A stretch of 64,000 nt of DNA from Clostridia bacterium (GTDB lineage Bacteria > Bacillota > Clostridia > Oscillospirales > UBA644): positions 64,117 through 128,116 of the forward strand of contig JAFRTE010000031.1 of NCBI GenBank assembly GCA_017427285.1. The letters are read 5' to 3'. Positions 1 through 64,000 of the stretch are shown piece after piece (within the stretch, counting starts at the first letter, position 1; the number at the start of each line of letters is the position of its first letter). Below the pieces are notes generated by a model. That model saw nothing but the letters and a program-made list of their open reading frames with translations, did no database searches and was not told where the DNA came from. The position numbers were made by a program, and so were the translations under genes.

Positions 1-5
1 GAAAA

Positions 6-710
6 GTGGTGTACGGCGATAAAAGATCTGACAAGCCGGGAGACAACGCGAGAACAAATATCGGGGCAAGCGGAGATATTTTTACCCTTCTTGAAAACTC
101 GCTGTATCATGGATTCGCGGATCCGAAAGAAGGCACTTCAAATAAAGCGGGACATGAAAATGTTGACAGGTACAGTTATTTCGTAAAAACTTTCGGAGTA
201 AGAACAAGCGAAAATGTTATTGAGTATTATGACATGGTTGTTAATGTAAAGGAAAAGGCGACAGGAAGTTATGTTTATACTATACAGATAAACGAAAACA
301 AAACAAGGAAGCAGCCCTTAGCCACCCAGGCGACCGATAACGGCGCGGGCTTAAAATCGCAAGAAGCTGCTTCCTTATTCAGTATTATACCACGAAATGA
401 GCGGGATGTCAAGCCCCTTGAAGAAAAAAAACTGAAACAGCTGGAAATAATTCAGCAAACGAACCCGATGACGGACGATTATCATACGGGAATAAGGAGC
501 GTTGACGATATAAAAACGGCGGAAGAAGTGTTTACGGATGATCCGGACGATTATATATATCCCGATTTTACGGTTGAAGACGGACAAAGAGCGCTTGAAA
601 CCGGGGAAGTGACTGTTTACAGCTCAAAGAGGATAAAAAACGGGACTTTTGTTTCTCCGTCAATAATGAACGCAAAAGATTATGCCGGAGGACAGAACAG
701 GCAGGTTTGA
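6..710 (+). CDS. C-terminal fragment of a larger mobile-element protein (5' end outside window)
   Basis: The reading frame is open to the left window edge. It is 234 aa with no catalytic motif I recognise. The family call rests only on a loose resemblance to C-terminal modules of giant phage/ICE proteins. Confidence 0.3.
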   Translation: MVYGDKRSDKPGDNARTNIGASGDIFTLLENSLYHGFADPKEGTSNKAGHENVDRYSYFVKTFGVRTSENVIEYYDMVVNVKEKATGSYVYTIQINENKTRKQPLATQATDNGAGLKSQEAASLFSIIPRNERDVKPLEEKKLKQLEIIQQTNPMTDDYHTGIRSVDDIKTAEEVFTDDPDDYIYPDFTVEDGQRALETGEVTVYSSKRIKNGTFVSPSIMNAKDYAGGQNRQV

Positions 711-1314
711 CAGACTTTCCGCCGAATCGAGGGAACGGCTGCTGAAAATTGCCCGCCGTTTGCAGAAAACGAAAACGACTCCGGAAAATCTCGCCCTTAT
801 AAACGAGACGGTAGGAAACATATATACGGGCGCACTGTCCAAAACTGATAAGGTTAAAAACAATATCGCCGCTCTGGCCTCCGCAGTAAACAAATACCGG
901 CTTGAACATGCGGGAGAGATCCAGGATGTTTTAACGGCGACAAACAACCTTATGAAACAGTCCGAAAAAATGTTCCGGGGTGAAGGAAGCACGGAAGCGC
1001 TGCGACTTTCTGCGGTTAAATACGCAAAGGTTCTCGCCGAGGCGTTCGGCGTGCCGGTAAGCAACGTATCAAACATGATATACGGCGGCGCTATCAATGC
1101 GGCGAAAGCATTCGGAAGCTATGAAGCACAGTATGAGATCATGAAGTTCAGATACGGAATAAACAACAAGTCTGAGTATTATGATCTTATATACCAGGCA
1201 TACAAAAACAATAAGACGGAATACCAAGCACTCCGCAAGAAGATGATCAACGACGGATTCAACCCGGACACTATTGACAAGGAGATCAGAAAGAGAAGAA
1301 ACATGGGAAAATAG
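682..1314 (+). CDS. hypothetical helical protein; overlaps the previous ORF by 29 nt in another frame (possibly one split gene)
   Basis: 210-aa ORF, Lys/Glu/Asn-rich. It ends about 150 nt before the 3' end of tRNA-Arg. Confidence 0.35.
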   Translation: MPEDRTGRFDRLSAESRERLLKIARRLQKTKTTPENLALINETVGNIYTGALSKTDKVKNNIAALASAVNKYRLEHAGEIQDVLTATNNLMKQSEKMFRGEGSTEALRLSAVKYAKVLAEAFGVPVSNVSNMIYGGAINAAKAFGSYEAQYEIMKFRYGINNKSEYYDLIYQAYKNNKTEYQALRKKMINDGFNPDTIDKEIRKRRNMGK

Positions 1315-1460
1315 TCTGATTTTTGACAACATTTTTGACAACAAATTAATGTATTTCTATGTATTTCAATGTATTTTCGTGCTTGTTTGACGGAATAACA
1401 GAGAATATGGAAAAGCCCATAACCGAGCCGATTTTTGGCTTTGTTATGGGCTTTTTAAGG

Positions 1461-1537
1461 TGGCGCGCTGTGAGGGACTCGAACCCCCGACCTACTGGTT
1501 CGTAGCCAGTCACTCTATCCAGCTGAGCTAACAGCGC
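1461..1537 (-). tRNA. tRNA-Arg (anticodon ACG)
   Basis: The reverse complement folds as a cloverleaf. Acceptor GCGCTGT/ACAGCGC, anticodon arm ACTGG-CTACGAA-CCAGT, T-loop TTCGAGT, encoded CCA. Confidence 0.9.
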
Positions 1538-1666
1538 ATTTTCTTTTATTTTTTGGAACTTTAGTATTATAACACAATTATCGAAAAAAATCAAGCTTTT
1601 AAATTGATAAATTTATGTAAACTTTTCGTTTTTTTAAAAATTTCAAAACGAATTTACAAATCGGGA

Positions 1667-1695
1667 TTGAAATTATCCTTAATATGCGTTATAAT
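1667..1695 (+). promoter_or_regulatory. sigma-70-type promoter upstream of glpK
   Basis: TTGAAA (1667-1672), 17-nt spacer, TATAAT (1690-1695). Confidence 0.55.
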
Positions 1696-1771
1696 ATATC
1701 TGTAAAAAGATGCCGTTCAGGGCGGCGGACGGCGAAATAATAATGAAAGTAAATCAAGGCGGTGGACTTAA

Positions 1772-3259
1772 TTGAAATATGTTCTTGCTCTCGATGAAGG
1801 TACGACAAGCGCTCGCGCAGTGCTGTTCGACGGAAGCTGCAATGTGATTTCAATGGCACAGCGCGAATTTACCCAGATTTATCCTCGTTCGGGATGGGTC
1901 GAACACAACGCTGTCGAGATCTTTGCAATGCAGCTTGCTTCTGTTACCGAGTGCGTTGCAAAAAGCGGCGTCGCGCCTTCCGAAATAGCCGCGGTCGGAA
2001 TAACTAACCAGCGCGAAACAACAGTCGTGTGGGATAAACATACGGGAGAGCCCGTCTGCAACGCCATAGTCTGGCAATGCAGGCGGACCGCAGATATCTG
2101 TGAAGACCTGATAAAGCAGGGGCTTGCGGAATATGTTGCGGAAAAAACAGGACTCCGTATAGACGCATATTTCAGCGGAACAAAGCTTAAATGGATACTT
2201 GACAATGTCCCCGGCGTGCGCGAAAGAGCCGACAGAGGAGATCTTCTTTTCGGTACGGTCGATTGCTGGCTTCTCTGGAAGCTTACAGGCGGAAAGGTCC
2301 ACGCAACAGACCGAACAAACGCTTCGCGGACTATGCTTTACGATATTTCCGCGGATCGTTGGGATGACAGGCTGCTTGAAGTTCTCGGTATTCCCGCATG
2401 TATGCTGCCCGAACTAAGAAGCAGCAGTGAAATATTCGGATTTACCGATATAATGGGCGCGCAGATCCCCGTCTGCGGTATAGCGGGCGACCAGCAGTCC
2501 GCTCTGTTCGGACAGGGATGCTTCAATCCCGGAGAGGCAAAAAATACATACGGCACCGGCTGTTTTTTGCTTGCAAACACGGGAACAGTCCGTCCGGAAG
2601 TGAAAAACGGACTTATCGCTACCGCTGCGGCTACCTGTAAAGGCGAACCCGTTCAATTCGCCGCAGAGGGCAGTATTTTTATAGGGGGCGCAGTAATCCA
2701 GTGGCTCAGAGATGAGCTTAAAATCATAGAAAAATCATCGGAAAGCGAAAAACTCGCTCTGAAAACCGAAGATAACGGCGGCGTTTATCTCGTTCCTGCC
2801 TTTGTCGGACTCGGCGCTCCTTATTGGGATATGCGCGCAAGGGCCGCAATATTCGGTATGACAAGGGGGAGCGACAGAAAAATACTCTGCCGCGCCGCGC
2901 TTGAATCGATAGCTTATCAGACAAACGATCTTTTGCGCGAAATGCACAACGCCGGATTTCCGCTTACATGCCTAAAGGCGGACGGAGGCGCGTCTCAGAA
3001 TAAATTTCTTATGCAGTTTCAGTCCGACATATCCAACGTTGAAGTCCTTTTGCCTACGTCGCCCGAAGCTACCGCGCTCGGAGCCGCGCTGCTTGCCGGA
3101 CTTGCGGTCGGAGTATGGCGCGACCGTGCCGCAATAAAGGAAAAACTCGGCGCTGGAACGCGATATTCTCCGAAAATGGACGAGGCGGAACGCGAGAAGC
3201 TTCTTGACGGATGGAAACGCGCCGTTTCCGCATGCCGTTCGTTCGAAACAGGTGTATGA
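1772..3259 (+). CDS. glpK: glycerol kinase
   Basis: 495 aa with FGGY kinase signatures (LALDEGTTSARAVLFD, GDQQSALFGQ, ADGGASQN). TTG start preceded by GGCGGTGG. Confidence 0.93.
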   Translation: MKYVLALDEGTTSARAVLFDGSCNVISMAQREFTQIYPRSGWVEHNAVEIFAMQLASVTECVAKSGVAPSEIAAVGITNQRETTVVWDKHTGEPVCNAIVWQCRRTADICEDLIKQGLAEYVAEKTGLRIDAYFSGTKLKWILDNVPGVRERADRGDLLFGTVDCWLLWKLTGGKVHATDRTNASRTMLYDISADRWDDRLLEVLGIPACMLPELRSSSEIFGFTDIMGAQIPVCGIAGDQQSALFGQGCFNPGEAKNTYGTGCFLLANTGTVRPEVKNGLIATAAATCKGEPVQFAAEGSIFIGGAVIQWLRDELKIIEKSSESEKLALKTEDNGGVYLVPAFVGLGAPYWDMRARAAIFGMTRGSDRKILCRAALESIAYQTNDLLREMHNAGFPLTCLKADGGASQNKFLMQFQSDISNVEVLLPTSPEATALGAALLAGLAVGVWRDRAAIKEKLGAGTRYSPKMDEAEREKLLDGWKRAVSACRSFETGV

Positions 3260-3262
3260 CAG

Positions 3263-4189
3263 ATGATGGCGGTTAAGGAAAAAGATGTTCTTTCATGCGA
3301 CGGCATTCATATTCTGAGAGGTAAGGTTTACCTTCCCGAAAAAGAGGCAAGAGGACTTTTTCACGTCGTTCACGGCATGACCGAACATATCGGCCGTTAC
3401 GATCCGTTTATGAGCAAAATTGCAAACGAGGGCTTTATCTGCTTCGGATATGACCATCTTGGCCATGGAAAAACCGCAAAAAACGATTCCGAGCTCGGTT
3501 ATATCGCCGATAAAGACGGCTGGAAACTGCTCATAAACGACGTTGCTGTATTTTCGGATTCAGTCAGGGAGGAATACGGCGAAAATCTCCCGTATTTCCT
3601 TCTCGGTCACAGTATGGGCTCGTTTATAGTCCGTTCCGCAGCCGAGCTTTCCGTAAAACCCGATAAACTTATCGTTATGGGTACAGGCGGTCCGAACAGC
3701 GCGGCGGGAGCGGGAATATCGATGCTTTCGGCAATAAAACTGTTCCGCGGCGGTAAATCATATTCGGGTCTGATGGAAAAAATGGCGTTCGGTAGATATA
3801 ACGACCATTTTTCGGACGAAAACGATTCGAGAAGCTGGTTCACGAAAAACGAGGAGATCAGAAGAAAATACGACGCGGACAAATTCTGCAATTACAGATT
3901 TACCGTCAGCGCGTTGCGCGATTTGCTGCGTCTTTTGAAGTTTTGCAACAGAAAGCAATGGTTTGAAAACTTAGACAAATCTATTCCGGTCCTTCTCGTA
4001 TCCGGGAAAGACGACCCCGTCGGTAATTACGGCAGCGGCGTAACGGCTGTTTACGATCTGCTTAAAAAGGCAGGAGCAAATGTGAAAATCAAGCTTTACG
4101 AAAACTGCCGTCACGAAATATTAAACGATACCTGCAGCGAAGATGCAGTTTCGGATATTCTTGATTTTATACGCGATGAAGGGAGATAA
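3263..4189 (+). CDS. alpha/beta hydrolase (lysophospholipase / monoacylglycerol-lipase-like)
   Basis: 308 aa with the nucleophile elbow GHSMGS and a late HE pair. It lies 4 nt after glpK. Confidence 0.75.
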   Translation: MMAVKEKDVLSCDGIHILRGKVYLPEKEARGLFHVVHGMTEHIGRYDPFMSKIANEGFICFGYDHLGHGKTAKNDSELGYIADKDGWKLLINDVAVFSDSVREEYGENLPYFLLGHSMGSFIVRSAAELSVKPDKLIVMGTGGPNSAAGAGISMLSAIKLFRGGKSYSGLMEKMAFGRYNDHFSDENDSRSWFTKNEEIRRKYDADKFCNYRFTVSALRDLLRLLKFCNRKQWFENLDKSIPVLLVSGKDDPVGNYGSGVTAVYDLLKKAGANVKIKLYENCRHEILNDTCSEDAVSDILDFIRDEGR

Positions 4190-4192
4190 AAA

Positions 4193-5587
4193 ATGAAAGT
4201 AAGGATTATCGCATCAGTTTTATTGTTATGCATTGTTTTAACCTCATGCGCGACGGCTGCGGAGGAAATCGTTCCCGATTACGATATCGTGATCACCTCA
4301 GACAATGCCGACCTGCTCGGATATGAGTATATCATCGCTGCCGGAACTCACGGCGGCGGACAGGTCCAGCTTGCTCCCGAACCCGGTTCGGACGTTAGAG
4401 GCGACAGGCTTTTGCAGCGCTATAAGGATGCTGAAGAAAAATTCAATATCAAGCTTACGGTTCTAGGCGAATGCAATCTCGGCACATTTATGACCTTATG
4501 GGCGGCGGGAATGAAATATGCCGATCTCGCAATCGCTCAGGCAGCGGAAGTCGCAACCGGAAGATACGTTCAAAACGGATTTTTCCTTCCGTTTTCCGAC
4601 ATGGATATCGACCTTTTTTCGGGTATATACGGTACTCAGGGTATGCTCGATGCGGGCTGCTTTGACGGAAAATATTACTGCATTATGTCGTATTACTGGG
4701 GACTTCCCTCGCCGTATACAATGCCCGCAATGTGGTATAATCCGAGAGTTCTTTCAACGTATCAGCAGGCGATGCCTCACGAGCTTGAAGAACAGGGCGA
4801 GTGGAACTGGGCGGCTTTTGAAAAAATCTGCGAAGCAGTTCACGATACGTCGTCTCCCGACTCAAAAGACCACGTATACGCTGTTTCTGCGCTGAGCGAG
4901 CCGTTTTTAGAGCTTGCGGCGATGTATTCAAACGGCGCAAGACCGGTCACAAAAGGGGAGGACGGCAGACTTTACTGCACTCTCAATTCTCATAACACAC
5001 TTGAAGCTCTCGAATTCATTAAAAGTCTTGAAGACAGAAAGCTCATCGGCAACAGAAGAAACGCCGATAACCAGGATGTTACTGAGTTTGTTGAAAACAG
5101 AAACGCATTTTTCCTTCAGTATACGCATTCGGGTCTGAGCTCGGAAGACCCCAACAACCTCGCAAACCGTATGGAAGACGCCTACGAATGGACGATGTTC
5201 CCGACAGGCCCGAGCTATGATCCGTCCATGTCAAGAACCGCATACTCGTATCATTCAAGATTCTATTTCGCTCCGGGAAATTCCGATCCCGAGGTCCATT
5301 CCGTTGTTCTTCCGTTCCTTTTCCAGCCTCTTCCCGGCGAAACCGTCGAAACATGGCAGGACGTTCTTGAAAGAAACAATTTCTTTTCAAGAGAGTCTTT
5401 TGAAATATACTGCAAGATCCGCGACGATGCGTTTTACGATTACGCCCCGTATATCCCTTATACGGAAATGAACGGCGTCCTTTCAAAAATCACAACCGGC
5501 GCCTCCGTTGCGTCAGAAGCTCTTGAGAGCATAGAAACGTCTATTCAGGCGTCTCTCGATAAGCTTTACAACGATTATATAGACTGA
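4193..5587 (+). CDS. lipoprotein, solute-binding-protein-like (orphan)
   Basis: Signal peptide plus lipobox (LTSC). 464 aa, paralogous in layout to 8526..9908. Confidence 0.6.
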   Translation: MKVRIIASVLLLCIVLTSCATAAEEIVPDYDIVITSDNADLLGYEYIIAAGTHGGGQVQLAPEPGSDVRGDRLLQRYKDAEEKFNIKLTVLGECNLGTFMTLWAAGMKYADLAIAQAAEVATGRYVQNGFFLPFSDMDIDLFSGIYGTQGMLDAGCFDGKYYCIMSYYWGLPSPYTMPAMWYNPRVLSTYQQAMPHELEEQGEWNWAAFEKICEAVHDTSSPDSKDHVYAVSALSEPFLELAAMYSNGARPVTKGEDGRLYCTLNSHNTLEALEFIKSLEDRKLIGNRRNADNQDVTEFVENRNAFFLQYTHSGLSSEDPNNLANRMEDAYEWTMFPTGPSYDPSMSRTAYSYHSRFYFAPGNSDPEVHSVVLPFLFQPLPGETVETWQDVLERNNFFSRESFEIYCKIRDDAFYDYAPYIPYTEMNGVLSKITTGASVASEALESIETSIQASLDKLYNDYID

Positions 5588-5623
5588 TAAAAACCGTTTT
5601 AACGATCAAAAAGGAGGATTATT

Positions 5624-6679
5624 ATGCTTTGTCACGTTTGCGGGACCGAAGTAGGGGAGGATATTAAATTCTGCCCGAAGTGCGGTTCACAGGTCATATC
5701 TGATTCAAGCGCCGAATCGCAAAACTGTATCGTCATAAACGAGGAAGCGGAAAAAGAAAACGCTAAAAAGAAAAAAACGGCGGTTACTCTTTCCGTAATC
5801 GCCTGCGTTTTAACTGTTTTCGGCGCGATACTCGGCTTTCTTGCGCAGTATTTCAGCCAGATCGCAACAATGGACCCTGCGCCGGATTTCTTCGTAAGGT
5901 ATCTCGGCGCCAATATCGCGAATATTCTTACAGATGTTTTTGTGCCTGCAATTATTGCGGTGCTGTTTACGGTTTTTTGCTGCCTTGTCATTTTCAGCTC
6001 CAACACAAGAAAAGCGCTGACGGGTATCCCGATGATCCTTACAGTTGCAGACAGTATCGTCGCTTTTGCCGTTTCGCTTTTTATTATTTCAAAAAACGCC
6101 GCCGCATACAACGATTTTTCGATATTCCTTATGAATATCTGGTATTTCATTACATCAACGCTTGGCATTGTTTTAACGACTTTATTCGTTATTTTTTACA
6201 TGCTTAACGCAACTAATAAGTTTGCAAGACCGTCAACCGGCAGGATACTTGTTATTATTTTCGGAATAGCAAAAGAGTTTATAGCCCTGTTAACACTGTT
6301 TTCGGGCATAATCAGCGACGCCGCAAGACCGCAGAATATCTACGGCGTTTACAAAATAGTTTCGCTTTTTGCCCGCCTGTTTAATTTCTCTGCAGGACTT
6401 ATCACCGTTATAGCAATGATTATCCTCGCTTTCCGCTTTGCTTCATCTGTAAATTACGCCTCATACGCAAACGGTCAGGACGCTCCGTCTTTCGGCTATG
6501 CCGTTCTAGGCTTTTTCATCCCACTTGTCGGACTGATAATATACCTTTCGGCAAAGGATTCAACTCCCATGAAAGCAAAATCTGCGGGAAAAGGCGCCCT
6601 TGTGGGCTTTATAACAAATATTGTTCTTTCAATTTTGCTTTCGGGGATTTATGTCCTAATCATTTTTGCTTTACTTTAA
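5624..6679 (+). CDS. zinc-ribbon domain membrane protein
   Basis: N-terminal CxxC...CxxC (CHVCG...CPKCG) followed by multiple hydrophobic helices. GGAGG SD. Confidence 0.7.
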   Translation: MLCHVCGTEVGEDIKFCPKCGSQVISDSSAESQNCIVINEEAEKENAKKKKTAVTLSVIACVLTVFGAILGFLAQYFSQIATMDPAPDFFVRYLGANIANILTDVFVPAIIAVLFTVFCCLVIFSSNTRKALTGIPMILTVADSIVAFAVSLFIISKNAAAYNDFSIFLMNIWYFITSTLGIVLTTLFVIFYMLNATNKFARPSTGRILVIIFGIAKEFIALLTLFSGIISDAARPQNIYGVYKIVSLFARLFNFSAGLITVIAMIILAFRFASSVNYASYANGQDAPSFGYAVLGFFIPLVGLIIYLSAKDSTPMKAKSAGKGALVGFITNIVLSILLSGIYVLIIFALL

Positions 6680-6741
6680 CATTTTAACGTTGAAACGACC
6701 GCAGGAGATCGATCCCGCGGTCTTCTTGTATTATTTGCTTT

Positions 6742-7308
6742 TTAAAAAAGTGAGTCGATATCCTTTTTCGCATTTGCTATAATTTCGTCAACGTTCGCGC
6801 CGTCGATATCAAGCCCCTCCGCTTTGATAAAATGCGTTTCGTTTATGCCGTAAAATCCTTTTGCAAGCGCGTTTACATATCCGAAGCCGTATTCGCTCTC
6901 GGCGATAAAGCCGCCGGCGGTGGCAACATAGTAAAGCTTTCCGGCTTTACATAAGCTTTGAGGAATGCCGTTTCGCGAATACGTAAAGGTAATACCCAAA
7001 ACGTTTATCTGTTCAAAATACTGTTTTAAGATGGACGGAAACGAAAGATCCCAGAAAGGCGCCGCAACAACGATCTCGTCGGCTTCTGCAAAACGGTTTG
7101 CGGGCGAAAAGATCGGATCGTCAAACTCTCTTTTCTTTACAAGCCCGTCCCTCAGTTCCAGAAACCGTTCGTTTATCTGCGGAAAAACGAGATCCTCAAG
7201 TTTTTCCTCGCATATGTTGCCGTCAAGCTTTTCAAGAAGATATTTTGCAAGAGAAAGCGTTCTTGATCCTTTCCTTACGCAGGCGTTTACAAAAAGCACA
7301 GTTTTCAT
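6742..7308 (-). CDS. flavodoxin-fold NAD(P)H-dependent oxidoreductase (azoreductase-like)
   Basis: 188 aa. The N-terminal VLFVNACVRKGSRT and the VVAAPFWDLSFP motif are typical of FMN reductases. Confidence 0.6.
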   Translation of the reverse strand: MKTVLFVNACVRKGSRTLSLAKYLLEKLDGNICEEKLEDLVFPQINERFLELRDGLVKKREFDDPIFSPANRFAEADEIVVAAPFWDLSFPSILKQYFEQINVLGITFTYSRNGIPQSLCKAGKLYYVATAGGFIAESEYGFGYVNALAKGFYGINETHFIKAEGLDIDGANVDEIIANAKKDIDSLF

Positions 7309-7311
7309 CTT

Positions 7312-7731
7312 TCAATCCTCGATATCGCATTTTATATCGGTAACGTCGTCCGTAGGTATCAATGTCCCGTCGTCCATTATTATCCTGTTTTCGATCTCGT
7401 CAAACCGTTTTACGGTTCCCTTTATTTCAGTAAATTCGCCGCCGTCCTTCTCTTTATCCGCGACAAAATACGTAACCGCCACTTCGGGTTTTTCTTTCTT
7501 ACGCCTCAATATTTTCGCAAGCATTGCGGCAAGTCTCGTTTTTTCGTCGTCGTCAATGTATACTCTTGCATCCGTTGTCCTTGCCGCTTCTTCGACCACA
7601 ACATCGTATCCGGTCAGAGATTCAAACGGCAAAAACTGTGCTGCGTAGCTGTCTTTGTCCAGAGGGGGATGCTTTTCGGATACATGATGCGGCAGATTTA
7701 TTATTTCGTCATATCTGTGTATATCATCCAT
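7312..7731 (-). CDS. YolD-like protein (tentative)
   Basis: 139 aa. The H-x-S-x-x-HPP...AAQFLPFESLTGY segment resembles the YolD-like family. Confidence 0.45.
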   Translation of the reverse strand: MDDIHRYDEIINLPHHVSEKHPPLDKDSYAAQFLPFESLTGYDVVVEEAARTTDARVYIDDDEKTRLAAMLAKILRRKKEKPEVAVTYFVADKEKDGGEFTEIKGTVKRFDEIENRIIMDDGTLIPTDDVTDIKCDIED

Positions 7732-7905
7732 TTTTCCTGCCTCCGAAACGAGATCTATCGATATATAATACCAGAAAAAGCAGATTTTGTCAAGAATTTA
7801 CGGATTTTTTGTTCCACAGTAATTTTTTTTTCTATCGGTTGCAATATTGCCGAATATATGTTATAATAAACCGTAACACAAACCTCAAACACGCTTCAAA
7901 CACTT

Positions 7906-8490
7906 TTGAAAGGAAACTTTACACCGGTGACAAACACTGTAGAAATATCTTTTCTTGCCGGCGAGCTGATTTTTACCGCGATATGGCTTACCGTGAGGAT
8001 CATCGTCTGGATAAATCACAAAAAAATTGATATAAAACGCGAAGCGATGCTTCTTTTGATGTACGTCAATCTCGCAGTAATCATCCGTTTTGTTTTTTAC
8101 CCCATGGCTCTTGTTAACGGGCGCGTTCAGCCGCTCGTTTTCGACACGAATGCGATCTTCCCGCTGAAAGTCAATTTCATTCCGTATATAAGACTTTCCG
8201 ATTATGCCTATAAAAAGGACCTCCTTGTCAATCTGATAGGCAATATCGCCATGTTTATTCCTACCGGAATCATACTTCCCGTTTTATACAGGCGTCTCAA
8301 CAATTTTTTCAAAGCCGTTGCAGTCGGAGCGCTTATTTCTTTATGTATAGAGATACTCCAGCTCCCTTTCAGCGCGCGCTTTTCGGATATCGACGATTTG
8401 ATACTGAATACCGTCGGAGTCGCGATCGGTTACGGAGTATACGCTCTTGTAAAGTTTCTGCGAAAAGCCGTAAAAAAACGTTCAGAATAA
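7906..8490 (+). CDS. VanZ-family membrane protein
   Basis: 194 aa, 4-5 TM helices, CIEILQL...SDIDDLILNTVG motif. Confidence 0.7.
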   Translation: MKGNFTPVTNTVEISFLAGELIFTAIWLTVRIIVWINHKKIDIKREAMLLLMYVNLAVIIRFVFYPMALVNGRVQPLVFDTNAIFPLKVNFIPYIRLSDYAYKKDLLVNLIGNIAMFIPTGIILPVLYRRLNNFFKAVAVGALISLCIEILQLPFSARFSDIDDLILNTVGVAIGYGVYALVKFLRKAVKKRSE

Positions 8491-8525
8491 AAACCAGTAT
8501 GACAGTAAAAGAAAGGCGGGTTATT

Positions 8526-9908
8526 ATGAATTATTTAAAGAGATTATTGATCATGATGCTTCTTGCTTCCCTTCTTGCCGCATGCTCCGCGCAGTCCGAG
8601 GAAACCGTTCCCGACTACGGCGGCGGTCTTAACGGCAATAATTTCGACGGCATTACTCTTACATTCGCCATGAAACCCGATATCTGCTACGAGGTCGATT
8701 CTCTTTTCGGCGACGCCGTAAGAGCGCGTATAGCGGATGTCAAAAATGAATTTAACGTCAATATCGTTTTTGACGAAGAAACGGACGTTGCCGGTAATCT
8801 TTTCTATTACATTTCTTCCGGCATAAAACCGTGCGACGTCCTTCTTTCAGATTCATATACTCTTCACGACAGTATCAGAGCAAATCTTCTTTATCCTATC
8901 GATACGTTTTATTCCGGTATCGACTACCTTGAGACCGAAAAATGGGGCGGACGCGAAAAGCTGATCTCATATGCCTACGATAATCATCTTTACGGTATTC
9001 TTCCCATGCTCTGGCCCGAAACAGTTTGGAAACAGGTGGATCATTTCTTCTTTGTAAACGAAAATATCGTTTCACGCTTAAATCAGCCGGACCCACGCGA
9101 ATTCGTCGAAAACGGCGAATGGACAAGAGACAGATATATGCAGGTCCTTGAAGACTATACGCACAGAAACAACAGCGGCGATACCGTTTACGCGCTTACC
9201 GCCATGCCCGCGCATTATTTCAGCATTGCCATCAAGGCAAGCGGCATAGATTACGTTGTAAAACATGAGGACGGAACGTATTCAAATGCGTTTTTCGAAC
9301 CCGGCGCGCTGGATAAACTTACATGGGTCGCAGATTCCTACTGGAATAACTACGGTACCTCGATCACTCACGGCACCGATACGTTTACCACCATAGCGCA
9401 GTTCGTTGACGAAAGCGCAGTTATGGTGCTTACTCATCTTTTTTACGGACTCAGGGATATTCAGTATACCGTCGAAAACTTCGGCATCCTTCCTTTCCCG
9501 CTTTCGGACGACCTTGCAGGCAGCAGGTGGATAGGGGAGTTTGAGTTTTACAATAACGGCATCTCCTTCCCCGCAAATATTTACGACCTTGATGCCGTTC
9601 CCGCGGTAATCGATGCAATTTTCGAACCGCTTCCCGGGTACGAAACCGAAGAAGACCGCTACGAATACTACGACAGATACGTTTTCCACGATCCGCGAGA
9701 TACACGCGTAATTTTCGAATGTCTTTCAAACTGCAGATATCTTCCCTACAACGATAACGGATATCTCATCCCCGATGCAATAAACAGCGCGCAGGGCAAG
9801 AAGTCCATATCGCAGATCCTCGAAGCAAATATCGATATTATGGAACAGCTCAACACCGAAATCTATATCCCGCTCGAAGAAACATGCGATCTTCTCTGGG
9901 CAGACTGA
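8526..9908 (+). CDS. lipoprotein, solute-binding-protein-like (paralog of 4193..5587)
   Basis: Start moved from track 8343 to the ATG at 8526, which gives MNYLKRLLIMMLLASLLAAC (lipobox) and removes the overlap with VanZ. Confidence 0.6.
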   Translation: MNYLKRLLIMMLLASLLAACSAQSEETVPDYGGGLNGNNFDGITLTFAMKPDICYEVDSLFGDAVRARIADVKNEFNVNIVFDEETDVAGNLFYYISSGIKPCDVLLSDSYTLHDSIRANLLYPIDTFYSGIDYLETEKWGGREKLISYAYDNHLYGILPMLWPETVWKQVDHFFFVNENIVSRLNQPDPREFVENGEWTRDRYMQVLEDYTHRNNSGDTVYALTAMPAHYFSIAIKASGIDYVVKHEDGTYSNAFFEPGALDKLTWVADSYWNNYGTSITHGTDTFTTIAQFVDESAVMVLTHLFYGLRDIQYTVENFGILPFPLSDDLAGSRWIGEFEFYNNGISFPANIYDLDAVPAVIDAIFEPLPGYETEEDRYEYYDRYVFHDPRDTRVIFECLSNCRYLPYNDNGYLIPDAINSAQGKKSISQILEANIDIMEQLNTEIYIPLEETCDLLWAD

Positions 9909-9929
9909 TAATATCTGATCGACGCAAAG

Positions 9930-9965
9930 GTCCTCATTCTTAATTGAAGTGAGGACTTTCGCATT
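9930..9965 (+). terminator. rho-independent terminator
   Basis: GTCCTCA / TGAGGAC stem followed by TTTCGCATTTTGT. Confidence 0.6.
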
Positions 9966-9992
9966 TTGTAAACAAAATTTCCCTAATTCCTA

Positions 9993-10021
9993 TTGACAAC
10001 TAATGACTGTTGTGATATAAT
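9993..10021 (+). promoter_or_regulatory. consensus promoter for tRNA-Ser
   Basis: TTGACA (9993-9998), 17 nt, TATAAT (10016-10021). Confidence 0.65.
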
Positions 10022-10072
10022 AATCAGGCTGAAATCCGATTTTTATACCGATCGGAGCTCAGCCGAATACAC

Positions 10073-10161
10073 GGAGAGGTATCGAAGTGGTCATAACGGG
10101 GCTGACTCGAAATCAGTTTGCGTGAAAGCGCACATGGGTTCGAATCCCATCCTCTCCGCCA
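10073..10161 (+). tRNA. tRNA-Ser (anticodon CGA)
   Basis: Acceptor GGAGAGG/CCTCTCC, anticodon loop CTCGAAA, long variable arm, T-loop TTCGAAT, encoded CCA. Confidence 0.9.
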
Positions 10162-10240
10162 GATGGCGCGAATTTGAACACCATCGAAGTCTTCTTCTTT
10201 GAAGGCATCCTTGCAGTGCAGATTTGCGCAACCAAGAAAA

Positions 10241-10283
10241 CACGTCTGAGTTAATCTCAGGCGTGCTTTCTTTCTGCTCTTTT
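10241..10283 (+). terminator. terminator-like hairpin after tRNA-Ser
   Basis: CACGTCTGAG-TTAAT-CTCAGGCGTG stem followed by a T-rich tract. Confidence 0.5.
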
Positions 10284-10387
10284 ACTCTATGCCCCTGACG
10301 TTATTTTTTATAACGCAATCCGTTATAATCTAACAAATTCAAGACTTGATGTCGTCTGCCTGTTAGAATATAACGAAAGGAGCAGGC

Positions 10388-10645
10388 ATGGCTATGATCA
10401 GAATTTTACTTTCCATCAAGCTGGGCGAGCTTAGATGGAGCCAAGCTGATCTCGCGCGGGCTACTGGAATACGGCCATCTACCATAAATGAGTATTACCA
10501 TGAAATAGCCGAGCGAGTCAATCTGGAGCATCTTGATCTGATATGCGAAGCGCTCGGGTGCGAATTGTCTGAGATAATCGTAAGGCAACCGTCGCCTATA
10601 CGAAAGACCAAGTCAAGGACCGGGCACGGGCATGATGATGGATAG
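10388..10645 (+). CDS. XRE-family HTH regulator
   Basis: 85 aa with WSQADLARATGIRPSTINEY HTH. AAAGGAG SD. Confidence 0.75.
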   Translation: MAMIRILLSIKLGELRWSQADLARATGIRPSTINEYYHEIAERVNLEHLDLICEALGCELSEIIVRQPSPIRKTKSRTGHGHDDG

Positions 10646-10663
10646 CTCTCTCCTTACATGAGA

Positions 10664-10698
10664 GACCGAAGCATTATTATTGTGCTTCGGTCTTTTTG
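10664..10698. terminator. terminator between convergent XRE genes
   Basis: GACCGAAGC / GCTTCGGTC stem followed by TTTTT. Confidence 0.6.
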
Positions 10699-10700
10699 TA

Positions 10701-10928
10701 TCATTTGAATTCTTCGCCAGTTTCGACATCAATGAATTTTATTTCCACCTTGTAGCCGAGCCCGGAAGCGATCTTTTCCAGTTCGCTCAATCGGAAGTCG
10801 TCCCTCTTCATCTTGTTATTCAGATTCTGCGGTGTATCTCCGATCCGCGCGGCGAGATCCCTCTCAGAGAGATTCCCCCTCTTTACGCGCATGATCCTTA
10901 TCTTTTCTGCCATCGACATTATACTCAT
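10701..10928 (-). CDS. XRE-family HTH regulator
   Basis: 75 aa with LSERDLAARIGDTPQNLNNKM HTH. The true start may be the 4th or 6th codon (ATG), because the SD abuts the first ATG. Confidence 0.75.
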   Translation of the reverse strand: MSIMSMAEKIRIMRVKRGNLSERDLAARIGDTPQNLNNKMKRDDFRLSELEKIASGLGYKVEIKFIDVETGEEFK

Positions 10929-10943
10929 CTCCCTTCGCGTATT

Positions 10944-11051
10944 ATTCTACACGAAAAAGTGTATTTTGTCAACACCTAAATTGAAAACATCAAAAAATTT
11001 TTGATGTTTTATCAAAAAACACTTGACAAAATACACTTTATAGTGTATAAT
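10944..11051. promoter_or_regulatory. symmetric divergent promoter/operator region
   Basis: The minus promoter is TTGACA (10972-10967), 17 nt, TAGAAT (10949-10944). The plus promoter is TTGACA (11023-11028), 17 nt, TATAAT (11046-11051). Both -35 boxes sit in a 15-nt perfect inverted repeat (10958-10972 / 11023-11037) flanking a 19-nt perfect palindrome (10988-11006). Confidence 0.65.
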
Positions 11052-11098
11052 ATACTTGTAAGGCAGAGGGAAAACCTCTTACGAAAGGAAGTGAGGAA

Positions 11099-11218
11099 AT
11101 GGACGAGATGAACGTAACACAGGCATTGCTCAAAGCAATCCTGGAACTCATCGAAAAGTGCGAAACGCTCGAAGAACTCCGCGAAAGCGTGAAGCGAATC
11201 ATGAACGATGAGAAATAA
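11099..11218 (+). CDS. 39-aa helical peptide (below track threshold)
   Basis: ATG preceded by AAAGGAAGTGAGG. Sequence MDEMNVTQALLKAILELIEKCETLEELRESVKRIMNDEK. It is the first ORF after the plus promoter. Confidence 0.4.
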   Translation: MDEMNVTQALLKAILELIEKCETLEELRESVKRIMNDEK

Positions 11219-11346
11219 AAAAGTGAGTGACCGCCGACCAAGCTAACCACTCACCCACCGCGAACGGTGTACCGGGGGGAGCCTTACTCCCCCGGACACC
11301 TTGATTATAACACAGTAAGGCAAAAAAATCAAGGGGGATAGCAAAA
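11219..11346 (+). promoter_or_regulatory. structured 5' leader of the amidoligase gene
   Basis: Three hairpins (11223-11254, 11266-11300, 11299-11334). The last one sequesters the SD. There is 8-nt perfect loop-loop complementarity (11281-11288 with 11314-11321). Confidence 0.5.
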
Positions 11347-12264
11347 ATGACTACCATTCAGAATCAGAATTTCGGCGTTGAAATCGAATTGACGGGGATC
11401 ACCCGCAGGGACGCGGCACGGGTCATCGCGGAATACTACGGAACGACCGCGGCATTTGACGGCAGCTACTACGACATCTACACGGCTACGGACAGCAAGG
11501 GCAGAAAGTGGAAAGCGATGAGCGACGGCAGCATCCGCACCACGAGAAAAGTCAACGGACGTCAGATAGACGCGGACCGCTCGTACAGTTGCGAGGTCGT
11601 CACCCCGATCCTCCAGTACGATGACATCGAAGATCTGCAGGAGATCATCCGGAAGCTCGTCGCTGCCGGCGCGGTTGCAAATTCATCCTGCGGCATTCAC
11701 GTCCATGTGGACGGTGCGAATCACACCCCGCAGAGTTTGACGCGGCTGATCAACTTCGCCATCGGCAGACAGGACCTCTTCTACGAAGCGCTGCAGATCG
11801 GCGACAGAGCGAATCACTGGTGTCACAAGATTTCCCGCCCGCTTCTGAAAGCGATGCGCCACGACAAGGACATGACCAGAACGAGCATGGAAACGATCTG
11901 GTATAGCAGAGCGAACGACGGCTACACCGGAGGCATAAGCCACGAGCATTACAATTCCACGAGATACCACGGCATCAACCTTCACGCTTTCTTCACGAAG
12001 GGCACGGTCGAATTCCGGCTCTTCAATGGAACGACGCACGCCGGCAAGATTAAAGCCTATATCCAGTTTTGCCTGGCGATGAGCGCATGGGCGATCACCG
12101 CTCCCGATAAGATGTACTACAAATCCTGCGCAACGTACACCGCGAAGCAGAAAGAAACGCTGATGCTGAATGTGCTGACGCGCCGCCTCGGAATGACCGG
12201 CAAAGAGTTCAAGACCGCCAGATACCATTTGACGAGGACGTTCACGGAAGCGGCTGCGGCGTGA
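11347..12264 (+). CDS. glutamine-synthetase-fold amidoligase (Amidoligase_2-like)
   Basis: 305 aa with FGVEIELTG, CEVVTPIL, SCGIHVHVDG and GTVEFRLFNGT segments, as in the putative amidoligase family. Confidence 0.7.
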   Translation: MTTIQNQNFGVEIELTGITRRDAARVIAEYYGTTAAFDGSYYDIYTATDSKGRKWKAMSDGSIRTTRKVNGRQIDADRSYSCEVVTPILQYDDIEDLQEIIRKLVAAGAVANSSCGIHVHVDGANHTPQSLTRLINFAIGRQDLFYEALQIGDRANHWCHKISRPLLKAMRHDKDMTRTSMETIWYSRANDGYTGGISHEHYNSTRYHGINLHAFFTKGTVEFRLFNGTTHAGKIKAYIQFCLAMSAWAITAPDKMYYKSCATYTAKQKETLMLNVLTRRLGMTGKEFKTARYHLTRTFTEAAAA

Positions 12265-12308
12265 GGCAAGTCCTGACCTATCGGGCATACGGGGAGAAAG
12301 GAAACGAC

Positions 12309-12740
12309 ATGAGCAAACTATACCTTGCCTATGGAAGCAATCTCAACAAGGCACAGATGCGGATGCGCTGCCCGGATGCTATCGCCATAGGAACGACAGA
12401 AATCAAAGACTATCGGCTTCTCTTCCGCGGTCATCCCCTTGCCGCGGTAGCAACGATCGAAAAGGAAAAAGGATCTTCCGTACCGGTCGCGCTGTGGTCG
12501 ATCTCCGAAGCGGACGAGCGGGCGCTTGACAGATACGAGGGCTTCCCCCGGCTCTATATCAAAAAGTGGCTGACCGTTCCGTTCGGCGGTCGGAACGTGA
12601 AAGCGATGGCGTACATCATGACTGACGGAAGACCTCTCGGACGCCCGAGCGCCGCATACCTCGGGACGATCCGGCAAGGGTACGCTGACTTCAAGATCAC
12701 CTATCAGTACGAACTGACACGCGCGGCGATGGGCGAATAG
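12309..12740 (+). CDS. AIG2 / gamma-glutamylcyclotransferase-like protein
   Basis: YLAYGSNLNKAQMRMRCP and LDRYEGFPRLY motifs. ATG at 12309 with AAAGGA SD. The alternative GTG at 12261 overlaps the amidoligase stop. Confidence 0.75.
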   Translation: MSKLYLAYGSNLNKAQMRMRCPDAIAIGTTEIKDYRLLFRGHPLAAVATIEKEKGSSVPVALWSISEADERALDRYEGFPRLYIKKWLTVPFGGRNVKAMAYIMTDGRPLGRPSAAYLGTIRQGYADFKITYQYELTRAAMGE

Positions 12741-12818
12741 CCGCGTAGGAGCGATTTATCGCTGTTGCAATCGACTTTCCCTCTGTCTTACAGTTATCCG
12801 CCCACCCAAAAAGAAAAA

Positions 12819-12866
12819 GCCCTGTATTCGCTCGTGAGAGCGTTTACAGGGCTTTGACTTTTTTTC
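12819..12866. terminator. bidirectional terminator between GGCT gene and holin
   Basis: GCCCTGTA / TACAGGGC stem flanked by an A-run and a T-run. Confidence 0.7.
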
Positions 12867-12871
12867 ATCGG

Positions 12872-13288
12872 TTATTCGGTTGTTTCCGGCACTTCGTTCT
12901 CGCCGTCTGTGATCTCGTATTCCGCCGCAGGATCGAATTCGATTTCTTCTTCCTTATTTTCGTCGTCCTCGCTATGGAACGCGTCATTAAAAGATGCGAG
13001 AGCGGCTTCGATCAGGACACGCATTTCAAGTTCAGTACATTCGATACCTTTTTCCGCAAGCATTTCTTTCGCCGCGGAGAGGGCTACTTCGAGTTTCTCG
13101 GGACCGTGGAGATCCTTGTAAACCTGCTCGACAAACTGAACGCAGGACTTTGCGACAGCTTTCTTTGTTTTGTCGTTCAGATACTTCTTGCACAGATTCT
13201 TCAACACGATGCCGATATATCCGGCAATCGCGGTGAGAATGGTGTAAAGGATCGTGGTACCGTATTCGGAAATAAACTGCTGAAACAT
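12872..13288 (-). CDS. holin (LL-H-type)
   Basis: 138 aa with an N-terminal TM helix, then FVEQVYKDLHGPEKLEVAL...LIEAALASFN and an acidic tail. It lies immediately downstream of the endolysin. Confidence 0.7.
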   Translation of the reverse strand: MFQQFISEYGTTILYTILTAIAGYIGIVLKNLCKKYLNDKTKKAVAKSCVQFVEQVYKDLHGPEKLEVALSAAKEMLAEKGIECTELEMRVLIEAALASFNDAFHSEDDENKEEEIEFDPAAEYEITDGENEVPETTE

Positions 13289-13300
13289 GATTATACCTCC

Positions 13301-14509
13301 TTAAATCTTCTGCATATCGGACGCCCATACACGTCCGGTATAAACTTTTTTGGTCGGCTCGGTGCTTACGAGGTACACCTTGCCATTCTGTTCAATCTGG
13401 CGAACGTAGAGCGTGGCAACGCGCACCCACGACGGCATCCCTACGCCGTTGTAATACTTGGTGACACCCGCTTTGCATTTAACCTTGTCGCCGACCTTGA
13501 TGACATCGGTCGTTGCGCCGCCTGATACCACCGTCCCGCCTGTGGTCGTGATGTATGTGGGAAAACCCGCTGCTTTGAGTTTCTTTTCCATCGCTACAGC
13601 GTAATCGCGTTTGGAATAGGCGCCGACCTGTACGCGGTAGAGCTCGCCGGACTTTTTGAGGATTGCGTCAAATCCCGCCGCTTTTACTTTTTCGAGCTGC
13701 GCGTCGGCGTTTGTCTTCACCTTATAGGCGCCGGTCTGGACATAGTACAGAGTAGTCGGCTGCGCCGGAGGCTCGGGGACTACGGGCGCGTTCAGAGCGT
13801 CAAGGTATTTCTTGACAAGCGCCTTGAAAGTTTTCCAGTTGCCGAGCGCGATTGAATGAGAAGTGCTCCCGAAGATATACGACGGGCACCACTTCCTTCC
13901 GGAGATGAGATTGGTGCACTGCTCGTCCGGATCGGCAAACTTCTTCCCGGCGCTCTTGTTTACCCAGTAGGTATGAGTGACGAGCTTGCTGATCGGAAGG
14001 TTATACTTCCAGAGCAGCCACGCCGCGATCTTCGCGCCGTTGTCTTTCGCTTTGGCGTCGTGATCGGCGCTTTCACCCATGATGATCTCCATCGAGAGGG
14101 ACGTCATATTGCCACCGTCAGCCACGGAGCCGTCGCCGGAATGCCAGGACACTTCGGCAGATCCTTCGGGATCGTTCGGGCAGAGACCCGTTCCGGCTTT
14201 GAGATTCTGCCACGCGCATTTGTCGTCGACATAAAAATGCACCCGAGCGCTCCCCATGTTCTCGTTATAGGTTGCGCGGGTGTACTGTTCGCCGTCGTCG
14301 TTCTCGGTGCCGTTGGTGTCGCCGGTGTTATGGATCGTGACCGACTTCGGCCCGCCAGCGATCTTCTGATTCTTCTTGTAAAGAGACCCGGCACCGCTGA
14401 ATCCGGCATTCTTTGCTTTGGCGTCGTCTTTCCATACCGTCCCGTCCGGGATGATCTTCTCGTTCACGGTGACGCCGTTCATTTTGTATGTGTAGTTCGG
14501 GGTAAGCAT
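13301..14509 (-). CDS. endolysin: N-acetylmuramoyl-L-alanine amidase + SPOR + C-terminal SH3-like wall-binding module
   Basis: Amidase_2-type segments (VTIHNTG, SWHSGDG, THTYW). SPOR-like YYVQTGAYKV...YRVQVGAY. The C-terminal ~65 aa are shared with the protein at 22640..24454. Confidence 0.85.
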   Translation of the reverse strand: MLTPNYTYKMNGVTVNEKIIPDGTVWKDDAKAKNAGFSGAGSLYKKNQKIAGGPKSVTIHNTGDTNGTENDDGEQYTRATYNENMGSARVHFYVDDKCAWQNLKAGTGLCPNDPEGSAEVSWHSGDGSVADGGNMTSLSMEIIMGESADHDAKAKDNGAKIAAWLLWKYNLPISKLVTHTYWVNKSAGKKFADPDEQCTNLISGRKWCPSYIFGSTSHSIALGNWKTFKALVKKYLDALNAPVVPEPPAQPTTLYYVQTGAYKVKTNADAQLEKVKAAGFDAILKKSGELYRVQVGAYSKRDYAVAMEKKLKAAGFPTYITTTGGTVVSGGATTDVIKVGDKVKCKAGVTKYYNGVGMPSWVRVATLYVRQIEQNGKVYLVSTEPTKKVYTGRVWASDMQKI

Positions 14510-14522
14510 CTCTGTTCTCCTT

Positions 14523-14804
14523 TCATGTGATTACTTTCCAGGTTTGCACTTCCTTGTAGATCTTGTCTATGAAGGAATTGCCTCTTAGCTTTTTATACGC
14601 CTCGTAAAGAAGTACGAAATTCTCGTATTCATACTGGCGTATCTCGCATTTCTCCCGATTATGGTAATAAATGCGCAGCATCTCGCTGCGCAAAAGGCAT
14701 CTCTGCCCATCCATTACTTTGCTGATTGATACGATGTAGGATATCACTACGCCAAGCAGTGTTATGACCTCTCCGATCAACGCGGTTATTTCCATCGGTG
14801 ACAC
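14523..14804 (-). CDS. single-pass membrane protein of the lysis cassette (function unknown)
   Basis: 93 aa with one N-terminal TM helix. AAGGGAGGGA SD. Confidence 0.55.
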   Translation of the reverse strand: MSPMEITALIGEVITLLGVVISYIVSISKVMDGQRCLLRSEMLRIYYHNREKCEIRQYEYENFVLLYEAYKKLRGNSFIDKIYKEVQTWKVIT

Positions 14805-14827
14805 ATTCGTTTCCCTCCCTTTGCATG

Positions 14828-14856
14828 AAAAAACCCCGCTGATTTCTCAGTCGGGG
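14828..14856 (-). terminator. terminator overlapping the RT stop codon
   Basis: Sense CCCCGACTGA-GAAA-TCAGCGGGG followed by TTTTTT. Confidence 0.55.
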
Positions 14857-15950
14857 TAGTTGGTATTATCTTCGGCGTAGTGCCGGACGAGGACGAAATC
14901 TTCGAGGACTTTCTTTCTGAACGCATCGCAGTCACAATGTTTCATGAGACCGAGATAACTTTGTATCACGCTCAGGCAGTAGTCGAGGTCGAGTTCGCCT
15001 GTTGAGTAGTGCTCCATCACATATCGCAGATGCTGTTTCATGTATAGCGACGATGATCGGCGTATCTGTATTCGATCCGGGAACACCCGCCGTCCGACGA
15101 ATTCCGGTCCGGCGTCATAAGGCATTATTGCTGTTTTTGAATTGAGATTCAGACCGAGCCGGTCGTACAAAAACGATTCCGCCCGTTCGTGAATCTCATG
15201 CGCTTGATCTTTGCTCGGCGCCAATGCGATCATGTCGTCCATGTTCCGCATGTAGTACGGGGCGCGAAGCTCGCGCTTGATGTAATGATCGAGCGGTGTC
15301 AGAACGACGTTGCCGGTCATCTGAGATATCAGACTGCCGACCTGCATTCCGATTCCGGGGATCCGCTCACAGTCGGTCACGTTTTGAGCATCGAGAGGTA
15401 AACCGAATGCGCGACCGTCACACTTGATCGCTTGCTCGTAAAACCACATCATATCGGGATCGTTGATAGGTTTGCCCAAATATTCAAGCTGAACTTCTAC
15501 GGGAATGCGGAAGAAGAACTTTTTGACGTCCATCTTCAAAAGCCACCAGTTCTCCTTTTTATGTCGAATCAGGCGCATCCAGTATTGCAGTTGCTTCGTT
15601 GCCCGAACGGTACCCATGCCATCCACAGAGCCGTAAGAATGCTCATAGAATGATTTTCTGTATATCGGCCACATGACATTATAGGCGGCGCAGTTCACGA
15701 CGCGATTCTCAAACGGCATCACCGTAATGATGCGCTTTTTCGGGAAATACTCTATAAATTCATGCAGGTTTTTGACCTCATACGTTTTCCAGATAAGGTG
15801 ATTTTGCGAGTTGATCAGATTTTCCTCAAGATTCGCTGTATAGGCAAGCACTTCGTTCCTGTATCGCTTATTACGGCGAGCAAGAAGATAACCGCCATAC
15901 AAGTTTTCAAAATCAATGAATCTTTCAAAAACGTGTTCGTGCTTTTCCAT
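14847..15950 (-). CDS. DGR reverse transcriptase
   Basis: RT motifs including VGSLISQMTGN and YYMRNMDDM. Start taken at the ATG at 15950 (MEKHEHVF); the track ORF extends to a TTG at 16031. Confidence 0.88.
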   Translation of the reverse strand: MEKHEHVFERFIDFENLYGGYLLARRNKRYRNEVLAYTANLEENLINSQNHLIWKTYEVKNLHEFIEYFPKKRIITVMPFENRVVNCAAYNVMWPIYRKSFYEHSYGSVDGMGTVRATKQLQYWMRLIRHKKENWWLLKMDVKKFFFRIPVEVQLEYLGKPINDPDMMWFYEQAIKCDGRAFGLPLDAQNVTDCERIPGIGMQVGSLISQMTGNVVLTPLDHYIKRELRAPYYMRNMDDMIALAPSKDQAHEIHERAESFLYDRLGLNLNSKTAIMPYDAGPEFVGRRVFPDRIQIRRSSSLYMKQHLRYVMEHYSTGELDLDYCLSVIQSYLGLMKHCDCDAFRKKVLEDFVLVRHYAEDNTNYPD

Positions 15951-16103
15951 ATACAGCTCCTCCCGAGGGTTGCGCTTAACAGCTGAGAGCGGTTTACGCA
16001 ACTGATCATTTCTACGCCTGCGCATAGGCAAGCGAAAGGAGCAGATCCCTTATACCCTTGCTCTGATTGTATCCCGTGGGCGTACAATATCTGACGGTGG
16101 GGG

Positions 16104-16220
16104 TAAGCGGCGCGGAACGAGATGTTCGTGTTCGTGTTCGTGCGGGAGTTGTTGCCGTTCGCGTAGAACACGCCGGCGTTCGACGTGTTGTTGTAGTTGC
16201 CGCCGCAGTTGAACGTCCGC
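16104..16220 (-). repeat. DGR template repeat (TR)
   Basis: 117 nt aligning without gaps to 16769..16885. There are 17 mismatches, 16 of them at TR adenines (T on the plotted strand). The TR is rich in AAC codons. Confidence 0.9.
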
Positions 16221-16233
16221 AATGATCTGATCC

Positions 16234-16584
16234 TTATGTCGAGGGCTTGCTGTTGACGGTTTTCAGCCATCCCCCTAACATCTTTCCAATCTCGACGACC
16301 TTTTCGCTCCACACCTCGTATTTCTTCGTAGGCAGGAATTTCAGATCGTGCGACAAGCGCAGATACGCCTTTAGTTTCGTGATCTCAACGTCAAACTCTT
16401 GCAGGGTATTTTTCTTATAATACTTCTTCTGGGCTTCAATACACCGTTCGAGCATTATATCCATGCAGCGTTTGATGTCAGTCGCAAGGGCGTACTTTTC
16501 GGATTTCGGAAATTGAGCGAGAGCGAGATACCCGTATTCCATCATGTCAAAGACTTTTTGAAGAATAATCAGTTCCTCTGCCAT
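16234..16584 (-). CDS. Avd-like accessory variability determinant (four-helix-bundle protein)
   Basis: 116 aa, helical and basic. It sits between the target gene and the TR. Confidence 0.8.
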   Translation of the reverse strand: MAEELIILQKVFDMMEYGYLALAQFPKSEKYALATDIKRCMDIMLERCIEAQKKYYKKNTLQEFDVEITKLKAYLRLSHDLKFLPTKKYEVWSEKVVEIGKMLGGWLKTVNSKPST

Positions 16585-16681
16585 CGCTCCCCGCCTCCGA
16601 ATCCAATGCGCTCGTGAGATTATAACAGATAATTAGGGAGATGACTTGAAAACGGTAGAAAATAACGAAATACGTTATTTG

Positions 16682-16710
16682 AAAAATTTACGCGGCCGCG
16701 CTTCGCGCGG
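16682..16710 (-). terminator. weak terminator-like GC hairpin after the target gene
   Basis: Sense CCGCGC-GAA-GCGCGG, then TAAATTTTT a few nt later. Confidence 0.35.
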
Positions 16711-16714
16711 TATA

Positions 16715-16734
16715 GGCTCCGCTACCGCGGAGCC
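16715..16734 (-). promoter_or_regulatory. VR-flanking GC hairpin (8-bp stem, 4-nt loop)
   Basis: GGCTCCGC-TACC-GCGGAGCC, 13 nt downstream of the target stop codon. Confidence 0.6.
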
Positions 16735-16746
16735 GTCAGAACACAG

Positions 16747-17853
16747 TTATGCAGTAGGCAGGTCACAATAAGCGGCGCGGAACGAGATGTACGTGTACGT
16801 GCTCGAGCGGGAGTAGTAGCCGAGCGCGTAGAACACGCCGGCGGCCGACGAGTAGTAGTAGTAGCCGCCACAGTGGAACGACCGCTCTGCTGCGCTGTTG
16901 TCGAAGTACACATAGTCACCGCCGAGCGCACCGGCAGTGATGTCGTCCGGCCTATAGAAGCCGAGCGCCTGAAGAATGTGCTTCGCTGCGTCGCAGACAG
17001 AGGCATCGAGTTCAACGCTTTCGAGCGTAGCGTAAATCTGCCCGGGCGTCGCCATGGAAATTGCGCCAGTCACCCATGTAAGCTTGTTGCTGATCTTGTC
17101 GATCTTCAAGCTGTTCTGTGTTGTGCCGCTTCCGTTCGGCGTGATGAGCTCGCCGGTCGTACCGTCGATCGCATACCACAGGGCAGAAGAAGCCCCCTGG
17201 CTGTTATCGGGATCAGCCGCGGAGTTTTCAAAGGCTCCGTTACTGGAAAGCACCTGAAGCTCGCCGTAAACGGTGCGCACACCGCCGACCCATTCATAGC
17301 CGTTGCCGTTCAGATCCCAGATGCCGTCCTGCTGACCATTATGCGACCATGTAAGAGGACCGGTGCCGCCCGCGACGTGCAGAGTTTTGCCCTCCCCATC
17401 CTTTGTCATCGGAATCGCCTGATATACGGTTTCGGAATGATCCTTGCCATAGTTGTTATTGCCTTTCGGGAGGGTGCCGTTTTTCAGGCACCAGAGAGCG
17501 ACAGCCATCCACTCAAGGCGCGTTGTCAGATGCCATCCTTCGCCCTTCGCGGTGCATCTTGCGATGGAATTGTCGAGGTTGATATTGTTCGCGTAATCCT
17601 GCCCGGGGAGAGAATATGCGCGGCTGTTCTGAACGATGTTCATGTACTTGGAGAAGTAGATCGCATCGACCTCATGCCCGTTGATCTTGAATGCCGGGAA
17701 AACATCGGTCGAAGTGCCGATGCCGACGTCTGCCCATGTGAATTTCGGGATCTTTACCATGACAGAGGGCATGTTCTTGTCATCGTATTTCAGTTCGTTG
17801 CTTGCTCCGCAAGCGACCTGCAAAGCGAGGTTTGCAACATCGAAGTTACTCAT
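16747..17853 (-). CDS. DGR target: distal tail / receptor-binding protein with C-type-lectin (FGE-sulfatase-like) variable C-terminus
   Basis: 368 aa with a GEGWHLTTRLEWMAVALW motif. The C-terminal VR encodes HCGGYYYYSSAAGVFYALGYYSRSSTYTYISFRAAY, against NCGGNYNNTSNAGVFYANGNNSRTNTNTNISFRAAY in the TR. Confidence 0.85.
   Translation of the reverse strand: MSNFDVANLALQVACGASNELKYDDKNMPSVMVKIPKFTWADVGIGTSTDVFPAFKINGHEVDAIYFSKYMNIVQNSRAYSLPGQDYANNINLDNSIARCTAKGEGWHLTTRLEWMAVALWCLKNGTLPKGNNNYGKDHSETVYQAIPMTKDGEGKTLHVAGGTGPLTWSHNGQQDGIWDLNGNGYEWVGGVRTVYGELQVLSSNGAFENSAADPDNSQGASSALWYAIDGTTGELITPNGSGTTQNSLKIDKISNKLTWVTGAISMATPGQIYATLESVELDASVCDAAKHILQALGFYRPDDITAGALGGDYVYFDNSAAERSFHCGGYYYYSSAAGVFYALGYYSRSSTYTYISFRAAYCDLPTA
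16769..16885 (-). repeat. DGR variable repeat (VR)
   Basis: This is the 3' end of CDS 16747..17853. See the TR entry. Confidence 0.9.
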
Positions 17854-17870
17854 TGTGTTTTGCTCCTTTC

Positions 17871-18191
17871 TTATTCAATCGCCCAAAGGGTGAGAGTTAC
17901 TTTGTCCATGTCGAGGGGCACGGGAACGAGCGTCGGCTCATCGCCTTCGCCGTCTTCCTCGGTGTACGACCGGGCGGGAATGTCGATCTCAGCGACATAC
18001 GCTCTTCCGGCCGCAGCGCCAATCACGAGATCGCCGTCAGCATCGAAGCAGACGTCGATATGAACGGGATCGTCTTCCTCGCGCTTGGCAAGGTTGATCG
18101 TCAGATCGTCGTCAAAGCAGATTTTCTTGCCGGTGACTTCGTATTCGATCTTCGGTCCTTCGTTTTTGTTGATGATAATCATTTGCTCCAT
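17871..18191 (-). CDS. hypothetical tail-fibre module protein
   Basis: 106 aa, acidic. An alternative ATG at 18182 forms an ATGA overlap with the upstream stop. Confidence 0.5.
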   Translation of the reverse strand: MEQMIIINKNEGPKIEYEVTGKKICFDDDLTINLAKREEDDPVHIDVCFDADGDLVIGAAAGRAYVAEIDIPARSYTEEDGEGDEPTLVPVPLDMDKVTLTLWAIE

Positions 18192-18706
18192 CCTCCTATC
18201 ACTTTGTAGCTGATTGTTGCGCTCGCCGCGCTTCCGGTGTATTCGACCTTGAATCCGTTGACGAGCTGATCGCTGACGATGATCTCGCCGACGTTACCGC
18301 TTGCCGCAGTGACTTCTACCACAACGACATAGTTTCCGGTGTCTCTGTTGGTGGAAAGCGCCACGGTCTGCTTGGAATTGTTAAAGGGGTATTTTGATGT
18401 GTTCGTGAGCGTGACCGTCCCCGTCTCGGTCGCGTACAGTTCGTCGATATGCGCCTCGGCCGCATCCAGTCTCTTGTCTGCGGTTTCTTTGTTGTGCCGG
18501 GCGAAATCGAGCAGAATGTAGATCGCTTCCTCGTTTGCCGTCAATCCTTCCTCGATCGAGTTGAAATGTGCGGCGTCCTGGAAAGTACCCTGCTGCATGA
18601 CGGTACCGTACGGAGTGATCGTGTAGATATCGTCATGATCGGCAATCACGGTAAATTTGTTTGTTTCACTGAGTACGTGATCAACCCAGTATGTTCTGTT
18701 ACGCAT
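18179..18706 (-). CDS. tail fibre / baseplate-distal protein
   Basis: 175 aa, assigned by position after the gpI-like genes. TAATG coupling to the upstream gene. Confidence 0.5.
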   Translation of the reverse strand: MRNRTYWVDHVLSETNKFTVIADHDDIYTITPYGTVMQQGTFQDAAHFNSIEEGLTANEEAIYILLDFARHNKETADKRLDAAEAHIDELYATETGTVTLTNTSKYPFNNSKQTVALSTNRDTGNYVVVVEVTAASGNVGEIIVSDQLVNGFKVEYTGSAASATISYKVIGGWSK

Positions 18707-19014
18707 TATTCAGACCCCTCCATTAGCGTGAAATCAAACCAGTACAGAACGCCCGTCTGCCCTTGGTCGAGTGTGATGCTTACATCCTGATGCGCCCACA
18801 GCTCGCTCGCGTTACTGTAGAGTTCTACGCGATTGATTGTGACAGCATTGCTCGGGACAATAGATGCCTGTATGCGGACTACCCCCGATGGGAGGATCTG
18901 CACGTCACTGATCGGTACCTTCGTATAGCTTGTGCCTACGCGGTACTTGAGAAAACCGACGCGCCGTTTGACATAGCTGCGCAAATCGCTTAATGCTGCT
19001 GTATCAAGTGCCAT
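18706..19014 (-). CDS. hypothetical tail protein
   Basis: Start moved to the ATG at 19014 (AAGGAAGG SD), giving 102 aa. Confidence 0.5.
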   Translation of the reverse strand: MALDTAALSDLRSYVKRRVGFLKYRVGTSYTKVPISDVQILPSGVVRIQASIVPSNAVTINRVELYSNASELWAHQDVSITLDQGQTGVLYWFDFTLMEGSE

Positions 19015-19027
19015 TTCTACCTTCCTT

Positions 19028-19564
19028 TCATATAAGGGAGCCGGGCGATGTGCCGCACGCACGGGCGTGATATGCCGCGGCATCTCCCATTGTTCCCAAG
19101 TTTATATTGCCACTCCGCGCTATGCCGGAAACGGCTTCGCTCGGAATAGTGCCGGTGTCTTTTGTGCCTGCGAGAGCAGCCACAAATTCGGCGCCGTCTG
19201 CGCCGAGAGTGATTGTGATGATTTCGTCTTCGATTCTGCCCTTTACCGCTTCTTCCGGGATTACGCCGCAGCACCGAATGGAATAGATGACGAAGCCGGA
19301 CTGTTCAGATACCGTTGCGATCTCTTCCGAATGAAGGATGATCGCGCCACTTTCGAGCAGAGACCTGACCGGTCTGATACTGTCGATGACGCGCATCAGC
19401 GTCCGGAGAGAAGCGCCGACAGACGAGGCTTCAAGCGTAATGCGGAAATAATACGGATCACCGCCGTATTCGGTCCATTCCTCGACCTTTGCGTTCCGGC
19501 AAAGCATGTTGAGAGCGTACTGCAAAGCGGCTTTTGTGCCGAATTTGGAAATATCCATTTGCAT
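19028..19564 (-). CDS. tail protein I-like paralog (short form)
   Basis: 178 aa. EEWTEYGGDPYYFRI...IRPVRSLLE parallels QEWFEYGGDPYYFKI...VKPTRAVLE of the upstream gene. Confidence 0.6.
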   Translation of the reverse strand: MQMDISKFGTKAALQYALNMLCRNAKVEEWTEYGGDPYYFRITLEASSVGASLRTLMRVIDSIRPVRSLLESGAIILHSEEIATVSEQSGFVIYSIRCCGVIPEEAVKGRIEDEIITITLGADGAEFVAALAGTKDTGTIPSEAVSGIARSGNINLGTMGDAAAYHARACGTSPGSLI

Positions 19565-19571
19565 CCCCCTC

Positions 19572-20264
19572 TCACACGATGGAGCCGAGAGGCGTCCCGC
19601 ACATTCTCACGCTGTATTCCGTAGACGATCCGACAGATTCAAGACTGATAAATCCGTTTTCATCCTCGCCCTGCATTGCCTGTTTGGGATAGGTACCGCA
19701 GAGCCGGGGATTGAAGAACACATACCCGCCGTTTACCGATACGGCTATGACGTTCCGGGAACGATATATCACGTTCTGATCTTCGAGGACTGCGCGTGTC
19801 GGCTTGACCGCTCTCGCGACTCGAACGAGATCGCTTTGCGAAATAGGCGTTGTCTGCTCGGTGACGTCGCAGACGATTTTGAAGTAGTACGGATCACCGC
19901 CATACTCAAACCATTCCTGCACGTCGGAGCCGGGACAGATCGCCGAGAGTGCAAAGACAATCGCGGACTTGGTGCCGAGATGCCGATGCACCATGAACTG
20001 AGCCGCAATTTGTTCCCGCTTGGCTTCCAGCGATGTGTCAGGTAAATACCAGTCTACCTTGTAGTCCTTTGCAAGAATATCAAGCAGTTCCTCCGGTAAA
20101 GAGGAAATGTTCGCATAGATTGCAAGCAGTCGATTTTCCGAAAACAGCGTTTCGAGTTCGTCCGCAATCGCCGAAGCAAGAGCGTATAGGTTTTTGCTCG
20201 AAGCAAGAGCAGAAGGAAAGACGCGCAGCAGATTTTCCGCGGTCAGCCCTTTACTCATCTTCAA
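19572..20264 (-). CDS. baseplate/tail protein I (P2 gpI-like)
   Basis: 230 aa, downstream of the J-like gene, with the conserved WYLPDTSLEAKR...HRHLGT segment. Confidence 0.65.
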   Translation of the reverse strand: MKMSKGLTAENLLRVFPSALASSKNLYALASAIADELETLFSENRLLAIYANISSLPEELLDILAKDYKVDWYLPDTSLEAKREQIAAQFMVHRHLGTKSAIVFALSAICPGSDVQEWFEYGGDPYYFKIVCDVTEQTTPISQSDLVRVARAVKPTRAVLEDQNVIYRSRNVIAVSVNGGYVFFNPRLCGTYPKQAMQGEDENGFISLESVGSSTEYSVRMCGTPLGSIV

Positions 20265-21636
20265 AGCCTCCGTTCACAACGCTTATAGTGCCGATTTGAG
20301 CGACTTGCGGAACGGTATGGTCGTCACCATTCCGAAGTTCTGTAAACGCCGGAGAGACGATTGCAACGCGCTTTACGCCGGTGTCTTTCAGCAACCATTC
20401 AAGATATGACGGATTGATGTCGCGCCCGATCTTTCCGGACTGCCATGCGACGAATTCGTTGACCGCCGCCGTGACGTCCGCCTGAATGTCCGCGAGCGAT
20501 TTTGTCGAGTTGCGGTCGATCCAGTATGTCAGGTTGATGTTGTAGCTCACCGTCTCCGCGTCTTCGACGGCAACGAAGTCCGTCAGCGGTCGCACGGTGT
20601 CCTGATTGCACGCGTCTCTGATCGCCGCCTTTACGGTCGCGTCCGCGAGCGTTCCGTCGTTCATCAGCGCGTACAGATAGACATATCCCGCTTTGATGCA
20701 TTCGATCGTGATATGCACCGTGTTCAGAGCGGCGAGAGCGCCGTCCGACTTGATCTCGATGTTCAGAAGCTGATCGTCGTAGATGTACGAATAGTCGATG
20801 CCGTGAATCGCTGGCTCCGATGTGCTGTTCTCTCTGACTTCGAGACTGTCCGGAAGGAGATGTTCTCCCGCAATGAACGCGTGCTTGTACCCGTCCGAAT
20901 CCGTGTAGAGAGGAACGGTCTGGACATCCGTCAGCCGCGGCTGTATCGGTTTCACGTCCGCGATATTCGCCGATACGGTCTTCGCCCAGTAGATATAGGC
21001 GCCTACCGGTCCGGCCGTACTGTAGGAGTCCAAACCCTCTCGCATGAGTTCGTAATACTGCTCGTCGGTAGCCTCATTCGCGCCGCCGGAAGCGGTGTCA
21101 ATGTTTGCGCACGATGAGAAGTAGAGGATGTTGTCGACGTCGACCAGCGTATTGATCTGCCCGGCAACATATCCGTTTCCGATGTCACCGGCAGTCTCAC
21201 ACTGCACCATAACGTCGGCATACAAAGAGCCGATCGGGATGACGGCGTCTTCCGTCGTGTACCAGATCAGATCGCCGGACGCATCCGTTACTCTCGTTCC
21301 CTGCGGAATGGCGATAGAAGTTGACTGCGCCGCGGAGATGTTGAAGCGTACCGTGCATTTGCTCGGCTGCGCCGCCAGACGCTTGATGTCGTAGATCCAT
21401 TCGCCGAGCGCATCGAGGTTTTCGCCTTCCGCTCTGCTTGGAAGATTCTGATTGCCGACATAGTTCTGATCGACGCGCTCCTGCACGATGACGCTTGCCA
21501 CCCATGAGATAAAGAGTCTGTCCGGATCAGCAGGTCTCAGCGTTCTGCCGGTCATGTTTTCATACGCCGATACGAGACGCGCCACAACAGCGTCGCTGTC
21601 CGTATCGACAAACTTATAAAATGTGTCTCGGCTCAT
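20251..21636 (-). CDS. baseplate J-like protein
   Basis: 461 aa. Assigned by size and position after the gp25/W-like gene and by gpJ-family-like sequence. Confidence 0.7.
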   Translation of the reverse strand: MSRDTFYKFVDTDSDAVVARLVSAYENMTGRTLRPADPDRLFISWVASVIVQERVDQNYVGNQNLPSRAEGENLDALGEWIYDIKRLAAQPSKCTVRFNISAAQSTSIAIPQGTRVTDASGDLIWYTTEDAVIPIGSLYADVMVQCETAGDIGNGYVAGQINTLVDVDNILYFSSCANIDTASGGANEATDEQYYELMREGLDSYSTAGPVGAYIYWAKTVSANIADVKPIQPRLTDVQTVPLYTDSDGYKHAFIAGEHLLPDSLEVRENSTSEPAIHGIDYSYIYDDQLLNIEIKSDGALAALNTVHITIECIKAGYVYLYALMNDGTLADATVKAAIRDACNQDTVRPLTDFVAVEDAETVSYNINLTYWIDRNSTKSLADIQADVTAAVNEFVAWQSGKIGRDINPSYLEWLLKDTGVKRVAIVSPAFTELRNGDDHTVPQVAQIGTISVVNGGFEDE

Positions 21637-21941
21637 ATTCCAACCTCCACCTTCACACTTATTTTTGCGCCGTATGCGGACGGTGTATAGGCAACATCCA
21701 CAAACTGGGCGCGAGGCTCAAATTCGGCAATCGCCTCGCGAATCTCCGCGGCTGAGATAGTCTCAGCTGCAAGGAGCGGCTTATCGACGAATGCCATCTG
21801 TAAGCCGAAATGCCGATACATCGGCACGGTTTTCTTTCGTGTTGCAAGGATGAGATATACATTCTGCAGCACGGATTTTAATGTGTCTTTCTCGCCGAGC
21901 GTGAGCTGAGGCGGATTGTCCGTTGATACCGTGTAAACCAT
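21633..21941 (-). CDS. baseplate wedge protein (GPW/gp25-like)
   Basis: Start moved to the ATG at 21941, giving 102 aa. LKSVLQNVYLILATRKKTVPMYRHFG...IAEFEPRA. Confidence 0.65.
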   Translation of the reverse strand: MVYTVSTDNPPQLTLGEKDTLKSVLQNVYLILATRKKTVPMYRHFGLQMAFVDKPLLAAETISAAEIREAIAEFEPRAQFVDVAYTPSAYGAKISVKVEVGI

Positions 21942-21945
21942 ATCG

Positions 21946-22344
21946 TCATCCTTTCGTATATTCTGTAAGCGTGACCGTGATATCCACGCCGACAAGGTTT
22001 CCCACCTTGTCATAGTGTTCGAGGCTTGTCTTGTGCTTCTTCACGAGCCACCTGTATTTCCCGTAGCCCTTCTTTCCGATCGTCAGCGGCACCGCAGTCC
22101 CGCCGCGCTCGTAGTCAAAGAGTTTCGATATGTCTGTGAGAGGATCGGAGCCGAGAAATTGTGAAATCCTGATCTTGAATTCGAACGAATCAGGATCAAC
22201 GCCTACAAATTCCTGCAGAGCATTGTCAAGATGCCGTTGGTGCGTGGCAATCGAAGCCGACCCGCTCCATGTCGCATCCCGAATCGTTTTCATCTCTTTG
22301 TCCGATACTTCAAAGACGATATCTCCGAGGCATCCTATTTTCAT
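21946..22344 (-). CDS. tail protein, P2 gpU-like (tentative)
   Basis: 132 aa. FEVSDKEMKTIRD...GSASIATHQRH pattern. Confidence 0.45.
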   Translation of the reverse strand: MKIGCLGDIVFEVSDKEMKTIRDATWSGSASIATHQRHLDNALQEFVGVDPDSFEFKIRISQFLGSDPLTDISKLFDYERGGTAVPLTIGKKGYGKYRWLVKKHKTSLEHYDKVGNLVGVDITVTLTEYTKG

Positions 22345-22628
22345 TTGATCGCCCCCAATACATACCCGTCACTGTTGAAGCCTTCTGTGTAGAGACAAAG
22401 GACTGTATCTCCGATTTCCGGCATCCATTCAATGACATTGATTTCGTGTAAATGTTCGGCGAACGCTTCCTCGCCTTCGCCTCCGGACGTTTTCTCCGTC
22501 TTCGGGATATACGGCGGGCGATAGATGACTTTCAGCCATCCAGATATGATGTCGACGTCCGGGAAATGGACTCTTGCGGTCCTCTCGTTTTTGTTGACAT
22601 CCGATACCGTTCCAACTCTTACATCCAT
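22341..22628 (-). CDS. baseplate spike/assembly protein V-like
   Basis: 95 aa. GTVSDVN...ARVHFPD...SGWLKV...PEIGDTVLCLY...GYVLGAI. Confidence 0.65.
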   Translation of the reverse strand: MDVRVGTVSDVNKNERTARVHFPDVDIISGWLKVIYRPPYIPKTEKTSGGEGEEAFAEHLHEINVIEWMPEIGDTVLCLYTEGFNSDGYVLGAIK

Positions 22629-22639
22629 ATCACCACCCC

Positions 22640-24454
22640 TTATATCTTATGGACGTCCGTAGCCCATACGCGCCCGGTATATACGTTCTTCGTGGGCTCC
22701 GTGCTGACAAGCAGCACCTTGCCGCCCTGTTCGACCCTGCGCACATAGAGCACCGCGGACGGCACCCAGGACGCCATGTGTACGCCGTTATAGTAGGTAT
22801 TCACGCCGACGTTGCACATCACGCGGTCGCCTTCCGAGAAGTCTGTGTCTGCCGCTTTATCGTCACCGGATGACGTGGAGGAAACATTTGCAGCGAGCGC
22901 GGTCCGAAGTGTTATTTGCGTGGTATACCCACCGGTATCGACCTTGTGCTTCGCCTGCTTGATAATGTATTTTCCACTCCACGCGCCCCATCCGGAGAGA
23001 GAAACGACACAGCCGGCAAGCAGTTTCGGATTGCCGGGAAAGGTGAACGTCGCCTCAAGCTCATACTTATTGTGGAGCCGCAACATTTTCTCCGCGAGAT
23101 TCTTCGCCTCGGAAACGCTCGACACCTTCTGATAGATCTTCAGGCATTGATTGTTCTCTTTCTTCTCGTCGTAGTCCTCGATATATGCCGTTGCCGAAAT
23201 GACGGTTCCGCTCGGTGTGGTGTAGCTCACGCGGCAGCTCGTGTAGGTATCGTTTTCGCCGGTTGAGAGTTTATACTTTGTATATCCGCTCCCGCGCTTG
23301 ATCGTCAGCACTTCCGACTTCTTCTCGTAGGTCGCCTGGTCGAAAATGATGATGATGTTATTCGATACTTTCAGAGAGCACCCCGCGTCGTGACAGAGTT
23401 TTTGCAAAAATGCGATGTCGCTTGTCTTGTACTGTTCCACCCGTTTATAGGACGGATTCGCGCTCGACAGATACATACACGTCATTCCATTCTTTGAGGC
23501 GATTTCGTCGCCGATCCCGGATAACGTGTAGCTCTCCCACGATTTACTTTTCGCAGTCTGTCTCACGGTGCTGCTGTACGGAAGCGACGTGCCTTTTATC
23601 GTGACGGTGTTCGGTGGTCCCTGTGCTACCACGGAATCAAGCTCAAACTGCCCGCATTCAAGTGTATCGTCCTTTCCGTCGCCGTTCCAGTTCTGTCTGA
23701 CAATGACCGCCTGAATCCGCAATCCTTTTTCGGCTCCGCTCGTGCTCGGTGCGCTTGGTGACGCGCCTGCTTTTTGCACTTGGCTCGTTGAAAACCACCC
23801 GAGATATCCGACGCAGATCGGATATGGTACCCCGGATTTCAGATTCAGATGTGTGATCTTGCCCTTGTAGTTCGTCACGTTCGCGCCGGGCGTTCCTTCG
23901 CCGTAGCTCGTGTACTGCGGTCTGCCGGACGCGATGACTTCATCGCCGATCGCCCACGACCCGGATGATCCGGACGATGTAGACGAGCCGGAAGATCCTC
24001 CGCTGTATATCGCTTGGAGATACGACGACCTGCAGTAGGCGTTTTTCCCTGAATACATGAAGTTCGCCCATCCACCCGATATTGAATTGACCGTGATCAC
24101 CGTCCCGTAGGCAAGGGTGCCGTACTGGTAATATTGATCCCCGGCACGGCTTCGGACGGCAAGACCGCCCTGCGCCGTGACCTTATATCCCGTGATGACC
24201 GGCTCCGCGTTCTGCTCCGCTTCGACCTTCTTCTGCGCAGACGATTCCGCTGACGCTTGAATCGCGGTATTCAGCCACTTTTCAACCCAGATGCCTTCCC
24301 GGTCGTGAAGCTTGAATTGCAGATCATCCGTTTCGTCTTCCTCGTTGTCCGTGTAGGTCATCGAGATAAGATACTTTTGCAGGGATGAAGTGATATCCAC
24401 CCCTGCAAAAAACGCTTGTATTGCGGTGCGGCGAGCCATATTGATATCGCTCAT
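22640..24454 (-). CDS. baseplate hub / late-control-D-like tail protein with inserted SH3-like wall-binding modules
   Basis: Start at the ATG at 24454 (ATGA overlap with the gpX-like stop), giving 604 aa. It has SH3-like segments and a C-terminal module homologous to the endolysin C-terminus. Confidence 0.65.
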   Translation of the reverse strand: MSDINMARRTAIQAFFAGVDITSSLQKYLISMTYTDNEEDETDDLQFKLHDREGIWVEKWLNTAIQASAESSAQKKVEAEQNAEPVITGYKVTAQGGLAVRSRAGDQYYQYGTLAYGTVITVNSISGGWANFMYSGKNAYCRSSYLQAIYSGGSSGSSTSSGSSGSWAIGDEVIASGRPQYTSYGEGTPGANVTNYKGKITHLNLKSGVPYPICVGYLGWFSTSQVQKAGASPSAPSTSGAEKGLRIQAVIVRQNWNGDGKDDTLECGQFELDSVVAQGPPNTVTIKGTSLPYSSTVRQTAKSKSWESYTLSGIGDEIASKNGMTCMYLSSANPSYKRVEQYKTSDIAFLQKLCHDAGCSLKVSNNIIIIFDQATYEKKSEVLTIKRGSGYTKYKLSTGENDTYTSCRVSYTTPSGTVISATAYIEDYDEKKENNQCLKIYQKVSSVSEAKNLAEKMLRLHNKYELEATFTFPGNPKLLAGCVVSLSGWGAWSGKYIIKQAKHKVDTGGYTTQITLRTALAANVSSTSSGDDKAADTDFSEGDRVMCNVGVNTYYNGVHMASWVPSAVLYVRRVEQGGKVLLVSTEPTKNVYTGRVWATDVHKI

Positions 24455-24660
24455 CCGCTCACCCTCTTCCACGGCGGGAGATCCGTTTCGGTAACCGCCT
24501 CTGAAACGTCAGGTAATTCCAGTTCGACGCCGGACGAAAAGATGAATGTGTCGATATGCTTGGTGTTTGCCTCCATCAATGCGTCGGTGTGCTTGACGTC
24601 ACCGAGTTCGGAATGCGCGATTGAATCCCACATATCGCCTTGTTTCGTGATATATGTCAT
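24451..24660 (-). CDS. tail protein X-like (LysM-like)
   Basis: 69 aa. YITKQGDMWDSIAH pattern, directly after the tape measure gene. Confidence 0.65.
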   Translation of the reverse strand: MTYITKQGDMWDSIAHSELGDVKHTDALMEANTKHIDTFIFSSGVELELPDVSEAVTETDLPPWKRVSG

Positions 24661-27600
24661 GCGTACACCCCTCTCTTTGCGTCAATGCCGGCTTCTTCCA
24701 GAGCATCGAAGATCTCATCTTTCAGTTCGTCGCTGAAAGCGTGCAGCGTGTCTTCCATATCCGCGCCACCCTGTACCGAGAACGTTGGCGAGATGGTAAT
24801 GACAATGTGCTGTCCGTTTCCTGCGGATATGGCGTCGATCCGCGGGAACGCTTCGAGCATCCGCGCAAGCGTGGGAAGGATCATGATGAGTTCCGTGTAT
24901 TCTCCCGCACCTTCCGCATATGCGTTGATCGCGTTCCGACTGTCGTTCAGCTGACGCATATACGCCCGTGTTTCGTCAGCGGTCAAGACCTGCTCGCCAC
25001 CTTTGAACATCACAAGCTCCGGTCCTCTTTCCCCGACGAGAGCAAGCCCGGATTTTGCGTTGTCCGTTCCGTTGGCGTAGAGCTCCATCAATTGCGGTCC
25101 GCCTCTCCCGGAATTCGGTACGCGGCTTCTGGATTGTGTTCCGCTTGTCGTGACAGAAATCTCCGGCATATCTTTCAGCGCTGCGGCAACCTGCGAACGT
25201 AAAGCCTCAGCAGCTTTCACGGCATCGTCTGTTCCGTCGCGGATCGCCTGTACATACGCGTCAACTGTTTCCTTCGCGGCTTCTGCCGCTTCGTCATCGA
25301 GGTTAAGCGCATCGACAGCGTCTTCAAGATCGCTCTTCATATTGTCGAGTTCGTCCGAGAATCCAGTGGCGAGCTCGGCAATCGACGTAGCGGCCTCTTC
25401 CTGCTGTTTTTGTACCTCCTGCCAGTTACCGACCATCTTCCGCAGATCTTCGTCGCTGGCGGCCGCCATGCCCGCGATAGCGTTCACGCTTTCGGCAGAG
25501 CCGTCCGCAAAGGACGCGATGACATCGGAAAGACCGTCGATGTCTTCGGTACGAGCGAGCAAGTTTGCAAGATCGGTGTTGTAGTCAGACCAGTAAGACA
25601 ACTGCGTTTCAAGCGCCGTGTTGATCTTGTCAATATCGGTCGCAATGACAACCGCTGCGGTGTCCCAAAGATCGTACTGTCCTTGAATGCTCTTTTCAGC
25701 TTCGTCTTTGATTTCGTGGTATTTTTCGCCAAGATCTTCGAGCTTTTCGATCGTTTCTTGAATTTTCTCGGCAACTTTAATGTCATTTACCGTTACGCCA
25801 TAAATCTCTGCGGCTTCCTTGGCGGAATAATAGCCCTCTTTTACCAAGTCGACCGCTGCGAATAGATTCTCAGCATAGCTTTGTTCTTCGTCAAGTGCAG
25901 ACTGCAAAGCCTCCGATGAAACACCATAATAGCGAGCCGCATCCGCAACTTCAAGATACCCTTTGCGAACCGCGTCAAGCGCTTCGCGGTATTCCTGGGT
26001 ACTTTCGATTGCTTCCTTTGCATCCTTCTCGCTTTGTTGTGCCGCCTCCGAATACAGGCCCATCGCTTCAAGGAGTTCGTTTTCGGTTTTTATGCTATCG
26101 TCGTACTCTTTTTGAAGCTTTTCTTGCTCTTTTTTCAGTTTGTTTGTTTCTTCGGAGGCCTTGTTCAGTTGATCGCAGAAGGATTTGTATCTTGAAGCAA
26201 ATGCCCTGCCTGATGCCTCACCGGCGACATTTTGGATGTCTTTCTGATAGTTTTTGTATGTGTCACTTGCATACAGTGCATCAAGTTTTGCTTGTGCAGC
26301 AGCTGTATTCTCTTTAGCAGTTGTGAGCTTGTTTTCAAGGTCAAGTTCTCGTTCAACAGCCGCATAATAGTCTTGGTAATTCTGCTCGTATTTTTTCCGC
26401 ATTATCTCCGCTTCTACAACGGAGCGAATTGCTTCGGAAGTGGAATTTAGAGAATCAGCAACCCTATCATAAGATAGTCCAAGTGTAGGCAGTTTCTCGT
26501 TCAACTGATCGACCAGAGCGATCATTTGCTCTTTTTCTGCCTCAGTTTTGTTCGTCTGCGATTCGAGCTTCTCAAGCCTGGCTACCAGAGCAAGAACAAC
26601 ATCTTCCTCGCGGTTGATGGCGCTCATGCTCTCCTTGTGCTGAGCGACAAACTCTTCATAAGACGCAATCGAATCCTCAACCTGCTGATTGAATTCTTCC
26701 ATAGTCATCTTGGAAGATTCAAAGTCTTCTTCTAACAGGATCAATTCGCCGTGCAAGGCACGTGCCTCATCTGACGTCTCTCCGTAAACCCTGCATGCTT
26801 CTTCGTATTCGTTATTCAGAGCCTGGAGCTGATCGTACTGTTCTTGAGATGCAGCAGTGAGTTTTTTGGTCTCGTCTGTTTCGGCTTTTATGAGTTCTAC
26901 GATTGCTATAGTAGCGACTGTCAATGCGGCAACACCTGCAGCAATCCATCCTATCGGACTAGCCATCATAGCCGTATTAAGAGCTGTCTGAGCAACAGCA
27001 GCTCCGGTTGTGGCGGCGGCTTCTGCTGTCTTGGCGGCAGTGTCCGCTGCGGTGGCTACCGCTTCTTTTGCCTCGAGCACCGTACTCAACGCGCGGACGG
27101 TGTTCATGATCTTCTTCGCAGCGATATAGCCGTAATACGCCGCAACGATCAGACCGATCTCGGCAGTGATTGCAATCAGCGCTTTAAGAAGGACGGGATG
27201 CTTTGACAGGAAGTCGTTGATCCCAGACAGAATGTCCGTCGCCACTTTTGCGAGCGCCCGCAGTTCTTCGTTGTACGCCTCTCCGATCGTCGTCTTCAAA
27301 GCGTCCGCGGCAGAATTCATAAGCGTGAGCTGACCGTTCAGATTGTCCATCTTTATGTCAGCCATCTTCTGCGCGGCGCCGGAGCAGTTTTCGATGTTGT
27401 TTGTCAACTTCTGAAAATCCGCGTCGGTACTGTTCATGATCGACACAAAGCCGGCCATAGCACGCTGTCCGGCGAGCGCTTCCGCGTTCTGCATCTTCTC
27501 GGCACCGGTCATCTGCTCGAAGTACCCGCGGAGTTCCTGCATCGTTTCTCCGAAGGACTTCATCGTACCGTCCGCGTTGATCGCAGAATATTCCACTTCT

Positions 27601-28733
27601 CCGAACGCCTCAGCTGTCAGCGTGACACCGCCCAGAAGCCCGTTAAATACGTTTTTGAGCGCGGTGCCTGCGTTACTACCCTTGATACCTGCATTCGCCA
27701 TAAGACCGATTGCAACGGCCACATCTTCCACGCTGTAGCCCAGCGCACCGGCAAGCGCCGCAGAGTTCTTGAACGTTTCGCCCATGATTGCCACAGACGT
27801 ATTCGAGTTCGTAGCCGCAGCTGCGAGTACATCAGAAAAATGCGCTGTGTCGGACGCTTTCATTCCGAATGCGGTCAAGTTATCGGTGACGATATCGGAA
27901 GTTACCGCAAGATCCTCTCCGGCCGCGGCGGCGAGATTGAGAACGCCGCTCATGCCTTCGATCATCTGCTGTGCGTCCCAGCCTGCCATTCCCATATAGG
28001 TCATGGCTTCCGCAGATTCTTTGGCGGTGAATTTCGTCGTGGCGCCGAGTTGCTTTGCGTATGATGACAGGCTCTGCATCTCTTCAGCGGTAGCTCCTGA
28101 AAGCGCCTCAACAGTCGACATCGTTTCCTCGAAATCGGCGGCGATGGAAATGCACTCTTTATATTCGTCATAGATGGCTTTCAGCCCCGCGGCGATACCG
28201 GCAGCGACAAGCGCACTCCCGACCGCCTCAAAAGAACTGACACCCTCCACGCCGAAGTTCTGCGCTTCCTTCGCGGCTTCGGCTTGCTTCTTCGCAAGAT
28301 CATCCATCTGCTGTGTGAGCTTTTTGCTTTCGTCAGCAAGATGGTCGGTGTCGATCCCTGCGTCCTGCATGGCAGATTCCATCTGATGCAGTTTGTCTGT
28401 CTGATTTTTCAGGGATTCGCTTGTTTTATCAATAGCCCTCTGCTTTTCAATCAGTTTGTTTTCAAGCGATGAGGAAAAGCCCTCAGTCTCTTGAATCTCA
28501 CGCTGAATGTTGTCGTATTCCTTTTGCAGATCAGAGAGCTTCCGAGATGTCGATTCGACTGCCTGTTGCTGCTTCTGGTATGCGGAGATGTCTGCCTGTG
28601 TCTGATTGAGGGCGTTTATTTCTCTTTGAGTATCGTTCAGCGTGCGCTTTGCCGATGAAAAGGTGGTCCCGAATTCACGGCCGAGCTGTGCGCTCAACTT
28701 AAAGAGCATACTATACTCTGATGCTTTTGCCAT
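24657..28733 (-). CDS. tail tape measure protein
   Basis: 1358 aa. It has long coiled coils, a central hydrophobic segment and a Gly/Ala-rich TMP core, and sits after the chaperone genes. Confidence 0.9.
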   Translation of the reverse strand: MAKASEYSMLFKLSAQLGREFGTTFSSAKRTLNDTQREINALNQTQADISAYQKQQQAVESTSRKLSDLQKEYDNIQREIQETEGFSSSLENKLIEKQRAIDKTSESLKNQTDKLHQMESAMQDAGIDTDHLADESKKLTQQMDDLAKKQAEAAKEAQNFGVEGVSSFEAVGSALVAAGIAAGLKAIYDEYKECISIAADFEETMSTVEALSGATAEEMQSLSSYAKQLGATTKFTAKESAEAMTYMGMAGWDAQQMIEGMSGVLNLAAAAGEDLAVTSDIVTDNLTAFGMKASDTAHFSDVLAAAATNSNTSVAIMGETFKNSAALAGALGYSVEDVAVAIGLMANAGIKGSNAGTALKNVFNGLLGGVTLTAEAFGEVEYSAINADGTMKSFGETMQELRGYFEQMTGAEKMQNAEALAGQRAMAGFVSIMNSTDADFQKLTNNIENCSGAAQKMADIKMDNLNGQLTLMNSAADALKTTIGEAYNEELRALAKVATDILSGINDFLSKHPVLLKALIAITAEIGLIVAAYYGYIAAKKIMNTVRALSTVLEAKEAVATAADTAAKTAEAAATTGAAVAQTALNTAMMASPIGWIAAGVAALTVATIAIVELIKAETDETKKLTAASQEQYDQLQALNNEYEEACRVYGETSDEARALHGELILLEEDFESSKMTMEEFNQQVEDSIASYEEFVAQHKESMSAINREEDVVLALVARLEKLESQTNKTEAEKEQMIALVDQLNEKLPTLGLSYDRVADSLNSTSEAIRSVVEAEIMRKKYEQNYQDYYAAVERELDLENKLTTAKENTAAAQAKLDALYASDTYKNYQKDIQNVAGEASGRAFASRYKSFCDQLNKASEETNKLKKEQEKLQKEYDDSIKTENELLEAMGLYSEAAQQSEKDAKEAIESTQEYREALDAVRKGYLEVADAARYYGVSSEALQSALDEEQSYAENLFAAVDLVKEGYYSAKEAAEIYGVTVNDIKVAEKIQETIEKLEDLGEKYHEIKDEAEKSIQGQYDLWDTAAVVIATDIDKINTALETQLSYWSDYNTDLANLLARTEDIDGLSDVIASFADGSAESVNAIAGMAAASDEDLRKMVGNWQEVQKQQEEAATSIAELATGFSDELDNMKSDLEDAVDALNLDDEAAEAAKETVDAYVQAIRDGTDDAVKAAEALRSQVAAALKDMPEISVTTSGTQSRSRVPNSGRGGPQLMELYANGTDNAKSGLALVGERGPELVMFKGGEQVLTADETRAYMRQLNDSRNAINAYAEGAGEYTELIMILPTLARMLEAFPRIDAISAGNGQHIVITISPTFSVQGGADMEDTLHAFSDELKDEIFDALEEAGIDAKRGVYA

Positions 28734-28742
28734 ATGCCCTCC

Positions 28743-28922
28743 TTACTTCTGATCCATCCGTTTCCGGATATCGTTATTCGTTTCGATCCACGCATGCAGC
28801 ATCCGCAAGGGGATCGATAGCCAGTATGTAACGGGGGTGTGAGTGTTCTGAGAGAGAATATAGCAAGTCTCTCTCAGCCACTTACCACCATCGCCGCCCG
28901 TTACTCCGATCTGAGTAAAAAA
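28743..28922 (-). CDS. -1 frameshift extension of the tail assembly chaperone (G/GT or E/E'-type)
   Basis: Slippery T_TTT_TTA at 28922-28916 (sense), 5 codons before the 0-frame stop. The -1 frame stays open for 57 codons and ends 11 nt before the tape-measure ATG. Confidence 0.75.
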   Translation of the reverse strand, partial: FFTQIGVTGGDGGKWLRETCYILSQNTHTPVTYWLSIPLRMLHAWIETNNDIRKRMDQK

Positions 28923-29269
28923 CTTCTCGCCGCGCTCCTGATCTTGTTGAAGTCACGAAGGGAGATGATATCAAAGAAATCATATCCGATCGGCGCGGAG
29001 CAGGCTTTTGCCGCCATGCGCACAAGGTATTCGCCTGAGAACGCAGGGATAACCAGCGGCTTGCCCTGCGCCGCGAGTTCGTTTTCGATTTCGAGCCCAT
29101 CCTTGCCGGTCAGCGACTCAAAATCAAAGGTCAGTTCGGTGTATTTTTCGCCGTTGTATTCGACGGGCTTTTTGAAGCCGATCGTCAGAGCGTCCTCGGA
29201 CGCCTGCGCGGCTTCGGTAGCCTTTTCAACAGCTTCCTCATGAGTGAGTTCGTCTTTAACGATTGCCAT
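28901..29269 (-). CDS. tail assembly chaperone
   Basis: 122 aa, acidic, located between the tube and tape measure genes. Confidence 0.75.
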   Translation of the reverse strand: MAIVKDELTHEEAVEKATEAAQASEDALTIGFKKPVEYNGEKYTELTFDFESLTGKDGLEIENELAAQGKPLVIPAFSGEYLVRMAAKACSAPIGYDFFDIISLRDFNKIRSAARSFLLRSE

Positions 29270-29337
29270 ATCGTTTCGCTCCTTTCAAAATAGCAGGACG
29301 CCCGGGGATTGCTCCCCGGACGCCCTATCGGTTGAGA

Positions 29338-29850
29338 TTACTTGCCAAGGGCAGATCTGACAGCGGCAAGGTTATCCGTGCCGGAATTGTCAATGTCCTT
29401 GAAGTGAACGGGATCATAATCGCCGACGAGTTTGCCGTCGATGTAATCCTTCTGCGAAAGCACCGTGTACTCACCAGACGCGGCCTGAGCCGCGGACGGG
29501 GCAACGGTGCCGCCATTTTTTGTGACGGGGATGATTTCGAGAACGTGCTTATAAGCACGTACCACGATCTTGCCGGCAGTTGCGTCGTACTCTTCGTGCG
29601 CCGCACGGATGTCGATGACGTGTCTGCGCATTTCGGCGAGCTTATACGCTGCCGGAGGCGCATCCGTGAAGTTGAATGTCGCCCTCATCGCATCCTTGTG
29701 ACCGAGAACGGGAAGATCAATGTCTCCGGGAATACCGGCACCGTTTACGGTCAGAATTTTGTGGCTCTGATTCGGCAAGGTGACATTCGCCATGCCGAGA
29801 TATTCGCTGCCATTTTCATACACAGCGTAATTGATGATTCCAGCATCCAT
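29338..29850 (-). CDS. tail tube protein
   Basis: 170 aa, directly downstream of the sheath gene. Confidence 0.75.
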   Translation of the reverse strand: MDAGIINYAVYENGSEYLGMANVTLPNQSHKILTVNGAGIPGDIDLPVLGHKDAMRATFNFTDAPPAAYKLAEMRRHVIDIRAAHEEYDATAGKIVVRAYKHVLEIIPVTKNGGTVAPSAAQAASGEYTVLSQKDYIDGKLVGDYDPVHFKDIDNSGTDNLAAVRSALGK

Positions 29851-29864
29851 CTGTTCTTACCTCC

Positions 29865-31304
29865 TTATGCGCTCAGCGCGGATGTCAGCATATCGACATC
29901 GTACTCAACGTACATATCGATTTCCTGTGCAGGAACAGGCGATGCTTCCTTGGTGTCAAGCCTGAACTTGCCCGCGATGAGGTTGACTGTGGGATTGTTC
30001 TCTGCGACGAACTGGATCTCGCCGCCGTAGAGTTTGTTTTCGTGCGTGAGCCCGGACAGCCAGGAATTGAAGCTGTTCACGATCGCATCGATCATCACTC
30101 TGGTAAGTGGTCTGTCGATGTAGCTCCAGAATGTGTTGACGAACGTGTTGCAGATCCAGTCCATCATGCGGCTCGTGCAGATGAAATACTTGGCGACGTC
30201 GGTGTTCGACGGCCAGCATCCGGTGTAGTTGCCCCAGAGCACCCACCCGCCGTTGTTGATAACGGTCACAACACCGTCGCTGTAGCTGATGGCGTCAGCC
30301 TGCGGAAGGGTAAGAGCCACTTCCGTGCCGGCTTTCACACACGCGCCTGTGATCGGGACGGTCTTGTTCGAGGGGGATTCATACGGGCAGTCAGCGTTTT
30401 CGCTGTCTACGCGGGACATAGTGCCGCACGCGATGACCGACAGATCGAAAACGTCTTCGCCGACGACCGCGAGAGGCCAGCAGACGATCATGTTCTCGTC
30501 GGTGTAGCCGTTCGCGTTCTTGTAGGTCAGGACCTCCGAGTAATCATCGGCGCCGCTTGTGGATGTGTCGATGTCGACAACCGCCTTCGCGCGGTAAATG
30601 CCGTTGATGCTCGCAGCCTTCGCAGCCATAACGACCGCAACGGAAGGAGTGGAGCTCCAACCGGGAGCGCAGATCAGATCGGGAACGATGTTGAAGAGGC
30701 TCTTGCACTCTTCGATCTTCTCAACAGCCGCGGCAACGTCGGACGATGTGATCGCGCCGGGGTTTGCCTCGTTATACGCCACAGAGAGAGACGTCTTGGC
30801 GTAATGAGTCGATGTGGAAATCAGTTCGATGTAGCACGCGTCATTACCATAGATGACATCGTAGTCGGTGCCCTTTACGAGCGTTGTGGGCGTCTGATCC
30901 GTTGTCTTAACGACAAGAGCAGAATCGTCGATGGCTTCGTACGGAAGCGTGACGACGTGATCCTTCACGGACATCGTCGCAGCGGCGACGGCGGTCTTGT
31001 GGGTTGCGGGATCGAACAGGTTCATGACGATCGCCGGACCGACGCCGAACAGCTTGAACTGACTGTAGATCGCCTGGCAGAGATTCCATTTCGGCGCTTT
31101 GTTCGCGTCGCGCCATGCTTTGCTGAAGCCGCCGAGGTCTTTCGCCTCGCTGAAGCTTGTGACGAGCTGCGGCTTGCCGGTATAGCCCTTGCCGGCGTGA
31201 CAAGGCCATGCACCGATAAAGAACGGAATACCTACGGCTGCTTCGATCACCGCAGAGAATTCCGTGTCACTCTTGTAGGTGTTGATACCATGATTCAGGG
31301 ACAT
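29865..31304 (-). CDS. contractile tail sheath protein
   Basis: 479 aa. Assigned by its N-terminal HGINTY...GIPFFIG pattern and position. Confidence 0.8.
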   Translation of the reverse strand: MSLNHGINTYKSDTEFSAVIEAAVGIPFFIGAWPCHAGKGYTGKPQLVTSFSEAKDLGGFSKAWRDANKAPKWNLCQAIYSQFKLFGVGPAIVMNLFDPATHKTAVAAATMSVKDHVVTLPYEAIDDSALVVKTTDQTPTTLVKGTDYDVIYGNDACYIELISTSTHYAKTSLSVAYNEANPGAITSSDVAAAVEKIEECKSLFNIVPDLICAPGWSSTPSVAVVMAAKAASINGIYRAKAVVDIDTSTSGADDYSEVLTYKNANGYTDENMIVCWPLAVVGEDVFDLSVIACGTMSRVDSENADCPYESPSNKTVPITGACVKAGTEVALTLPQADAISYSDGVVTVINNGGWVLWGNYTGCWPSNTDVAKYFICTSRMMDWICNTFVNTFWSYIDRPLTRVMIDAIVNSFNSWLSGLTHENKLYGGEIQFVAENNPTVNLIAGKFRLDTKEASPVPAQEIDMYVEYDVDMLTSALSA

Positions 31305-31317
31305 AGATTATTCCTCC

Positions 31318-31590
31318 TTATTTGGCAGACAGCAAGGCATGATATGCCACGCTCAGGCTGTTCCCGCCTTTTTTCAGTTTTGCTTTGGCAGCCGCAAGAT
31401 CGACGTCGCGGATGATCAGCCTCTTGACGTGTTCCTTGTCCTCGACCTTAGCGGCGATTTTGTCCTTGATCTCGTCCTCGGCGCCTCTGAAAATGCTTCC
31501 ATTCTGCACGACGCCGCGGATGGACGGACCGATATAGACAAAGATGCCGCTTTCGCCAGCGGTATCTTTGCTCTGCTTTTTGTTAATCAT
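31318..31590 (-). CDS. hypothetical structural protein
   Basis: 90-aa ORF in the head-tail joining block. Confidence 0.5.
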   Translation of the reverse strand: MINKKQSKDTAGESGIFVYIGPSIRGVVQNGSIFRGAEDEIKDKIAAKVEDKEHVKRLIIRDVDLAAAKAKLKKGGNSLSVAYHALLSAK

Positions 31591-32074
31591 GTAGTGATAC
31601 CTCTCTTTCGATTGGCGGCATTTTGAATGTAGCTGTGATTACACCGCCGTAATAGGGGGCTGTGTCTTCCCGGAAAATGAGGAATTCGAGCCCGGTGTCT
31701 GTGTCGAGCTCGAATTGCTCTCCGATAACGACCTGGCGAAGAAGTCTGATCCGCACGGCATCCATCACGTTCAGGAGCATCATTGCTCCTTCCTGCTCGT
31801 CGTTGTTATATACGCAGAACGTGAAGAACACCGTCGCCGAGGCGTCGGCCTGCTTCCCGTGATCCTGCTTGTATATGCCGTTCTCCGCTTGGATGAGGAT
31901 ATACGGAGCGACTTTCTTTGCTTCTTTGCTGTTCGGCAGACGCTGCTTGAATACCTCCGGCGCTCGCACGATGATTTCCGTATCGCCCTTCTGGAGCGCA
32001 GTCGGAAGCTTGAAGTGCTTTGTCGCGTCAACGCAAAAGTCTTTCAGATCTTCCATGAGTTTGCTTAATGTCAT
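31583..32074 (-). CDS. hypothetical head-tail joining/tail completion protein
   Basis: Start at the ATG at 32074 (ATGA overlap with the upstream stop). Confidence 0.5.
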   Translation of the reverse strand: MTLSKLMEDLKDFCVDATKHFKLPTALQKGDTEIIVRAPEVFKQRLPNSKEAKKVAPYILIQAENGIYKQDHGKQADASATVFFTFCVYNNDEQEGAMMLLNVMDAVRIRLLRQVVIGEQFELDTDTGLEFLIFREDTAPYYGGVITATFKMPPIEREVSLHD

Positions 32075-32697
32075 CTCTGCCTCCATCCGTTCATGACGGC
32101 AAGAATCTCATGCTCAAGGCGCTGGTCGAAGGTTTCTCTGACCTTATCGCCGATTTCCTGAGATATGTCGTCGTTGTAGTCCATCATCTGCGGCGTGGAC
32201 GGACCGAGTTTTTCTTCAATCGGAAGTCTCTTGTCCGTGACGCGCTCGAATAAGCCGGTGTGTCCGTGCGTGCCGACCGACTGCGCAAATACGTGATCGA
32301 GCACCGCCCCGGAAGACGATCTCTTCACGCGGGCTGTCACTCTGCCGTCGCTGCCGATCCGCGTACTGAACTTCATAAGCGGGATGTGATATCCCTTGAA
32401 TTCGATGTCAACGGTAGTTTCTCCATTGTGCGAGAGGATCTTCCGCTTTGACTTGGTGTACGCTTTGAAATCCCCGGCGCTGATATAGTATTCTTCTCGG
32501 ATCACTCTCGCGGCATAAGCCTCACCGCTCGTCGCCGCTCTCTTGATTGCCGATCCAATTGCCTTGTCTGCGCCGTGCGGGATTCCAGCAAGCAGTTTCA
32601 TCGCCCGGTCAATGCTTCCGTCGCCCACGTCGTCAACGAGATACACGCCGATTCCGCTTTTGATATCCTTGCGGCTCATGCTGTATATGTCGCTCAT
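32071..32697 (-). CDS. hypothetical virion morphogenesis protein
   Basis: 208 aa, assigned by position. Confidence 0.5.
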   Translation of the reverse strand: MSDIYSMSRKDIKSGIGVYLVDDVGDGSIDRAMKLLAGIPHGADKAIGSAIKRAATSGEAYAARVIREEYYISAGDFKAYTKSKRKILSHNGETTVDIEFKGYHIPLMKFSTRIGSDGRVTARVKRSSSGAVLDHVFAQSVGTHGHTGLFERVTDKRLPIEEKLGPSTPQMMDYNDDISQEIGDKVRETFDQRLEHEILAVMNGWRQR

Positions 32698-33077
32698 TCG
32701 TCAAACGCCTCCAGTTCAAGGCAAATCATGCCCATTTCGACGTCAGACGTCACGATGCGGTATTTTTGGAAAAACGGATGCCCGGCCGCTTCGCCGTCGT
32801 CAATGCTGATCATCTGCTTCTGTTCGGGGACTTTTCCGTTCATGTCGTTCAGGGAAATGTGGACGACGGCAGACACCTTATGAATTCCCTCTACGCCCTC
32901 AGCCTGTATGACGGTGTGCTTTGTCTCTTTGACTTTGGTGAGCACGATGGGAATGCCCTCGTGGTTCTCGCCGTCATAGAGTTCGTCGTCATATATGACT
33001 TTGTGCTTTTCGGCGAATTCATCAGCGTTGAGGAATACGCCCTTGATGTCTGCCTCGACCATACCTTTGAAGTTCAT
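32694..33077 (-). CDS. hypothetical head-tail connector protein
   Basis: 127 aa, assigned by position. Confidence 0.5.
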   Translation of the reverse strand: MNFKGMVEADIKGVFLNADEFAEKHKVIYDDELYDGENHEGIPIVLTKVKETKHTVIQAEGVEGIHKVSAVVHISLNDMNGKVPEQKQMISIDDGEAAGHPFFQKYRIVTSDVEMGMICLELEAFDE

Positions 33078-33523
33078 GCGAGCGGCTCCGCCGCGGCGAG
33101 ATCAACCTCGGAAAAATAGTCGTCGAAAAATTCGTCAAGCTGTGCGATCATATCCTCTTTCTTCATTCCGACAGAGAATTTGATGCCGACGTTTTTGGCG
33201 ATCTCTCTCAGATCGTTGACTTTGGTGCTCTCGTCGTAATCGGGGCGCTCTGTATATGGGATTTCGCCTTCGCCTTTCTGCGCGATTTCCGCGTCCTCTG
33301 CGCGGTCTTCTGCTTCGGGCGTGTTCTCGCTTGCGTCGACCTGCTTCTCGTCGTTTACGGGCATTGCAACGCCCTTTCCGACGATTTCGGCGACACCAAG
33401 CTTGACAAGGCGCTCCGCCTCGGCGTCATCGAGCATGAAGGGCGGGCTTTTCCGGTCCTTCGGCTCGATTCTTCCGTTATTGTGGTACCCATACGTGGTG
33501 CCGGTGATTTTTACCTTCTTCAT
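33074..33523 (-). CDS. hypothetical protein with Rho-N/SAP-like C-terminal motif
   Basis: 149 aa. DLREIAKNVGIKFSVGMKKEDMIAQLDEF. Confidence 0.5.
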   Translation of the reverse strand: MKKVKITGTTYGYHNNGRIEPKDRKSPPFMLDDAEAERLVKLGVAEIVGKGVAMPVNDEKQVDASENTPEAEDRAEDAEIAQKGEGEIPYTERPDYDESTKVNDLREIAKNVGIKFSVGMKKEDMIAQLDEFFDDYFSEVDLAAAEPLA

Positions 33524-33550
33524 GCCTTTGCTCCTTTCGATTGCCTGTTA

Positions 33551-34621
33551 TCAGTTGACGGCGTTTGCCGCGTAGATGTACGGGCAGTAGTTCTTCGGAG
33601 CGGCAAGAGGTCTGGCGCCGAGACGGATCTTGCGGATGTCTCTGTCCTGATCCACGACGAATTTCGGAACGCGCTTTGCGGCAACGGTCGATAATTCGGT
33701 GGAGCCGAAGTTCATCTGCGTGATCTGACCGTACATCATATGACCGCAGCCGGGGGCTGTGACCATGGCGCTCTTCGCCGGGAAGTACGGTGTGTCGGTT
33801 CCGTCGTCTGCCTCGTAGCTCTCGGAAACAGACCAAAGCGTGAGCTGGAAACCGCCGAAGTTCAGGACGCCCATACGGACAACGCCGGGATAAGCGATGC
33901 TCTGATTGATCTCTCCGGTAATAATGCCGGAGTTCTTATCGAGCAGATCACGGACCTTCTGAATGTCGAGGATAGCGTCAGCAGCAGCGATGCCGAGAAC
34001 GAGATCCGCAGCGGGGAGTCCGCGTCTCGCAAGCATGTTGCACATTGCTCTGACGTCGCCGAAGAAATCACCGCCTGCCGCATCCCACTTCGTGCCCACC
34101 GTATAGGTGTGATCAGATGTGGTATCGTAGAACAGAACGACGTTCTGCTCGCCGGCTGTGTTGGCGTCAACATACTCCTGCATGGTGCAGCCGTTGTTGA
34201 TCATGGTCTGAACAGCCATCCATTCCTCACGGCGCTGGATTCTGCGGTCGAGGTCGGTCAGATCTCTCAGCTGCAGACGGGCAGCCCTCTCGGAAGGAGT
34301 GGAGCCGGGGTAGATCGCTTCACCGAATCCGCGCTTGCGAAGATCGTCGATCGTGAGAAGGCGGGACGGTGCGATGTAGGCAGGCTGATATTCGTGAATC
34401 GCGTAGCCTCTGCGCTCCACGGGAATATCACCGACGCGGGGAGCGACAAAGCAAGCCATCTTTCTGTCGCCCTTCTGGTACTCTGTGAGCACCTTATCAG
34501 CGGCGAAGATATCACCGTCGCCGGTCGGGAAATAGCGATCACGGAAGAACGTCGCCTGAGGAACGATCTCCTCTGTGATCGCCTGAAGGATATAGTTATC
34601 AAAGAAATTCAGTTCGGGCAT
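33551..34621 (-). CDS. major capsid protein (lambda gpE-like)
   Basis: 356 aa, following the decoration-protein gene. The N-terminal FDNYILQAITEEI...FFRDRYFP is typical of the capsid E family. Confidence 0.8.
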   Translation of the reverse strand: MPELNFFDNYILQAITEEIVPQATFFRDRYFPTGDGDIFAADKVLTEYQKGDRKMACFVAPRVGDIPVERRGYAIHEYQPAYIAPSRLLTIDDLRKRGFGEAIYPGSTPSERAARLQLRDLTDLDRRIQRREEWMAVQTMINNGCTMQEYVDANTAGEQNVVLFYDTTSDHTYTVGTKWDAAGGDFFGDVRAMCNMLARRGLPAADLVLGIAAADAILDIQKVRDLLDKNSGIITGEINQSIAYPGVVRMGVLNFGGFQLTLWSVSESYEADDGTDTPYFPAKSAMVTAPGCGHMMYGQITQMNFGSTELSTVAAKRVPKFVVDQDRDIRKIRLGARPLAAPKNYCPYIYAANAVN

Positions 34622-34636
34622 TGTAAGTACCTCCTT

Positions 34637-35038
34637 TTAGACTGCGGACGCAGCTTTGAAGACGATGCCGTACTTGCGGAGAGCATCGTAATCAGCAGCG
34701 GTCACGGTATATCCGCTCTTGACTGTGACTTTGCTCGGATCGAAACAGCCGGCAGTGTAAACCGCCGCGTTGACGTCTGCCGCAGTCCCGACGTCGATGT
34801 CATCACAGAGGATGCAGTCGGGAGTGAGGGTTTCGTTCGTTGCTGCTGTGTTGCCGAGAACGACGAGTTTGCCATCGCCTGCAGAGCCGGAGCTCATGGC
34901 GAGGATCGTGCCGCGCTTGAGAGTAGCGGCGGTGCCGAGTTTGCGGATCGTCTTGCCGCGCACTTCGGCCTTGGGTGTGAGATCGGAGAAAAGACCGTCA
35001 TAGTTCATTTCGCCGAGCTTCTGGGAAAGGTTTGCCAT
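34637..35038 (-). CDS. head decoration protein (lambda gpD-like)
   Basis: 133 aa, located between the protease and capsid genes. Confidence 0.65.
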   Translation of the reverse strand: MANLSQKLGEMNYDGLFSDLTPKAEVRGKTIRKLGTAATLKRGTILAMSSGSAGDGKLVVLGNTAATNETLTPDCILCDDIDVGTAADVNAAVYTAGCFDPSKVTVKSGYTVTAADYDALRKYGIVFKAASAV

Positions 35039-35041
35039 ATC

Positions 35042-36271
35042 TTAGTCCTCCTTCTTTCCGAGTGCGGCTTTGACCGCCGCGGTCGCTTCCTTCTTGAGAT
35101 CTTCGGAAGTCTTCTTTTTGCCTTCCTCGATCTCGCCGGGAGTAGCCGTGACGTCGTTCGCCCCAGACGCTTTGTTGTCCGCGAGAGCATTTTTCATGAA
35201 AGTGCTGCCCTGTTTCGCTGCTTTCTGCGCAGCACGGAAAGCCATCTCCTGCGCGGTACAGGGGTGCTCACCGTATTTCGCTTCGCGCACGGTTTCTTCG
35301 TCGAAGAGATGTGCGATCTCGTCGATCTCGGAAATCCTGTTGCGCTCTGCCGTTGCCGCATTGTTGACGGCGGCGGTATTTTCGGCTGACACAGCAGCTC
35401 TTACCTCGCTTTCAACCTGCGACGCGAGATCCGGATTTTCTGCCCGGAGCTCTTCAAGATTTCTGGCCATAGGGGTTCCTCCTTTGTTGCTGTCGGTGCC
35501 AGCCGACGTTTTATTTATATCCTCCGCCTCTGCGGTTGATATTGTGGGAATGTTATCCGGCGCGGTCATACCGTGCGCCAGATGAAGCGTACGCCCTCTC
35601 ACGAACAGGGACTTGCGGTCCGCGCTTGCGGCGATCGCCACCCCGTCATCCCCGGAAAGTTCATCTGCGAATCCTTTTTCGATCGCTTCCTTTCCGGTCA
35701 TGTAGGTCGTGTCGGACATCATATGCGATATCACCGTATCGCTCAATTTGCATTTGCGGGAATAGATGTTGATCTGCGCCTGATCCCAGGCGTCGTTCTG
35801 CTTTGCCATCGCCCGCAGGTCATCGGCATTGTAGCCGCCCCATACGAACGACCAGCACTTGTGGATCATGATGAGGCTTGACGGATTCACCACGACGCGA
35901 TCGCACGCGCACATGATGAGCGATCCTCCGGACATTGCCACGCCGTCGACGATGCAGGTCAGTTCTTTACCGCTGCTCGCCAGCTCGCGCAGTCTGTTAT
36001 GAATGAGGATCGAAACGCCGGCGTCGCCGCCGAGACTGTTCATGCGGATCGTGACTTTCTTCGCGCCGGACGCGATGATCTGGTCAAGGTCTTTCAGAAA
36101 TTCGTCCTGGATGATATACGATCCCGGAATCGGCTCGTCGGTCCACCTGTCTATCGGCTGTGTTTCGACGATCTCTCCGTACATCGTGATTTCCGCGCTG
36201 TCATCTCCGATGCTTGCCATTGTGTAGCAGGGGCGCCGGATGTTCAGATTATTCATCGGCATTGTTGCCAT
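35042..36271 (-). CDS. prohead protease/scaffold (ClpP/S49 family)
   Basis: 409 aa. It has an SLGGD...VDGVAMSGGSLI serine-protease core and a C-terminal helical scaffold-like region. Confidence 0.8.
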   Translation of the reverse strand: MATMPMNNLNIRRPCYTMASIGDDSAEITMYGEIVETQPIDRWTDEPIPGSYIIQDEFLKDLDQIIASGAKKVTIRMNSLGGDAGVSILIHNRLRELASSGKELTCIVDGVAMSGGSLIMCACDRVVVNPSSLIMIHKCWSFVWGGYNADDLRAMAKQNDAWDQAQINIYSRKCKLSDTVISHMMSDTTYMTGKEAIEKGFADELSGDDGVAIAASADRKSLFVRGRTLHLAHGMTAPDNIPTISTAEAEDINKTSAGTDSNKGGTPMARNLEELRAENPDLASQVESEVRAAVSAENTAAVNNAATAERNRISEIDEIAHLFDEETVREAKYGEHPCTAQEMAFRAAQKAAKQGSTFMKNALADNKASGANDVTATPGEIEEGKKKTSEDLKKEATAAVKAALGKKED

Positions 36272-37856
36272 CTCCCTTCTTTGTCGGCTTGACTACGCCG
36301 AAACGCTCGATCTCCTGCCGGATCTCTTCCGCGTTGTCTTCCCAGTCGCCGCCGTAGTATTCTCTTGTGACCTGCTCGTTCGTCTTCCACCCGTGAGCCA
36401 CGAGCTTTTCATTTGCCGTCGCTTCCTTGACCGGATCGAGGTGCGTCTGCGCCGGTCCGTCCCATCTCGCCCCAGACCACGCGGCGCGGATAAGCGGATT
36501 ATCGAAGAAACCGGGCGCTTTAATGCGTCCGATCGCCACCGCCTCCGCGAGCCATGTTTCGTAGGTGGGCTGACAGAAGTCGTTTATAAACCATGCCCGG
36601 CGCATCTTGAACATTTCCCACGCCTCCTCGAGAGCGCCTTTCGCCGCGCTGTAAGAAGCGTTGAATTCCTTGATCAGAACGTCATAGGGAAGTTCGAACG
36701 ACGCGCCTGCCATTTTGCAGATCGTCTTGACGAAGTTTTCAAAGCCGGCAGTCGGGATGTTCGGATTTCCGAGCGTCACCTGTTCGCCTGGGGCGAGATG
36801 ATTGATCGTTCCAGGTCCCATCTCGTATTCATTCGGGCTGTCGCTGATATTGTCGGGCTGATCTCCCGGAACGCCGTCGATATCGCCGGAGCCGACTTCA
36901 TTGAACGGGAATTCCGTGTTATCCGTCGCGGTTGTGATCCACGCCGTAAGGAACGACTGAACGAGCGCCGCCGTCAGTTCACTTTCGGTGTACCGGCGTA
37001 ATTGCAACAGCGTCTCTATGTTCGGCGCGAGATACGTCACGCCTCTGTACTGATCCGGGCGCTCTGCGTCCATGACCTGTAAGATGTTCGGGAGGCCGGT
37101 CAGCTGTCCGATTGCTTCGACGCGCGTCCATTCGACCTTATCCGCTGTGATCTGTCCGGGATACGAGGAGCAGATGTGATAGGCGACGACCTTTCCGTTT
37201 TTGTCAACCTCTACGCCATCGAACACTTTGTTCTTGGTGTCCGGATTCACGCCTGTCGTGATATTCGGCTCATAGGATTTTCCGAAGTTTGACGGCGTGC
37301 TCACTCTGTCCGCTTCGATCAGATGGATGCGCAGCGTGTAGGGATTGAGCGGCGTCGTGTCGTACCGTTTCAGAACAGAGAAGATGTCGCCGGACATCAG
37401 CCAGGACTTGATGGCAAGCTGCTGAAGCTCGTAAAAATTATTCATGCCGAGCGCGTCACAATTTTCTTTGTGCTCCGCCCACATCTTCCATTCGGCTTCG
37501 GTTTTCCTTTGCCACTCTCTGACAGCATCATCGGACAGGCCGAGCACGTCCCGGTCAATCGCGCATTTCATATGAAGTCCCGGTCCGACGACTTTCGTCC
37601 TGTTGGTATTTATCGCTGCGGAGGCGATCGGCGATGCCATATACAGCATTCTTCCGCGCTGGCGCAGGGTCTTATTGTTGAAGTCGATATCTTCACTCGG
37701 CGCACCGCTCTGAGCGAGAAAACCCTTCAAGGATCTCTTTGTGATGCTCGCTCCGGCATCGCTGTAGCCCTTGGCATAATACTTCTTTGCAATCTGTCCC
37801 ACATCCGGGCTTTGCCGGCCGAACAGTCTGCCAAAGAAGCTTTTGTTCTCTTTCAT
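36249..37856 (-). CDS. portal protein (lambda family)
   Basis: Start moved to the ATG at 37856 (GGAGGAAAGG SD), giving 535 aa. It sits between the gpW-like gene and the protease gene. Confidence 0.8.
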   Translation of the reverse strand: MKENKSFFGRLFGRQSPDVGQIAKKYYAKGYSDAGASITKRSLKGFLAQSGAPSEDIDFNNKTLRQRGRMLYMASPIASAAINTNRTKVVGPGLHMKCAIDRDVLGLSDDAVREWQRKTEAEWKMWAEHKENCDALGMNNFYELQQLAIKSWLMSGDIFSVLKRYDTTPLNPYTLRIHLIEADRVSTPSNFGKSYEPNITTGVNPDTKNKVFDGVEVDKNGKVVAYHICSSYPGQITADKVEWTRVEAIGQLTGLPNILQVMDAERPDQYRGVTYLAPNIETLLQLRRYTESELTAALVQSFLTAWITTATDNTEFPFNEVGSGDIDGVPGDQPDNISDSPNEYEMGPGTINHLAPGEQVTLGNPNIPTAGFENFVKTICKMAGASFELPYDVLIKEFNASYSAAKGALEEAWEMFKMRRAWFINDFCQPTYETWLAEAVAIGRIKAPGFFDNPLIRAAWSGARWDGPAQTHLDPVKEATANEKLVAHGWKTNEQVTREYYGGDWEDNAEEIRQEIERFGVVKPTKKGDGNNADE

Positions 37857-37964
37857 TGCCTTTCCTCCGTTTCTTGAAATATAAACGGATCGCAGGACGT
37901 CGAAAGGAGCAAACCCCCGCCTGCGATCCGTAGCACAGCCCTGAGCATCGGGCATGTACCCATA

Positions 37965-38222
37965 TTAAAAATCTCTCGGCACAACGCCGACAGCTTTGCG
38001 CGGAGAACGACCGTTCAGAATCGCGTCGTATTCCGCTTGTTTTCTCACGGCGTCGTCAATCTCTACCGTGAGTTTGTCGAGATCGAAGCGCGTCAGGCTC
38101 CGGTCGTCGATTGTATATGACTTCACGCCGCCGTCGAGCAGTTTCAGCTTGGCATCCGTGAGTTTCTCAATGAGTTTAGTGTAGTATTCATACATGGCTT
38201 TCGCCGTTGCTTTGCTTATCAT
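37965..38222 (-). CDS. head-tail joining protein (lambda gpW-like)
   Basis: Start at the ATG at 38222 (GGAGGT SD), giving 85 aa. It sits between the terminase and portal genes. Confidence 0.55.
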   Translation of the reverse strand: MISKATAKAMYEYYTKLIEKLTDAKLKLLDGGVKSYTIDDRSLTRFDLDKLTVEIDDAVRKQAEYDAILNGRSPRKAVGVVPRDF

Positions 38223-38230
38223 GTGACCTC

Positions 38231-40171
38231 CTACCATTCGTCGTAGTATTTGTTCTTGGTCGACCGTTTCTTCTGCGGCGCCCTCTGCGGCGCGTTCTGC
38301 GGCACGGCAGGGACAGGCTTGTCGTCTGTTGTCGCACCTTTCAAACGACGCTCCAGCGCGTCGTAATCGGGCGACATCGCCTTTGCCGCCGCCAGAGCGT
38401 AGTTCCGACAGTCGAGCGCTTCATTCCGTTCGTGTCCCGGGATCTTCTCCCATTGCCACGGGTTTTTCTTTTCGGAGTGATACACAAGTCTCTCGGACAG
38501 CAGCCCTTTGAAGTACGCGGAAGAATAATCATCCCGGCGCGGAAAATGACAGTATTTCGATCCGGGCGTCTGAACGCGCAGATTGTCCATGATCAGGGAC
38601 TTTCCTGCGTCGACGCCGATCTCGAAGACCTGGCACATTCCGATCATCTTGCCGCCTATGACGATCTTCTGTTTCTTCGGCGGCGCTGTATAGGGAATGC
38701 CGTCACCGCCGCGACCTTTGATCGGGAAGAATTTTCTGCCTTGCCGGGCACGGCATTTGTACCGGACGTCCTGCGTGAAGTGGCCGCCTTCGTCCACGAA
38801 GGTCAGCGAAACGCGAAGCCCGATGCCGTTCTCGAATCGGTAAACGTGGCTCGCAAGATCGTCAAGCGCCTGCCACACTTCATCCGTGTCCGGGCGCCCC
38901 ATGATGATCCCTTTTTTGATGCCCCACGTCTCCCCGAAGTGTCCGTGTCCAACCACTTCGTATTCCATGCGGTCATCCTGCGTATCGACGCCCATTGTCA
39001 GCAGAAGAACACCGTCCGGCAGTTCGGCTTTGTATACCTCGCGCCGAGCCATGACGCTTTCCTCATCTTCGAGGTCGCCGCGGTCTTCCCACAGGAGCCC
39101 GAAGCGGGTATTGTAAACGACCTGCATCTTCTTTGAGTTGCCGATCGCTTTCAGGTAAAGAATGATTGTCGATTCCCACGACGCCCACGGTGAGATCCAC
39201 GACGACAGCCAGAATGACCGCGTGCCGTATCTCTCGTATGCGTCCGGATTGTCGGGTACCCATTTCGCGGGCTGACGCTTCATCTCGCTTTCGTAGGAAA
39301 CGCCGCCGCAGCGAGGACACACATAAAACAGCTTTGTGATCTTGTATGTCTTCTCGTTTCCGACTTTCGTTTCCTCTTTATCGAAGCGGATATTGTCGAA
39401 GATGATCTCCTCGTACTCTCCGCAGTGCGGGCATTTCGTTTTCCACCGCTCCATCGTTCCATCGGCATACGCCGCTTCGATCGCGGACGCGCCTTTGATC
39501 GTCGGGGTAGATACCTCTACGGATTTCGCATTGTAGAACGTGATCTGTCGAGCAGTCGCCAGTTCCCACGGGTCGCCCTCGTTTCCGGCTGACGTCGCCC
39601 ATCTGTCCCGCTCGTCGCCGAAGATATATCGTATCGGTTTCGATGCCAGGGCGTGAGCTTCTGTCGAGCCGCACATCGTAAGGATGCCGCCCGGATAGGC
39701 TTTTTGGAGAATAGTGTTCGCGCTGTCCCTGCTTTTTGGATCAGCGACTTTCGATTTGAGCGTTTTGCAGTCTCGGATCATCGGAGCGATTCGCAGCTTG
39801 GAGTATTCCTTCGCGTCTATCGTGGTGGGATGAACGAAAAGGATTGATCCGGGGTCTTGGTCGATAATATATCCGAGCATATTGTTGATCGTCTCGGATT
39901 TGCCGACCTGTGACGAGGAAACAAGAACGATGTGACGGACTTTCGGATCATTGAACGCGTCCATGACATCTTTCAGATAAGGAGTTCGGCTCGTTCGCCA
40001 CGGTCCGACTTCCGCGGAGCTCTCCGGGGAAAGCCGGCGCTTTCTGTCCGCCCATTCCGAAACGGTCAGTTTCTCCGGGGGACGCATGGCGGCGATCGCC
40101 TTGGATATCGCGGCGTTCAGTCTGGCTTCGTCAGCCTTCTTCATCGTCATCCGCGAAATCGGCTGCTTCAA
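38231..40171 (-). CDS. terminase large subunit (GpA family)
   Basis: 646 aa with Walker A SSSQVGKSE and a central zinc-ribbon CPHCG...CPRCG. Confidence 0.88.
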   Translation of the reverse strand: MKQPISRMTMKKADEARLNAAISKAIAAMRPPEKLTVSEWADRKRRLSPESSAEVGPWRTSRTPYLKDVMDAFNDPKVRHIVLVSSSQVGKSETINNMLGYIIDQDPGSILFVHPTTIDAKEYSKLRIAPMIRDCKTLKSKVADPKSRDSANTILQKAYPGGILTMCGSTEAHALASKPIRYIFGDERDRWATSAGNEGDPWELATARQITFYNAKSVEVSTPTIKGASAIEAAYADGTMERWKTKCPHCGEYEEIIFDNIRFDKEETKVGNEKTYKITKLFYVCPRCGGVSYESEMKRQPAKWVPDNPDAYERYGTRSFWLSSWISPWASWESTIILYLKAIGNSKKMQVVYNTRFGLLWEDRGDLEDEESVMARREVYKAELPDGVLLLTMGVDTQDDRMEYEVVGHGHFGETWGIKKGIIMGRPDTDEVWQALDDLASHVYRFENGIGLRVSLTFVDEGGHFTQDVRYKCRARQGRKFFPIKGRGGDGIPYTAPPKKQKIVIGGKMIGMCQVFEIGVDAGKSLIMDNLRVQTPGSKYCHFPRRDDYSSAYFKGLLSERLVYHSEKKNPWQWEKIPGHERNEALDCRNYALAAAKAMSPDYDALERRLKGATTDDKPVPAVPQNAPQRAPQKKRSTKNKYYDEW

Positions 40172-40778
40172 GATTCAACCGCTCGCGTACCCTTTCCTGA
40201 TATTTCGCCGCGTCGTATTTGTAGTTTGCGAGTTCGTTCATGAGCTTGTAGATCTCACGCTCGATGATATCCGATGCCTCCGCGGAATCTTTGGCAGACA
40301 TCACATCTACGGCAAGTCTGCCCGGCAGGGCGAGCAGTCCGCTTCTGATCGTGTAGATCAGATCTTCGGTCATCGCCGCCACGTCTTCCGATCGGTGCAT
40401 CTTCCCGAGGCGTTCCTGCGCGTCCAGCGTCGCAACCGTCGCCTTTGCCTTTTTGAAAGCCGCCTCTGCTTCGCGGCGCGTTGCCTCGGTCTTTTGTTCC
40501 TTATCGTCTCTTTCTTCCGCTCTGGCGTCCAACATCTCGATGTATGCTCGCATCGTTTCCGTCAGTTCATACAGAGCGCCGTGCGGAGTTTGCTTTTTCG
40601 TGAGGATGCCCTGATTTGTCAACTGCCCGATCCACTGATTAGACTTTCCCGTCATCCGGCAGACATCGGCAGTTTTCAGATACACCGGCGTCCCCGCCTG
40701 CATCACATAAACCGCGCCCTCCTTGATTTCCGCTATCGCTTTTTCTTTCGCCACAGCAAACCGCTCCTTTCGCTGCAT
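40131..40778 (-). CDS. terminase small subunit (Nu1-like HTH)
   Basis: Start moved to the ATG at 40778 (MQRKERF), because the track ORF's N-terminus reads through the tRNA. It has an HTH (LKTADVCRMTGKSNQWIGQL) and overlaps the TerL start. Confidence 0.65.
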   Translation of the reverse strand: MQRKERFAVAKEKAIAEIKEGAVYVMQAGTPVYLKTADVCRMTGKSNQWIGQLTNQGILTKKQTPHGALYELTETMRAYIEMLDARAEERDDKEQKTEATRREAEAAFKKAKATVATLDAQERLGKMHRSEDVAAMTEDLIYTIRSGLLALPGRLAVDVMSAKDSAEASDIIEREIYKLMNELANYKYDAAKYQERVRERLNLEAADFADDDEEG

Positions 40779-40852
40779 GGAGCTGACGGAGGGAGTCGAA
40801 CCCACAACCCCGGGATTACAAATCTCGTGCTCTGCCATTGAGCCACGTCAGC
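40778..40852 (-). tRNA. tRNA-Thr(UGU)-like gene inside the prophage
   Basis: Sense GCTGACG..GCTCAATGGCAGAGC..CGAGA-TTTGTAA-TCCCG..GTGGG-TTCGACT-CCCTC-CGTCAGC-T-CCA. The acceptor stem is perfect, with one A-C mismatch in the anticodon stem and one T-T mismatch in the T stem. Confidence 0.6.
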
Positions 40853-40943
40853 ATGATAGGCGGCTCTCCGCTTTTACGAGATATCAACCGCCCGGAGTTC
40901 TCTCAACCTGCGCCATGGGAAAACGCAGGAATTCACAAGGTTT

Positions 40944-41135
40944 TCAAATTTTGCTCTTTCCATACCGATCCTGGTAGAACGTATCTTCCCAGTCGCGGTA
41001 TTTGTCCCTCTCAACCACATCCGGAGTACACTTCTTTTTGCACCGCTTGTGATCGCGCTTACAAATACAAGCAGTTTTTCCGTCTTTGTAGTCAATGAAC
41101 ACTTTTATGTATTCAATACCGACTCTGTCTTTCAA
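40944..41135 (-). CDS. small Cys/Lys-rich protein
   Basis: 63 aa, TTG start with GGAGG SD 7 nt upstream. CICKRDHKRCKKKC. Confidence 0.45.
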   Translation of the reverse strand: MKDRVGIEYIKVFIDYKDGKTACICKRDHKRCKKKCTPDVVERDKYRDWEDTFYQDRYGKSKI

Positions 41136-41371
41136 GCTGTACCTCCGTTTCTGGTCTGATTTTCAATTAAAGTTCCCGATTTTCGCTCGGTAACTGATTG
41201 AAATTTGGGGTCGCCGAGCCCGCAGCCTGTCGAAATCGCGTCACAGTACCTTGACCGGGCGCGATTCGTCGATTGCAACACGGCGAAATGCCCCGCAGAG
41301 CGTTTTACGGGAGTTCGTCGGGCGAGACCTTGCCTTTCTTCTTCCTGCGCTCTACGGGGCTGTATGGGGCT

Positions 41372-41890
41372 CTACATCTTGGTGAGCAGTTCCGCGTTGC
41401 TGTGATGTGTTACTCCTTTGCTCATCATGGCGAGGAAGTCATCCTTCGAGAAGTCTGACAGTCGGAATACTTCCTCCGGTCTCATGCCGAGCTGCTTTCC
41501 GATTTCCTCTACCGTCTTTCCGTCGGCGATCAATCTTTTTACGATTGCCTTCATCGGTTCGAGCAGGTGTGTACCTCTTGCGCGGTTGTGTGTCACCGTT
41601 CCGTAGATGTCTTCCGATTGGTCTTTGTGATCTACGATCACCACCGGCACCTTGCCGCCGAGGGCAGAGCGCAGGGGCTCTTCGCCTGCCACGGTCCACC
41701 GATGGAATCCATCTATGATTGTGTAGTCGGGACGCACCACGATAGGGAGCGTCCATCCGTTTGTGAGTATGGATTGTGTCAGCAGTTTGAGATTCTCTTT
41801 GCTGACCTTGTTCGGGTTGTAATCATTGGGGCGAAGTTTGTCCCTGTCCACCCATTGCAGAGAGGAGAGAGGCTTGAACAGATCAGCCAT
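41372..41890 (-). CDS. ParB-like nuclease-domain protein with C-terminal HTH (IbrB-like)
   Basis: Start moved to the ATG at 41890 (8-nt overlap with the upstream gene), giving 172 aa. DYNPN...IIDGFHRW motif. Confidence 0.75.
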   Translation of the reverse strand: MADLFKPLSSLQWVDRDKLRPNDYNPNKVSKENLKLLTQSILTNGWTLPIVVRPDYTIIDGFHRWTVAGEEPLRSALGGKVPVVIVDHKDQSEDIYGTVTHNRARGTHLLEPMKAIVKRLIADGKTVEEIGKQLGMRPEEVFRLSDFSKDDFLAMMSKGVTHHSNAELLTKM

Positions 41891-43040
41891 GTACCGCACC
41901 CCCTCTCGTGGTGGTGCGCTTGGTGTTCTCTGCGTAATGGCAGAAGACATCCTGATACACGGCGCGTAATGTTCTGATCTTCGGATCTCCCGCGAGCAGA
42001 CCGTCATACAACTTCCGATAATCGCGCGGACGTGCCATGCCCTCGATCTTGATGAGGGCTTTGCGGTATTGTTCGGCAACATGCTTCTGGTGTTCCGTGT
42101 GGAAATGCTTCCCCGGATTCTTTATCAGCATGTCAATGAGTTCCGCTTTGTAGTCCCTGTTCTTATTCTCTTCAAGCGCCTTGCGGTTGTGTGTCGTACG
42201 CCCGAACATCTCACTGTCCCAGTAGAGCGCGGCAAGGTAAGCGTTTGGCTCCCTCCGGATCACGCGCTCCATAAGGTCGGGATAGTATTCGTTCATGCGC
42301 ACCAGACACGCCGCGGTGTCGGATGAGAAGAACTGAGAAACGCGGAGCTGTCCCTTGCTGATCCCTGCCTGCCACATATACAGGTAGATGCTGGGGATCT
42401 CGACGTGTTCCTCTTTGAGAAACAACCATACATCGCTCGTCTTCCAGTCATATATCGGGTAGATCTGTCTATTCCCGGTAATGCCTTTCGCGCCCATGTT
42501 GAGCGCCGCCATGTATTGAAGTCTCTGAACAGATTCTGCGGCTCTCACGCCGGACAACATGATCCCGTCTTTCGTCGCCCTTGGCAGGAACGATTGGTAG
42601 TTATCCACGCGAGGTTTGAGCATCGGATGAGATCGGACCGCAAATGGAGGCGGCTGTCTCACCCATACATCGCTCTTTCTGCTGTCCCAGCAGATGAAGG
42701 ATTCATCAGCGGTCAGCTGATTGAAACAACTAAAATGTCGCACCTCGAGACAATACCAGATGAATTTGGCGCCAGCGAGCATGAGTTTCTTTCTCCATGC
42801 TCTGACCGTTTCCTCTATGCAGGGGAAGATCGCCTCTTCATCTATGAATATCGCCGTGAGCTGCGACGGATCTATTTCACCGGATTGAATGAGAGAATAT
42901 ACGAGCTGAGCCACGCATAAACTGTCTTTCCCTCCGGAGAATGACATATAGACCGGCACGCCGTTCGAGAATACGTTCTTGATCCTCTTCTTGGCTGCCG
43001 TTACGACGTCCATATCGGACTGAACACGCCTCACAGCCAT
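41883..43040 (-). CDS. PP-loop ATPase of the PAPS-reductase family with C-terminal extension (IbrA-like)
   Basis: 385 aa. SFSGGKDS PP-loop and a long C-terminal domain. Confidence 0.75.
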   Translation of the reverse strand: MAVRRVQSDMDVVTAAKKRIKNVFSNGVPVYMSFSGGKDSLCVAQLVYSLIQSGEIDPSQLTAIFIDEEAIFPCIEETVRAWRKKLMLAGAKFIWYCLEVRHFSCFNQLTADESFICWDSRKSDVWVRQPPPFAVRSHPMLKPRVDNYQSFLPRATKDGIMLSGVRAAESVQRLQYMAALNMGAKGITGNRQIYPIYDWKTSDVWLFLKEEHVEIPSIYLYMWQAGISKGQLRVSQFFSSDTAACLVRMNEYYPDLMERVIRREPNAYLAALYWDSEMFGRTTHNRKALEENKNRDYKAELIDMLIKNPGKHFHTEHQKHVAEQYRKALIKIEGMARPRDYRKLYDGLLAGDPKIRTLRAVYQDVFCHYAENTKRTTTRGGAVHG

Positions 43041-43639
43041 ATCTTCTCACCGCACTTCGGGCAGATCACGTACGGTCTGCTCGATTCCTCTCTGCCTTCG
43101 CTTCCTCTTTCGGAAGCGTAAGACGCGGTGGGCGTCGTTTCGCCTGTCGGCTGTTCCGGCGCCTCGTATGGAACATTGGCGTTTTTGATATCCTCGGCTT
43201 CCTGCGGATCTATCGTCCCGTACTCTGACAGTTTTTCCGTCATGTCGCTGTCATCCATGAGGAGCGATTTCAGAAAATCCTCATCATAACCGGGAACGTC
43301 AAGATCGTCGCTGAGTTCAGCGAGGATTTCATCGAAGACCGAGATATTGTCAACGCCCAGATTGAAAATCCGGTTGTCAGCCATCATGAGCTTCTTTTTG
43401 TCTTTCTCGCTCAGTCCGGTGATCTTGTTGCAATACGCCTCAGTCCATCCGAGTTCTCTCATTGCCATATACATGCCGTTGCCGGTCAGAATGACGTTCT
43501 TTTCGTCAATCGTGATCGGCTTGACCTGCTTGAATTTCTGCAATGAGCGTTTATACTCTCTGATCTGCGCTTCCGGGTGCATACGGATGTTCTTTTCTGC
43601 CGGATGCAGATCTTCGAGCCGGTATTTCTCCACTTTCAC
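43031..43639 (-). CDS. ParB-N-like domain protein with C-terminal zinc ribbon (degenerate GxxR box)
   Basis: 202 aa, GTG start with AAGGGGGTGA SD. LHPAEKNIRMHP...ILTGNGMYMAMRELGW, and a C-terminal CPKCG. Confidence 0.6.
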   Translation of the reverse strand: MKVEKYRLEDLHPAEKNIRMHPEAQIREYKRSLQKFKQVKPITIDEKNVILTGNGMYMAMRELGWTEAYCNKITGLSEKDKKKLMMADNRIFNLGVDNISVFDEILAELSDDLDVPGYDEDFLKSLLMDDSDMTEKLSEYGTIDPQEAEDIKNANVPYEAPEQPTGETTPTASYASERGSEGREESSRPYVICPKCGEKIWL

Positions 43640-43645
43640 TTTTCG

Positions 43646-44434
43646 TCACCCCCTTTCTTCAAGGAAGCGACGAGCGCTCTCGATCTTCGCCGCGGCGCTT
43701 TCGACAATGGACGGATCGATGTCATAAACTTCGCTCCATCCGTTTTCGACGCTTCCGCACCACTGACGCGCCGGCCAGGGATGCGTACCGCACAGATAAC
43801 CGTTCTTCCATCCATAGATCGGAGGAAGCGGCAGTTTGTTGTAGTGGATATAGGCGAGGATGTGTTCGTGCTTCCAATCGGCGAGAGGGCTGTACCTCAG
43901 GACGCCTTTGCCGTCCGTGTAGGAATTGTCCTTGCCGGTATAGTTGCCGTCCGCATGCCTGCGCCCCAATACCAGAACATCAAGCGCTTTGTCTTTGAAG
44001 AAGATGCGCTGCGCTGTATGCTGTACAACGGAAAACCACCGAGCCGCATAAGCGCTCGACTTCGGAAAGAGCAGTTGCTCGTGTTTGGCAAGCCAGTCAA
44101 GCCCGAGCTCGATCTTCACGATTTCGCATCCGTCAGGCTTGTTCTTCTCAATCCACGTCATAAACGCAGGATATTCGAGATCGCACACTCCGATCATGCT
44201 CTCGTGAATGCCCGCCTTTTCGCAGAGTTTGCTAAGGACAATACTGTCCTTGCCACCGCTCCACGCATACGCGGCGTGTTTTCCTTTGACAAACTTTTTG
44301 ATTTCGGAAACGGTCTTTGACGCGAGCTTGTCGATCTCGTCTTTCGTGACCGCTTCCTCGATATGTTCAACGGCGTTCAGCCAGTCCTCGTTTTTTGTGG
44401 ACTGCTTTTTGCCGAGATGAATTACTGCTGACAT
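43646..44434 (-). CDS. PP-loop ATPase of the PAPS-reductase family (short form)
   Basis: 262 aa. WSGGKDS PP-loop. The start overlaps the permease stop by 13 nt and has a GGGAGG SD. Confidence 0.75.
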   Translation of the reverse strand: MSAVIHLGKKQSTKNEDWLNAVEHIEEAVTKDEIDKLASKTVSEIKKFVKGKHAAYAWSGGKDSIVLSKLCEKAGIHESMIGVCDLEYPAFMTWIEKNKPDGCEIVKIELGLDWLAKHEQLLFPKSSAYAARWFSVVQHTAQRIFFKDKALDVLVLGRRHADGNYTGKDNSYTDGKGVLRYSPLADWKHEHILAYIHYNKLPLPPIYGWKNGYLCGTHPWPARQWCGSVENGWSEVYDIDPSIVESAAAKIESARRFLEERG

Positions 44435-45801
44435 CTCGCCGCCTCCCTTCTGGAGACCACAAGCGCCACAATGCCGCTGATCAGCACCGTCGCCAGGCTT
44501 CCGATAGTCTTAAACAGCGCGTTGCCGGCGATATTCCCATAGGCGAAGATCGGAAGACCGATAACCACCGAAGAAATGATGCCGTAGAAGATCCCGTTGC
44601 CGGAAAGTTTCTTGTTGAGCAGCGTCATCGCCGTAGGCAGAAGCGTCGTCGCTCTGATTGTGCAGTAGAACAGGAACAGATGCGTGACGGTAAGCCCCGG
44701 AATGTTGGCAATGCCGATACCCAGCAGCAAAAGTACTCCCATGCTTCCTTTGGCGGTCTTCATGCTTGCGCCGAAGTCGCTCGTGAGCGACGCCATCGCG
44801 CACAGATTGCTGTCAACCGTCGAGAGAAGCCCGGAAATCACCATGAACAGGAACGGGAGCATTACCCACTTCGGGAAAAGATTCGTGATCAGTTCGAAGT
44901 TCACCATGCCCGTATCTGCAGCCACATAGCCAGAGCCCGCAGCAACATATCCGAGGATCCCCATGGAGAGGGGCACGACGGCGAACATCAGAGCGCCGAG
45001 GATGAATGCCTTTCCGATCTTGCCTTTCTTGATGGAAAACGCCCTCTGCCAGAAGCACTGATCTCCGAACGGACCGGCAATGAGACCGATCGCGGTCGGA
45101 ATACCGAACGAGAGTAATACCGAGATTCCGTTTCCGTCAAACAGATGCTTGAATTCTCCACTGATACCACCGAGACCGTTCAGCAGGTTTGAAACACCGC
45201 CGTCCATCGACAACGCCCACGGCACGAAGATCAGACATGCAAGAAGCATGAGAATCATCTGAATCGCGTCCGTAAGGACCGAAGCCTTGATGCCGGAGAA
45301 CTGCGAATAGGAGAATGCAATCACCGCCAGGATGATCGTCATTACCCAGAACGGAATACCCGTAATCGCGGAGAGTATCTTGCCGCCCGCGAGAAGCTGA
45401 ACGCCTGTTGACAGGACGGACAGAAGCGAGAGCTGGCCGAGATAAGCATATTTGACTTTCTTGGATTGATATTGCGTCGCCATGAAGTTTGAGAGTGTGA
45501 TACCTTCCGGCATCCTTTCTCTGATCTTCTTGGCGAATGGTACGAACAGGATCAGGCATGCGACGTTCGGAACGAGAAACCAGAACAGTCCCGGAATGCC
45601 GCTCGAATACGCTTTTTCAGCCGATGTGAACAGCGCCGGCGCCCAAATCCAAGTCGCCGCTATGCTCATCGCTGCTTGCCACATCCCTAATTTTCTGTTC
45701 GCAACGTGGAAATTGTCGGTGTCTTTGCTTTTCTTTGAAAAGATCAAAGTCGCACCGAGCATGATCGCCGTGTATACGACGAGTACAATGATACCGTACA
45801 T
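44422..45801 (-). CDS. sodium:solute symporter family (SSF) permease
   Basis: 459 aa with about 12-13 TM helices and SSF-type segments (SIAATWIWAPALF, GIKASVLTDAIQ). AAAGGAGGAAGG SD. Confidence 0.75.
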   Translation of the reverse strand: MYGIIVLVVYTAIMLGATLIFSKKSKDTDNFHVANRKLGMWQAAMSIAATWIWAPALFTSAEKAYSSGIPGLFWFLVPNVACLILFVPFAKKIRERMPEGITLSNFMATQYQSKKVKYAYLGQLSLLSVLSTGVQLLAGGKILSAITGIPFWVMTIILAVIAFSYSQFSGIKASVLTDAIQMILMLLACLIFVPWALSMDGGVSNLLNGLGGISGEFKHLFDGNGISVLLSFGIPTAIGLIAGPFGDQCFWQRAFSIKKGKIGKAFILGALMFAVVPLSMGILGYVAAGSGYVAADTGMVNFELITNLFPKWVMLPFLFMVISGLLSTVDSNLCAMASLTSDFGASMKTAKGSMGVLLLLGIGIANIPGLTVTHLFLFYCTIRATTLLPTAMTLLNKKLSGNGIFYGIISSVVIGLPIFAYGNIAGNALFKTIGSLATVLISGIVALVVSRREAARCQQ

Positions 45802-45979
45802 GGTACCTTCCTCCTTTGTTTTTGGTGTGATTTTTCTGTTGGCGTACAGAAAATCAAGTCGCCGCTATGCAAGGAGCGACATAACGGCCAAGCTCCTTTC
45901 GATCCTCCTCTCTCGCATAAAGAATACCGCCCGGCTTTCGCCGGACGGCTGCTTGATAGAATTTTACGATACCATTATA
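45802..45979 (-). promoter_or_regulatory. extended -10 promoter plus ~165-nt structured leader of the permease operon
   Basis: Sense TGCTATAAT (45982-45974). A 9-bp GAAA-tetraloop hairpin at 45927-45948. A terminator-like hairpin GCCGTTATG/CATAGCGGC plus U-rich tail at 45846-45888. An upstream TATGC (45915-45919) could compete for the terminator arm. Confidence 0.5.
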
Positions 45980-46017
45980 GCACATATGGACGGGACATTC
46001 GGGACAACTTTACTTTT

Positions 46018-46332
46018 TCAGAAAAATCCGCTGTGAAGTCTTAAAAGTGCCTCAACCGCCGCCTTTCCTTCTTCGTCTCGCTTGACCTTTTCGTGCTCTT
46101 CTTGAAGAAAGCGCCTTAGTTCTTCTGCCGGAACACCGTTCATCTGAATGAGCTGTTCAATGTCTTTCCGTAGGTCATTGTTGACTTTTTCCGCATCTTC
46201 AATAAGTGCATTGACTTTTTCAATCTCCGCTGTGAGAAGTTTGCATTGCTCTCTCAGCTCGTGGATCTGATGTTTGTATTTCGCCCGTTCACGATCCCAC
46301 GCGAGATCCTTGGCACTCTTTTTGTTGCTCAC
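46018..46332 (-). CDS. coiled-coil protein
   Basis: Start taken at the GTG at 46332 (GTGA overlap with the upstream stop), giving 104 aa. Confidence 0.5.
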   Translation of the reverse strand: MSNKKSAKDLAWDRERAKYKHQIHELREQCKLLTAEIEKVNALIEDAEKVNNDLRKDIEQLIQMNGVPAEELRRFLQEEHEKVKRDEEGKAAVEALLRLHSGFF

Positions 46333-46772
46333 TTCTGCGCTCCTTTCTCGGTGCTTTTCAGAAAACGGTAGCACATCTTCTTGACGCTGTCCTCGGTGTT
46401 GTTGCCGCCGATCATCCTTGCGGTCTGATTCCACGTCAGAAGATCGACAAACCGATAGGAGAGAATAAGCCGGATCTGATAATCTTCGACCGAGCGGATG
46501 AAGCTCTCGATCTCCATTCGCTCCTTTATGTAGTCCTCCTGCTCCTTCCGGATCCGTTCCTCGATCTCTATAATGAGCGGGATGATTTCTTCCATCACGT
46601 TCTTCGGAGAGGGATTGCGCGGCATTCCGTCGAAGTTCATTCCTCCGGGCTGCAGACGGCTGTGCAATTCTGAAAGACGGAGCGTATCACGTTCTATCAG
46701 TTTGTTCAGGTAATACAGTTTGCTGAGTTCTCTCACAGTCATCGCTTTTTCCTCTCTTTCTGACATACTCAA
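46329..46772 (-). CDS. late-gene transcriptional regulator, sigma-70 region-4-like (DUF1492/ArpU-like)
   Basis: 147 aa. YQIRLILSYRFVDLLTWNQTARMIG helix-turn-helix-like C-terminus. It is the last regulator-type gene before the permease operon and the packaging genes, ~5.4 kb upstream of TerS. The start may be the internal ATG at 46742. Confidence 0.55.
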   Translation of the reverse strand: MSMSEREEKAMTVRELSKLYYLNKLIERDTLRLSELHSRLQPGGMNFDGMPRNPSPKNVMEEIIPLIIEIEERIRKEQEDYIKERMEIESFIRSVEDYQIRLILSYRFVDLLTWNQTARMIGGNNTEDSVKKMCYRFLKSTEKGAQK

Positions 46773-46908
46773 TTTCGACCTTTGCGCCGGCAGGAACGGG
46801 TTTATGGAATTCGAGTACGCCTGTTTTCCGGTCGTATTTCCATCTGAAACGGCGCTTGCCGTTCACATAGATCCTCTTGATTTTGGGGTATTCAGTCATC
46901 GCCGACAC
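46687..46908 (-). CDS. hypothetical small protein
   Basis: 73-aa ORF. Its long 3' overlap with the next gene makes the end uncertain. Confidence 0.4.
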   Translation of the reverse strand: MSAMTEYPKIKRIYVNGKRRFRWKYDRKTGVLEFHKPVPAGAKVEIEYVRKRGKSDDCERTQQTVLPEQTDRT

Positions 46909-47302
46909 CTCCGCATACCGGGCACACTTGCCGTCCCTCCGGGATGATCGCTCCGCATATTACGCAGCAGTTATTTGCTTCTATGACCGGTTTGTCTATG
47001 TAGTTCCTTCCGATCAGACGGATGAAGTCGCTGACCGTCCACCCGTAATGCTCCATAGCAATTTCTTGCACTTCGACTTGAAGTTCCCGGCATACGTCGG
47101 CGTTGTTATGCACGGCTTTCTCTCCGAAGATGTGACACGCGGAATGATGGAGATAAACCGTCAGCCCGTATTTCTCGGATTTCCTGCGGTACGGACCGAA
47201 AAAGACGTGATGCTTGTCGAGAGGATCGTTGTACGTCGCCGGGCGACCACAGAGATAGCACCTATCCCGATTGGTCTGAATTATGCTCTTTGCCATCTTC
47301 AT
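46892..47302 (-). CDS. Cys/His-rich zinc-binding protein (HNH/NinG-like, tentative)
   Basis: Start moved to the ATG at 47302, giving 136 aa. CYLCG...DKHHVF...HHSACH and C-terminal CVICG...CPVCG. Confidence 0.5.
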   Translation of the reverse strand: MKMAKSIIQTNRDRCYLCGRPATYNDPLDKHHVFFGPYRRKSEKYGLTVYLHHSACHIFGEKAVHNNADVCRELQVEVQEIAMEHYGWTVSDFIRLIGRNYIDKPVIEANNCCVICGAIIPEGRQVCPVCGGVGDD

Positions 47303-47642
47303 CTTCTCCTTTCCCGGATCGTTTGACGATTTCCTCTCCGATCGGTTTGAGCTCGTCGGCAAGGGCTTTCTGATCCGCTTTGACCTTCTCGTATTCTTTG
47401 ACATACCGCCTGATCGCCTCGGCACGGAATTTCTTTGCTCTTGCAATCCGGAGGATCTGTTCGAGCTGGCGGCGCCGTTCAAGCAGTTCGTGCATCTTTT
47501 TGTCAAAGATGCAGATTAGATATTTCTCTTTGCAGTGCGGACATACGAAATAGGTCACATCATATCCGTCATCCTGCAAGACCATGATCCCCTCGCGGAG
47601 CACAGTGAAATACTCTCCGCATTTGTTACATTGGACCGTCAT
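47262..47642 (-). CDS. zinc-ribbon coiled-coil protein
   Basis: 126 aa. CNKCG...CPHCK followed by a long helix. Confidence 0.55.
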   Translation of the reverse strand: MTVQCNKCGEYFTVLREGIMVLQDDGYDVTYFVCPHCKEKYLICIFDKKMHELLERRRQLEQILRIARAKKFRAEAIRRYVKEYEKVKADQKALADELKPIGEEIVKRSGKGEDEDGKEHNSDQSG

Positions 47643-48256
47643 TCTATAGCCTCCTCGTAGCTGATTCGTTCAAAGGTGTGCACCCACACAAATGGATTTG
47701 CGTCCCAGCCATACTTTTTATAGTTTTCTTCGCCTCGAAGCGTTCTGTCCCAGATGTGATGTCCGAAGAATTCTCTCAAGGTACAGGTCGGTAGCCCCAC
47801 GACGCCGGCTTCTTCCTGCAATTCATCCCATTCTGCGGTTTCTGCACCTTCTCTCTTTGCGCCATCCGTTGTGATGTCCTGCAATCTCTCAACTTTATTT
47901 TGAGTTACGCGCAAGAAGATCCTCGCCGCTTCTTTAGGCATATGGATTGATGGCTTCCACTCAATGCTGTCTGGCGCATCCTCGTCAGCTCGGTAGTATA
48001 TTCTCGGCATAGTTCCGAGTGTGGGGCTCCACGTTCCCCATGTCTCACGGACATAGAGGATATCGCCGACGTAGTATTTTGCGGACGCATATCTGTTCAG
48101 ATAGTCCAGATCGGTCATTTCTGGGTGAGATAACCGTGCCGGGTATTGCAATGCTGCTATATGCGCCGGATGCACCAGTCGCCGCGTTTCTGTTTTCCGA
48201 CCGTCGAGTATTGCCTGCGTCATCGGGGTATTGAATAGGATAGGTCTTACTCTCAT
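47639..48256 (-). CDS. ASCH/PUA-like domain protein
   Basis: 205 aa. N-terminal PILFNTPMTQAILDGRKTETRR. Confidence 0.55.
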   Translation of the reverse strand: MRVRPILFNTPMTQAILDGRKTETRRLVHPAHIAALQYPARLSHPEMTDLDYLNRYASAKYYVGDILYVRETWGTWSPTLGTMPRIYYRADEDAPDSIEWKPSIHMPKEAARIFLRVTQNKVERLQDITTDGAKREGAETAEWDELQEEAGVVGLPTCTLREFFGHHIWDRTLRGEENYKKYGWDANPFVWVHTFERISYEEAIE

Positions 48257-48269
48257 ATCTTCCTCTCCT

Positions 48270-48767
48270 TTACTTACAAAAATACGGTTTGAAGATCATC
48301 AAGAATCTGTTCCACGTATCTTTGGTGAGCTCTTTCCAGCGAATTTTTAGCGGCACATATTTGACGGGGATTAGCGCGTCTTCGAGTTTATGCCGGATAT
48401 CATAAATCAGCGGTGACGGCGATTTCTCTCCCGGCTTCATAAATTCGGGATTCTGTATCGTTGCCAAGTCGCCCAAATACGGCTCCAGAATCTCCATCAC
48501 AGCCTGATCCTTGCGATATTGTTCGCAATACCACTCATCCATATCGTCATACTGATGATTGAGATAATATAAAGCTTTCTTTCTCCGTCCCCATCCGATA
48601 AGGAATCGGAACGGAGGAAGCAGGCGGCAAGTGTCCTGTATTTCGCCTTTGATGTAACACCCGGCGTCTGCGTCTTCCAGCCCGCGTTCTTCCCAGCCGA
48701 ATGGGCAGGTGTCGCAGTGATATTCACCTTTGATGTAATACTTCCAAAATCGTTCGCACCTGCTCAT
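48270..48767 (-). CDS. hypothetical Cys-rich protein
   Basis: Start at the ATG at 48767 (ATGA overlap), giving 165 aa. Confidence 0.5.
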   Translation of the reverse strand: MSRCERFWKYYIKGEYHCDTCPFGWEERGLEDADAGCYIKGEIQDTCRLLPPFRFLIGWGRRKKALYYLNHQYDDMDEWYCEQYRKDQAVMEILEPYLGDLATIQNPEFMKPGEKSPSPLIYDIRHKLEDALIPVKYVPLKIRWKELTKDTWNRFLMIFKPYFCK

Positions 48768-49024
48768 GACTTCGCCTCCAATGGCATATCCATAACAACC
48801 GGGCGATCCAAATGAATCTCGATGCACGGCTCTTCTTCATTTGTGACGGTGGATTGCCCTATGGTGCTCGGAGCAATCCACTTCACGCTATAGTCGTCAA
48901 GGAAGTCGAGGATTTCCGAATCCGAAGCAATGATAGCGTCAAAGCCAAGTTCTATATGGATTGCCAAGCGATCATGTCTTCCGGGGCTCCGGTTTATAAT
49001 GTCTTTCAGTTCCTTGAATTTCAT
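48764..49024 (-). CDS. hypothetical protein
   Basis: 86-aa ORF, coupled at both ends. Confidence 0.5.
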   Translation of the reverse strand: MKFKELKDIINRSPGRHDRLAIHIELGFDAIIASDSEILDFLDDYSVKWIAPSTIGQSTVTNEEEPCIEIHLDRPVVMDMPLEAKS

Positions 49025-49767
49025 ATTCCCATCTCCTCTCTCAACGAATCCTTGATATAGTAATCAAGGCCGTAACTCTCGCACAGACTTATCGCGTACC
49101 ATCCGAATTCATACCAGTTGATCGCGGACGGATGATAGTTCAGTTTGCCGATCTTCACTTTGTCCACAAAAGCGTGAAAGCGTTCGATTGCATTAAATAC
49201 TTCCGAAGCGGATAAGACTGGCTCGAATGATATCCACGTCTTTATCCCATGCTTTTTCGCTTTGACTATGTGCATCAATCTTTCTGTCGGGTCGACAGCT
49301 CCGGGCTCTGGAACAGTATCGTCCGACACCTTGAATGGAACATCCGGATCAGGCTCCGGAAACTTGGCGAATTGCGAAAAGGTGATTCCGTACCAGTCAC
49401 GGCTATCGAGCAAGTCAAAGTCTCTGCTCCCGTCGCCTTTGGTGAGAATCTGAACGTGATTTCCGCTCGCCTTGATGATCTTAATGATCTCCCGCGTCGC
49501 CGTGGTGTCGTACCCGGTCGGGTACGGGTCGCAGGTAAAGCACAGATGAATGAGCTTGCCGGTGATATGTTCGCGCTCGATCTGATCCTTGACGGCCTGC
49601 ACGATTCCAGGGCGCGGCTCGACGTGCGAATGGAATTCTTCTTTATTCCGGTGCAGCACACCGGGAGCGAAACAGTAAAAGCAACGGTGAGGACAGCCGG
49701 TGTAGATGTTGATCGCCAGATCACCGTATTCCTTCGCCTTGCCTTTGGGCTCATATATCGGTTTCAT
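49021..49767 (-). CDS. radical SAM protein (SplB/photolyase-like group)
   Basis: Start at the ATG at 49767 (ATGA overlap), giving 248 aa. CPHRCFYC is a CxxxCxxC cluster motif. Confidence 0.75.
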   Translation of the reverse strand: MKPIYEPKGKAKEYGDLAINIYTGCPHRCFYCFAPGVLHRNKEEFHSHVEPRPGIVQAVKDQIEREHITGKLIHLCFTCDPYPTGYDTTATREIIKIIKASGNHVQILTKGDGSRDFDLLDSRDWYGITFSQFAKFPEPDPDVPFKVSDDTVPEPGAVDPTERLMHIVKAKKHGIKTWISFEPVLSASEVFNAIERFHAFVDKVKIGKLNYHPSAINWYEFGWYAISLCESYGLDYYIKDSLREEMGI

Positions 49768-50165
49768 TTGCTTACCTCCTCTATCTCTTTTCTGATTTCT
49801 TCTGCCGTTTGTCCTTTCCTGATGCCGACCATTATAGACGGCGGCGTCGGCATAGCGATCTGCCGAGGACGCCATAGGTGCAAACAGTTCGGCAGGTTGT
49901 TCACGTATTCGCTTTTCGCCGGATGATACTGGACAACGACCTCATCATCCCGAAAGAACATATCCTTGACCGAGCACATCTCGTCCCACGTCGGAGTACG
50001 GCGGTTATAAGGGCATACGCTGACGTGATCCCATCCGCCGCCCGTGCTCCAGATAACCGACGCCCACCTCTTGCCGGCACGGTAAATCTCACCCATGCCG
50101 CCGTCTTCATTCGCGCGGCACACGAGAAGATTGGCTGTCGCTTTGATTCCCTCATACGTTTTCAT
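49764..50165 (-). CDS. hypothetical protein
   Basis: Start at the ATG at 50165, giving 133 aa. Confidence 0.5.
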   Translation of the reverse strand: MKTYEGIKATANLLVCRANEDGGMGEIYRAGKRWASVIWSTGGGWDHVSVCPYNRRTPTWDEMCSVKDMFFRDDEVVVQYHPAKSEYVNNLPNCLHLWRPRQIAMPTPPSIMVGIRKGQTAEEIRKEIEEVSK

Positions 50166-50580
50166 CTTCAAACTCCTCAATCTCATCCGGTGTGTTGATG
50201 TATACTCCGCTTTTCTTCGCTCGTCTTCCCCATCGTTCCAATGCGTCGTCCGCGTCAATCACCCCGTCCTGCATGTCCATTGTCTCTTCCACGCAGTCCA
50301 GACAGTTATGCACGTAGAATGGCTTTCCGTCCAGAAATCCTTTCTCTGCAAGCGCATAATCCCCACATTTGATTTCCGCGCCACAGTACACGCACTTCGT
50401 GTCCTTTCTCGTACTGATCAGCTTCGAGGAATAATTCTGGATATCAACGTCCATATCATCTGTCGGAATTTCAAAATTCTCGTAACGCGCTTTATCGTAT
50501 TTCGGTTTCCTGCGAGTTGTTTTCATACTCATATCCTCAAGATATTCGGGCTCTGTAAGCTCTTTGATGTTATCGTTCAT
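50152..50580 (-). CDS. hypothetical zinc-binding protein
   Basis: Start at the ATG at 50580, giving 142 aa. CVYCG...CLDC. Confidence 0.5.
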   Translation of the reverse strand: MNDNIKELTEPEYLEDMSMKTTRRKPKYDKARYENFEIPTDDMDVDIQNYSSKLISTRKDTKCVYCGAEIKCGDYALAEKGFLDGKPFYVHNCLDCVEETMDMQDGVIDADDALERWGRRAKKSGVYINTPDEIEEFEDENV

Positions 50581-50726
50581 TTCTTTTTCTCCTTTCGCTT
50601 GTTCCTGTAGTATTTGATTATCCCTTCTGGATGGTGGCACCACGCGAGCGCGACGATCATCATTACAGAAAAGAGGATGAACGCCACGGCGCCAATGCCG
50701 AGGAAGATGAGCACCGTTTTTATCAT
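50577..50726 (-). CDS. 49-aa single-TM protein (below track threshold)
   Basis: MIKTVLIFLGIGAVAFILFSVMMIVALAWCHH...KRKEKKK. ATGA overlaps at both ends. Confidence 0.5.
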   Translation of the reverse strand: MIKTVLIFLGIGAVAFILFSVMMIVALAWCHHPEGIIKYYRNKRKEKKK

Positions 50727-51430
50727 TGAATCCACGCTTTCTCCGGTAGGCATTCGAGCAGCCGGTCAAATTCTTTGTCGTGATTTCGCCAGTCATCCTG
50801 GCACCTTTCGTATGCTTCTTCGATCTCCTTTACGATTTTCAAGATGGACGTGTTCTCGTTCCGCAGGACCGCCATCGCAGCGGATATGCTGTCATACTGC
50901 GTCTTGATGTCGGCAAACGCGAGCGCGATTCCCATGCATTGACCGATTGCAGATATCATTTCCGCTTTCGTCATGCGCATCAGACGTTCGCCTGCCTTGG
51001 TCGTTGCCAGATCAGCTTCGTACCTGCTGAGCGAATAATAGTCCTCTTGGTAGGTATCGAAGCCAAGCACATCATATCTGTTGCCGATCAGAGCGACGGT
51101 GCAGGTATTGAAGAAGTCCTCTATGTAGTCATCGCCGGTATCGAGATCGTCAATGGCGCTTCGCAGCATATCGCACTTTGCCTCGACGTCTGCGAAAACC
51201 ATTCGGAATTCGTATGCCTCATCTTCGTCACCGTCGAGCGCTGCAACAAGACTGTCTTCATCGTCATCTATGAAATAGTGCACCGTCCCACAGGCTTCTT
51301 CCATATCGTTCAGCTCGGATTCGATTGTTTCCCAACCAAGAGAAGCGAGCATCGGTCGGCGGTATCTCATGTTTTTTGCTTTTTCTGCAGCCATTCTCTG
51401 ACGTGCCTCTTTGACAAAAGAGTTCTCCAT
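50723..51430 (-). CDS. hypothetical acidic protein
   Basis: 235-aa ORF. Confidence 0.55.
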   Translation of the reverse strand: MENSFVKEARQRMAAEKAKNMRYRRPMLASLGWETIESELNDMEEACGTVHYFIDDDEDSLVAALDGDEDEAYEFRMVFADVEAKCDMLRSAIDDLDTGDDYIEDFFNTCTVALIGNRYDVLGFDTYQEDYYSLSRYEADLATTKAGERLMRMTKAEMISAIGQCMGIALAFADIKTQYDSISAAMAVLRNENTSILKIVKEIEEAYERCQDDWRNHDKEFDRLLECLPEKAWIQ

Positions 51431-51443
51431 TTGTCTCTCCCTT

Positions 51444-52274
51444 TCATAGATCGAACAGGCTCAGCTGAATCGGTTCCGAAAACGTCTCTTCCGGTTGTTC
51501 CGGGATTCCGCTTGCCTCCGCCTCGATTTGTTCTGTCATTTGGCTTATGGAATGAAGCATCCACGCCATTCTTCTCATGTGCCAGACATCCGCACAGTAG
51601 AACGGGGTCACATACGTCTCACGATCCATAGGCGCGATCAGAGGATTGCCGGTCAACGGCTCCGTAAGACTGTTTCCGATCACGACATATCCGGGGCATC
51701 CCATAAGCGAGAGCTGTATATATGCCATCATGCCGACCGTGTGATCAATGTCCTGGGCGACGAACAGTACCGATTGCTGATAGTTCAGACCTTTTTCTTT
51801 GCAGGCGTTTGCGAACGCTATTAGAAGCGCACCACCGCCGACGCAGCAGTCGTTCACGCTCACATATCCATCTCGTTCGACACCGCTCATTGCACCGTCG
51901 ACATTGATTTGCGCCATCATCTTTCCGACGTCGTATGGTGTGAAGAATTGTCCGGCGTGAGAGTTCCCGAGTTCGAGCCGCATATAAAGATCGCCAAGGA
52001 AATCCTGATCCGGATTCTTCTCCAATGCGAGGACCGTTGTGGAGAGGAGGCGGGAAACCGCCTCCATCTCCGCGCCGGTATATCGCTTGGCGATTTTCAG
52101 ATATTCGGCTTCTCGGTGCTCCCGGTGTATGGCATCGACAGCGTTCGATATCGCATAGGCTGCCAGATGAACAAAGTCGCTCCACACTTCCCACCGGGCG
52201 CGTGTCCTGCACAAGATGTCAAAGTCTTTACTGAATTCCTTCTGATCGTCGTTGCAATATCTTGGCGCCGCCAT
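51444..52274 (-). CDS. HsdM-like N6-adenine methyltransferase-fold protein without canonical NPP[YF]
   Basis: 276 aa. GQFFTPYDV (motif X), NDCCVGGGALL (motif I) and IQLSLMG are present. Only GNPLI is found where NPPF/Y is expected. Confidence 0.55.
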   Translation of the reverse strand: MAAPRYCNDDQKEFSKDFDILCRTRARWEVWSDFVHLAAYAISNAVDAIHREHREAEYLKIAKRYTGAEMEAVSRLLSTTVLALEKNPDQDFLGDLYMRLELGNSHAGQFFTPYDVGKMMAQINVDGAMSGVERDGYVSVNDCCVGGGALLIAFANACKEKGLNYQQSVLFVAQDIDHTVGMMAYIQLSLMGCPGYVVIGNSLTEPLTGNPLIAPMDRETYVTPFYCADVWHMRRMAWMLHSISQMTEQIEAEASGIPEQPEETFSEPIQLSLFDL

Positions 52275-52276
52275 GT

Positions 52277-53857
52277 TTATTCCTCCGCGCCATACATGCC
52301 TTTCAAAGCATCGACCAGCTCATCCTCAGAGGAAGCTTCTGCCGGAGAATCGTCCTCTTCGGAATCGTCCTCTTCGTCGTCTCCGTACTCTCCGTCGTAA
52401 AGCTCATCGTCCTCGTCATCCTCGTCGTCCTGGCCGTCATCTGCTCTGTAAAGTTCAGACGTTCCGTCCTTTATGGCTTTCTCTTCGTCTGACATTTCAT
52501 AGCCGAGATCACAGAGAAGCCCGTAAATGAGATCCAGTGCGTCATTTTCCTTGTGCTTCGGAAGATTGCCGTTTTTGAGCTCGTAGTCATAAGCCTGAAA
52601 ATAGTTCTGCGTCTCGTTGTCCCCGAGAAAGACGAGAAGGATCCTCGGGATCAGGCTGTCGTTTTGCTCGAATTTTTGGAGCAGTATGTTGTCCCGCTCG
52701 TTATAATCTTTGCGGAATTCGTCGAGATCAAGTTCGAACGCTTCTGCGAGGCTCTCGGCACGTCCGTTTTGAAGCCAGTGCACGATTTGATACATCATCA
52801 CCTTTGCCGCCCATTTAAGCAGAATGGGCTTGTTCTTCTGTGTCACAGAAACCGTTTTCACAAAGTCCTGACGAAGCTTGAAGTGGATAGCCGCCGCCTC
52901 TTTCAGCTTTTCTGCAGCCTCCCGCGCCACTCTTTCTTTTTCGATTTCTTCTTCGGATCGTTTTACCGGGGCTGCCTTTTCTCGCTTTGTATAGAAGTCC
53001 AGTCTGCCGGAGCTCTCGTCGAGGTAGTAGAAGAGCTTCTTGTCGGTCGGCAACTGAAACTCAGATCCGTCCCATTCGTCAATGCTTATCCTGTTGCCAA
53101 CGTGGTCATAGTTGCCTCCGTAGGTCTCTGAATAATTGATCTTGTTTGCGTGGAGCGCTTTGATCTTTTCGCGGATGGTCGGAAGATTTTTCGATATGTT
53201 CTGCTTTTTGATCGCATATTCAACAGCGTTGTTGAAGTTGCTCGTTCCGATTGTCGCAAGGACCTCGTTCCGTTTTGCCAGATCTTCAATCTTGGCGAGG
53301 CGGTCGAAGTCAAAAAGCGACATCTGCCGATCAGACACACTTTTCAGCGTTTCCGCGTCCAGTTCTGCCATCTTCAAACGGCGGCGTATCGTGGTCTTGG
53401 AGAAGCCGGTCTTTTCGGCAACGGTGTCAATGGTATCGCCGAAGTCCATCATCATCTGGAAACCAAGCGCCTGCTCGTAGACGGTCAGATCGTTGCGCTG
53501 CATATTTTCAAGCAGCATCGTCTGGACCTGCTCAGCCGGTGTCATCTTGGCGATGATGCAGGGGAGTGTTTCGAGCCCCGCGGCTTTGGCAGCCTCAAGA
53601 CGTCTGTTCCCAATGACTACGAGATAACCCATTTCTGCCTGCTGCTTCGGATCGTCGCAGCCGACGCCGGTGAGTTTGAACCAGTACGGGACGACAGTCA
53701 GATTCTGGAGAACGCCTTTCGCCTTGATGCTGTCAGTCAGTTCGGTAAGGTCGCCGAGATCCTTTCTGGGATTGTCGTGATGATGGTGTAACAGGTTTAC
53801 GGGGATCTGAACGATCTCTCCCGTGACTTCTTCTGTGTATTTGAATTCTGTACTCAT
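52277..53857 (-). CDS. ParB/Spo0J-N-domain protein with long C-terminal region and poly-acidic tail
   Basis: 526 aa. HDNPRKDLGDL, VVIGNRRLEAAKAAG and the HTH TGFSKTTIRRRL. The C-terminus is DDGQDDEDDEDDE... Confidence 0.75.
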   Translation of the reverse strand: MSTEFKYTEEVTGEIVQIPVNLLHHHHDNPRKDLGDLTELTDSIKAKGVLQNLTVVPYWFKLTGVGCDDPKQQAEMGYLVVIGNRRLEAAKAAGLETLPCIIAKMTPAEQVQTMLLENMQRNDLTVYEQALGFQMMMDFGDTIDTVAEKTGFSKTTIRRRLKMAELDAETLKSVSDRQMSLFDFDRLAKIEDLAKRNEVLATIGTSNFNNAVEYAIKKQNISKNLPTIREKIKALHANKINYSETYGGNYDHVGNRISIDEWDGSEFQLPTDKKLFYYLDESSGRLDFYTKREKAAPVKRSEEEIEKERVAREAAEKLKEAAAIHFKLRQDFVKTVSVTQKNKPILLKWAAKVMMYQIVHWLQNGRAESLAEAFELDLDEFRKDYNERDNILLQKFEQNDSLIPRILLVFLGDNETQNYFQAYDYELKNGNLPKHKENDALDLIYGLLCDLGYEMSDEEKAIKDGTSELYRADDGQDDEDDEDDELYDGEYGDDEEDDSEEDDSPAEASSEDELVDALKGMYGAEE

Positions 53858-53895
53858 GATTTGCTCCTTTCGTTTCCCTGTGCGCCGGGACGGCG

Positions 53896-54312
53896 TTATT
53901 TTGCTTCTTGGAGAATTACAACCGTCCGAGGATCGGTTGAATAGAATTTACGGACCATCGCGTCAACGATGCATTTGTCGTCGTCATACGCGATGCCGTT
54001 CAGCGCGTCGGCTACGAGCTTTCCGATGTTATCCCAGTCAGGCTTGACGGTTGGCCTGATCTCTCCGGAGATCATCTTCAAGCGGTCTGCCTTTGTCGCG
54101 CTCTTGGGTATTTTGAGGTATGCCAGCACTCTGATGTCAACATAGGTTTTCGGCGGAAAGCGGAAACTCCGGCATTGCTGACGGTACGCCCACGCGATCA
54201 GCTGCTCATGCTCCCGCGTTTGTTGCTGCGTATAAATCGCTCCCGTTTTCTTGTTATTGCCTGTTCGTTGCCATCCGAGTGGCTTCCCTCTGACGGTAAA
54301 ACTAATTTTCAT
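53896..54312 (-). CDS. rusA: Holliday junction resolvase RusA
   Basis: Start at the ATG at 54312, giving 138 aa. RGKPLGWQR...KPDWDNIGKLVADALNGIAYDDD. Confidence 0.8.
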   Translation of the reverse strand: MKISFTVRGKPLGWQRTGNNKKTGAIYTQQQTREHEQLIAWAYRQQCRSFRFPPKTYVDIRVLAYLKIPKSATKADRLKMISGEIRPTVKPDWDNIGKLVADALNGIAYDDDKCIVDAMVRKFYSTDPRTVVILQEAK

Positions 54313-54955
54313 AAGGATTCGGGAGACTGAAATCCCAGTAGTCTTTGCTGAGAAATTCTTCTGTGAAGTAGTTATGTACGCCATCCCCTACGAAGTAGAT
54401 ATAGGACTTCGGGAGCACTCTCCCGACATCCTCTTCGCCTTCCTTTTCGAGATGCCACTTTGCCAGAACGTCCTCTGCGATTGCTTTCAGCGCCGGCAGT
54501 ACAGGATAGTCTTCATCGTACCCGTGGAATTGCCTCGGTTGCGTGATGACTTCCATCACGGTGTTCGGGTAGTATCTGCTGTCAACGCGATTCAGCACGC
54601 ACCAAGCGACCGCCGCCTGCTCCATCTGAGACTTCACGCCTCGGCATTCGCCATACAACGTACGCGCCAGGGCGTTCACTTCGTCCGGATCCGGCGCCCA
54701 CGGTGTAGGCTCTTCGACCGGCTCTGCAATCTCGGATGCCTCCACCACCGGCGAAACGGCCGGCAGAGTGTTGTCCGGAATTACTGTTGTCGCATCTATC
54801 TCGACGTTAATTGCTTTCGACGCCGAGTTGGCAATCGTGATCATGGCGACCGTGAGAATTACCGCGGCAATTCCCACAATGCCAATGCCCATGACTTTCC
54901 GCGCCGCCTGCGGCGTGATGTGAAACCGTTTGCTTATTTGTTCAGCCATTTTCAT
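54302..54955 (-). CDS. membrane-anchored cell wall hydrolase (SleB/Hydrolase_2-like)
   Basis: 217 aa with an N-terminal TM helix. LARTLYGECRG...AVAWCVLNRV...QPRQFHGY. Confidence 0.7.
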   Translation of the reverse strand: MKMAEQISKRFHITPQAARKVMGIGIVGIAAVILTVAMITIANSASKAINVEIDATTVIPDNTLPAVSPVVEASEIAEPVEEPTPWAPDPDEVNALARTLYGECRGVKSQMEQAAVAWCVLNRVDSRYYPNTVMEVITQPRQFHGYDEDYPVLPALKAIAEDVLAKWHLEKEGEEDVGRVLPKSYIYFVGDGVHNYFTEEFLSKDYWDFSLPNPYEN

Positions 54956-55613
54956 TGCCTCCTAACAACTTCTTTTCTTCCGCTCTGGCTCGGAGCGCTT
55001 TGATGTCCCGATTCATGAGGTTATCCCATAGTTCATCTTGGTCTCTGCGTTTCTGGTGTGCCGCTTCGATCTGACGGTACGCTTCGCCGCCGAGGACTTT
55101 CTCGGTCTTGCTCACCGCTTCTGAAATCATCTTCGGCAGCATCGCCTTTTCGCGCTCGCGCTCATACATCGGAGTGTACTGTGAAATAAATGTCACGCGA
55201 TCCATACCGGGCTTATACCCGCCATGTGCTCCGCGGTGCATTTCTTTCAGATGATCCCACCCAATTGTCTCGACGCACCGCGCGACGAGAGGCGGGAGCA
55301 TATGCGATTGATCGCCGTATCCGCTCGAATAGAGCAGATCGCTTACAGCCGCCCACGCCACATCCGGGGGAATGATCTCCGGATGTTCGAGCGTGACCAT
55401 CTGATCTCTGATCTCCGCGATGTTCGGCGGCCATTTGTTTGTTGCTATATGCTTCTGCACGGCAAGCTCAACGAGCCGCGGGTTATCATCTTTGAAGATG
55501 TTCGCCCAGACTTCCACCATCGCTGTGATCGTGTTCTCGTCTTTCAGCTTCTCGGCGGCGGGGTATGCCATGACGATCAGCGTCACGACCTTAACCGTTT
55601 CCTGTTTCGTCAT
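54942..55613 (-). CDS. helicase loader/inhibitor (SPP1 G39P-like)
   Basis: Start at the ATG at 55613, giving 223 aa. VEVWANIFKDDNPRLVELAVQKHIATNKWPPNIAEI. Confidence 0.6.
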   Translation of the reverse strand: MTKQETVKVVTLIVMAYPAAEKLKDENTITAMVEVWANIFKDDNPRLVELAVQKHIATNKWPPNIAEIRDQMVTLEHPEIIPPDVAWAAVSDLLYSSGYGDQSHMLPPLVARCVETIGWDHLKEMHRGAHGGYKPGMDRVTFISQYTPMYEREREKAMLPKMISEAVSKTEKVLGGEAYRQIEAAHQKRRDQDELWDNLMNRDIKALRARAEEKKLLGGNENG

Positions 55614-56478
55614 TTCCTGCCTCCTCGTACATCTTGGCGAGAGTCCCGAATACGCCTGTAGGTCTGTACTCTCCCGCGGAGCGGTCATCGTATTTGTGCT
55701 CAAGGATCTTCGTGAAGTTCGACGGCTTCATCATCCAGTCGAAATCCGCTGACCAGTTACGGTCGTTCTGCCCTTTCAAAAACGGGGACGCTTCCGCGAT
55801 CCTGAACAGTTCCTCGAACGTGTCAAGGGATCTGTTTGTTCTCCACCGAGCAGCTACGGCTTTTCGCCTGCTTCCGTCGATGGCTTTGATTGTTGGGTAT
55901 GAGATACAGATTGAGTGGTACAGGTCTCTGATCTTGGCGAAGGGACACTCTGCCTGCGAAGCAGTTAGAGTATTCTCTCCGTCTTCTTCTGAATCTCTTT
56001 CTATATCTCTTTCTTCTTCTGTATCTTCTCTTGTTCTGTCTCCGTTACGTAACGTTACTGTAACGTTACTGTCACCGTTACTTTCTGCAAGAAGCCGTTG
56101 CTTTTCGCGGTATCTTTGAACGCGTTTTCGCGTTGCTTCTCTTGCTTGCTCAATACTCTCGAGATTCTGATGCTTACTCCAATTTGGAATGGTGATTGTA
56201 TTGTCAATAATCTCGATCATTCCATACTTTTCAAAAGTTTTCAGAGCGAGCCGCACGGTATTCAACGGACGGTGAAAGATCGTTGCAAGCATTTCGTCCG
56301 TGTATGCGATCTTGTCACTGATCATGAACACGCCGCCGTTGTTCTGCTTTCCGGCGAGACACAGGAGTTTGAACCATATCACGATAATTGCATCGTGCTC
56401 CGGCAGACCGTCGATCAGAAGCATTTTTTCGTCGTCAAAGATGTCTGTGACTATCTTGATCCATTTGACTTCTGCCAT
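55591..56478 (-). CDS. phage replisome organiser (N-terminal organiser domain + DnaD-like C-terminus)
   Basis: Start at the ATG at 56478, giving 295 aa. VKWIKIVTDIFDDEKM...WFKLLCLAGK. Confidence 0.75.
   Translation of the reverse strand: MAEVKWIKIVTDIFDDEKMLLIDGLPEHDAIIVIWFKLLCLAGKQNNGGVFMISDKIAYTDEMLATIFHRPLNTVRLALKTFEKYGMIEIIDNTITIPNWSKHQNLESIEQAREATRKRVQRYREKQRLLAESNGDSNVTVTLRNGDRTREDTEEERDIERDSEEDGENTLTASQAECPFAKIRDLYHSICISYPTIKAIDGSRRKAVAARWRTNRSLDTFEELFRIAEASPFLKGQNDRNWSADFDWMMKPSNFTKILEHKYDDRSAGEYRPTGVFGTLAKMYEEAGNDETGNG
55975..56085 (-). repeat. candidate replication origin: four GTAACG-type iterons plus strand-asymmetric purine-rich tract inside the organiser gene
   Basis: Sense AGTAACGGTGAC AGTAACGTTAC AGTAACGTTAC GTAACGGAGAC (56082-56036), followed by an A/G-rich tract (56035-55975). 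Confidence 0.5.
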
Positions 56479-56534
56479 GTTGTCACCACCTTCCCGGGAT
56501 AGGCCGCCCCCTTTCGGGGGCAGCCGTTTTCCCA

Positions 56535-56951
56535 TTAGAACGGCAGATCGTCATCCGGTGACAGTTCTTCGAGCTGCTGCGGCGCTTCTGCCGGCGCCGG
56601 AGTAAACGATCCCTGCTCAGAAGCATTCTTGCTCTCGACAAAGTTTGCCTCATCCGCAACGACCTCGGTCGCGTATCTCTTGCCACCGTTCTGATCCGTC
56701 CACGAGCGCGTCTGGATCGAGCCGGTCACGCAGAGCGGGGAGCCCTTGCGGAAATACCGTGTGATGAATTCCGCAGTCTGACGCCATGCGATGACGGTTA
56801 TGAAATCGGTCTTCTTCTCGGCGTCTTTCGCAGCCTTGCGATCGACCGCCAGGGAAAAGGATGTGACGGAAAGACCGCTCGTCGTCGTTTTGAGTTCCGG
56901 ATCGCCCGTGAGCCTGCCGGCAAGGATGATCTTGTTCAGATTGAGGCTCAT
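56535..56951 (-). CDS. ssb: single-stranded DNA-binding protein
   Basis: 138 aa with an OB-fold N-terminus and a C-terminal DDDLPF tip. Confidence 0.9.
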   Translation of the reverse strand: MSLNLNKIILAGRLTGDPELKTTTSGLSVTSFSLAVDRKAAKDAEKKTDFITVIAWRQTAEFITRYFRKGSPLCVTGSIQTRSWTDQNGGKRYATEVVADEANFVESKNASEQGSFTPAPAEAPQQLEELSPDDDLPF

Positions 56952-57226
56952 TCCTTGTCATCCCCCTCGTCTGCCGGGATGTACTTTCCGGCGATTGCGG
57001 CGAGCGTCTTAAACTCATAGGGCTTTGTCTGATTGATGACGCGGCAGAGGATCTCCAGCGTCGCTTCCGCTTTGACGAGCTCCTCGTAGCGTTCCTGCGG
57101 GATTTTTACGGTCGGGCGCAGAATGATGTCGATGTCGCCTTCCTTCAGTTCTTCGATGCCTTCGCCCCAGTCGAAGTCTTCCTCTTTTGCGGTGGTGTTC
57201 TTATTGATCTTCTTGGTGTCTTCCAT
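56948..57226 (-). CDS. hypothetical acidic protein
   Basis: Only the last 92 codons of track ORF 56948..57859 are kept. The ATG is at 57226, with an ATGA overlap with ssb. Confidence 0.45.
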   Translation of the reverse strand: MEDTKKINKNTTAKEEDFDWGEGIEELKEGDIDIILRPTVKIPQERYEELVKAEATLEILCRVINQTKPYEFKTLAAIAGKYIPADEGDDKE

Positions 57227-57231
57227 GGTAT

Positions 57232-57786
57232 TTATCCTTTCTTGGGCGCCTGAGCCCACAATGATTTGATTTGTTCGATTTGTTCCGGTGTTTCGGTCGG
57301 AATGCCGAGCGCCTTGCAATCTTCCACGAGATTGTCGATCAGCCGGGACATCTGCTTCGTGTTGTACCGGGATGAGCCGTAATAACAGCGGATTGTCACT
57401 TTTTCGCCGTCCCGCGAAAAGTCCACTTGTTCCGTTACCCATCCGGTGCCGAGCATTCCCCACGCCGTCCGTAGCGTTTTCGCTTCGTCCTGAGAGAGAT
57501 TCGAGAAGTCCCTGAATATCCCGATCTCCCGGATCGCCGCGCGGTAAACCTCTTCTTTGGTCTGTTTCACGTCCTCGTCGGCGAGCTTGTCCGCGATCTT
57601 CTCGCACAGGACCCAGCAGTACGCATTCGCGTCGAGCGACCGTTTCTGCCGGTACCGTTTTATCTCCACATCGACGTCGAAGTCTTTCAGCGAATCGAAC
57701 GCTTCCGTGAAATCGGTCTTGGTGGAAAAACTGATGATCTGCTCGCCGGACCGTGTGAACGTGATGTCTTTGAGTTTGCCGATCAT
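57232..57786 (-). CDS. NinB/Orf-like recombination mediator (tentative)
   Basis: 184 aa. RSLDANAYCWVL resembles the lambda NinB RSLDQN motif. Confidence 0.5.
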   Translation of the reverse strand: MIGKLKDITFTRSGEQIISFSTKTDFTEAFDSLKDFDVDVEIKRYRQKRSLDANAYCWVLCEKIADKLADEDVKQTKEEVYRAAIREIGIFRDFSNLSQDEAKTLRTAWGMLGTGWVTEQVDFSRDGEKVTIRCYYGSSRYNTKQMSRLIDNLVEDCKALGIPTETPEQIEQIKSLWAQAPKKG

Positions 57787-58433
57787 TCCAGTTCCTCTCT
57801 ATGACAATGCATATACACATACTCTCCGGATCTCCCAATGTTTCGGTATATGAAATCATCGCATTTTGCCTTTGAAAGATGATTTCTTATGACTTGAAGC
57901 TCGTATGCATATTCTCCGTTCTCCTGCTTTGCCTTAATCTTTTCTTGGATTTCAGCATCTTCGTAATTTGCCTCTATCAAGTACAAATCGTAGTCGCGGG
58001 CGGTAATGCCATTGAGATTGTTCGTATCTGTCGCGTATATTACTTTGCCAATTGGAAAATGAATCTTATATCCGCAATTTGGAACATTGTGAACAAGCGG
58101 AAACTGAATGATGTTGCATATCCCGTAGTTGTACATAATTCCAAAGTCGAGGACATCTATGTTTTCCTTTGCCACACCACACTCTACAACCGCTTGCGCC
58201 AACCACTTTCCGCAGGCAAATCGCAAAGTTGGTCGCTCCTGCGCAAGCATCCTTATCGCTGTCTTGTGGAAGTGATCAGAATGAATATGCGTCAAAAGAA
58301 CAAGTTTGAAGTCCTTATAGTACGGTTGCAACGCCTTAAAATTTACCCCACAGTCAATCAGAATGCTTTTGTTCACAACAACTGCGTTTCCGCACGATCC
58401 GGTTGAAATGATCTTATACGGTACCTTAGACAT
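57783..58433 (-). CDS. MBL-fold metallo-hydrolase
   Basis: 216 aa. LTHIHSDH motif. Confidence 0.75.
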   Translation of the reverse strand: MSKVPYKIISTGSCGNAVVVNKSILIDCGVNFKALQPYYKDFKLVLLTHIHSDHFHKTAIRMLAQERPTLRFACGKWLAQAVVECGVAKENIDVLDFGIMYNYGICNIIQFPLVHNVPNCGYKIHFPIGKVIYATDTNNLNGITARDYDLYLIEANYEDAEIQEKIKAKQENGEYAYELQVIRNHLSKAKCDDFIYRNIGRSGEYVYMHCHREELE

Positions 58434-59349
58434 TGTTCAGATCAATCTTTTCTACTGCATCTGTGGCTTCCGGGAGAATCGGAGTTCCGGCAGGGATTAC
58501 CTCAGGCTTTTCATCGGAGGCGACAAAGTTTCCGTCTGTATCCATTTCTACCGGAGAGGCATCTTTCTCAAAAGCACTTTGAAGCTCTGTAGACATCACA
58601 CCCCATCTGCTGATAATCTGGCGAAGCATTGTCTTTTTTGCCATATCGTCGAAGTCTTTGTACCAGAACGAAGAATACTTCCACATATCCTTATCTGCGA
58701 TTTCGCCGTTGAGAATTTTTTGATATGCAGCGGCTGAAAACGCAGGACTGTATTTGTCGGCGTGTATCAGCATTTTTTCTTTCGACCAGTACAAGATTTT
58801 CTGATACCCGTTGAGATATTCAAACATAGCGGCATATCCGATGGTCTTCGCAGTCTCTCGTTGCTCATCATCTTCAATCCAGTTGCAGGTCAATTCCTCA
58901 GTGAAAGGGTTGTACTTTACGTACTCGCCTTCTTTTACTGCGATGACATTCAGATGCTTGTAATAACCGCTTCTGAGTGCGAGTTGGATATATCCTTTGT
59001 ACCCAAGAACAAACTGGGCTTTTTTGGTCTTTACTACATCGCCATTTTCGTCGCGAAGCGCTTTTCCGTCTCGCCCCTTAACCGTAACATCAAACGGAAC
59101 AAGATAAAATTGGCCGAGTTGAGGCGAGGGCGAGAGATTCAAACTTTCTCCAAGAAGCGCGCCAGCGAGGATTGATCCGGCTTCGCATTCCTGCAATGTA
59201 GGATTTACGGCTACTGCCGATGTGATTGTTGCAACAAATCTCTTTGCCCTTTCTGGATCTCCGAGAGTGTTGCGGATTAGGTTTTGATAGCTTGGCGTAG
59301 CAATCGCTACAGAGAACTTCGGCTTTTGCGATTCATTACTGCTGGTCAT
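58426..59349 (-). CDS. recT: RecT-family single-strand annealing recombinase
   Basis: 307 aa. RFVATITSAV...LGESLNLSPSPQLGQFYLVPF. Confidence 0.8.
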   Translation of the reverse strand: MTSSNESQKPKFSVAIATPSYQNLIRNTLGDPERAKRFVATITSAVAVNPTLQECEAGSILAGALLGESLNLSPSPQLGQFYLVPFDVTVKGRDGKALRDENGDVVKTKKAQFVLGYKGYIQLALRSGYYKHLNVIAVKEGEYVKYNPFTEELTCNWIEDDEQRETAKTIGYAAMFEYLNGYQKILYWSKEKMLIHADKYSPAFSAAAYQKILNGEIADKDMWKYSSFWYKDFDDMAKKTMLRQIISRWGVMSTELQSAFEKDASPVEMDTDGNFVASDEKPEVIPAGTPILPEATDAVEKIDLNNV

Positions 59350-60217
59350 ACTGATAATCTCCTTTAACTAAGAATTCTTTGAGTGCTTTGATTTTTTCGA
59401 GCGTACCCATTACCGAAAATGTCACCCTATACATCTTAGGGGTAGGTCGATCGTCTTGATCTGGATCAACCATAACCGCTTTCGGAGGGGATGCTGTTTC
59501 AATTGCTTCGTCAACTTTGGCAATCGTTTTTTCTTTTTCTTCTGCAAGAAGTTTATCCGCTTCTTTTCTTCGCTTTTCTTCTTCGATCGCCTTATGCCGA
59601 TTTGAAACAATCGTTATCGCCTGTGCCACATTCAGAGAGGTCTTATACTCCACGAGGATTTCCGAACTGTTCTCTTGTGTCTCGATAAGCAACAGTTCAT
59701 CTGCGACCTTGTCCAGAAAGGCTTTAATCTGCTCGCGTAGACTCTTTTTACTTACGTTCAGCGTAATATTGATTCCAAGACGGTCGAAAGTCAAAAAGTC
59801 TATTTGCTTGCTGACGCAGTATTCCTTAAAAAACGCTTCTGCCTCCGCTCTTTTTTGCTCCTTTAACCCGTCTTCGACCTCTTTGATTTTTGCCGCAAGC
59901 TTCTTATCGCAAGGTGAGTATTTTTCTGTAACGCACTCACGGTATACCTGCTCAAACGCTTCGTATGGTGAAAGAATTGCTTTCTTCGCTTCTTTTCTCT
60001 TGGCTTCAAGCGCATTGAAAACCTTTGTAAGTTCGGCGCGCTTCTTTCTTACGACTTGAAGGGTTTCTTCAGTGCAGGCAAGCGACAAAGCTTCTCTTGC
60101 TTCAATCTCAAAACGATCTTTTATCGCCCTGAGCTGCTGTTCGATAACAGGAAGTTGTTTGACTACAATCAGCCCATCTTCCTGAATATCTTGACCTGTG
60201 TTTTTTGCCTCTTCCAT
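59336..60217 (-). CDS. DUF1351-like phage protein
   Basis: Start at the ATG at 60217, giving 293 aa, helical. This is the usual partner upstream of recT. Confidence 0.55.
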   Translation of the reverse strand: MEEAKNTGQDIQEDGLIVVKQLPVIEQQLRAIKDRFEIEAREALSLACTEETLQVVRKKRAELTKVFNALEAKRKEAKKAILSPYEAFEQVYRECVTEKYSPCDKKLAAKIKEVEDGLKEQKRAEAEAFFKEYCVSKQIDFLTFDRLGINITLNVSKKSLREQIKAFLDKVADELLLIETQENSSEILVEYKTSLNVAQAITIVSNRHKAIEEEKRRKEADKLLAEEKEKTIAKVDEAIETASPPKAVMVDPDQDDRPTPKMYRVTFSVMGTLEKIKALKEFLVKGDYQYDQQ

Positions 60218-60243
60218 TTGTTTGCTCCTTTTCGATTTTTTGA

Positions 60244-60783
60244 TTATTGGGATTCTGTCGGCTTCGATTTGAGGTATGCCCTGATCTTGAAAGCGAGCCA
60301 TGCTTGCATGGTATCGAAGCCGTCTTCCTTGATCCGTTTCACGAGCTCCGCGTATTCGTCATCTTCCAGACGGCAGGAAACTTTGCATTTGAGCCGGTGG
60401 CAACCGTCTCGCCGGTGCTTGACCTGTGCGAGCAGTTCCGGCGCGTATTTCGCGAGCAGGGCATCCATCGCCTTTGTTTTGAGGTCGATTCCGTACTCTT
60501 CGCCGTGTTCGCATTTGCTTTGAAGCATCTTGTCAAACTTTGGGTAGAGAGTTCGGACAGTCAAAACCATGTCCTTTGCCGGAAGATTCTTCGAAATCCG
60601 AAGATCTCTTAACGGGTTGCTCTTGATTTTTTCCGTTTTCTGTGCTATACTGATAGAGCGAGATTTGGCATCTTGCTTCGGACTGTTCTGATTGGCGTCG
60701 GGCAGTCCTTTTTCTTTTTGGCAGTCGCACTTTTCTCCGGGGTCAAGGGCAGCGCCGCATATCGGGCACTCCTTGTAAAACAT
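60244..60783 (-). CDS. hypothetical zinc-ribbon protein
   Basis: Start at the ATG at 60783, giving 179 aa. CPICG...CDC. Confidence 0.5.
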   Translation of the reverse strand: MFYKECPICGAALDPGEKCDCQKEKGLPDANQNSPKQDAKSRSISIAQKTEKIKSNPLRDLRISKNLPAKDMVLTVRTLYPKFDKMLQSKCEHGEEYGIDLKTKAMDALLAKYAPELLAQVKHRRDGCHRLKCKVSCRLEDDEYAELVKRIKEDGFDTMQAWLAFKIRAYLKSKPTESQ

Positions 60784-60787
60784 CTTT

Positions 60788-61885
60788 TCACACTTCCTTT
60801 CTCGCCGTGGATAAGATCGAATTCCACAATGCCGGCGCCATTGTGAGAATCTTGTAGCCAGTAGCTTCAAGTTCGGTCGAGCGGTCATAGCTCTTCACGT
60901 CCTGGGCGTAGCGCGTGACCGCGTTCGCCATGCCGTAAAGGGAAAGATCGCCGCCGTCGATCAGATGGCCGAGAACGCCCTCGTTCTCGTTTATGGAAAT
61001 GCCGAATCTGCTGGATGTGAGTTCCACTACCTTCGGCGCAGTAATGGCGGGAATTTTTGCCTCGGTCGCCTCGCGCATCTGTCCTACGATCCGTTCAAAG
61101 ATCGTCTGATCCGCCGCGGCCGTCACTGCGTCCCTGACTTTCAAGAGGAAAGCCCGGTCGTCGGCTTCGATGGTCTCATCGCGGAAGATGCTCATATCAA
61201 AGTCGGCGCTGTTGATCTTGCCGATGTGATACTTCCGCACGCCGTTATCCTGGGCGACCATTCCGTTCGTGCAAGCCAGACGATAGATCAGAGGGCTGAC
61301 GCTGACGCTTCCGAGCCCGACTTCCGAATTGCTGATGATGATTCCGGACTGAACGACGTCGCCGACGCGGACTTCCGTCTGAATGCGAGGGTTGACGACT
61401 TTGATATACATTCTCCGCTCGGTGATCTCGCAGCTCATGACCTGCGCACCGTCCATCCGTCCGATGATCGGCAGGACGGTTTCAGCGACGTCGGCGTTGT
61501 CGATGCGGCGGTACCGGTCAGAGAGAAACGCGCGGACGTTGCCGTCGAGAGTTCTGACCATCCGGCGCTCCGGGGTTTCGGTCTTATGTAGCCAGTGATT
61601 GACGTTCTCCGTCAGCAGTTCGGGGCTGCCGTACCTCATGCGCTCGTAATACTTCGCGGGGATTTCGAGATACTGCCCGATTTGGGAATGCGCCAGATCG
61701 TTCACGCCGAACGGCTCCATCCCTTCGATTTGAAACTTGATGCCCTCGTCACCGTCCACCATGCTCAACGCGGACGTGTCTGCGAGGTAGTCTTGTTTCG
61801 CGTTCTGTTGCCGCTGGATCTCAACGGCAAGTTCCTGTAGAGTTCTTCCTTGTAACATTCTTTTTGCTCCTTTCTCTGTCGGCAT
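60788..61885 (-). CDS. DUF932-family protein
   Basis: 365 aa. FGVNDLAHSQIGQYLEIPAKYY...FLSDRYRRIDN. Confidence 0.65.
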   Translation of the reverse strand: MPTEKGAKRMLQGRTLQELAVEIQRQQNAKQDYLADTSALSMVDGDEGIKFQIEGMEPFGVNDLAHSQIGQYLEIPAKYYERMRYGSPELLTENVNHWLHKTETPERRMVRTLDGNVRAFLSDRYRRIDNADVAETVLPIIGRMDGAQVMSCEITERRMYIKVVNPRIQTEVRVGDVVQSGIIISNSEVGLGSVSVSPLIYRLACTNGMVAQDNGVRKYHIGKINSADFDMSIFRDETIEADDRAFLLKVRDAVTAAADQTIFERIVGQMREATEAKIPAITAPKVVELTSSRFGISINENEGVLGHLIDGGDLSLYGMANAVTRYAQDVKSYDRSTELEATGYKILTMAPALWNSILSTARKEV

Positions 61886-62012
61886 AGATCATCCCGATCC
61901 GAGCCGGCACCACGACTTTCAAATTGCAGTCGTCGCAACATTCACCTTTTGCAACGGGACCGGCGTTGTTACCGTACCCGCTGAACTTTCGGCCGCAGAT
62001 CACGCATTTCAT
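61821..62012 (-). CDS. small zinc-ribbon protein
   Basis: 63 aa. CVICG...CCDDC. Confidence 0.5.
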   Translation of the reverse strand: MKCVICGRKFSGYGNNAGPVAKGECCDDCNLKVVVPARIGMIYADRERSKKNVTRKNSTGTCR

Positions 62013-62227
62013 GATGTGCTCCTCGCGTGCTCCGCGTCATACTTTTTCCGTTCCTCTCGTGAGAGGTCGGCTCGCTGACCTTCCGGGGTTTTCATCCACT
62101 CCTCATACCCTCTCCGGTTGTTCTCGTCCCTAAAGAACGCCCGGATGCTCTTCGAGAGTATTCGGCAGCCTGCTTCGTAAACTTCATCTGGAACGTCAGC
62201 AGGATTAATCTTTACTGCTTGATCCAT
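62009..62227 (-). CDS. hypothetical early protein
   Basis: 72-aa ORF with AAAGGAGAAGGA SD. Confidence 0.5.
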   Translation of the reverse strand: MDQAVKINPADVPDEVYEAGCRILSKSIRAFFRDENNRRGYEEWMKTPEGQRADLSREERKKYDAEHARSTS

Positions 62228-62265
62228 TCCTTCTCCTTTCGCACGTGTTCAACTTGTTGAGCATT

Positions 62266-62460
62266 TCAGCCAAAAAAAATATCGCTGACAGCACAACCAA
62301 GGACGGCGGCAAGCTTGAGAAGAGTGGATGTCTTGGTGACGACTTTCCCCTCGTTGTTTTCAAGTGCCACTATTGTACCGCGCGATACGCCGCTTTTTTC
62401 CGCAAGTTCTTCTTGTGTCATGCCTTTGGATTTGCGGATTTCTTTCAGCTTGTTTTTCAT
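62266..62460 (-). CDS. Cro-like XRE HTH regulator
   Basis: 64 aa. MTQEELAEKSGVSRGTIVALE. Confidence 0.8.
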   Translation of the reverse strand: MKNKLKEIRKSKGMTQEELAEKSGVSRGTIVALENNEGKVVTKTSTLLKLAAVLGCAVSDIFFG

Positions 62461-62496
62461 TCTTCGAGACGCTCCTTTCTTTCGATATCGGGCAAA

Positions 62497-62625
62497 GTGT
62501 TCAACCCGTTGAGCATATAATACACCATTTCCATCGCCTTGTCAAGTGGGTTGAACAAAAAAGTTCAACAAATTTTTCATTTCGTCTTGACAACCGCCGT
62601 ATAATAATGTATAATGTGTTGAACA
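62497..62625. promoter_or_regulatory. lysis-lysogeny switch: back-to-back promoters and repeated operators
   Basis: The leftward promoter is TTGACA (62545-62540), 17 nt, TATTAT (62522-62517). The rightward promoter is TTGACA (62587-62592), 17 nt, TATAAT (62610-62615). Operator-like palindromes are TGTTCAAC-N3-GTTGAGCA (62497-62516) and GTTGAAC-N6-GTTCAAC (62550-62569), with a half-site TGTTGAACA (62617-62625). Confidence 0.65.
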
Positions 62626-62649
62626 AATAACAGGAAGGAGATATCCGCA

Positions 62650-63012
62650 ATGACTCTTGGGAAGATAGTGGAGGAATACCTAAATCTGCACAATATGTCA
62701 CAAAGAAGTTTTGCGAAAAAGTGCGGCATGTCATCCGGCTATATTTCCATGATAGTCAATGGGATAAATCCGCGTTCCAATACTCCAATAGTCCCAACAC
62801 TAAAATCTTTGAACGGTATCGCAAGAGGGATGAGCATTTCTCTTGACGAATTGCTTTCAAAGATGGATGATTCGGTTGTAGAGCTCGATTTCGGTAAATC
62901 GGACGGCTCTGATAGAGTAGCAGAATTCACGAGACTTTTCTCGCAGCTGACGGATGATCAGCAGATGATGATTATTGCTTCCATAAAGGGGATATTGGCA
63001 AATGACAAGTAG
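62650..63012 (+). CDS. CI-like XRE HTH repressor
   Basis: 120 aa. MSQRSFAKKCGMSSGYISMIVNG. It is divergent from the cro-like gene. Confidence 0.8.
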   Translation: MTLGKIVEEYLNLHNMSQRSFAKKCGMSSGYISMIVNGINPRSNTPIVPTLKSLNGIARGMSISLDELLSKMDDSVVELDFGKSDGSDRVAEFTRLFSQLTDDQQMMIIASIKGILANDK

Positions 63013-63059
63013 TGGAAATAAAAAAATCCCGAAGACCTGCGATCTCCGGGACGCCGTGC

Positions 63060-63212
63060 TTATTTTGCCTTGAGTAAATCCTTGAGCATTTCGACGATTG
63101 CTTTTTGGGCTTCTGGTGACAAGCGAGAGAACAAAGACGCCGCTTCGTTAACGTCAACTTTCGCCGGCTTTTGATCTTTCTCGACAGAGCACGTTGCATT
63201 GTTACCCTTCAT
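63060..63212 (-). CDS. 50-aa hypothetical protein (below track threshold)
   Basis: AAAGGAGAAA SD, then MKGNNATCSVEKDQ...IVEMLKDLLKAK. A hairpin plus T-run follows. Confidence 0.4.
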   Translation of the reverse strand: MKGNNATCSVEKDQKPAKVDVNEAASLFSRLSPEAQKAIVEMLKDLLKAK

Positions 63213-63359
63213 AGGCCGTTTCTCCTTTCTTGAAAATGGGGGGACTGCCGGCAGTATAGCAAGTATAGCAAATTTTCGTCTCCTTGTCTTTGAAATGTAA
63301 TAGTATAACTTTCGACTGACAACGACACGAAAAAAGAGTATAATGGATAGGTGGTGCGC

Positions 63360-64000
63360 ATGAAGCGAGTCTTGTTTGCATTATTAGCCGGAGTTGTTCT
63401 GGCGCTTTCCGGTTGCTCTGGCATGACCGTTTCAACCGACTTACCCGTTTCAACCTCTGCCACATCTGACGCCATTGATAGAGAAGCGGCAAAAAACCTG
63501 GAAGCAGCGATCCGGCTTTCTCTCGACGGATATGATGTAACTGTATCTGCATCCGACGATAATGATGACGGCAAATTAGACGTTCTCGTTACCGTTAGCG
63601 GCGGCATAACGATCAGCGAATACTCCTTCGGAATGGTAGCCAACGAAACGATGAAAGCCTTAAATAGTGATTTGCACTATTACCCAGGAGAAATCGGTGA
63701 GATAAAGATTTACGGTTATGGAAACGAGCGTGTAATAAGTTGGAGGACATCCAATCTATTGACGGGCGACTTTTTAGACATACAGAAAGACCCGACCAAT
63801 TCACGCAAGATTACTGACGCCACATTGAGCGATGTTTTGAATTACTGCGAATACATCCCCCCGGAAGATCTCACCAAGAATGAAATTGTAAGGAGTGAGA
63901 GTCAGTCGGCTATCGCAACAGAGCCCGAAACAGCCGCTCAGACGTCCACCACGCCGGAAACAACGAGCGAATCCCTCTCTGGTGCAATTGCTTACAGCAG
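63360..64000 (+). CDS. prophage lipoprotein (3' end outside window)
   Basis: ATG at 63360 with MKRVLFALLAGVVLALSGC lipobox. Promoter CTGACA, 17 nt, TATAAT (63339-63344). The frame is open to the window edge and the ORF is absent from the track. Confidence 0.65.
   Translation, partial: MKRVLFALLAGVVLALSGCSGMTVSTDLPVSTSATSDAIDREAAKNLEAAIRLSLDGYDVTVSASDDNDDGKLDVLVTVSGGITISEYSFGMVANETMKALNSDLHYYPGEIGEIKIYGYGNERVISWRTSNLLTGDFLDIQKDPTNSRKITDATLSDVLNYCEYIPPEDLTKNEIVRSESQSAIATEPETAAQTSTTPETTSESLSGAIAYS

Follow-up and report, generated by a model that had tools for sequence, protein, structure and literature searches.

The three hairpins that fill the 128-nt leader (11219-11346) of an amidoligase gene in our 64-kb window (that is, the whole stretch of DNA analysed) probably mark a small antisense RNA gene together with the leader of its target, the two forming a conserved phage regulatory cassette that precedes many accessory genes. 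Support in silico comes from a predicted promoter, a predicted terminator, strand-specific structure, the pairing of hairpin 3 with the SD, independence from the cargo and a defined boundary of the cassette.

Hairpin structure of the leader

All the coordinates that a sequence-only reading had given for three strong hairpins in this leader agreed with ours. Hairpin 1 (11223-11254) pairs GTGAGTG at 11223-11229 with CACTCAC at 11248-11254. Hairpin 2 (11266-11300) has a GC-rich stem, composed of GGTGT/ACACC and CCGGGGGG/TCCCCCGG with a bulged A11271, and the loop AGCCTTAC. Hairpin 3 (11299-11334, plus strand; inverted repeat I6) joins CCTTGATT (11299-11306) to AATCAAGG (11327-11334) across a 20-nt loop, the 3' arm overlapping the SD, AAGGGGGA (11331-11338), of a gene whose ATG is at 11347. 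As had been pointed out, hairpins 2 and 3 have nucleotides 11299-11300 in common, and the loops of the two are perfectly complementary over 8 nt (GCCTTACT, 11281-11288, in hairpin 2 and AGTAAGGC, 11314-11321, in hairpin 3). The same reading had passed over a small middle hairpin at 11256-11269, an A-run 5' of hairpin 1 and a predicted opposite-strand promoter within hairpin 3.

The minimum-energy fold of 11219-11360 calculated with RNAfold, a check that had been proposed, contained all three hairpins (-43.4 kcal/mol, z = -2.93), and one of 200 shuffled sequences folded as well. Two perfect 8-mer inverted repeats within 128 nt were obtained in ~1% of 5000 mononucleotide shuffles. Because the element is found repeatedly (in 101 IMG/VR stretches retrieved by a DNA-pattern search, and in several genera) with compensatory changes in its stems, the structure of the leader is, on this comparison, more than chance.

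Conservation and covariation had also been named as a check. The helices proved to be conserved and the stems of hairpins 1 and 2 compensatory, but for hairpin 3 no compensatory change was found in a fixed-register alignment. A per-sequence arm analysis of hairpin 1 gave 21 distinct arm pairs across loci, all perfectly complementary; on the plus strand, these variants always had the A-run on the 5' side and never a U-run on the 3' side. In hairpin 2, compensatory changes were seen at five pairs around an invariant loop, AGCCUUAC (11280-11287). The strand test for this hairpin was neutral to mixed, with plus-favouring G·U pairs at loci L001, L027 and L081, and consequently hairpin 2 probably folds on both strands; we propose that it serves as a recognition stem-loop on the sense and the antisense RNAs alike.

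The evidence for the pairing of hairpin 3 comes only from register-shifted, divergent loci. The 5' arm is complementary to whichever cargo SD follows, both in the majority type and across 4-5 divergent lineages, the arm/SD pairs of the changed lineages being CCTCCATT/AATGGAGG, CCTCCT/AGGAGG, CTCCT/AGGAG and ACCCCT/AGGGGT. Judged from these replacements, hairpin 3 behaves on the plus strand as an SD-masking helix whose 5' arm tracks the SD of each cargo, so that the proposed SD sequestration is borne out even in lineages where both partners have changed. The leader is in this sense equipped with an SD-sequestering expression platform, as expected of a cis-regulatory leader. When modelled, the mean unpaired probability of the SD was 0.37 in the free leader versus 0.45 in the antisense-bound one, with no consistent direction (17 leaders lower, 23 higher).

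A terminator scan detected no plus-strand intrinsic terminator in the leader. Hairpin 1 is not followed by a plus-strand U-tract, since AAACACCC or CCACCCC comes next, and hairpin 2 was discarded as a plus-strand terminator because its U-rich tail, UUGAUUAU, is not conserved and is missing in L104 and L118. A search of the whole window against Rfam 15 at gathering thresholds returned three tRNAs only. An E-value scan of both strands of 10900-11500 gave no match inside 11219-11346, in agreement with the earlier remark that no known riboswitch class could be recognized; the weak matches that it did give, to eukaryotic miRNA/snoRNA families and to RT-11, all lay in 10900-11093.

A predicted antisense RNA on the minus strand

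As far as prediction and comparison go, the leading signals in hairpins 1 and 3 are those of a small RNA predicted on the opposite strand, hairpin 1 being its intrinsic terminator and hairpin 3 holding its sigma-70-type promoter. This putative cis-antisense RNA (~80 nt, 11215..11297, minus strand) was delineated by a covariance model (R1), by compensatory changes and by G·U asymmetry. It would consist of SL1, the minus-strand complement of hairpin 2 with the loop GUAAGGCU; SL2, the middle hairpin (11269..11256); and SL3, the complement of hairpin 1 (11254..11223), predicted to act as an intrinsic terminator with the U-tract that follows it (11222..11215). Its overlap with the small ORF located upstream of the leader is confined to the stop codon and the 3' region, leaving out the body of the ORF and its SD.

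Model R1 found a single match in the window, at 11296..11215 on the minus strand (60.9 bits, E = 2.7e-16), and 53 matches in 57 sources. In the covariance-model alignment, which is itself fitted to the minus-strand model, 14 of 20 minus-strand pairs showed compensatory changes, and none of 500 shuffles reached any of five covariation measures. With RNAalifold, compensatory changes were seen at 10 of 13 minus-strand pairs. The MAFFT alignment of hairpin 1/SL3 was out of register; consequently, the per-sequence arm analysis and the covariance-model alignment were used in its place.

For the terminator and the middle hairpin, the G·U asymmetry favoured the minus strand, with 93 G·U against 19 A·C cells, the ratios by stem being 41:1 in SL2 and 50:13 in SL3. 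The terminator hairpin folded better on the minus strand in 39 of 40 variants, with a mean advantage of 6.1 kcal/mol that would partly be due to composition, a G/U-rich minus strand being expected to beat its C/A-rich complement. In the window alone, the fold z-scores of the two strands were alike (-3.67 for minus, -3.47 for plus).

The antisense promoter (11304..11332, minus strand) combines a -35 element TTGATT (11332..11327), a 17-nt spacer and a TG-extended -10 element TATAAT (11309..11304); like the terminator, it is a consensus prediction. Among 44 unique variants, TATAAT was present in 43, the TTG of the -35 in 43 and the 17-nt spacer in 42. The exception to the 43/44 counts was L113, where the scan chose another site, and the outlier L184 had a spacer of 14 nt and a weak U-tract. 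The promoter persists where the stem of hairpin 3 has changed register or broken (L104, L113/L115, L165, L133; also L118) and where the hairpin-3 loop motif and the cargo have been lost (L111, L116, L120). It is also retained in a set of loci anchored on the peptide, a set not biased by the RNA model.

A promoter of its own, an intrinsic terminator of its own and a conserved minus-strand structure are, in silico, the marks of a cis-antisense small RNA, and we infer that such an RNA is produced. The cis-regulatory leader originally proposed stands in part: the helices are conserved and hairpin 3 pairs with the SD, but the main signals of hairpins 1 and 3 belong to the opposite strand.

The predicted sense transcript, its repeated motif and its cargo

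Upstream of the leader lies a gene for a 75-aa HTH regulator of the Cro/C1 type (10701..10928, minus strand; Pfam HTH_26, E = 6e-4, with 20.5 bits falling short of the curated cutoff of 22 bits) that presumably represses the two divergent promoters. Its own promoter, found in a promoter scan, is TTGACA-17-TAGAAT (10972..10944, minus strand). The sense promoter P1 (plus strand; -35 at 11023-11028, -10 at 11046-11051) matches the consensus at 12 of 12 positions. The two are part of a mirror-image promoter/operator region (10943..11052, both strands) built on a 30-nt inverted repeat, 10943-10972 being 90% complementary to 11023-11052, and between the P1 hexamers there is a palindrome, ATACACT/AGTGTAT (11031-11048), a putative operator covered by inverted repeat I7.

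The predicted 5' end of the sense mRNA (11058..11082, plus strand) carries GUAAGGC (11058-11064), G11058 being 7 nt past the -10 of P1, and then a hairpin in which AGAGG (11065-11069) pairs with CCUCU (11075-11079). Compensatory variants of the inner stem (AGAGAT/ATCTCT, AAAGC/GCTTT, AGGGGC/GCCCCT, AGGGGA/TCCCCT) were found, with G·U pairs on the plus strand. At other loci, the sequence 5' of the -10 is unrelated, yet -35 and -10 elements are found at a fixed distance from GTAAGGC. Because cross-locus conservation begins at the predicted +1 while the operators differ between phages, the conserved unit is, by this comparison, the transcript.

The first gene of this transcript is a conserved small ORF (11099..11218, plus strand) for an acidic, helical peptide of 39 aa; across cassettes its length ranges from 37 to 47 aa, and there are two types of peptide, A and B. 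The ORF is under apparent purifying selection, with 13 synonymous and 2 nonsynonymous codon differences with respect to phage Castelnaud. The peptide (pI 4.6, GRAVY -0.41, highest 15-residue hydropathy 1.25) contains no hydrophobic segment and found no match in Pfam or PHROG.

GTAAGGC occurs four times in the 64-kb window, always within 10580-11321. Copy 1 (11058-11064, plus strand), at the predicted mRNA 5' end, had been missed by the sequence-only reading. It is complementary to the GCCTTAC of the hairpin-2 loop (11281-11287, plus strand), which is flanked on its other side by copy 2 (11315-11321, plus strand) in the loop of hairpin 3. TATAAC, located 5' of copy 2, was considered as the -10 of a second plus-strand promoter and, on inspection of the sequences by eye, rejected, as it has no -35 and lacks the final T in most loci. 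The GCCUUAC loop and both GUAAGGC copies are invariant in every locus that retains the motifs. Loop covariation among the three was absent from 26 genome loci and 80 viral loci, all peptide-anchored; none of the seven kissing-loop pairs ever varies, so that covariation has no power on the kissing loop. Since the three sequences never vary, a real three-site interaction is suggested, and a role for the triple motif is proposed. A simple cis-antisense model leaves such strict invariance of three 7-8-nt motifs unexplained, because sense and antisense strands remain complementary whatever their sequence.

As a whole, the unit spans ~290 nt. It opens at the predicted transcript start GTAAGGCAGAG, takes in the 37-47-aa ORF and the three hairpins, and closes with the SD site; it is present in >100 viral contigs and ~22 Clostridia genomes. 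Besides Flavonifractor and Angelakisella, it was found in several metagenome-assembled genomes of Oscillospiraceae and Clostridia. In the window, the cargo consists of the amidoligase (11347-12264, plus strand; Pfam PF12224, E = 2.5e-67) and a GGACT/AIG2-like gamma-glutamyl cyclotransferase (plus strand, from ATG 12306 or GTG 12261 to 12740; PF06094, E = 3.5e-12). However, at least 13 unrelated families of first genes stand behind the element in the first DNA-pattern set of ~100 viral loci, only two of which share the amidoligase with the window; two further genome loci also have it. Flavonifractor phages Chenonceau and Castelnaud carry the module without an amidoligase, and the amidoligase homologues of Faecalibacterium phage FP_Taranis and MT839305 are preceded by other sequence, with the element absent. 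On these comparisons, the element is independent of cargo identity and not amidoligase-specific, contrary to the leader or ligand switch dedicated to the amidoligase that had been envisaged.

When near-identical phages were compared, homology broke at the cargo start codon, stopping 57-78 nt past the hairpin-2 loop, about the cargo SD/start codon. Searches of the cargo genes against Pfam, PHROGs and PADLOC gave essentially no functional matches. No dedicated recombinase accompanies the module, the nearby serine integrase being the phage integrase. In L111, L116 and L120, the cargo and the hairpin-3 loop motif have been lost; the predicted small RNA is kept together with its promoter, as is the ORF, and the sense promoter is lost in two of the three.

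Proposed mechanism, alternatives and precedents

In the sense/antisense cassette that we favour, P1 would be under the control of a phage-specific HTH repressor acting at palindromic operators. The sense mRNA would start at GUAAGGCAGAG, bear the 5' hairpin, encode the 37-47-aa acidic protein and continue through the three hairpins into the accessory genes, here those for the amidoligase and the gamma-glutamyl cyclotransferase. From inside hairpin 3, a constitutive-looking promoter would fire towards the small ORF and yield the ~80-nt RNA, with the hairpin-2 complement as its first stem-loop and, as its terminator, the hairpin-1 complement plus a U-tract opposite the A-run. The two RNAs may first make contact through their complementary 8-nt loops (GUAAGGCU in the antisense RNA, AGCCUUAC in the mRNA), with full pairing over the stretch that separates the small ORF from the cargo coming next. 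Pairing would presumably lower cargo expression, through an RNase III cleavage that severs the cargo from the protective 5' hairpin, through a preference for the SD-masking hairpin 3, or through a combination of the two. P1 and the antisense promoter are convergent and ~250 bp apart, so that transcriptional interference might add to the effect. Both GUAAGGC copies of the mRNA have the sequence of the antisense loop and may pair intramolecularly with the hairpin-2 loop, in competition with the antisense RNA.

A more daring version, which we put forward only tentatively, is that the cassette is a generic RNA 'expression socket' of gut Clostridia phages, in which the antisense RNA and the two built-in GUAAGGC loop mimics compete for GCCUUAC and thereby set a threshold or a timer for translation of the plugged-in gene. 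So conceived, and with the same hesitation, the socket would be a previously undescribed system.

Several of these observations could also be accommodated by a purely sense-strand cis-regulatory leader, a generalized form of the original proposal, in which hairpins 2 and 3 kiss via GCCUUAC/GUAAGGC and set the masking of the SD for any cargo. This might be a ligand-independent, temperature- or protein-dependent switch, with the 5' GUAAGGC possibly competing and the opposite-strand promoter and terminator being fortuitous or secondary. The way hairpin 3 follows the cargo SD in divergent lineages, the invariance of three motifs amid varying stems, the computed stability of the loop-loop duplexes (-11 to -12.5 kcal/mol) and the plus-favouring G·U pairs of hairpin 2 in some lineages all agree with it, as does the decay of the hairpin-3 loop motif upon cargo loss (L111, L116, L120), which would point to a cargo-linked, sense-strand role. 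We nonetheless deem it unlikely: it does not account for the A-run 5' of hairpin 1, for the invariant ATTATA and TTG-complement at a fixed 17-nt spacing within the 'loop', for the retention of the promoter in loci with a shifted or broken hairpin 3 (L165, L133), or for the minus-favouring G·U asymmetry (41:1 in the middle hairpin, 50:13 in hairpin 1), and its kissing pairs receive no support from covariation. A lower probability still attaches to a core unit made of the small ORF and a convergent antisense RNA, akin to a type I toxin-antitoxin or self-regulating, with the cargo riding on read-through. The layout is indeed convergent, the antisense 3' end abuts the stop codon of an ORF under purifying selection, and the small RNA, promoter and ORF outlive the cargo and the hairpin-3 loop motif (L111, L116, L120). 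However, the peptide, acidic, hydrophilic and devoid of a membrane segment, is unlike known Firmicutes type I toxins, the antisense RNA meets only the stop codon and 3' region and covers neither the ORF nor its SD, there is no conserved plus-strand terminator between ORF and cargo, and hairpin 3 follows the SD of the cargo.

It is very improbable that the element works at the DNA level, with GTAAGGCAGAG and its inverted copy serving as operators for both convergent promoters or as a site-specific recombination site for cargo exchange, and with the hairpins as incidental palindromes. The motif does occupy +1 to +11 of P1 and part of the antisense-promoter spacer, the GTAAGGC copies of the window are clustered (all four in 10580-11321), and the swapped cargo begins abruptly, on its left side, where the leader ends. 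Yet stems that covary freely around invariant loops are a signature of RNA structure, not of a protein-binding palindrome; a boundary at the start codon is what homologous recombination within a conserved leader, together with functional selection, would be expected to leave; and no dedicated recombinase travels with the module. Finally, we give next to no credence to a metabolite riboswitch of the amidoligase/GGCT operon that would sense glutamate or gamma-glutamyl compounds. All that speaks for it is the structured appearance of the leader and where it lies in the window, and the comparative data effectively refute it: the same leader precedes unrelated gene families (at least 13), the amidoligase homologues of FP_Taranis and MT839305 do without it, there is no multi-helix junction and no conserved unpaired core apart from the loop motifs, and Rfam gave no match. 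From the unrelated cargo families and the amidoligase homologues devoid of the element, such a riboswitch is therefore very unlikely.

The proposed sense/antisense cassette has parallels among known systems. The immI region of P22 reportedly comprises mnt, arc, the sar antisense RNA and ant. In P22, mnt is divergently transcribed and sar covers the ant ribosome-binding site. Like immI, our locus is an independently regulated, highly variable temperate-phage locus in which a promoter under repressor control, presumed here, leads to a small first gene and then to the regulated gene, with a small antisense RNA, predicted here, that has its own promoter and is directed against the region between two cistrons. 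No sequence or Rfam relationship links the two, and the promoter of the RNA predicted here overlaps the SD region, the transcript starting ~35 nt upstream of the SD. Further differences from P22 are a first gene for an acidic 37-47-aa protein instead of an Arc-type repressor, a cargo that is apparently no antirepressor, Gram-positive Clostridia as hosts, and the triple GUAAGGC/GCCUUAC motif, which has no counterpart there.

The P22 immI ant moron has been described as an independently regulated, highly variable temperate-phage insertion, with 'ten types in sixteen genomes' (PMC2629481), and OOP/cII and P22 sar, the latter within the variable 'ant moron', are precedents for phage antisense RNAs (PMC5415839, PMC2629481). 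Lambda OOP is a ~77-nt cis-encoded antisense RNA that has its own promoter and intrinsic terminator and acts via RNase III cleavage (PMC5415839). The RNA predicted here resembles OOP in being short and cis-antisense, with its own promoter and intrinsic terminator and complementarity to the 3' end of the upstream gene; RNase III cleavage, the mode of action of OOP, would apply to our cassette by analogy. However, OOP overlaps the cII coding sequence, whereas here the ORF overlap is limited to the stop codon, and an SD-masking hairpin and a repeated loop motif are not described for OOP.

In the c4 RNA of P1/P7 and the CI RNA of P4 (Rfam C4, RF01695), a regulator stem-loop lies between two complementary target copies, the downstream one beside a ribosome-binding site, and the regulators are released by processing of the sense transcript. 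The order GUAAGGC, GCCUUAC, GUAAGGC is reminiscent of this, with 11058-11064 and 11315-11321 flanking 11281-11287 and the downstream copy near the ribosome-binding site. Unlike in c4 and CI, the strongest signals here predict a separate antisense transcript, and neither icd/ant nor the P4 alpha operon lies downstream; the C4 covariance model gave no match on either strand at E up to 10. In hok mRNA, long-range intramolecular pairing masks the antisense target (fold-back inhibition), a role like that proposed here for the GUAAGGC copies. As in hok/sok and the type I toxin-antitoxin systems of Firmicute prophages, a small ORF and a small antisense RNA, here a predicted one, converge; in contrast to them, the peptide is not hydrophobic and the sense transcript continues into the cargo genes.

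For the locus itself, the annotation is corrected in that the amidoligase/GGCT pair appears as one cargo among many, with no riboswitch dedicated to it. If our reading is true, a widespread, unannotated small-RNA family controls the accessory-gene slot of temperate phages of the human and animal gut, and would be a Gram-positive gut-phage counterpart of P22 sar and lambda OOP. Building the antisense promoter into the SD-masking hairpin would be an unusual arrangement, and the target RNA would carry copies of the recognition loop as decoys. Almost all the genes of the cargo region lack a known function, and the invariant ~130-nt element, as an exact start marker of this hypervariable region, could guide the mining of phage accessory genes. 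A constant cassette with cargo swapped at its 3' edge may thus provide a search beacon for accessory, anti-defence and lysogenic-conversion genes.

Position and fold of the hairpin region

A tRNA-Ser(CGA) gene (10073–10161, + strand) abuts the end of the prophage (10.2–64 kb of the window) and probably served as its integration site; another tRNA gene, tRNA-Thr(UGU) (40778–40852, –), lies inside the prophage. Early genes for RecT, a replisome organiser and ParB occupy 52–62 kb (–), followed by a CI-like HTH gene (62650–63012), and the integrase is probably past the right end of the window. The hairpin region is located at the prophage end, with the attachment site on one side and the lysis genes, holin (12872–13288, –) and endolysin (13301–14509, –), on the other. 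The order there is an HTH gene (10388–10645, +), a divergent HTH gene (10701–10928, –), a perfect sigma-70 promoter found by promoter scan (P1, 11023–11051), a 39-aa ORF (11099–11218), the 128-nt hairpin region (11219–11346), an amidoligase (PF12224, E = 2.5e-67) and a GGACT/AIG2 protein. An in-frame GTG of the GGACT gene at 12261, upstream of 12306, overlaps the amidoligase stop codon (12262–12264), and translational coupling of the two genes is possible.

On a 36-kb contig carrying another copy of the module (locus L014), we found a CI-like HTH gene, a serine integrase, an HTH gene, the module, ~2.4 kb of small genes, lysis genes (–), a reverse transcriptase (–) and a tail fibre. The module occupies the same position here as in the window: a slot beside the attachment site that classically holds accessory genes. 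The window also has a reverse transcriptase (RVT_1, 14847–16031, –) adjoining the lysis genes; its L014 and L036 counterparts lie at ~+5.0 to +6.3 kb relative to the module. A neighbouring 623-aa tail-fibre-like gene in related contigs makes a diversity-generating retroelement the probable identity.

Hairpins 1 (11223–11254), 2 (11266–11300) and 3 (11299–11334), whose coordinates in the sequence-only reading were all correct, constitute the minimum-energy fold (RNAfold, –43.4 kcal/mol, z = –2.93). The 8-nt complementarity claimed between loops 2 and 3 is likewise a perfect 8-mer, GCCTTACT/AGTAAGGC. An extra GTAAGGC at 11058–11064 is also complementary to the hairpin-2 loop, and the four occurrences of this heptamer in the 64-kb window all fall within 10580–11321. 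The fourth copy, GTAAGGCA at 10580–10587, lies inside the first HTH ORF, ~480 nt 5' of the module, and may be a chance occurrence: 11 of 100 shuffles reached three hits of this 8-mer in 64 kb.

Distribution of the module and its cargo

The leader had been proposed to belong to the amidoligase. In blastn searches against phage genomes, the amidoligase coding region matched Faecalibacterium phages (~68% identity) that lack the leader, while promoter, small ORF and hairpins matched the Flavonifractor phages Chenonceau and Castelnaud (74–77% identity), which lack the amidoligase. In FP_Taranis and MT839305 the amidoligase starts ~14 nt after a different gene. Judged by the refutation criterion that the sequence-only reading set for itself, the amidoligase-leader interpretation fails, although conservation of the helices is strong: the module precedes unrelated genes, and amidoligase homologues occur without it.

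An exact-pattern scan of IMG/VR returned 101 stretches with the element, and peptide-anchored scans gave 160 viral relatives and 26 loci in GTDB genomes (Flavonifractor plautii, Angelakisella massiliensis, Firmicutes CAG:170, and several Oscillospiraceae, Clostridia and 'Lachnospiraceae' metagenome-assembled genomes). At least 13 unrelated families are represented among the first genes behind hairpin 3, almost all without a match in Pfam, PHROG or PADLOC. Between near-identical phages, homology stops 57–78 nt past the hairpin-2 loop, near the SD and start codon of this cargo gene; the otherwise divergent phages of L008 and L003 have only ~130 nt spanning hairpins 2–3 in common.

Behind the variable first gene of L008, L009, L007 and L003, between +560 and +2700 relative to the hairpin-2 loop, lie conserved small genes arranged as an operon; they have no assigned function and are 85–99% identical between phages differing in the first gene. 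Examples are a 76-aa protein beginning MNKIRRKNLQAIIDRLEELKG and a 102-aa protein beginning MSRDWTPEELAAASS. FP_Taranis (590–885 of its locus, L130) shows an analogous architecture of unrelated sequence: a consensus promoter, a basic 32-aa small ORF, a minus-strand TTGACA-17-TAAAAT in the intergenic region behind it, an MKYADINRR cargo-family homologue (PHROG 38037) and the amidoligase. This suggests that the layout of small ORF, antisense promoter and cargo may be more general than the present module. Four degenerate copies (L111, L116, L117, L120) have lost the hairpin-3 loop motif and cargo, and L111 and L116 also the sense promoter; all retain the small ORF and small-RNA body, and all except L117 the small-RNA promoter. 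L117 and L120 both reside in one genome of Angelakisella massiliensis.

Sense transcript and predicted antisense RNA

P1 and the divergent HTH-gene promoter are mirror images in a 30-nt inverted repeat (90% complementary, 10943–11052), with an ATACAC...GTGTAT palindrome between the hexamers of both; P1 is therefore almost certainly repressor-controlled. A separate palindrome, perfect over 13 nt (AAAACATCAAAAA/TTTTTGATGTTTT), lies between them at 10984–11010. Across loci, the sequence 5' of the sense –10 is unrelated and the palindromic operators differ; the –35 and –10 keep a constant distance from GTAAGGC, and conservation starts at its first G, 7 nt past the –10. By this comparison, the conserved unit is the transcript. 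The hairpin following this GTAAGGC covaries across loci, with G·U pairs on the plus strand. The small ORF, which differs from that of Castelnaud by 13 synonymous codons and 2 nonsynonymous ones, is a real gene; its product is acidic, without a membrane segment, and two types of the peptide occur.

Five pairs of hairpin 2 show covariation, and hairpin 3, aligned in fixed register, showed no compensatory change. Nonetheless, the nucleotides directly 3' of hairpin 2 can pair with the SD of the following gene, whichever it is: CCTTGATT/AATCAAGG in most loci, CCTCCATT/AATGGAGG in L113, L115 and L165, CCTCCT/AGGAGG in L156, CTCCT/AGGAG in L118 and ACCCCT/AGGGGT in L104. The antisense RNA would not include the partner sequence, which is upstream of its –35, so this pairing is impossible there and points to an mRNA helix masking the SD. 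The SD sequestration previously ascribed to hairpin 3 thus gains support from divergent loci.

The promoter scan also revealed a minus-strand TTGATT-17-TGnTATAAT within hairpin 3. Of 44 unique variants, 43 have TATAAT as the –10, 42 a 17-nt spacer and 43 the TTG of the –35 (one exception in each count being L113, where the scan chose another site). This promoter is kept where the hairpin-3 stem is altered (L104, L118, L156), where it is shifted so that the –35 falls outside it (L113/L115, L165), where it is broken (L133), and after loss of loop motif and cargo (L111, L116, L120).

Hairpin 1 has the hallmarks of a minus-strand intrinsic terminator: its 21 distinct arm pairs are all perfectly complementary and, on the plus strand, an A-run always precedes it and a U-run never follows. 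In this region the minus-strand fold is the better one in 39 of the 40 variants; its mean advantage of 6.1 kcal/mol is inflated by G/U richness. The predicted antisense RNA (75–88 nt) would comprise SL1 (the hairpin-2 complement, loop GUAAGGCU), a small SL2 and the terminator SL3. Of the 13 pairs predicted by RNAalifold, 10 carry compensatory changes. A covariance model of this RNA (R1) gave a single match in the window (11296..11215, –; E = 2.7e-16) and 53 matches in 57 sources; in the alignment built on it, both partners had changed in 14 of 20 pairs, and on each of five measures all 500 shuffles fell short. G·U versus A·C cells numbered 41:1 in SL2, 50:13 in SL3 and 2:5 in SL1. The asymmetry argues that terminator and middle hairpin belong to the minus strand; hairpin 2/SL1 is strand-neutral, as expected if it folded in both RNAs.

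In L025 (IMGVR_UViG_2775506863_000006), an extra GTAAGGCAGAGG lies right before hairpin 2, in the linker from hairpin 1; the middle-hairpin loop of its predicted antisense RNA is thereby UGCCUUAC, complementary to the GUAAGGC motifs.

Proposed regulation

Of the sequence-only reading, the structured, conserved, SD-masking leader stands; its core, an amidoligase-specific element confined to one strand, does not. Comparative sequence evidence best supports a sense/antisense regulatory cassette of the same kind as P22 sar and lambda OOP (PMC5415839, PMC2629481). The repressor-controlled P1 would yield an mRNA for small ORF and cargo, and the convergent promoter inside hairpin 3 an RNA of ~80 nt pairing with the region between them. 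Cargo would presumably be down-regulated, whether because RNase III cleaves the mRNA, because hairpin 3 is stabilised or because the two promoters interfere with each other; in models of SD accessibility, the effect had no consistent direction.

In all loci retaining the motifs, neither the hairpin-2 loop nor either GUAAGGC copy varies, so the kissing pair shows no covariation. The loop–loop duplexes are stable (–10.7 to –12.5 kcal/mol). A cis-antisense pair is complementary whatever its loop sequence, so the frozen 8-mer suggests extra partners. Speculatively, the two GUAAGGC copies could act within the mRNA as decoys that capture the target loop, much as hok mRNA inhibits itself by folding back, or else be c4/CI-like target sites. 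On this comparative evidence, the element would be an undescribed family, with unusual features, of a regulatory type already known from phages.

Follow-up and report, generated by a model that had tools for sequence, protein, structure and literature searches.

The question raised by this locus is whether a compact set of minus-strand genes in a prophage amounts to a complete diversity-generating retroelement (DGR) and, if so, which protein it diversifies, whether it has been active recently, and what it adds to the systems already known. The presence of a DGR in the window (the whole 64,000-nucleotide stretch of DNA that was analysed) is confirmed. We hold with high confidence to the explanation as a whole, mechanism included, that the element is a complete BPP-1-type DGR of a myovirus-type prophage from a ruminant-gut Clostridia bacterium. 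Elements of this kind are well known and abundant, and nothing about this one is categorically new.

Organization of the cassette

The cassette runs in the order target-Avd-TR-spacer-RT, entirely on the minus strand, and comprises the following parts.

16747..17853, minus strand: target (variable-protein) gene, 368 aa, matching PHROG 2889 (7e-101), with the VR at its C-terminus
16769..16885, minus strand: variable region (VR), target codons 324-362, in ungapped 117-nt alignment to the TR
16234..16584, minus strand: avd, accessory variability determinant, 116 aa, matching Pfam PF22296 bAvd (1.4e-32)
16104..16220, minus strand: template region (TR), non-coding, starting 13 nt after the avd stop, with 31 adenines
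15951..16103, minus strand: spacer (Sp) from TR to RT, 153 nt, the predicted structured part of the DGR RNA
14847..15950, minus strand: DGR reverse transcriptase (RT), 367 aa, matching Pfam RVT_1 (4.5e-16) and PHROG 1423 (1.3e-95)
15321-15338, minus strand: RT motif 4, GSLISQ (VGSLISQ is RT residues 204-210)
15234-15245, minus strand: RT motif C, NMDD (YMRNMDD is RT residues 233-239)

The first-pass annotation had read all four DGR parts in the BPP-1-type order of target, Avd, TR and RT. Matches to Pfam and PHROG, together with a recount of the TR/VR pair, identify and place each of them, and every structural claim made about the cassette stands. Avd additionally matches PF05635 (1.2e-10) and PHROG 3206, “Avd protein of DGR” (1.3e-40). 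For the RT, the ATG at 15950 is the most likely start codon; a TTG start at 16031 was set aside, since six public contigs call the 367-aa gene from that ATG. All of the ORFs, the TR, the spacer and the hairpin described below are intact in the window.

The template and variable regions

Recounting the TR against the VR gave exactly the coordinates and figures first reported: 117 nt, no gaps, and 17 mismatches, 16 of them at TR adenines. For a TR with 31 adenines in 117 nt, this bias has a hypergeometric p of 2.2e-10. The seventeenth mismatch, which had been described as a synonymous C-to-T, is indeed a TGC>TGT change at Cys328 (window position 16870). Also as described, the final 22 nt of the two copies are identical and include CGTTCCGCGCCGC. 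Identity stops right after ...GCTTA, where the shared CGTTCCGCGCCGC-TTA gives way to unrelated sequence in each copy.

Read in the VR frame, the TR gives R-T-F-N-C-G-G-N-Y-N-N-T-S-N-A-G-V-F-Y-A-N-G-N-N-S-R-T-N-T-N-T-N-I-S-F-R-A-A-Y. Twenty of its codons bear adenine (11 AAC, 5 ACG, 3 TAC and 1 ATC), and in the VR the Asn codons of the TR have become His, Tyr, Ala, Leu or Ser, much as the initial reading had it, while Thr has become Ser. Adenine mutation cannot reach a stop codon from any of the 20, and together they provide for about 2e18 potential protein variants. When the whole window was scanned with tolerance for changes at A, this single VR was found, with 85 of 86 non-A positions matching; there was no second VR in that scan, other sites matching at 44 or fewer of the 86. 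The same bias is seen well beyond the window. Four related loci have 10-13 TR/VR mismatches each, every one at A, and across 73 related loci 937 of 983 mismatches lie at A, as counted with an aligner that favoured A sites.

The reverse transcriptase

Both motifs noted at first pass, VGSLISQ and YMRNMDD, are present in the RT. Its best match among solved structures is the BPP-1 bRT (8ub7, E = 1.5e-23), and in that alignment KMDVKKFF falls on KSDFSKFF and RNMDD on RYMDD, with the catalytic motif A Asp and motif C DD aligned and retained. The Tyr of the motif C YMDD is replaced by Asn. Among 46 distinct related RTs, YMDD occurs in 41 and NMDD in 4, the latter confined, in this sample, to the window's clade (RT identity of at least 80%). 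Sister phages carrying NMDD (contigs L007, L008 and L010) show fresh VR changes, and judging from these sequences the NMDD box may be compatible with a working DGR in the clade.

Recent activity of the lineage

Comparison of related contigs bears directly on activity. The TR is identical in L001-L006 and L009, and in L007, L008 and L010 it has two non-A changes, TCC>GCC and ACG>TCG, both of which are mirrored in the VRs of those contigs. L007 and L008 differ at 9 positions over 11,100 bp, 7 of them in the VR, and L007 and L010 at 16 positions over 5,790 bp, 14 of them in the VR. Contig L094, from the window's own cohort, differs from the window at 23 positions over 1,319 bp. Twenty of these are in the VR and 19 of the 20 fall at TR-A positions, the remaining one being 16870, where L094 keeps the TR base. 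VR differences in the related contigs are thus far from equally frequent at non-A positions.

Because the differences are VR-restricted and at TR adenines, and because non-A changes in the TR have been copied into the VR, the sequence comparisons support recent activity of the DGR at the level of the lineage. The first-pass annotation had called the element “apparently active”. That holds for the lineage, where near-identical contigs differ almost only in the VR, and does not extend to this individual prophage. Six public contigs, drawn from different samples within one project, carry the window's exact VR, and the activity claim therefore stops short of the window's own clone.

The target protein and its genomic setting

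The target protein is a single-domain C-type lectin of the FGE type and belongs to the TaqVP family. A Pfam search of the protein at 0.01 gave no match; many of its homologues carry PF03781. A sequence search of the PDB with phmmer returned 5vf4 (E = 5e-38), covering only residues 7-253. Structure prediction and comparison, which had been suggested at first pass, gave an AF2 model (pLDDT 91.9, pTM 0.92) for which Foldseek returned TaqVP, 5vf4, as a full-length homologue (TM 0.86/0.84, 27% identity, E = 1e-37), with FGE, TvpA and Mtd as weak C-type-lectin matches. The protein thus combines a single globular FGE-type domain, a C-terminal VR and full-length similarity to 5VF4. TaqVP itself is the variable protein of a Thermus aquaticus prophage DGR (PMC6328139). 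On the model, the variable codons would lie on the C-terminal, ligand-binding face of the TaqVP-like protein.

Two other assignments were considered and rejected. Membership in the Mtd family fails on the structural comparison, where 1yu0-1yu4 reach a TM of only about 0.3 with E of at least 5e-3, and the TaqVP-like domain accounts for all 368 aa. The name “distal tail protein” had also been applied to the target and, if meant as Dit, is a misnomer, given the missing Pfam match, the C-type-lectin fold and a gene that does not directly follow the tape-measure gene. The DGR target is encoded at a tail-fibre position.

The prophage was initially described as a lambda-head/P2-tail mosaic, and it does carry a lambda-family head module with a P2-type contractile tail. 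Upstream of the cassette lie genes for the sheath, the tube, the tape-measure protein, gpD, V, W, J and I, and downstream are an endolysin and a holin. Baseplate J, two I-like genes and a group of three small ORFs precede the target gene on its own strand, and the lysis cassette lies beyond it. Residues 23-122 match a “tail protein” PHROG (9e-11), and among the structural neighbours of the target in BFVD are many proteins named “tail collar fiber” or “tail fiber”, with partial fold overlap (TM about 0.4-0.5). Gene order and modelled likeness to tail-fibre proteins together suggest that the target is most likely the phage receptor-binding protein, and the DGR would therefore permit host-range (tropism) switching. 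Recognizing the DGR thus points to the probable receptor-binding protein of the prophage, and the host range of this rumen Clostridia phage is predicted to vary rapidly.

Alternative explanations

An ordinary duplication that diverged without reverse transcription would account for the bare existence of the repeat and for nothing more. It would not place 16 of 17 mismatches at the adenines of one copy only (p = 2e-10), repeat the same directionality in 73 loci, set an RT and Avd beside the repeat, or copy non-A changes of the TR into the VR. The recount already refutes this reading, which we consider next to impossible. It is a different matter whether the DGR, intact as it looks, has fallen silent in this prophage and left the VR as a frozen record, either through the Y>N change in YMDD or through lack of expression. 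The identical VR on six contigs from different samples, the rarity of NMDD (4 of 46 distinct RTs) and the private non-A substitution at 16870, expected if time has elapsed since the last homing, would all fit. Yet a 98% identical NMDD RT occurs in L007, L008 and L010, whose mutual differences lie almost exclusively in the VR; L094 is separated from the window by 19 TR-A positions and by just 3 differences outside the VR in 1.3 kb; and no ORF, TR, hairpin or spacer has decayed. Silence of this copy is, on balance, unlikely.

A further alternative grants a real DGR and places its target outside the virion, making it a lectin-like protein of the host surface or one with no structural role, such as a factor in lysogenic conversion or superinfection. 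The present target lacks a Pfam tail domain; the closest structure, TaqVP, is monomeric and single-domain and has been described without a virion role; and, as general background, most bacterial DGR targets are not phage-tail proteins. Against this, the placement between baseplate and lysis genes is shared by the related loci that were examined and by phages Saumur, BalMu-1 and VHML, and both the “tail protein” match and the many BFVD neighbours named for tail fibres or tail collar fibres point to the virion. We regard a non-virion target as quite unlikely, and a receptor-binding protein of the phage remains the preferred reading.

The spacer RNA and a candidate priming site

Alignment of 34 distinct spacers defines 23 pairs in 5 helices, with 92.9% paired compared with 35-55% in slid controls, and 135 cells changed on both sides compared with 41.5 in shuffles. 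The spacer RNA helices are thus well supported by sequence covariation. A single-sequence fold of the TR-spacer RNA was no better than its shuffles (z = -0.02). Within the spacer lies a short block that may prime cDNA synthesis.

16049-16052, minus strand: TAAG block, candidate self-priming site, able to pair with the TR 3' end CTTA

The AAGG core of this block is invariant, and most relatives have TAAAG. For the duplex proposed between TR and Sp (CTTTACC with GGTAAAG), pairing reaches 81.5% compared with 36-56% in slid controls, with just 8 compensatory cells. By analogy with A56/G57 of the BPP-1 Sp (PMC6182149), the TAAAGG block is a candidate self-priming site.

The recipient end: IMH, CTG array and hairpins

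The sequence at and beyond the 3' end of the VR contains four further features.

16772..16784, minus strand: GC-rich VR 3' end, CGTTCCGCGCCGC, common to the TR, putative equivalent of the GC14 part of the IMH
16737..16761, minus strand: CTG array of four triplets (16759-61, 16752-54, 16744-46 and 16737-39) in the interval between VR and hairpin
16715..16734, minus strand: predicted hairpin/cruciform GGCTCCGC-GGTA-GCGGAGCC, with an 8-bp GC stem and a 4-nt GRNA loop
16696..16710, minus strand: second hairpin, CCGCGC-GAA-GCGCGG, with a T-run 9 nt downstream

The GC-rich end, earlier described as IMH-like, indeed falls inside the last 22 identical nucleotides, and nearly all related loci keep TTCCGC(N)CCGCTT. 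A GC-rich start with a non-identical continuation is the arrangement that separates IMH from IMH*, and the VR and TR of the window show it at their candidate IMH and IMH* ends. In the continuation on the VR side, the CTG triplets are spaced by 7, 8 and 7 nt and span the stop codon (16747-16749). A chain of at least three CTGs at 7-8-nt spacing within 45 nt after the VR occurs in 42 of 48 distinct loci, compared with 0 of 48 after the TR and an average of 0.025 loci in shuffles. The array persists in loci where the stop codon is upstream of it and is also found in the cultured phages Saumur, BalMu-1 and VHML. We found no mention of a phased CTG array in the DGR target-site literature searched. 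From its sequence, the segment is a candidate for the target-specific, non-GC part of the IMH. It is possible, though we put it forward only tentatively, that the four phased CTGs are the sequence-specific part of the IMH throughout a large phage-DGR clade that takes in Clostridia phages, Bacillus phages and Vibrio phage VHML, and that this part is possibly degenerate in BPP-1. If so, the array would be a repeated recognition code that marks the recipient copy for the retrohoming machinery or a host factor, and it would also set the distance to the hairpin.

A GC-rich inverted repeat with a stem of 7-10 bp and a 4-nt GRNA loop has been described downstream of phage-DGR VRs (Guo et al. 2011, PMC3240598), and the window's hairpin fits that definition. 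As a predicted DNA fold it starts at +35 relative to the end of TR/VR homology. Of 53 distinct loci, 48 have a first perfect hairpin, which in 44 cases begins between +31 and +42. Stems vary in sequence among loci, with loops that are mostly GATA, GGTA, GAAA or GGCA. Many relatives have a version of the second hairpin (e.g., TTCCGCG-CGAAG-CGCGGAA, again with a T-run after it), which could be the terminator of the target gene, a weak assignment, since a terminator scan did not call it.

Proposed mechanism

By analogy with BPP-1, a transcript of avd, TR and spacer (and perhaps RT) would fold through the structured 153-nt spacer and recruit the RT-Avd complex. cDNA would then be self-primed from a spacer adenosine, probably in the TAAAGG block paired with the TR 3' end, and would start in the GC-rich 3' end of the TR, which the RT would copy faithfully except opposite adenines. 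The adenine-mutagenized cDNA would replace the VR at 16769-16885, and targeting would rely on the shared GC-rich end, the VR-specific downstream segment with its four phased CTGs, and the GRNA-loop hairpin. Each new VR would alter the binding face of the probable receptor-binding protein, and tropism switching could follow.

Comparison with known systems

This is a large family (PHROG 2889 targets), whose known relatives number at least 517 among IMG/VR contigs and 1,352 among database proteins, and nearly every related locus with enough flank has the arrangement target-Avd-TR-RT with a TR of 110-117 nt. With hundreds of IMG/VR members, a solved homologous structure and cultured representatives already known, the finding is real but ordinary. 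The earlier description of an “unusually clean example” does not hold up: of the 73 related loci examined, only a few depart from this layout and adenine bias. More valuable than the element, perhaps, are the comparative data, which include a natural “mutagenesis” series showing TR-to-VR transfer, the conserved phased-CTG array in the IMH position, the covariation-backed spacer RNA model with its candidate priming block, and an NMDD RT variant active at lineage level. These leads bear on how cDNA finds and replaces the VR, an integration step that is still open in the literature.

No nucleotide-level match was found in the phage collection. The closest cultured likenesses are two Firmicutes phages, Clostridium phage Saumur (ON453901) and Bacillus phage BalMu-1 (KP063903), which share the succession of baseplate genes, small ORFs, target (about 320-355 aa, compared with 368 aa here), Avd, TR, RT and lysis genes. 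They also have the TR 3' end motif TTCCG..CCGCT, the conserved spacer motifs GYCAGA and TAAAGGG and, beyond the VR, phased repeats of (A)ACTG or ATCTG together with a hairpin whose loop is GGTA. Their RTs differ, being 39-41% identical and in the YMDD branch of the family. Given the size of the family, and a cultured phage, Saumur, in which both the cassette and the order of the flanking genes are the same, the window's DGR adds one more member to a known kind. TaqVP (PDB 5VF4) resembles the target in its single globular FGE-type C-type-lectin domain, N-terminal wrap and C-terminal VR of about 40 aa, and it too is encoded by a prophage DGR with BPP-1-like organization (PMC6328139), in a different host phylum and environment.

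BPP-1/BMP-1 (mtd-avd-TR-brt) is alike in gene order, Avd, the GC-rich 3' homology end and a target-specific segment, as well as in having variable codons rich in AAC and a C-type-lectin fold that carries the VR at its C-terminus. Each has a GRNA-loop hairpin with an 8-bp GC stem; the loop is GGTA here and GAAA in BPP-1, and the hairpin starts 35 nt after the homology end in the window and about 20 nt after it in BMP-1 (5 nt after the annotated VR1). The TR is 117 nt here and 134 nt in BPP-1, and the spacer 153 nt compared with 144 nt. Between VR and hairpin the window has four regularly phased CTGs, whereas BPP-1 has TCTG..CCTG..TCTTG. The RTs are about 25% identical, with NMDD in place of the YMDD of BPP-1; the target lacks the beta-prism and beta-sandwich trimerization domains of Mtd (Foldseek TM about 0.3 to 1yu0); and, unlike BPP-1, the phage that carries the element is a myovirus with a P2-type baseplate.

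Organization of the cassette

The diversity-generating retroelement (DGR) occupies the minus strand of a prophage. Open reading frames and profile searches support the BPP-1-type order of target, avd, template region (TR) and reverse transcriptase (RT) that the first-pass annotation had proposed, and the DGR interpretation as a whole is likewise supported. The parts of the cassette are as follows:

16747-17853, minus: target gene, 368 aa; PHROG 2889, with no Pfam match
16234-16584, minus: avd; PF22296 bAvd, 1.4e-32
16104-16220, minus: TR, between avd and the spacer
15951-16103, minus: spacer (Sp), 153 nt, between TR and RT
14847-15950, minus: RT; RVT_1, and PHROG 1423 at 1.3e-95

According to the gene call on public contigs, the RT starts at the ATG at 15950 and not at the TTG at 16031. 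Its best match among solved structures is the bRT of the Bordetella phage BPP-1 (8ub7, E = 1.5e-23), with which three motifs can be aligned: KMDVKKFF with KSDFSKFF, GSLISQ with GSLTSQ, and RNMDD with RYMDD. The catalytic box is NMDD (residues 236-239; window 15234-15245, minus). Among 46 distinct related RTs, the box reads YMDD in 41 and FMDD in 1, and NMDD is common to the window and to those relatives with an RT identity of at least 80% (related loci L007, L008, L010, L011 and L016). This NMDD clade still has differences confined to the variable region (VR) between near-identical contigs.

Rfam at gathering thresholds returned three tRNAs only, and no RNA family within the cassette. A scan of 14700-18300 for σ70 promoters and terminators found nothing exceeding the shuffle expectation, and neither kind of signal is assigned there. 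The sequence TGTTATAAT stands upstream of avd, and CTGACA-16-TATAAT, an 11/12 match to the σ70 consensus, occurs within avd itself, ahead of the TR (16454-16481, minus).

Template and variable regions

A recount of the TR (16104-16220) against the VR (16769-16885), both on the minus strand, returned the figures originally reported, namely 117 nt aligned without gaps and with 17 mismatches. The adenine bias was also borne out: 16 of the 17 mismatches fall on TR adenines, of which there are 31 in 117 nt (hypergeometric p = 2.2e-10), and the lone exception is a synonymous C>T at Cys328 (window 16870). The final 22 nt, with CGTTCCGCGCCGC among them, are the same in TR and VR, and homology stops directly past ...GCTTA. 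Read in the VR frame, the adenine-bearing TR codons comprise 11 AAC, 5 ACG, 3 TAC and 1 ATC; stop codons cannot be reached by mutation of these codons, and about 2e18 protein variants are possible. No second VR was found in the whole window by a scan tolerating changes at A.

The direction of adenine substitution in VRs seems to be bimodal among loci, with, for example, the window, L014, L018 and L082 on one side and L007, L008, L019 and L067 on the other. In the window, A>T makes up 11 of the 16 adenine substitutions and gives a Tyr-rich site, while A>G accounts for 12 of 13 in L008; such contrasts occur even with near-identical RTs. Their source may be selection that favours Tyr or Ser, and not a bias of the RT. 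A different pattern was seen in L011 (IMG/VR 3300018494_002562), an NMDD locus with an 80% identical RT, where just 15 of 27 TR/VR mismatches are at adenines. The element may be decaying, its mutagenesis may be non-canonical, or the ungapped aligner may have overlooked a small indel.

The target protein

The only solved structure matched by the target sequence is 5VF4 (E = 5e-38). It shows TaqVP, which a prophage DGR of Thermus aquaticus encodes as its variable protein (PMC6328139). A confident AlphaFold2 model of the target, built with 60 homologues (pLDDT 91.9, pTM 0.92), fits TaqVP from end to end when superposed (TM 0.86, E = 1e-37). The comparison with Mtd and TvpA C-type-lectin folds that had been suggested was run, and likeness was restricted to the shared core (TM about 0.3); formylglycine-generating enzymes also match through the C-type-lectin core alone, again at a TM of about 0.3. 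Many of the target's neighbours among predicted viral structures have part of the fold in common with it and bear tail-fibre or tail-collar-fibre annotations, and target residues 23-122 match a "tail protein" PHROG. The exact 368-aa protein is recorded at NCBI as a hypothetical protein from a Clostridia bacterium MAG.

The fold search ruled out both Dit and Mtd as identities of the target, and the original name "distal tail protein" must accordingly be given up, since the protein is no Dit. The target is a probable receptor-binding protein, which is the better name.

Recent diversification of the lineage

The window's protein was found on ruminant gastrointestinal metagenome contigs. Samples with this phage are SRR12529067, SRR12529395, ERR13267342, ERR11504271, ERR13259881, SRR33322342 and the XIEF21 metagenomes SAMN15829939/43/45. 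Five further public contigs spanning TR and VR carry the exact window pair, and a sixth carries the window's VR and ends before the TR; within this clone, no variation was seen across the six public contigs.

Relatives that are close but distinct differ mostly in the VR. L094, a contig from the window's own cohort, shows 23 differences from the window in 1,319 bp, and the VR accounts for 20. TR-adenine positions hold 19 of the VR differences, and the twentieth is 16870, where L094 has the TR base and the window has C>T. L007 and L008, which are from separate runs and each 95% identical to the window, show 9 differences from one another in 11,100 bp, 7 of which are in the VR; for L007 and L010 the figures are 16 in 5,790 bp, with 14 in the VR. 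The TRs of L007, L008 and L010, all of which encode the window's unusual NMDD variant of the RT, have two non-adenine changes (TCC>GCC and ACG>TCG), and the same two appear in their VRs. Such mirroring is a signature of information flow from TR to VR. Because the relatives differ mostly in the VR and the VRs mirror TR changes, the comparison of contigs argues that the lineage of this DGR has been diversifying recently. The early description of the element as apparently active is therefore upheld for the lineage, by the VR-concentrated differences and the TR-to-VR transfer; for the window's own copy, activity is inferred.

Elements downstream of the variable region

Three elements follow the VR:

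16737-16761, minus: four CTG spaced 7, 8 and 7 nt, flanked by the GC-rich VR end and the first hairpin
16715-16734, minus: hairpin GGCTCCGC-GGTA-GCGGAGCC, with a GC stem of 8 bp and a loop of 4 nt fitting GRNA, 34 nt past the end of homology
16696-16710, minus: second hairpin with a T-run nearby, not called by the terminator scan

Guo et al. 2011 described phage DGR targets with GC stems of 7-10 bp and GRNA loops at 4-34 bp after the VR, and showed that efficient homing needs both the stem structure and the loop sequence (PMC3240598). The window's first hairpin conforms exactly to that description. An initial perfect hairpin was present in 48 of 53 distinct related loci, and in 44 of these it starts at +31 to +42; stem sequences vary across loci, and the loop is mostly GATA, GGTA, GAAA or GGCA. 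It is this conservation across loci that carries the argument for the hairpin, and not the DNA fold downstream of the VR, which at z = -1.94 is weak alone. For the target gene, the second hairpin is a possible terminator.

The phased CTG array also recurs. A chain of at least three phased CTGs within 45 nt after the VR was present in 42 of 48 distinct loci, against 0 of 48 after the TR and a mean of 0.025 loci per shuffle, and no rival trinucleotide came near the frequency of CTG in the same 48-locus comparison. In the window the array spans the target stop codon, and one could conceive of the periodicity as a product of the conserved C-terminal peptide LPTA*. This was ruled out: loci whose stop codon precedes the array keep it, so it is an element acting at the nucleic-acid level. 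Pairing between conserved CAG motifs in the spacer and the CTG array was also ruled out, as the flanking bases do not co-vary; in L014 and L019, for instance, a spacer GCCAG stands against CTGAC or CTGTT on the target side.

Among known phages, Saumur has four CTGs in the array, BalMu-1 has three ATCTG, and VHML has two TAACTG plus CTTTG. The array is faint in BMP-1 and BPP-1 (TCTG..CCTG..TCTTG), where the middle CTG is one of the differences between IMH, the targeting element at the 3' end of the VR, and IMH*; it is absent from Arawn and Hankyphage. The array sits where the non-GC part of the IMH belongs, and a defensible reading is that the phased CTGs may be an IMH code. No mention of the array was found in the DGR target-site and survey literature searched, and a 2026 study describes the mechanism of cDNA retrohoming as still incompletely understood (PMC12875486).

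Spacer RNA and priming

A single-sequence RNA fold of TR plus spacer was uninformative (z = -0.02), so an alignment-based analysis was needed. In the spacer alignment, five helices are 92.9% paired, compared with 35-55% in slid controls, and 135 cells are changed on both sides, compared with 41.5 in shuffles. This covariation indicates that the spacer is a conserved, structured RNA. Its conserved blocks are GYCAGAT, YCAGTRC, TAAAGGG and an A-run. The most conserved is TAAAGG, with an invariant AAGG core, which reads TAAGG in the window (16048-16052). The 3' end of the TR can pair with this block, as CTTTACC/GGTAAAG in relatives and as CTTA/TAAG in the window; the TR-Sp duplex is 81.5% paired versus 36-56% when slid, with just 8 compensatory cells. 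In BPP-1, Sp A56 pairs with TR U118 and primes by its 2'-OH beside the required G57, and TR G117 is copied first (PMC6182149). By analogy, the TAAAGG block is a candidate priming site, a candidate counterpart of Sp A56/G57, an assignment that is suggestive and not settled. On this model, the predicted priming nucleotide is one of the two adenines of the window's TAAG (16050-16051), and copying would begin with a base in GCCGC|TTA.

Prophage context

The lambda-head/P2-tail mosaic recognized at the outset is confirmed by a head module with a lambda-family portal, gpA terminase, ClpP-like protease and capsid E, and by a P2-type baseplate module. Before the target come tail sheath, tube, tape-measure protein, tail X, gpD, V, W and baseplate J, followed by two Tail_P2_I-like genes and three small ORFs; after the target region come a small ORF, an Amidase_2-SPOR endolysin and a holin. 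This gene order places the target at the tail-fibre position of the P2-type baseplate module.

The Tail_P2_I-like genes form a tandem pair (19028-19564 and 19572-20264, minus) that is kept in related contigs. The first copy aligns by its C-terminal half with the second, which is 178 aa long (31% identity, E = 7e-30), and both have EYGGDPYYF and a CGT..GS(I/L) C-terminus. Just past the holin, on the opposite strand, 11347-12740 (plus) holds an Amidoligase_2 gene (2.5e-67) and a GGACT/AIG2-like gamma-glutamyl cyclotransferase gene, a pair that L001, L003 and L007-L009, all of them related phage contigs, have kept. Between the terminase and replication modules is a sodium:solute symporter family gene (44422-45801, minus; 1.4e-25) with PAPS-reductase-like and ParB-like nuclease genes as neighbours (41372-45801, minus); the symporter gene may be cargo, or 41372-45801 may be an insertion.

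A tRNA-Ser(CGA) at 10073-10161 (plus) marks the junction of host genes with the lysis/HTH end of the phage and is a likely integration site. No att direct repeat of at least 13 nt was found between this junction and 50-64 kb, and the far end of the prophage is probably beyond the window. Inside the prophage, the small-terminase ORF (40131-40838, minus) overlaps at its 5' end with a tRNA-Thr(TGT) (40778-40852, minus).

Relatives and comparison with known systems

A protein search returned 1,352 relatives, and a scan of IMG/VR yielded at least 517 viral contigs. In the 73 loci with enough flank, the target-Avd-TR-RT layout recurs, with TR lengths of 110-117 nt and spacers of typically 150-190 nt; across these loci, 937 of 983 TR/VR mismatches are at adenines, as counted with an aligner that penalised A-site mismatches less. 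On two IMG/VR contigs, L025 and L026, which code for a target homologue of 56% identity, neither Avd nor RT was detected in the 1.7-2.6 kb downstream. The target may be remote from its DGR, the DGR may have been lost, or the arrangement may differ.

At the nucleotide level, 14500-18300 had no megablast match among 50,697 phage records, and tblastn with the RT found no cultured phage above 41% amino-acid identity. The same cassette is found between the baseplate and lysis genes of a cultured phage, Clostridium phage Saumur; Bacillus phage BalMu-1 shares this arrangement. Given so large a family and its cultured counterparts, the DGR, itself ordinary for gut phages, is a further member of a well-populated and already characterised kind.
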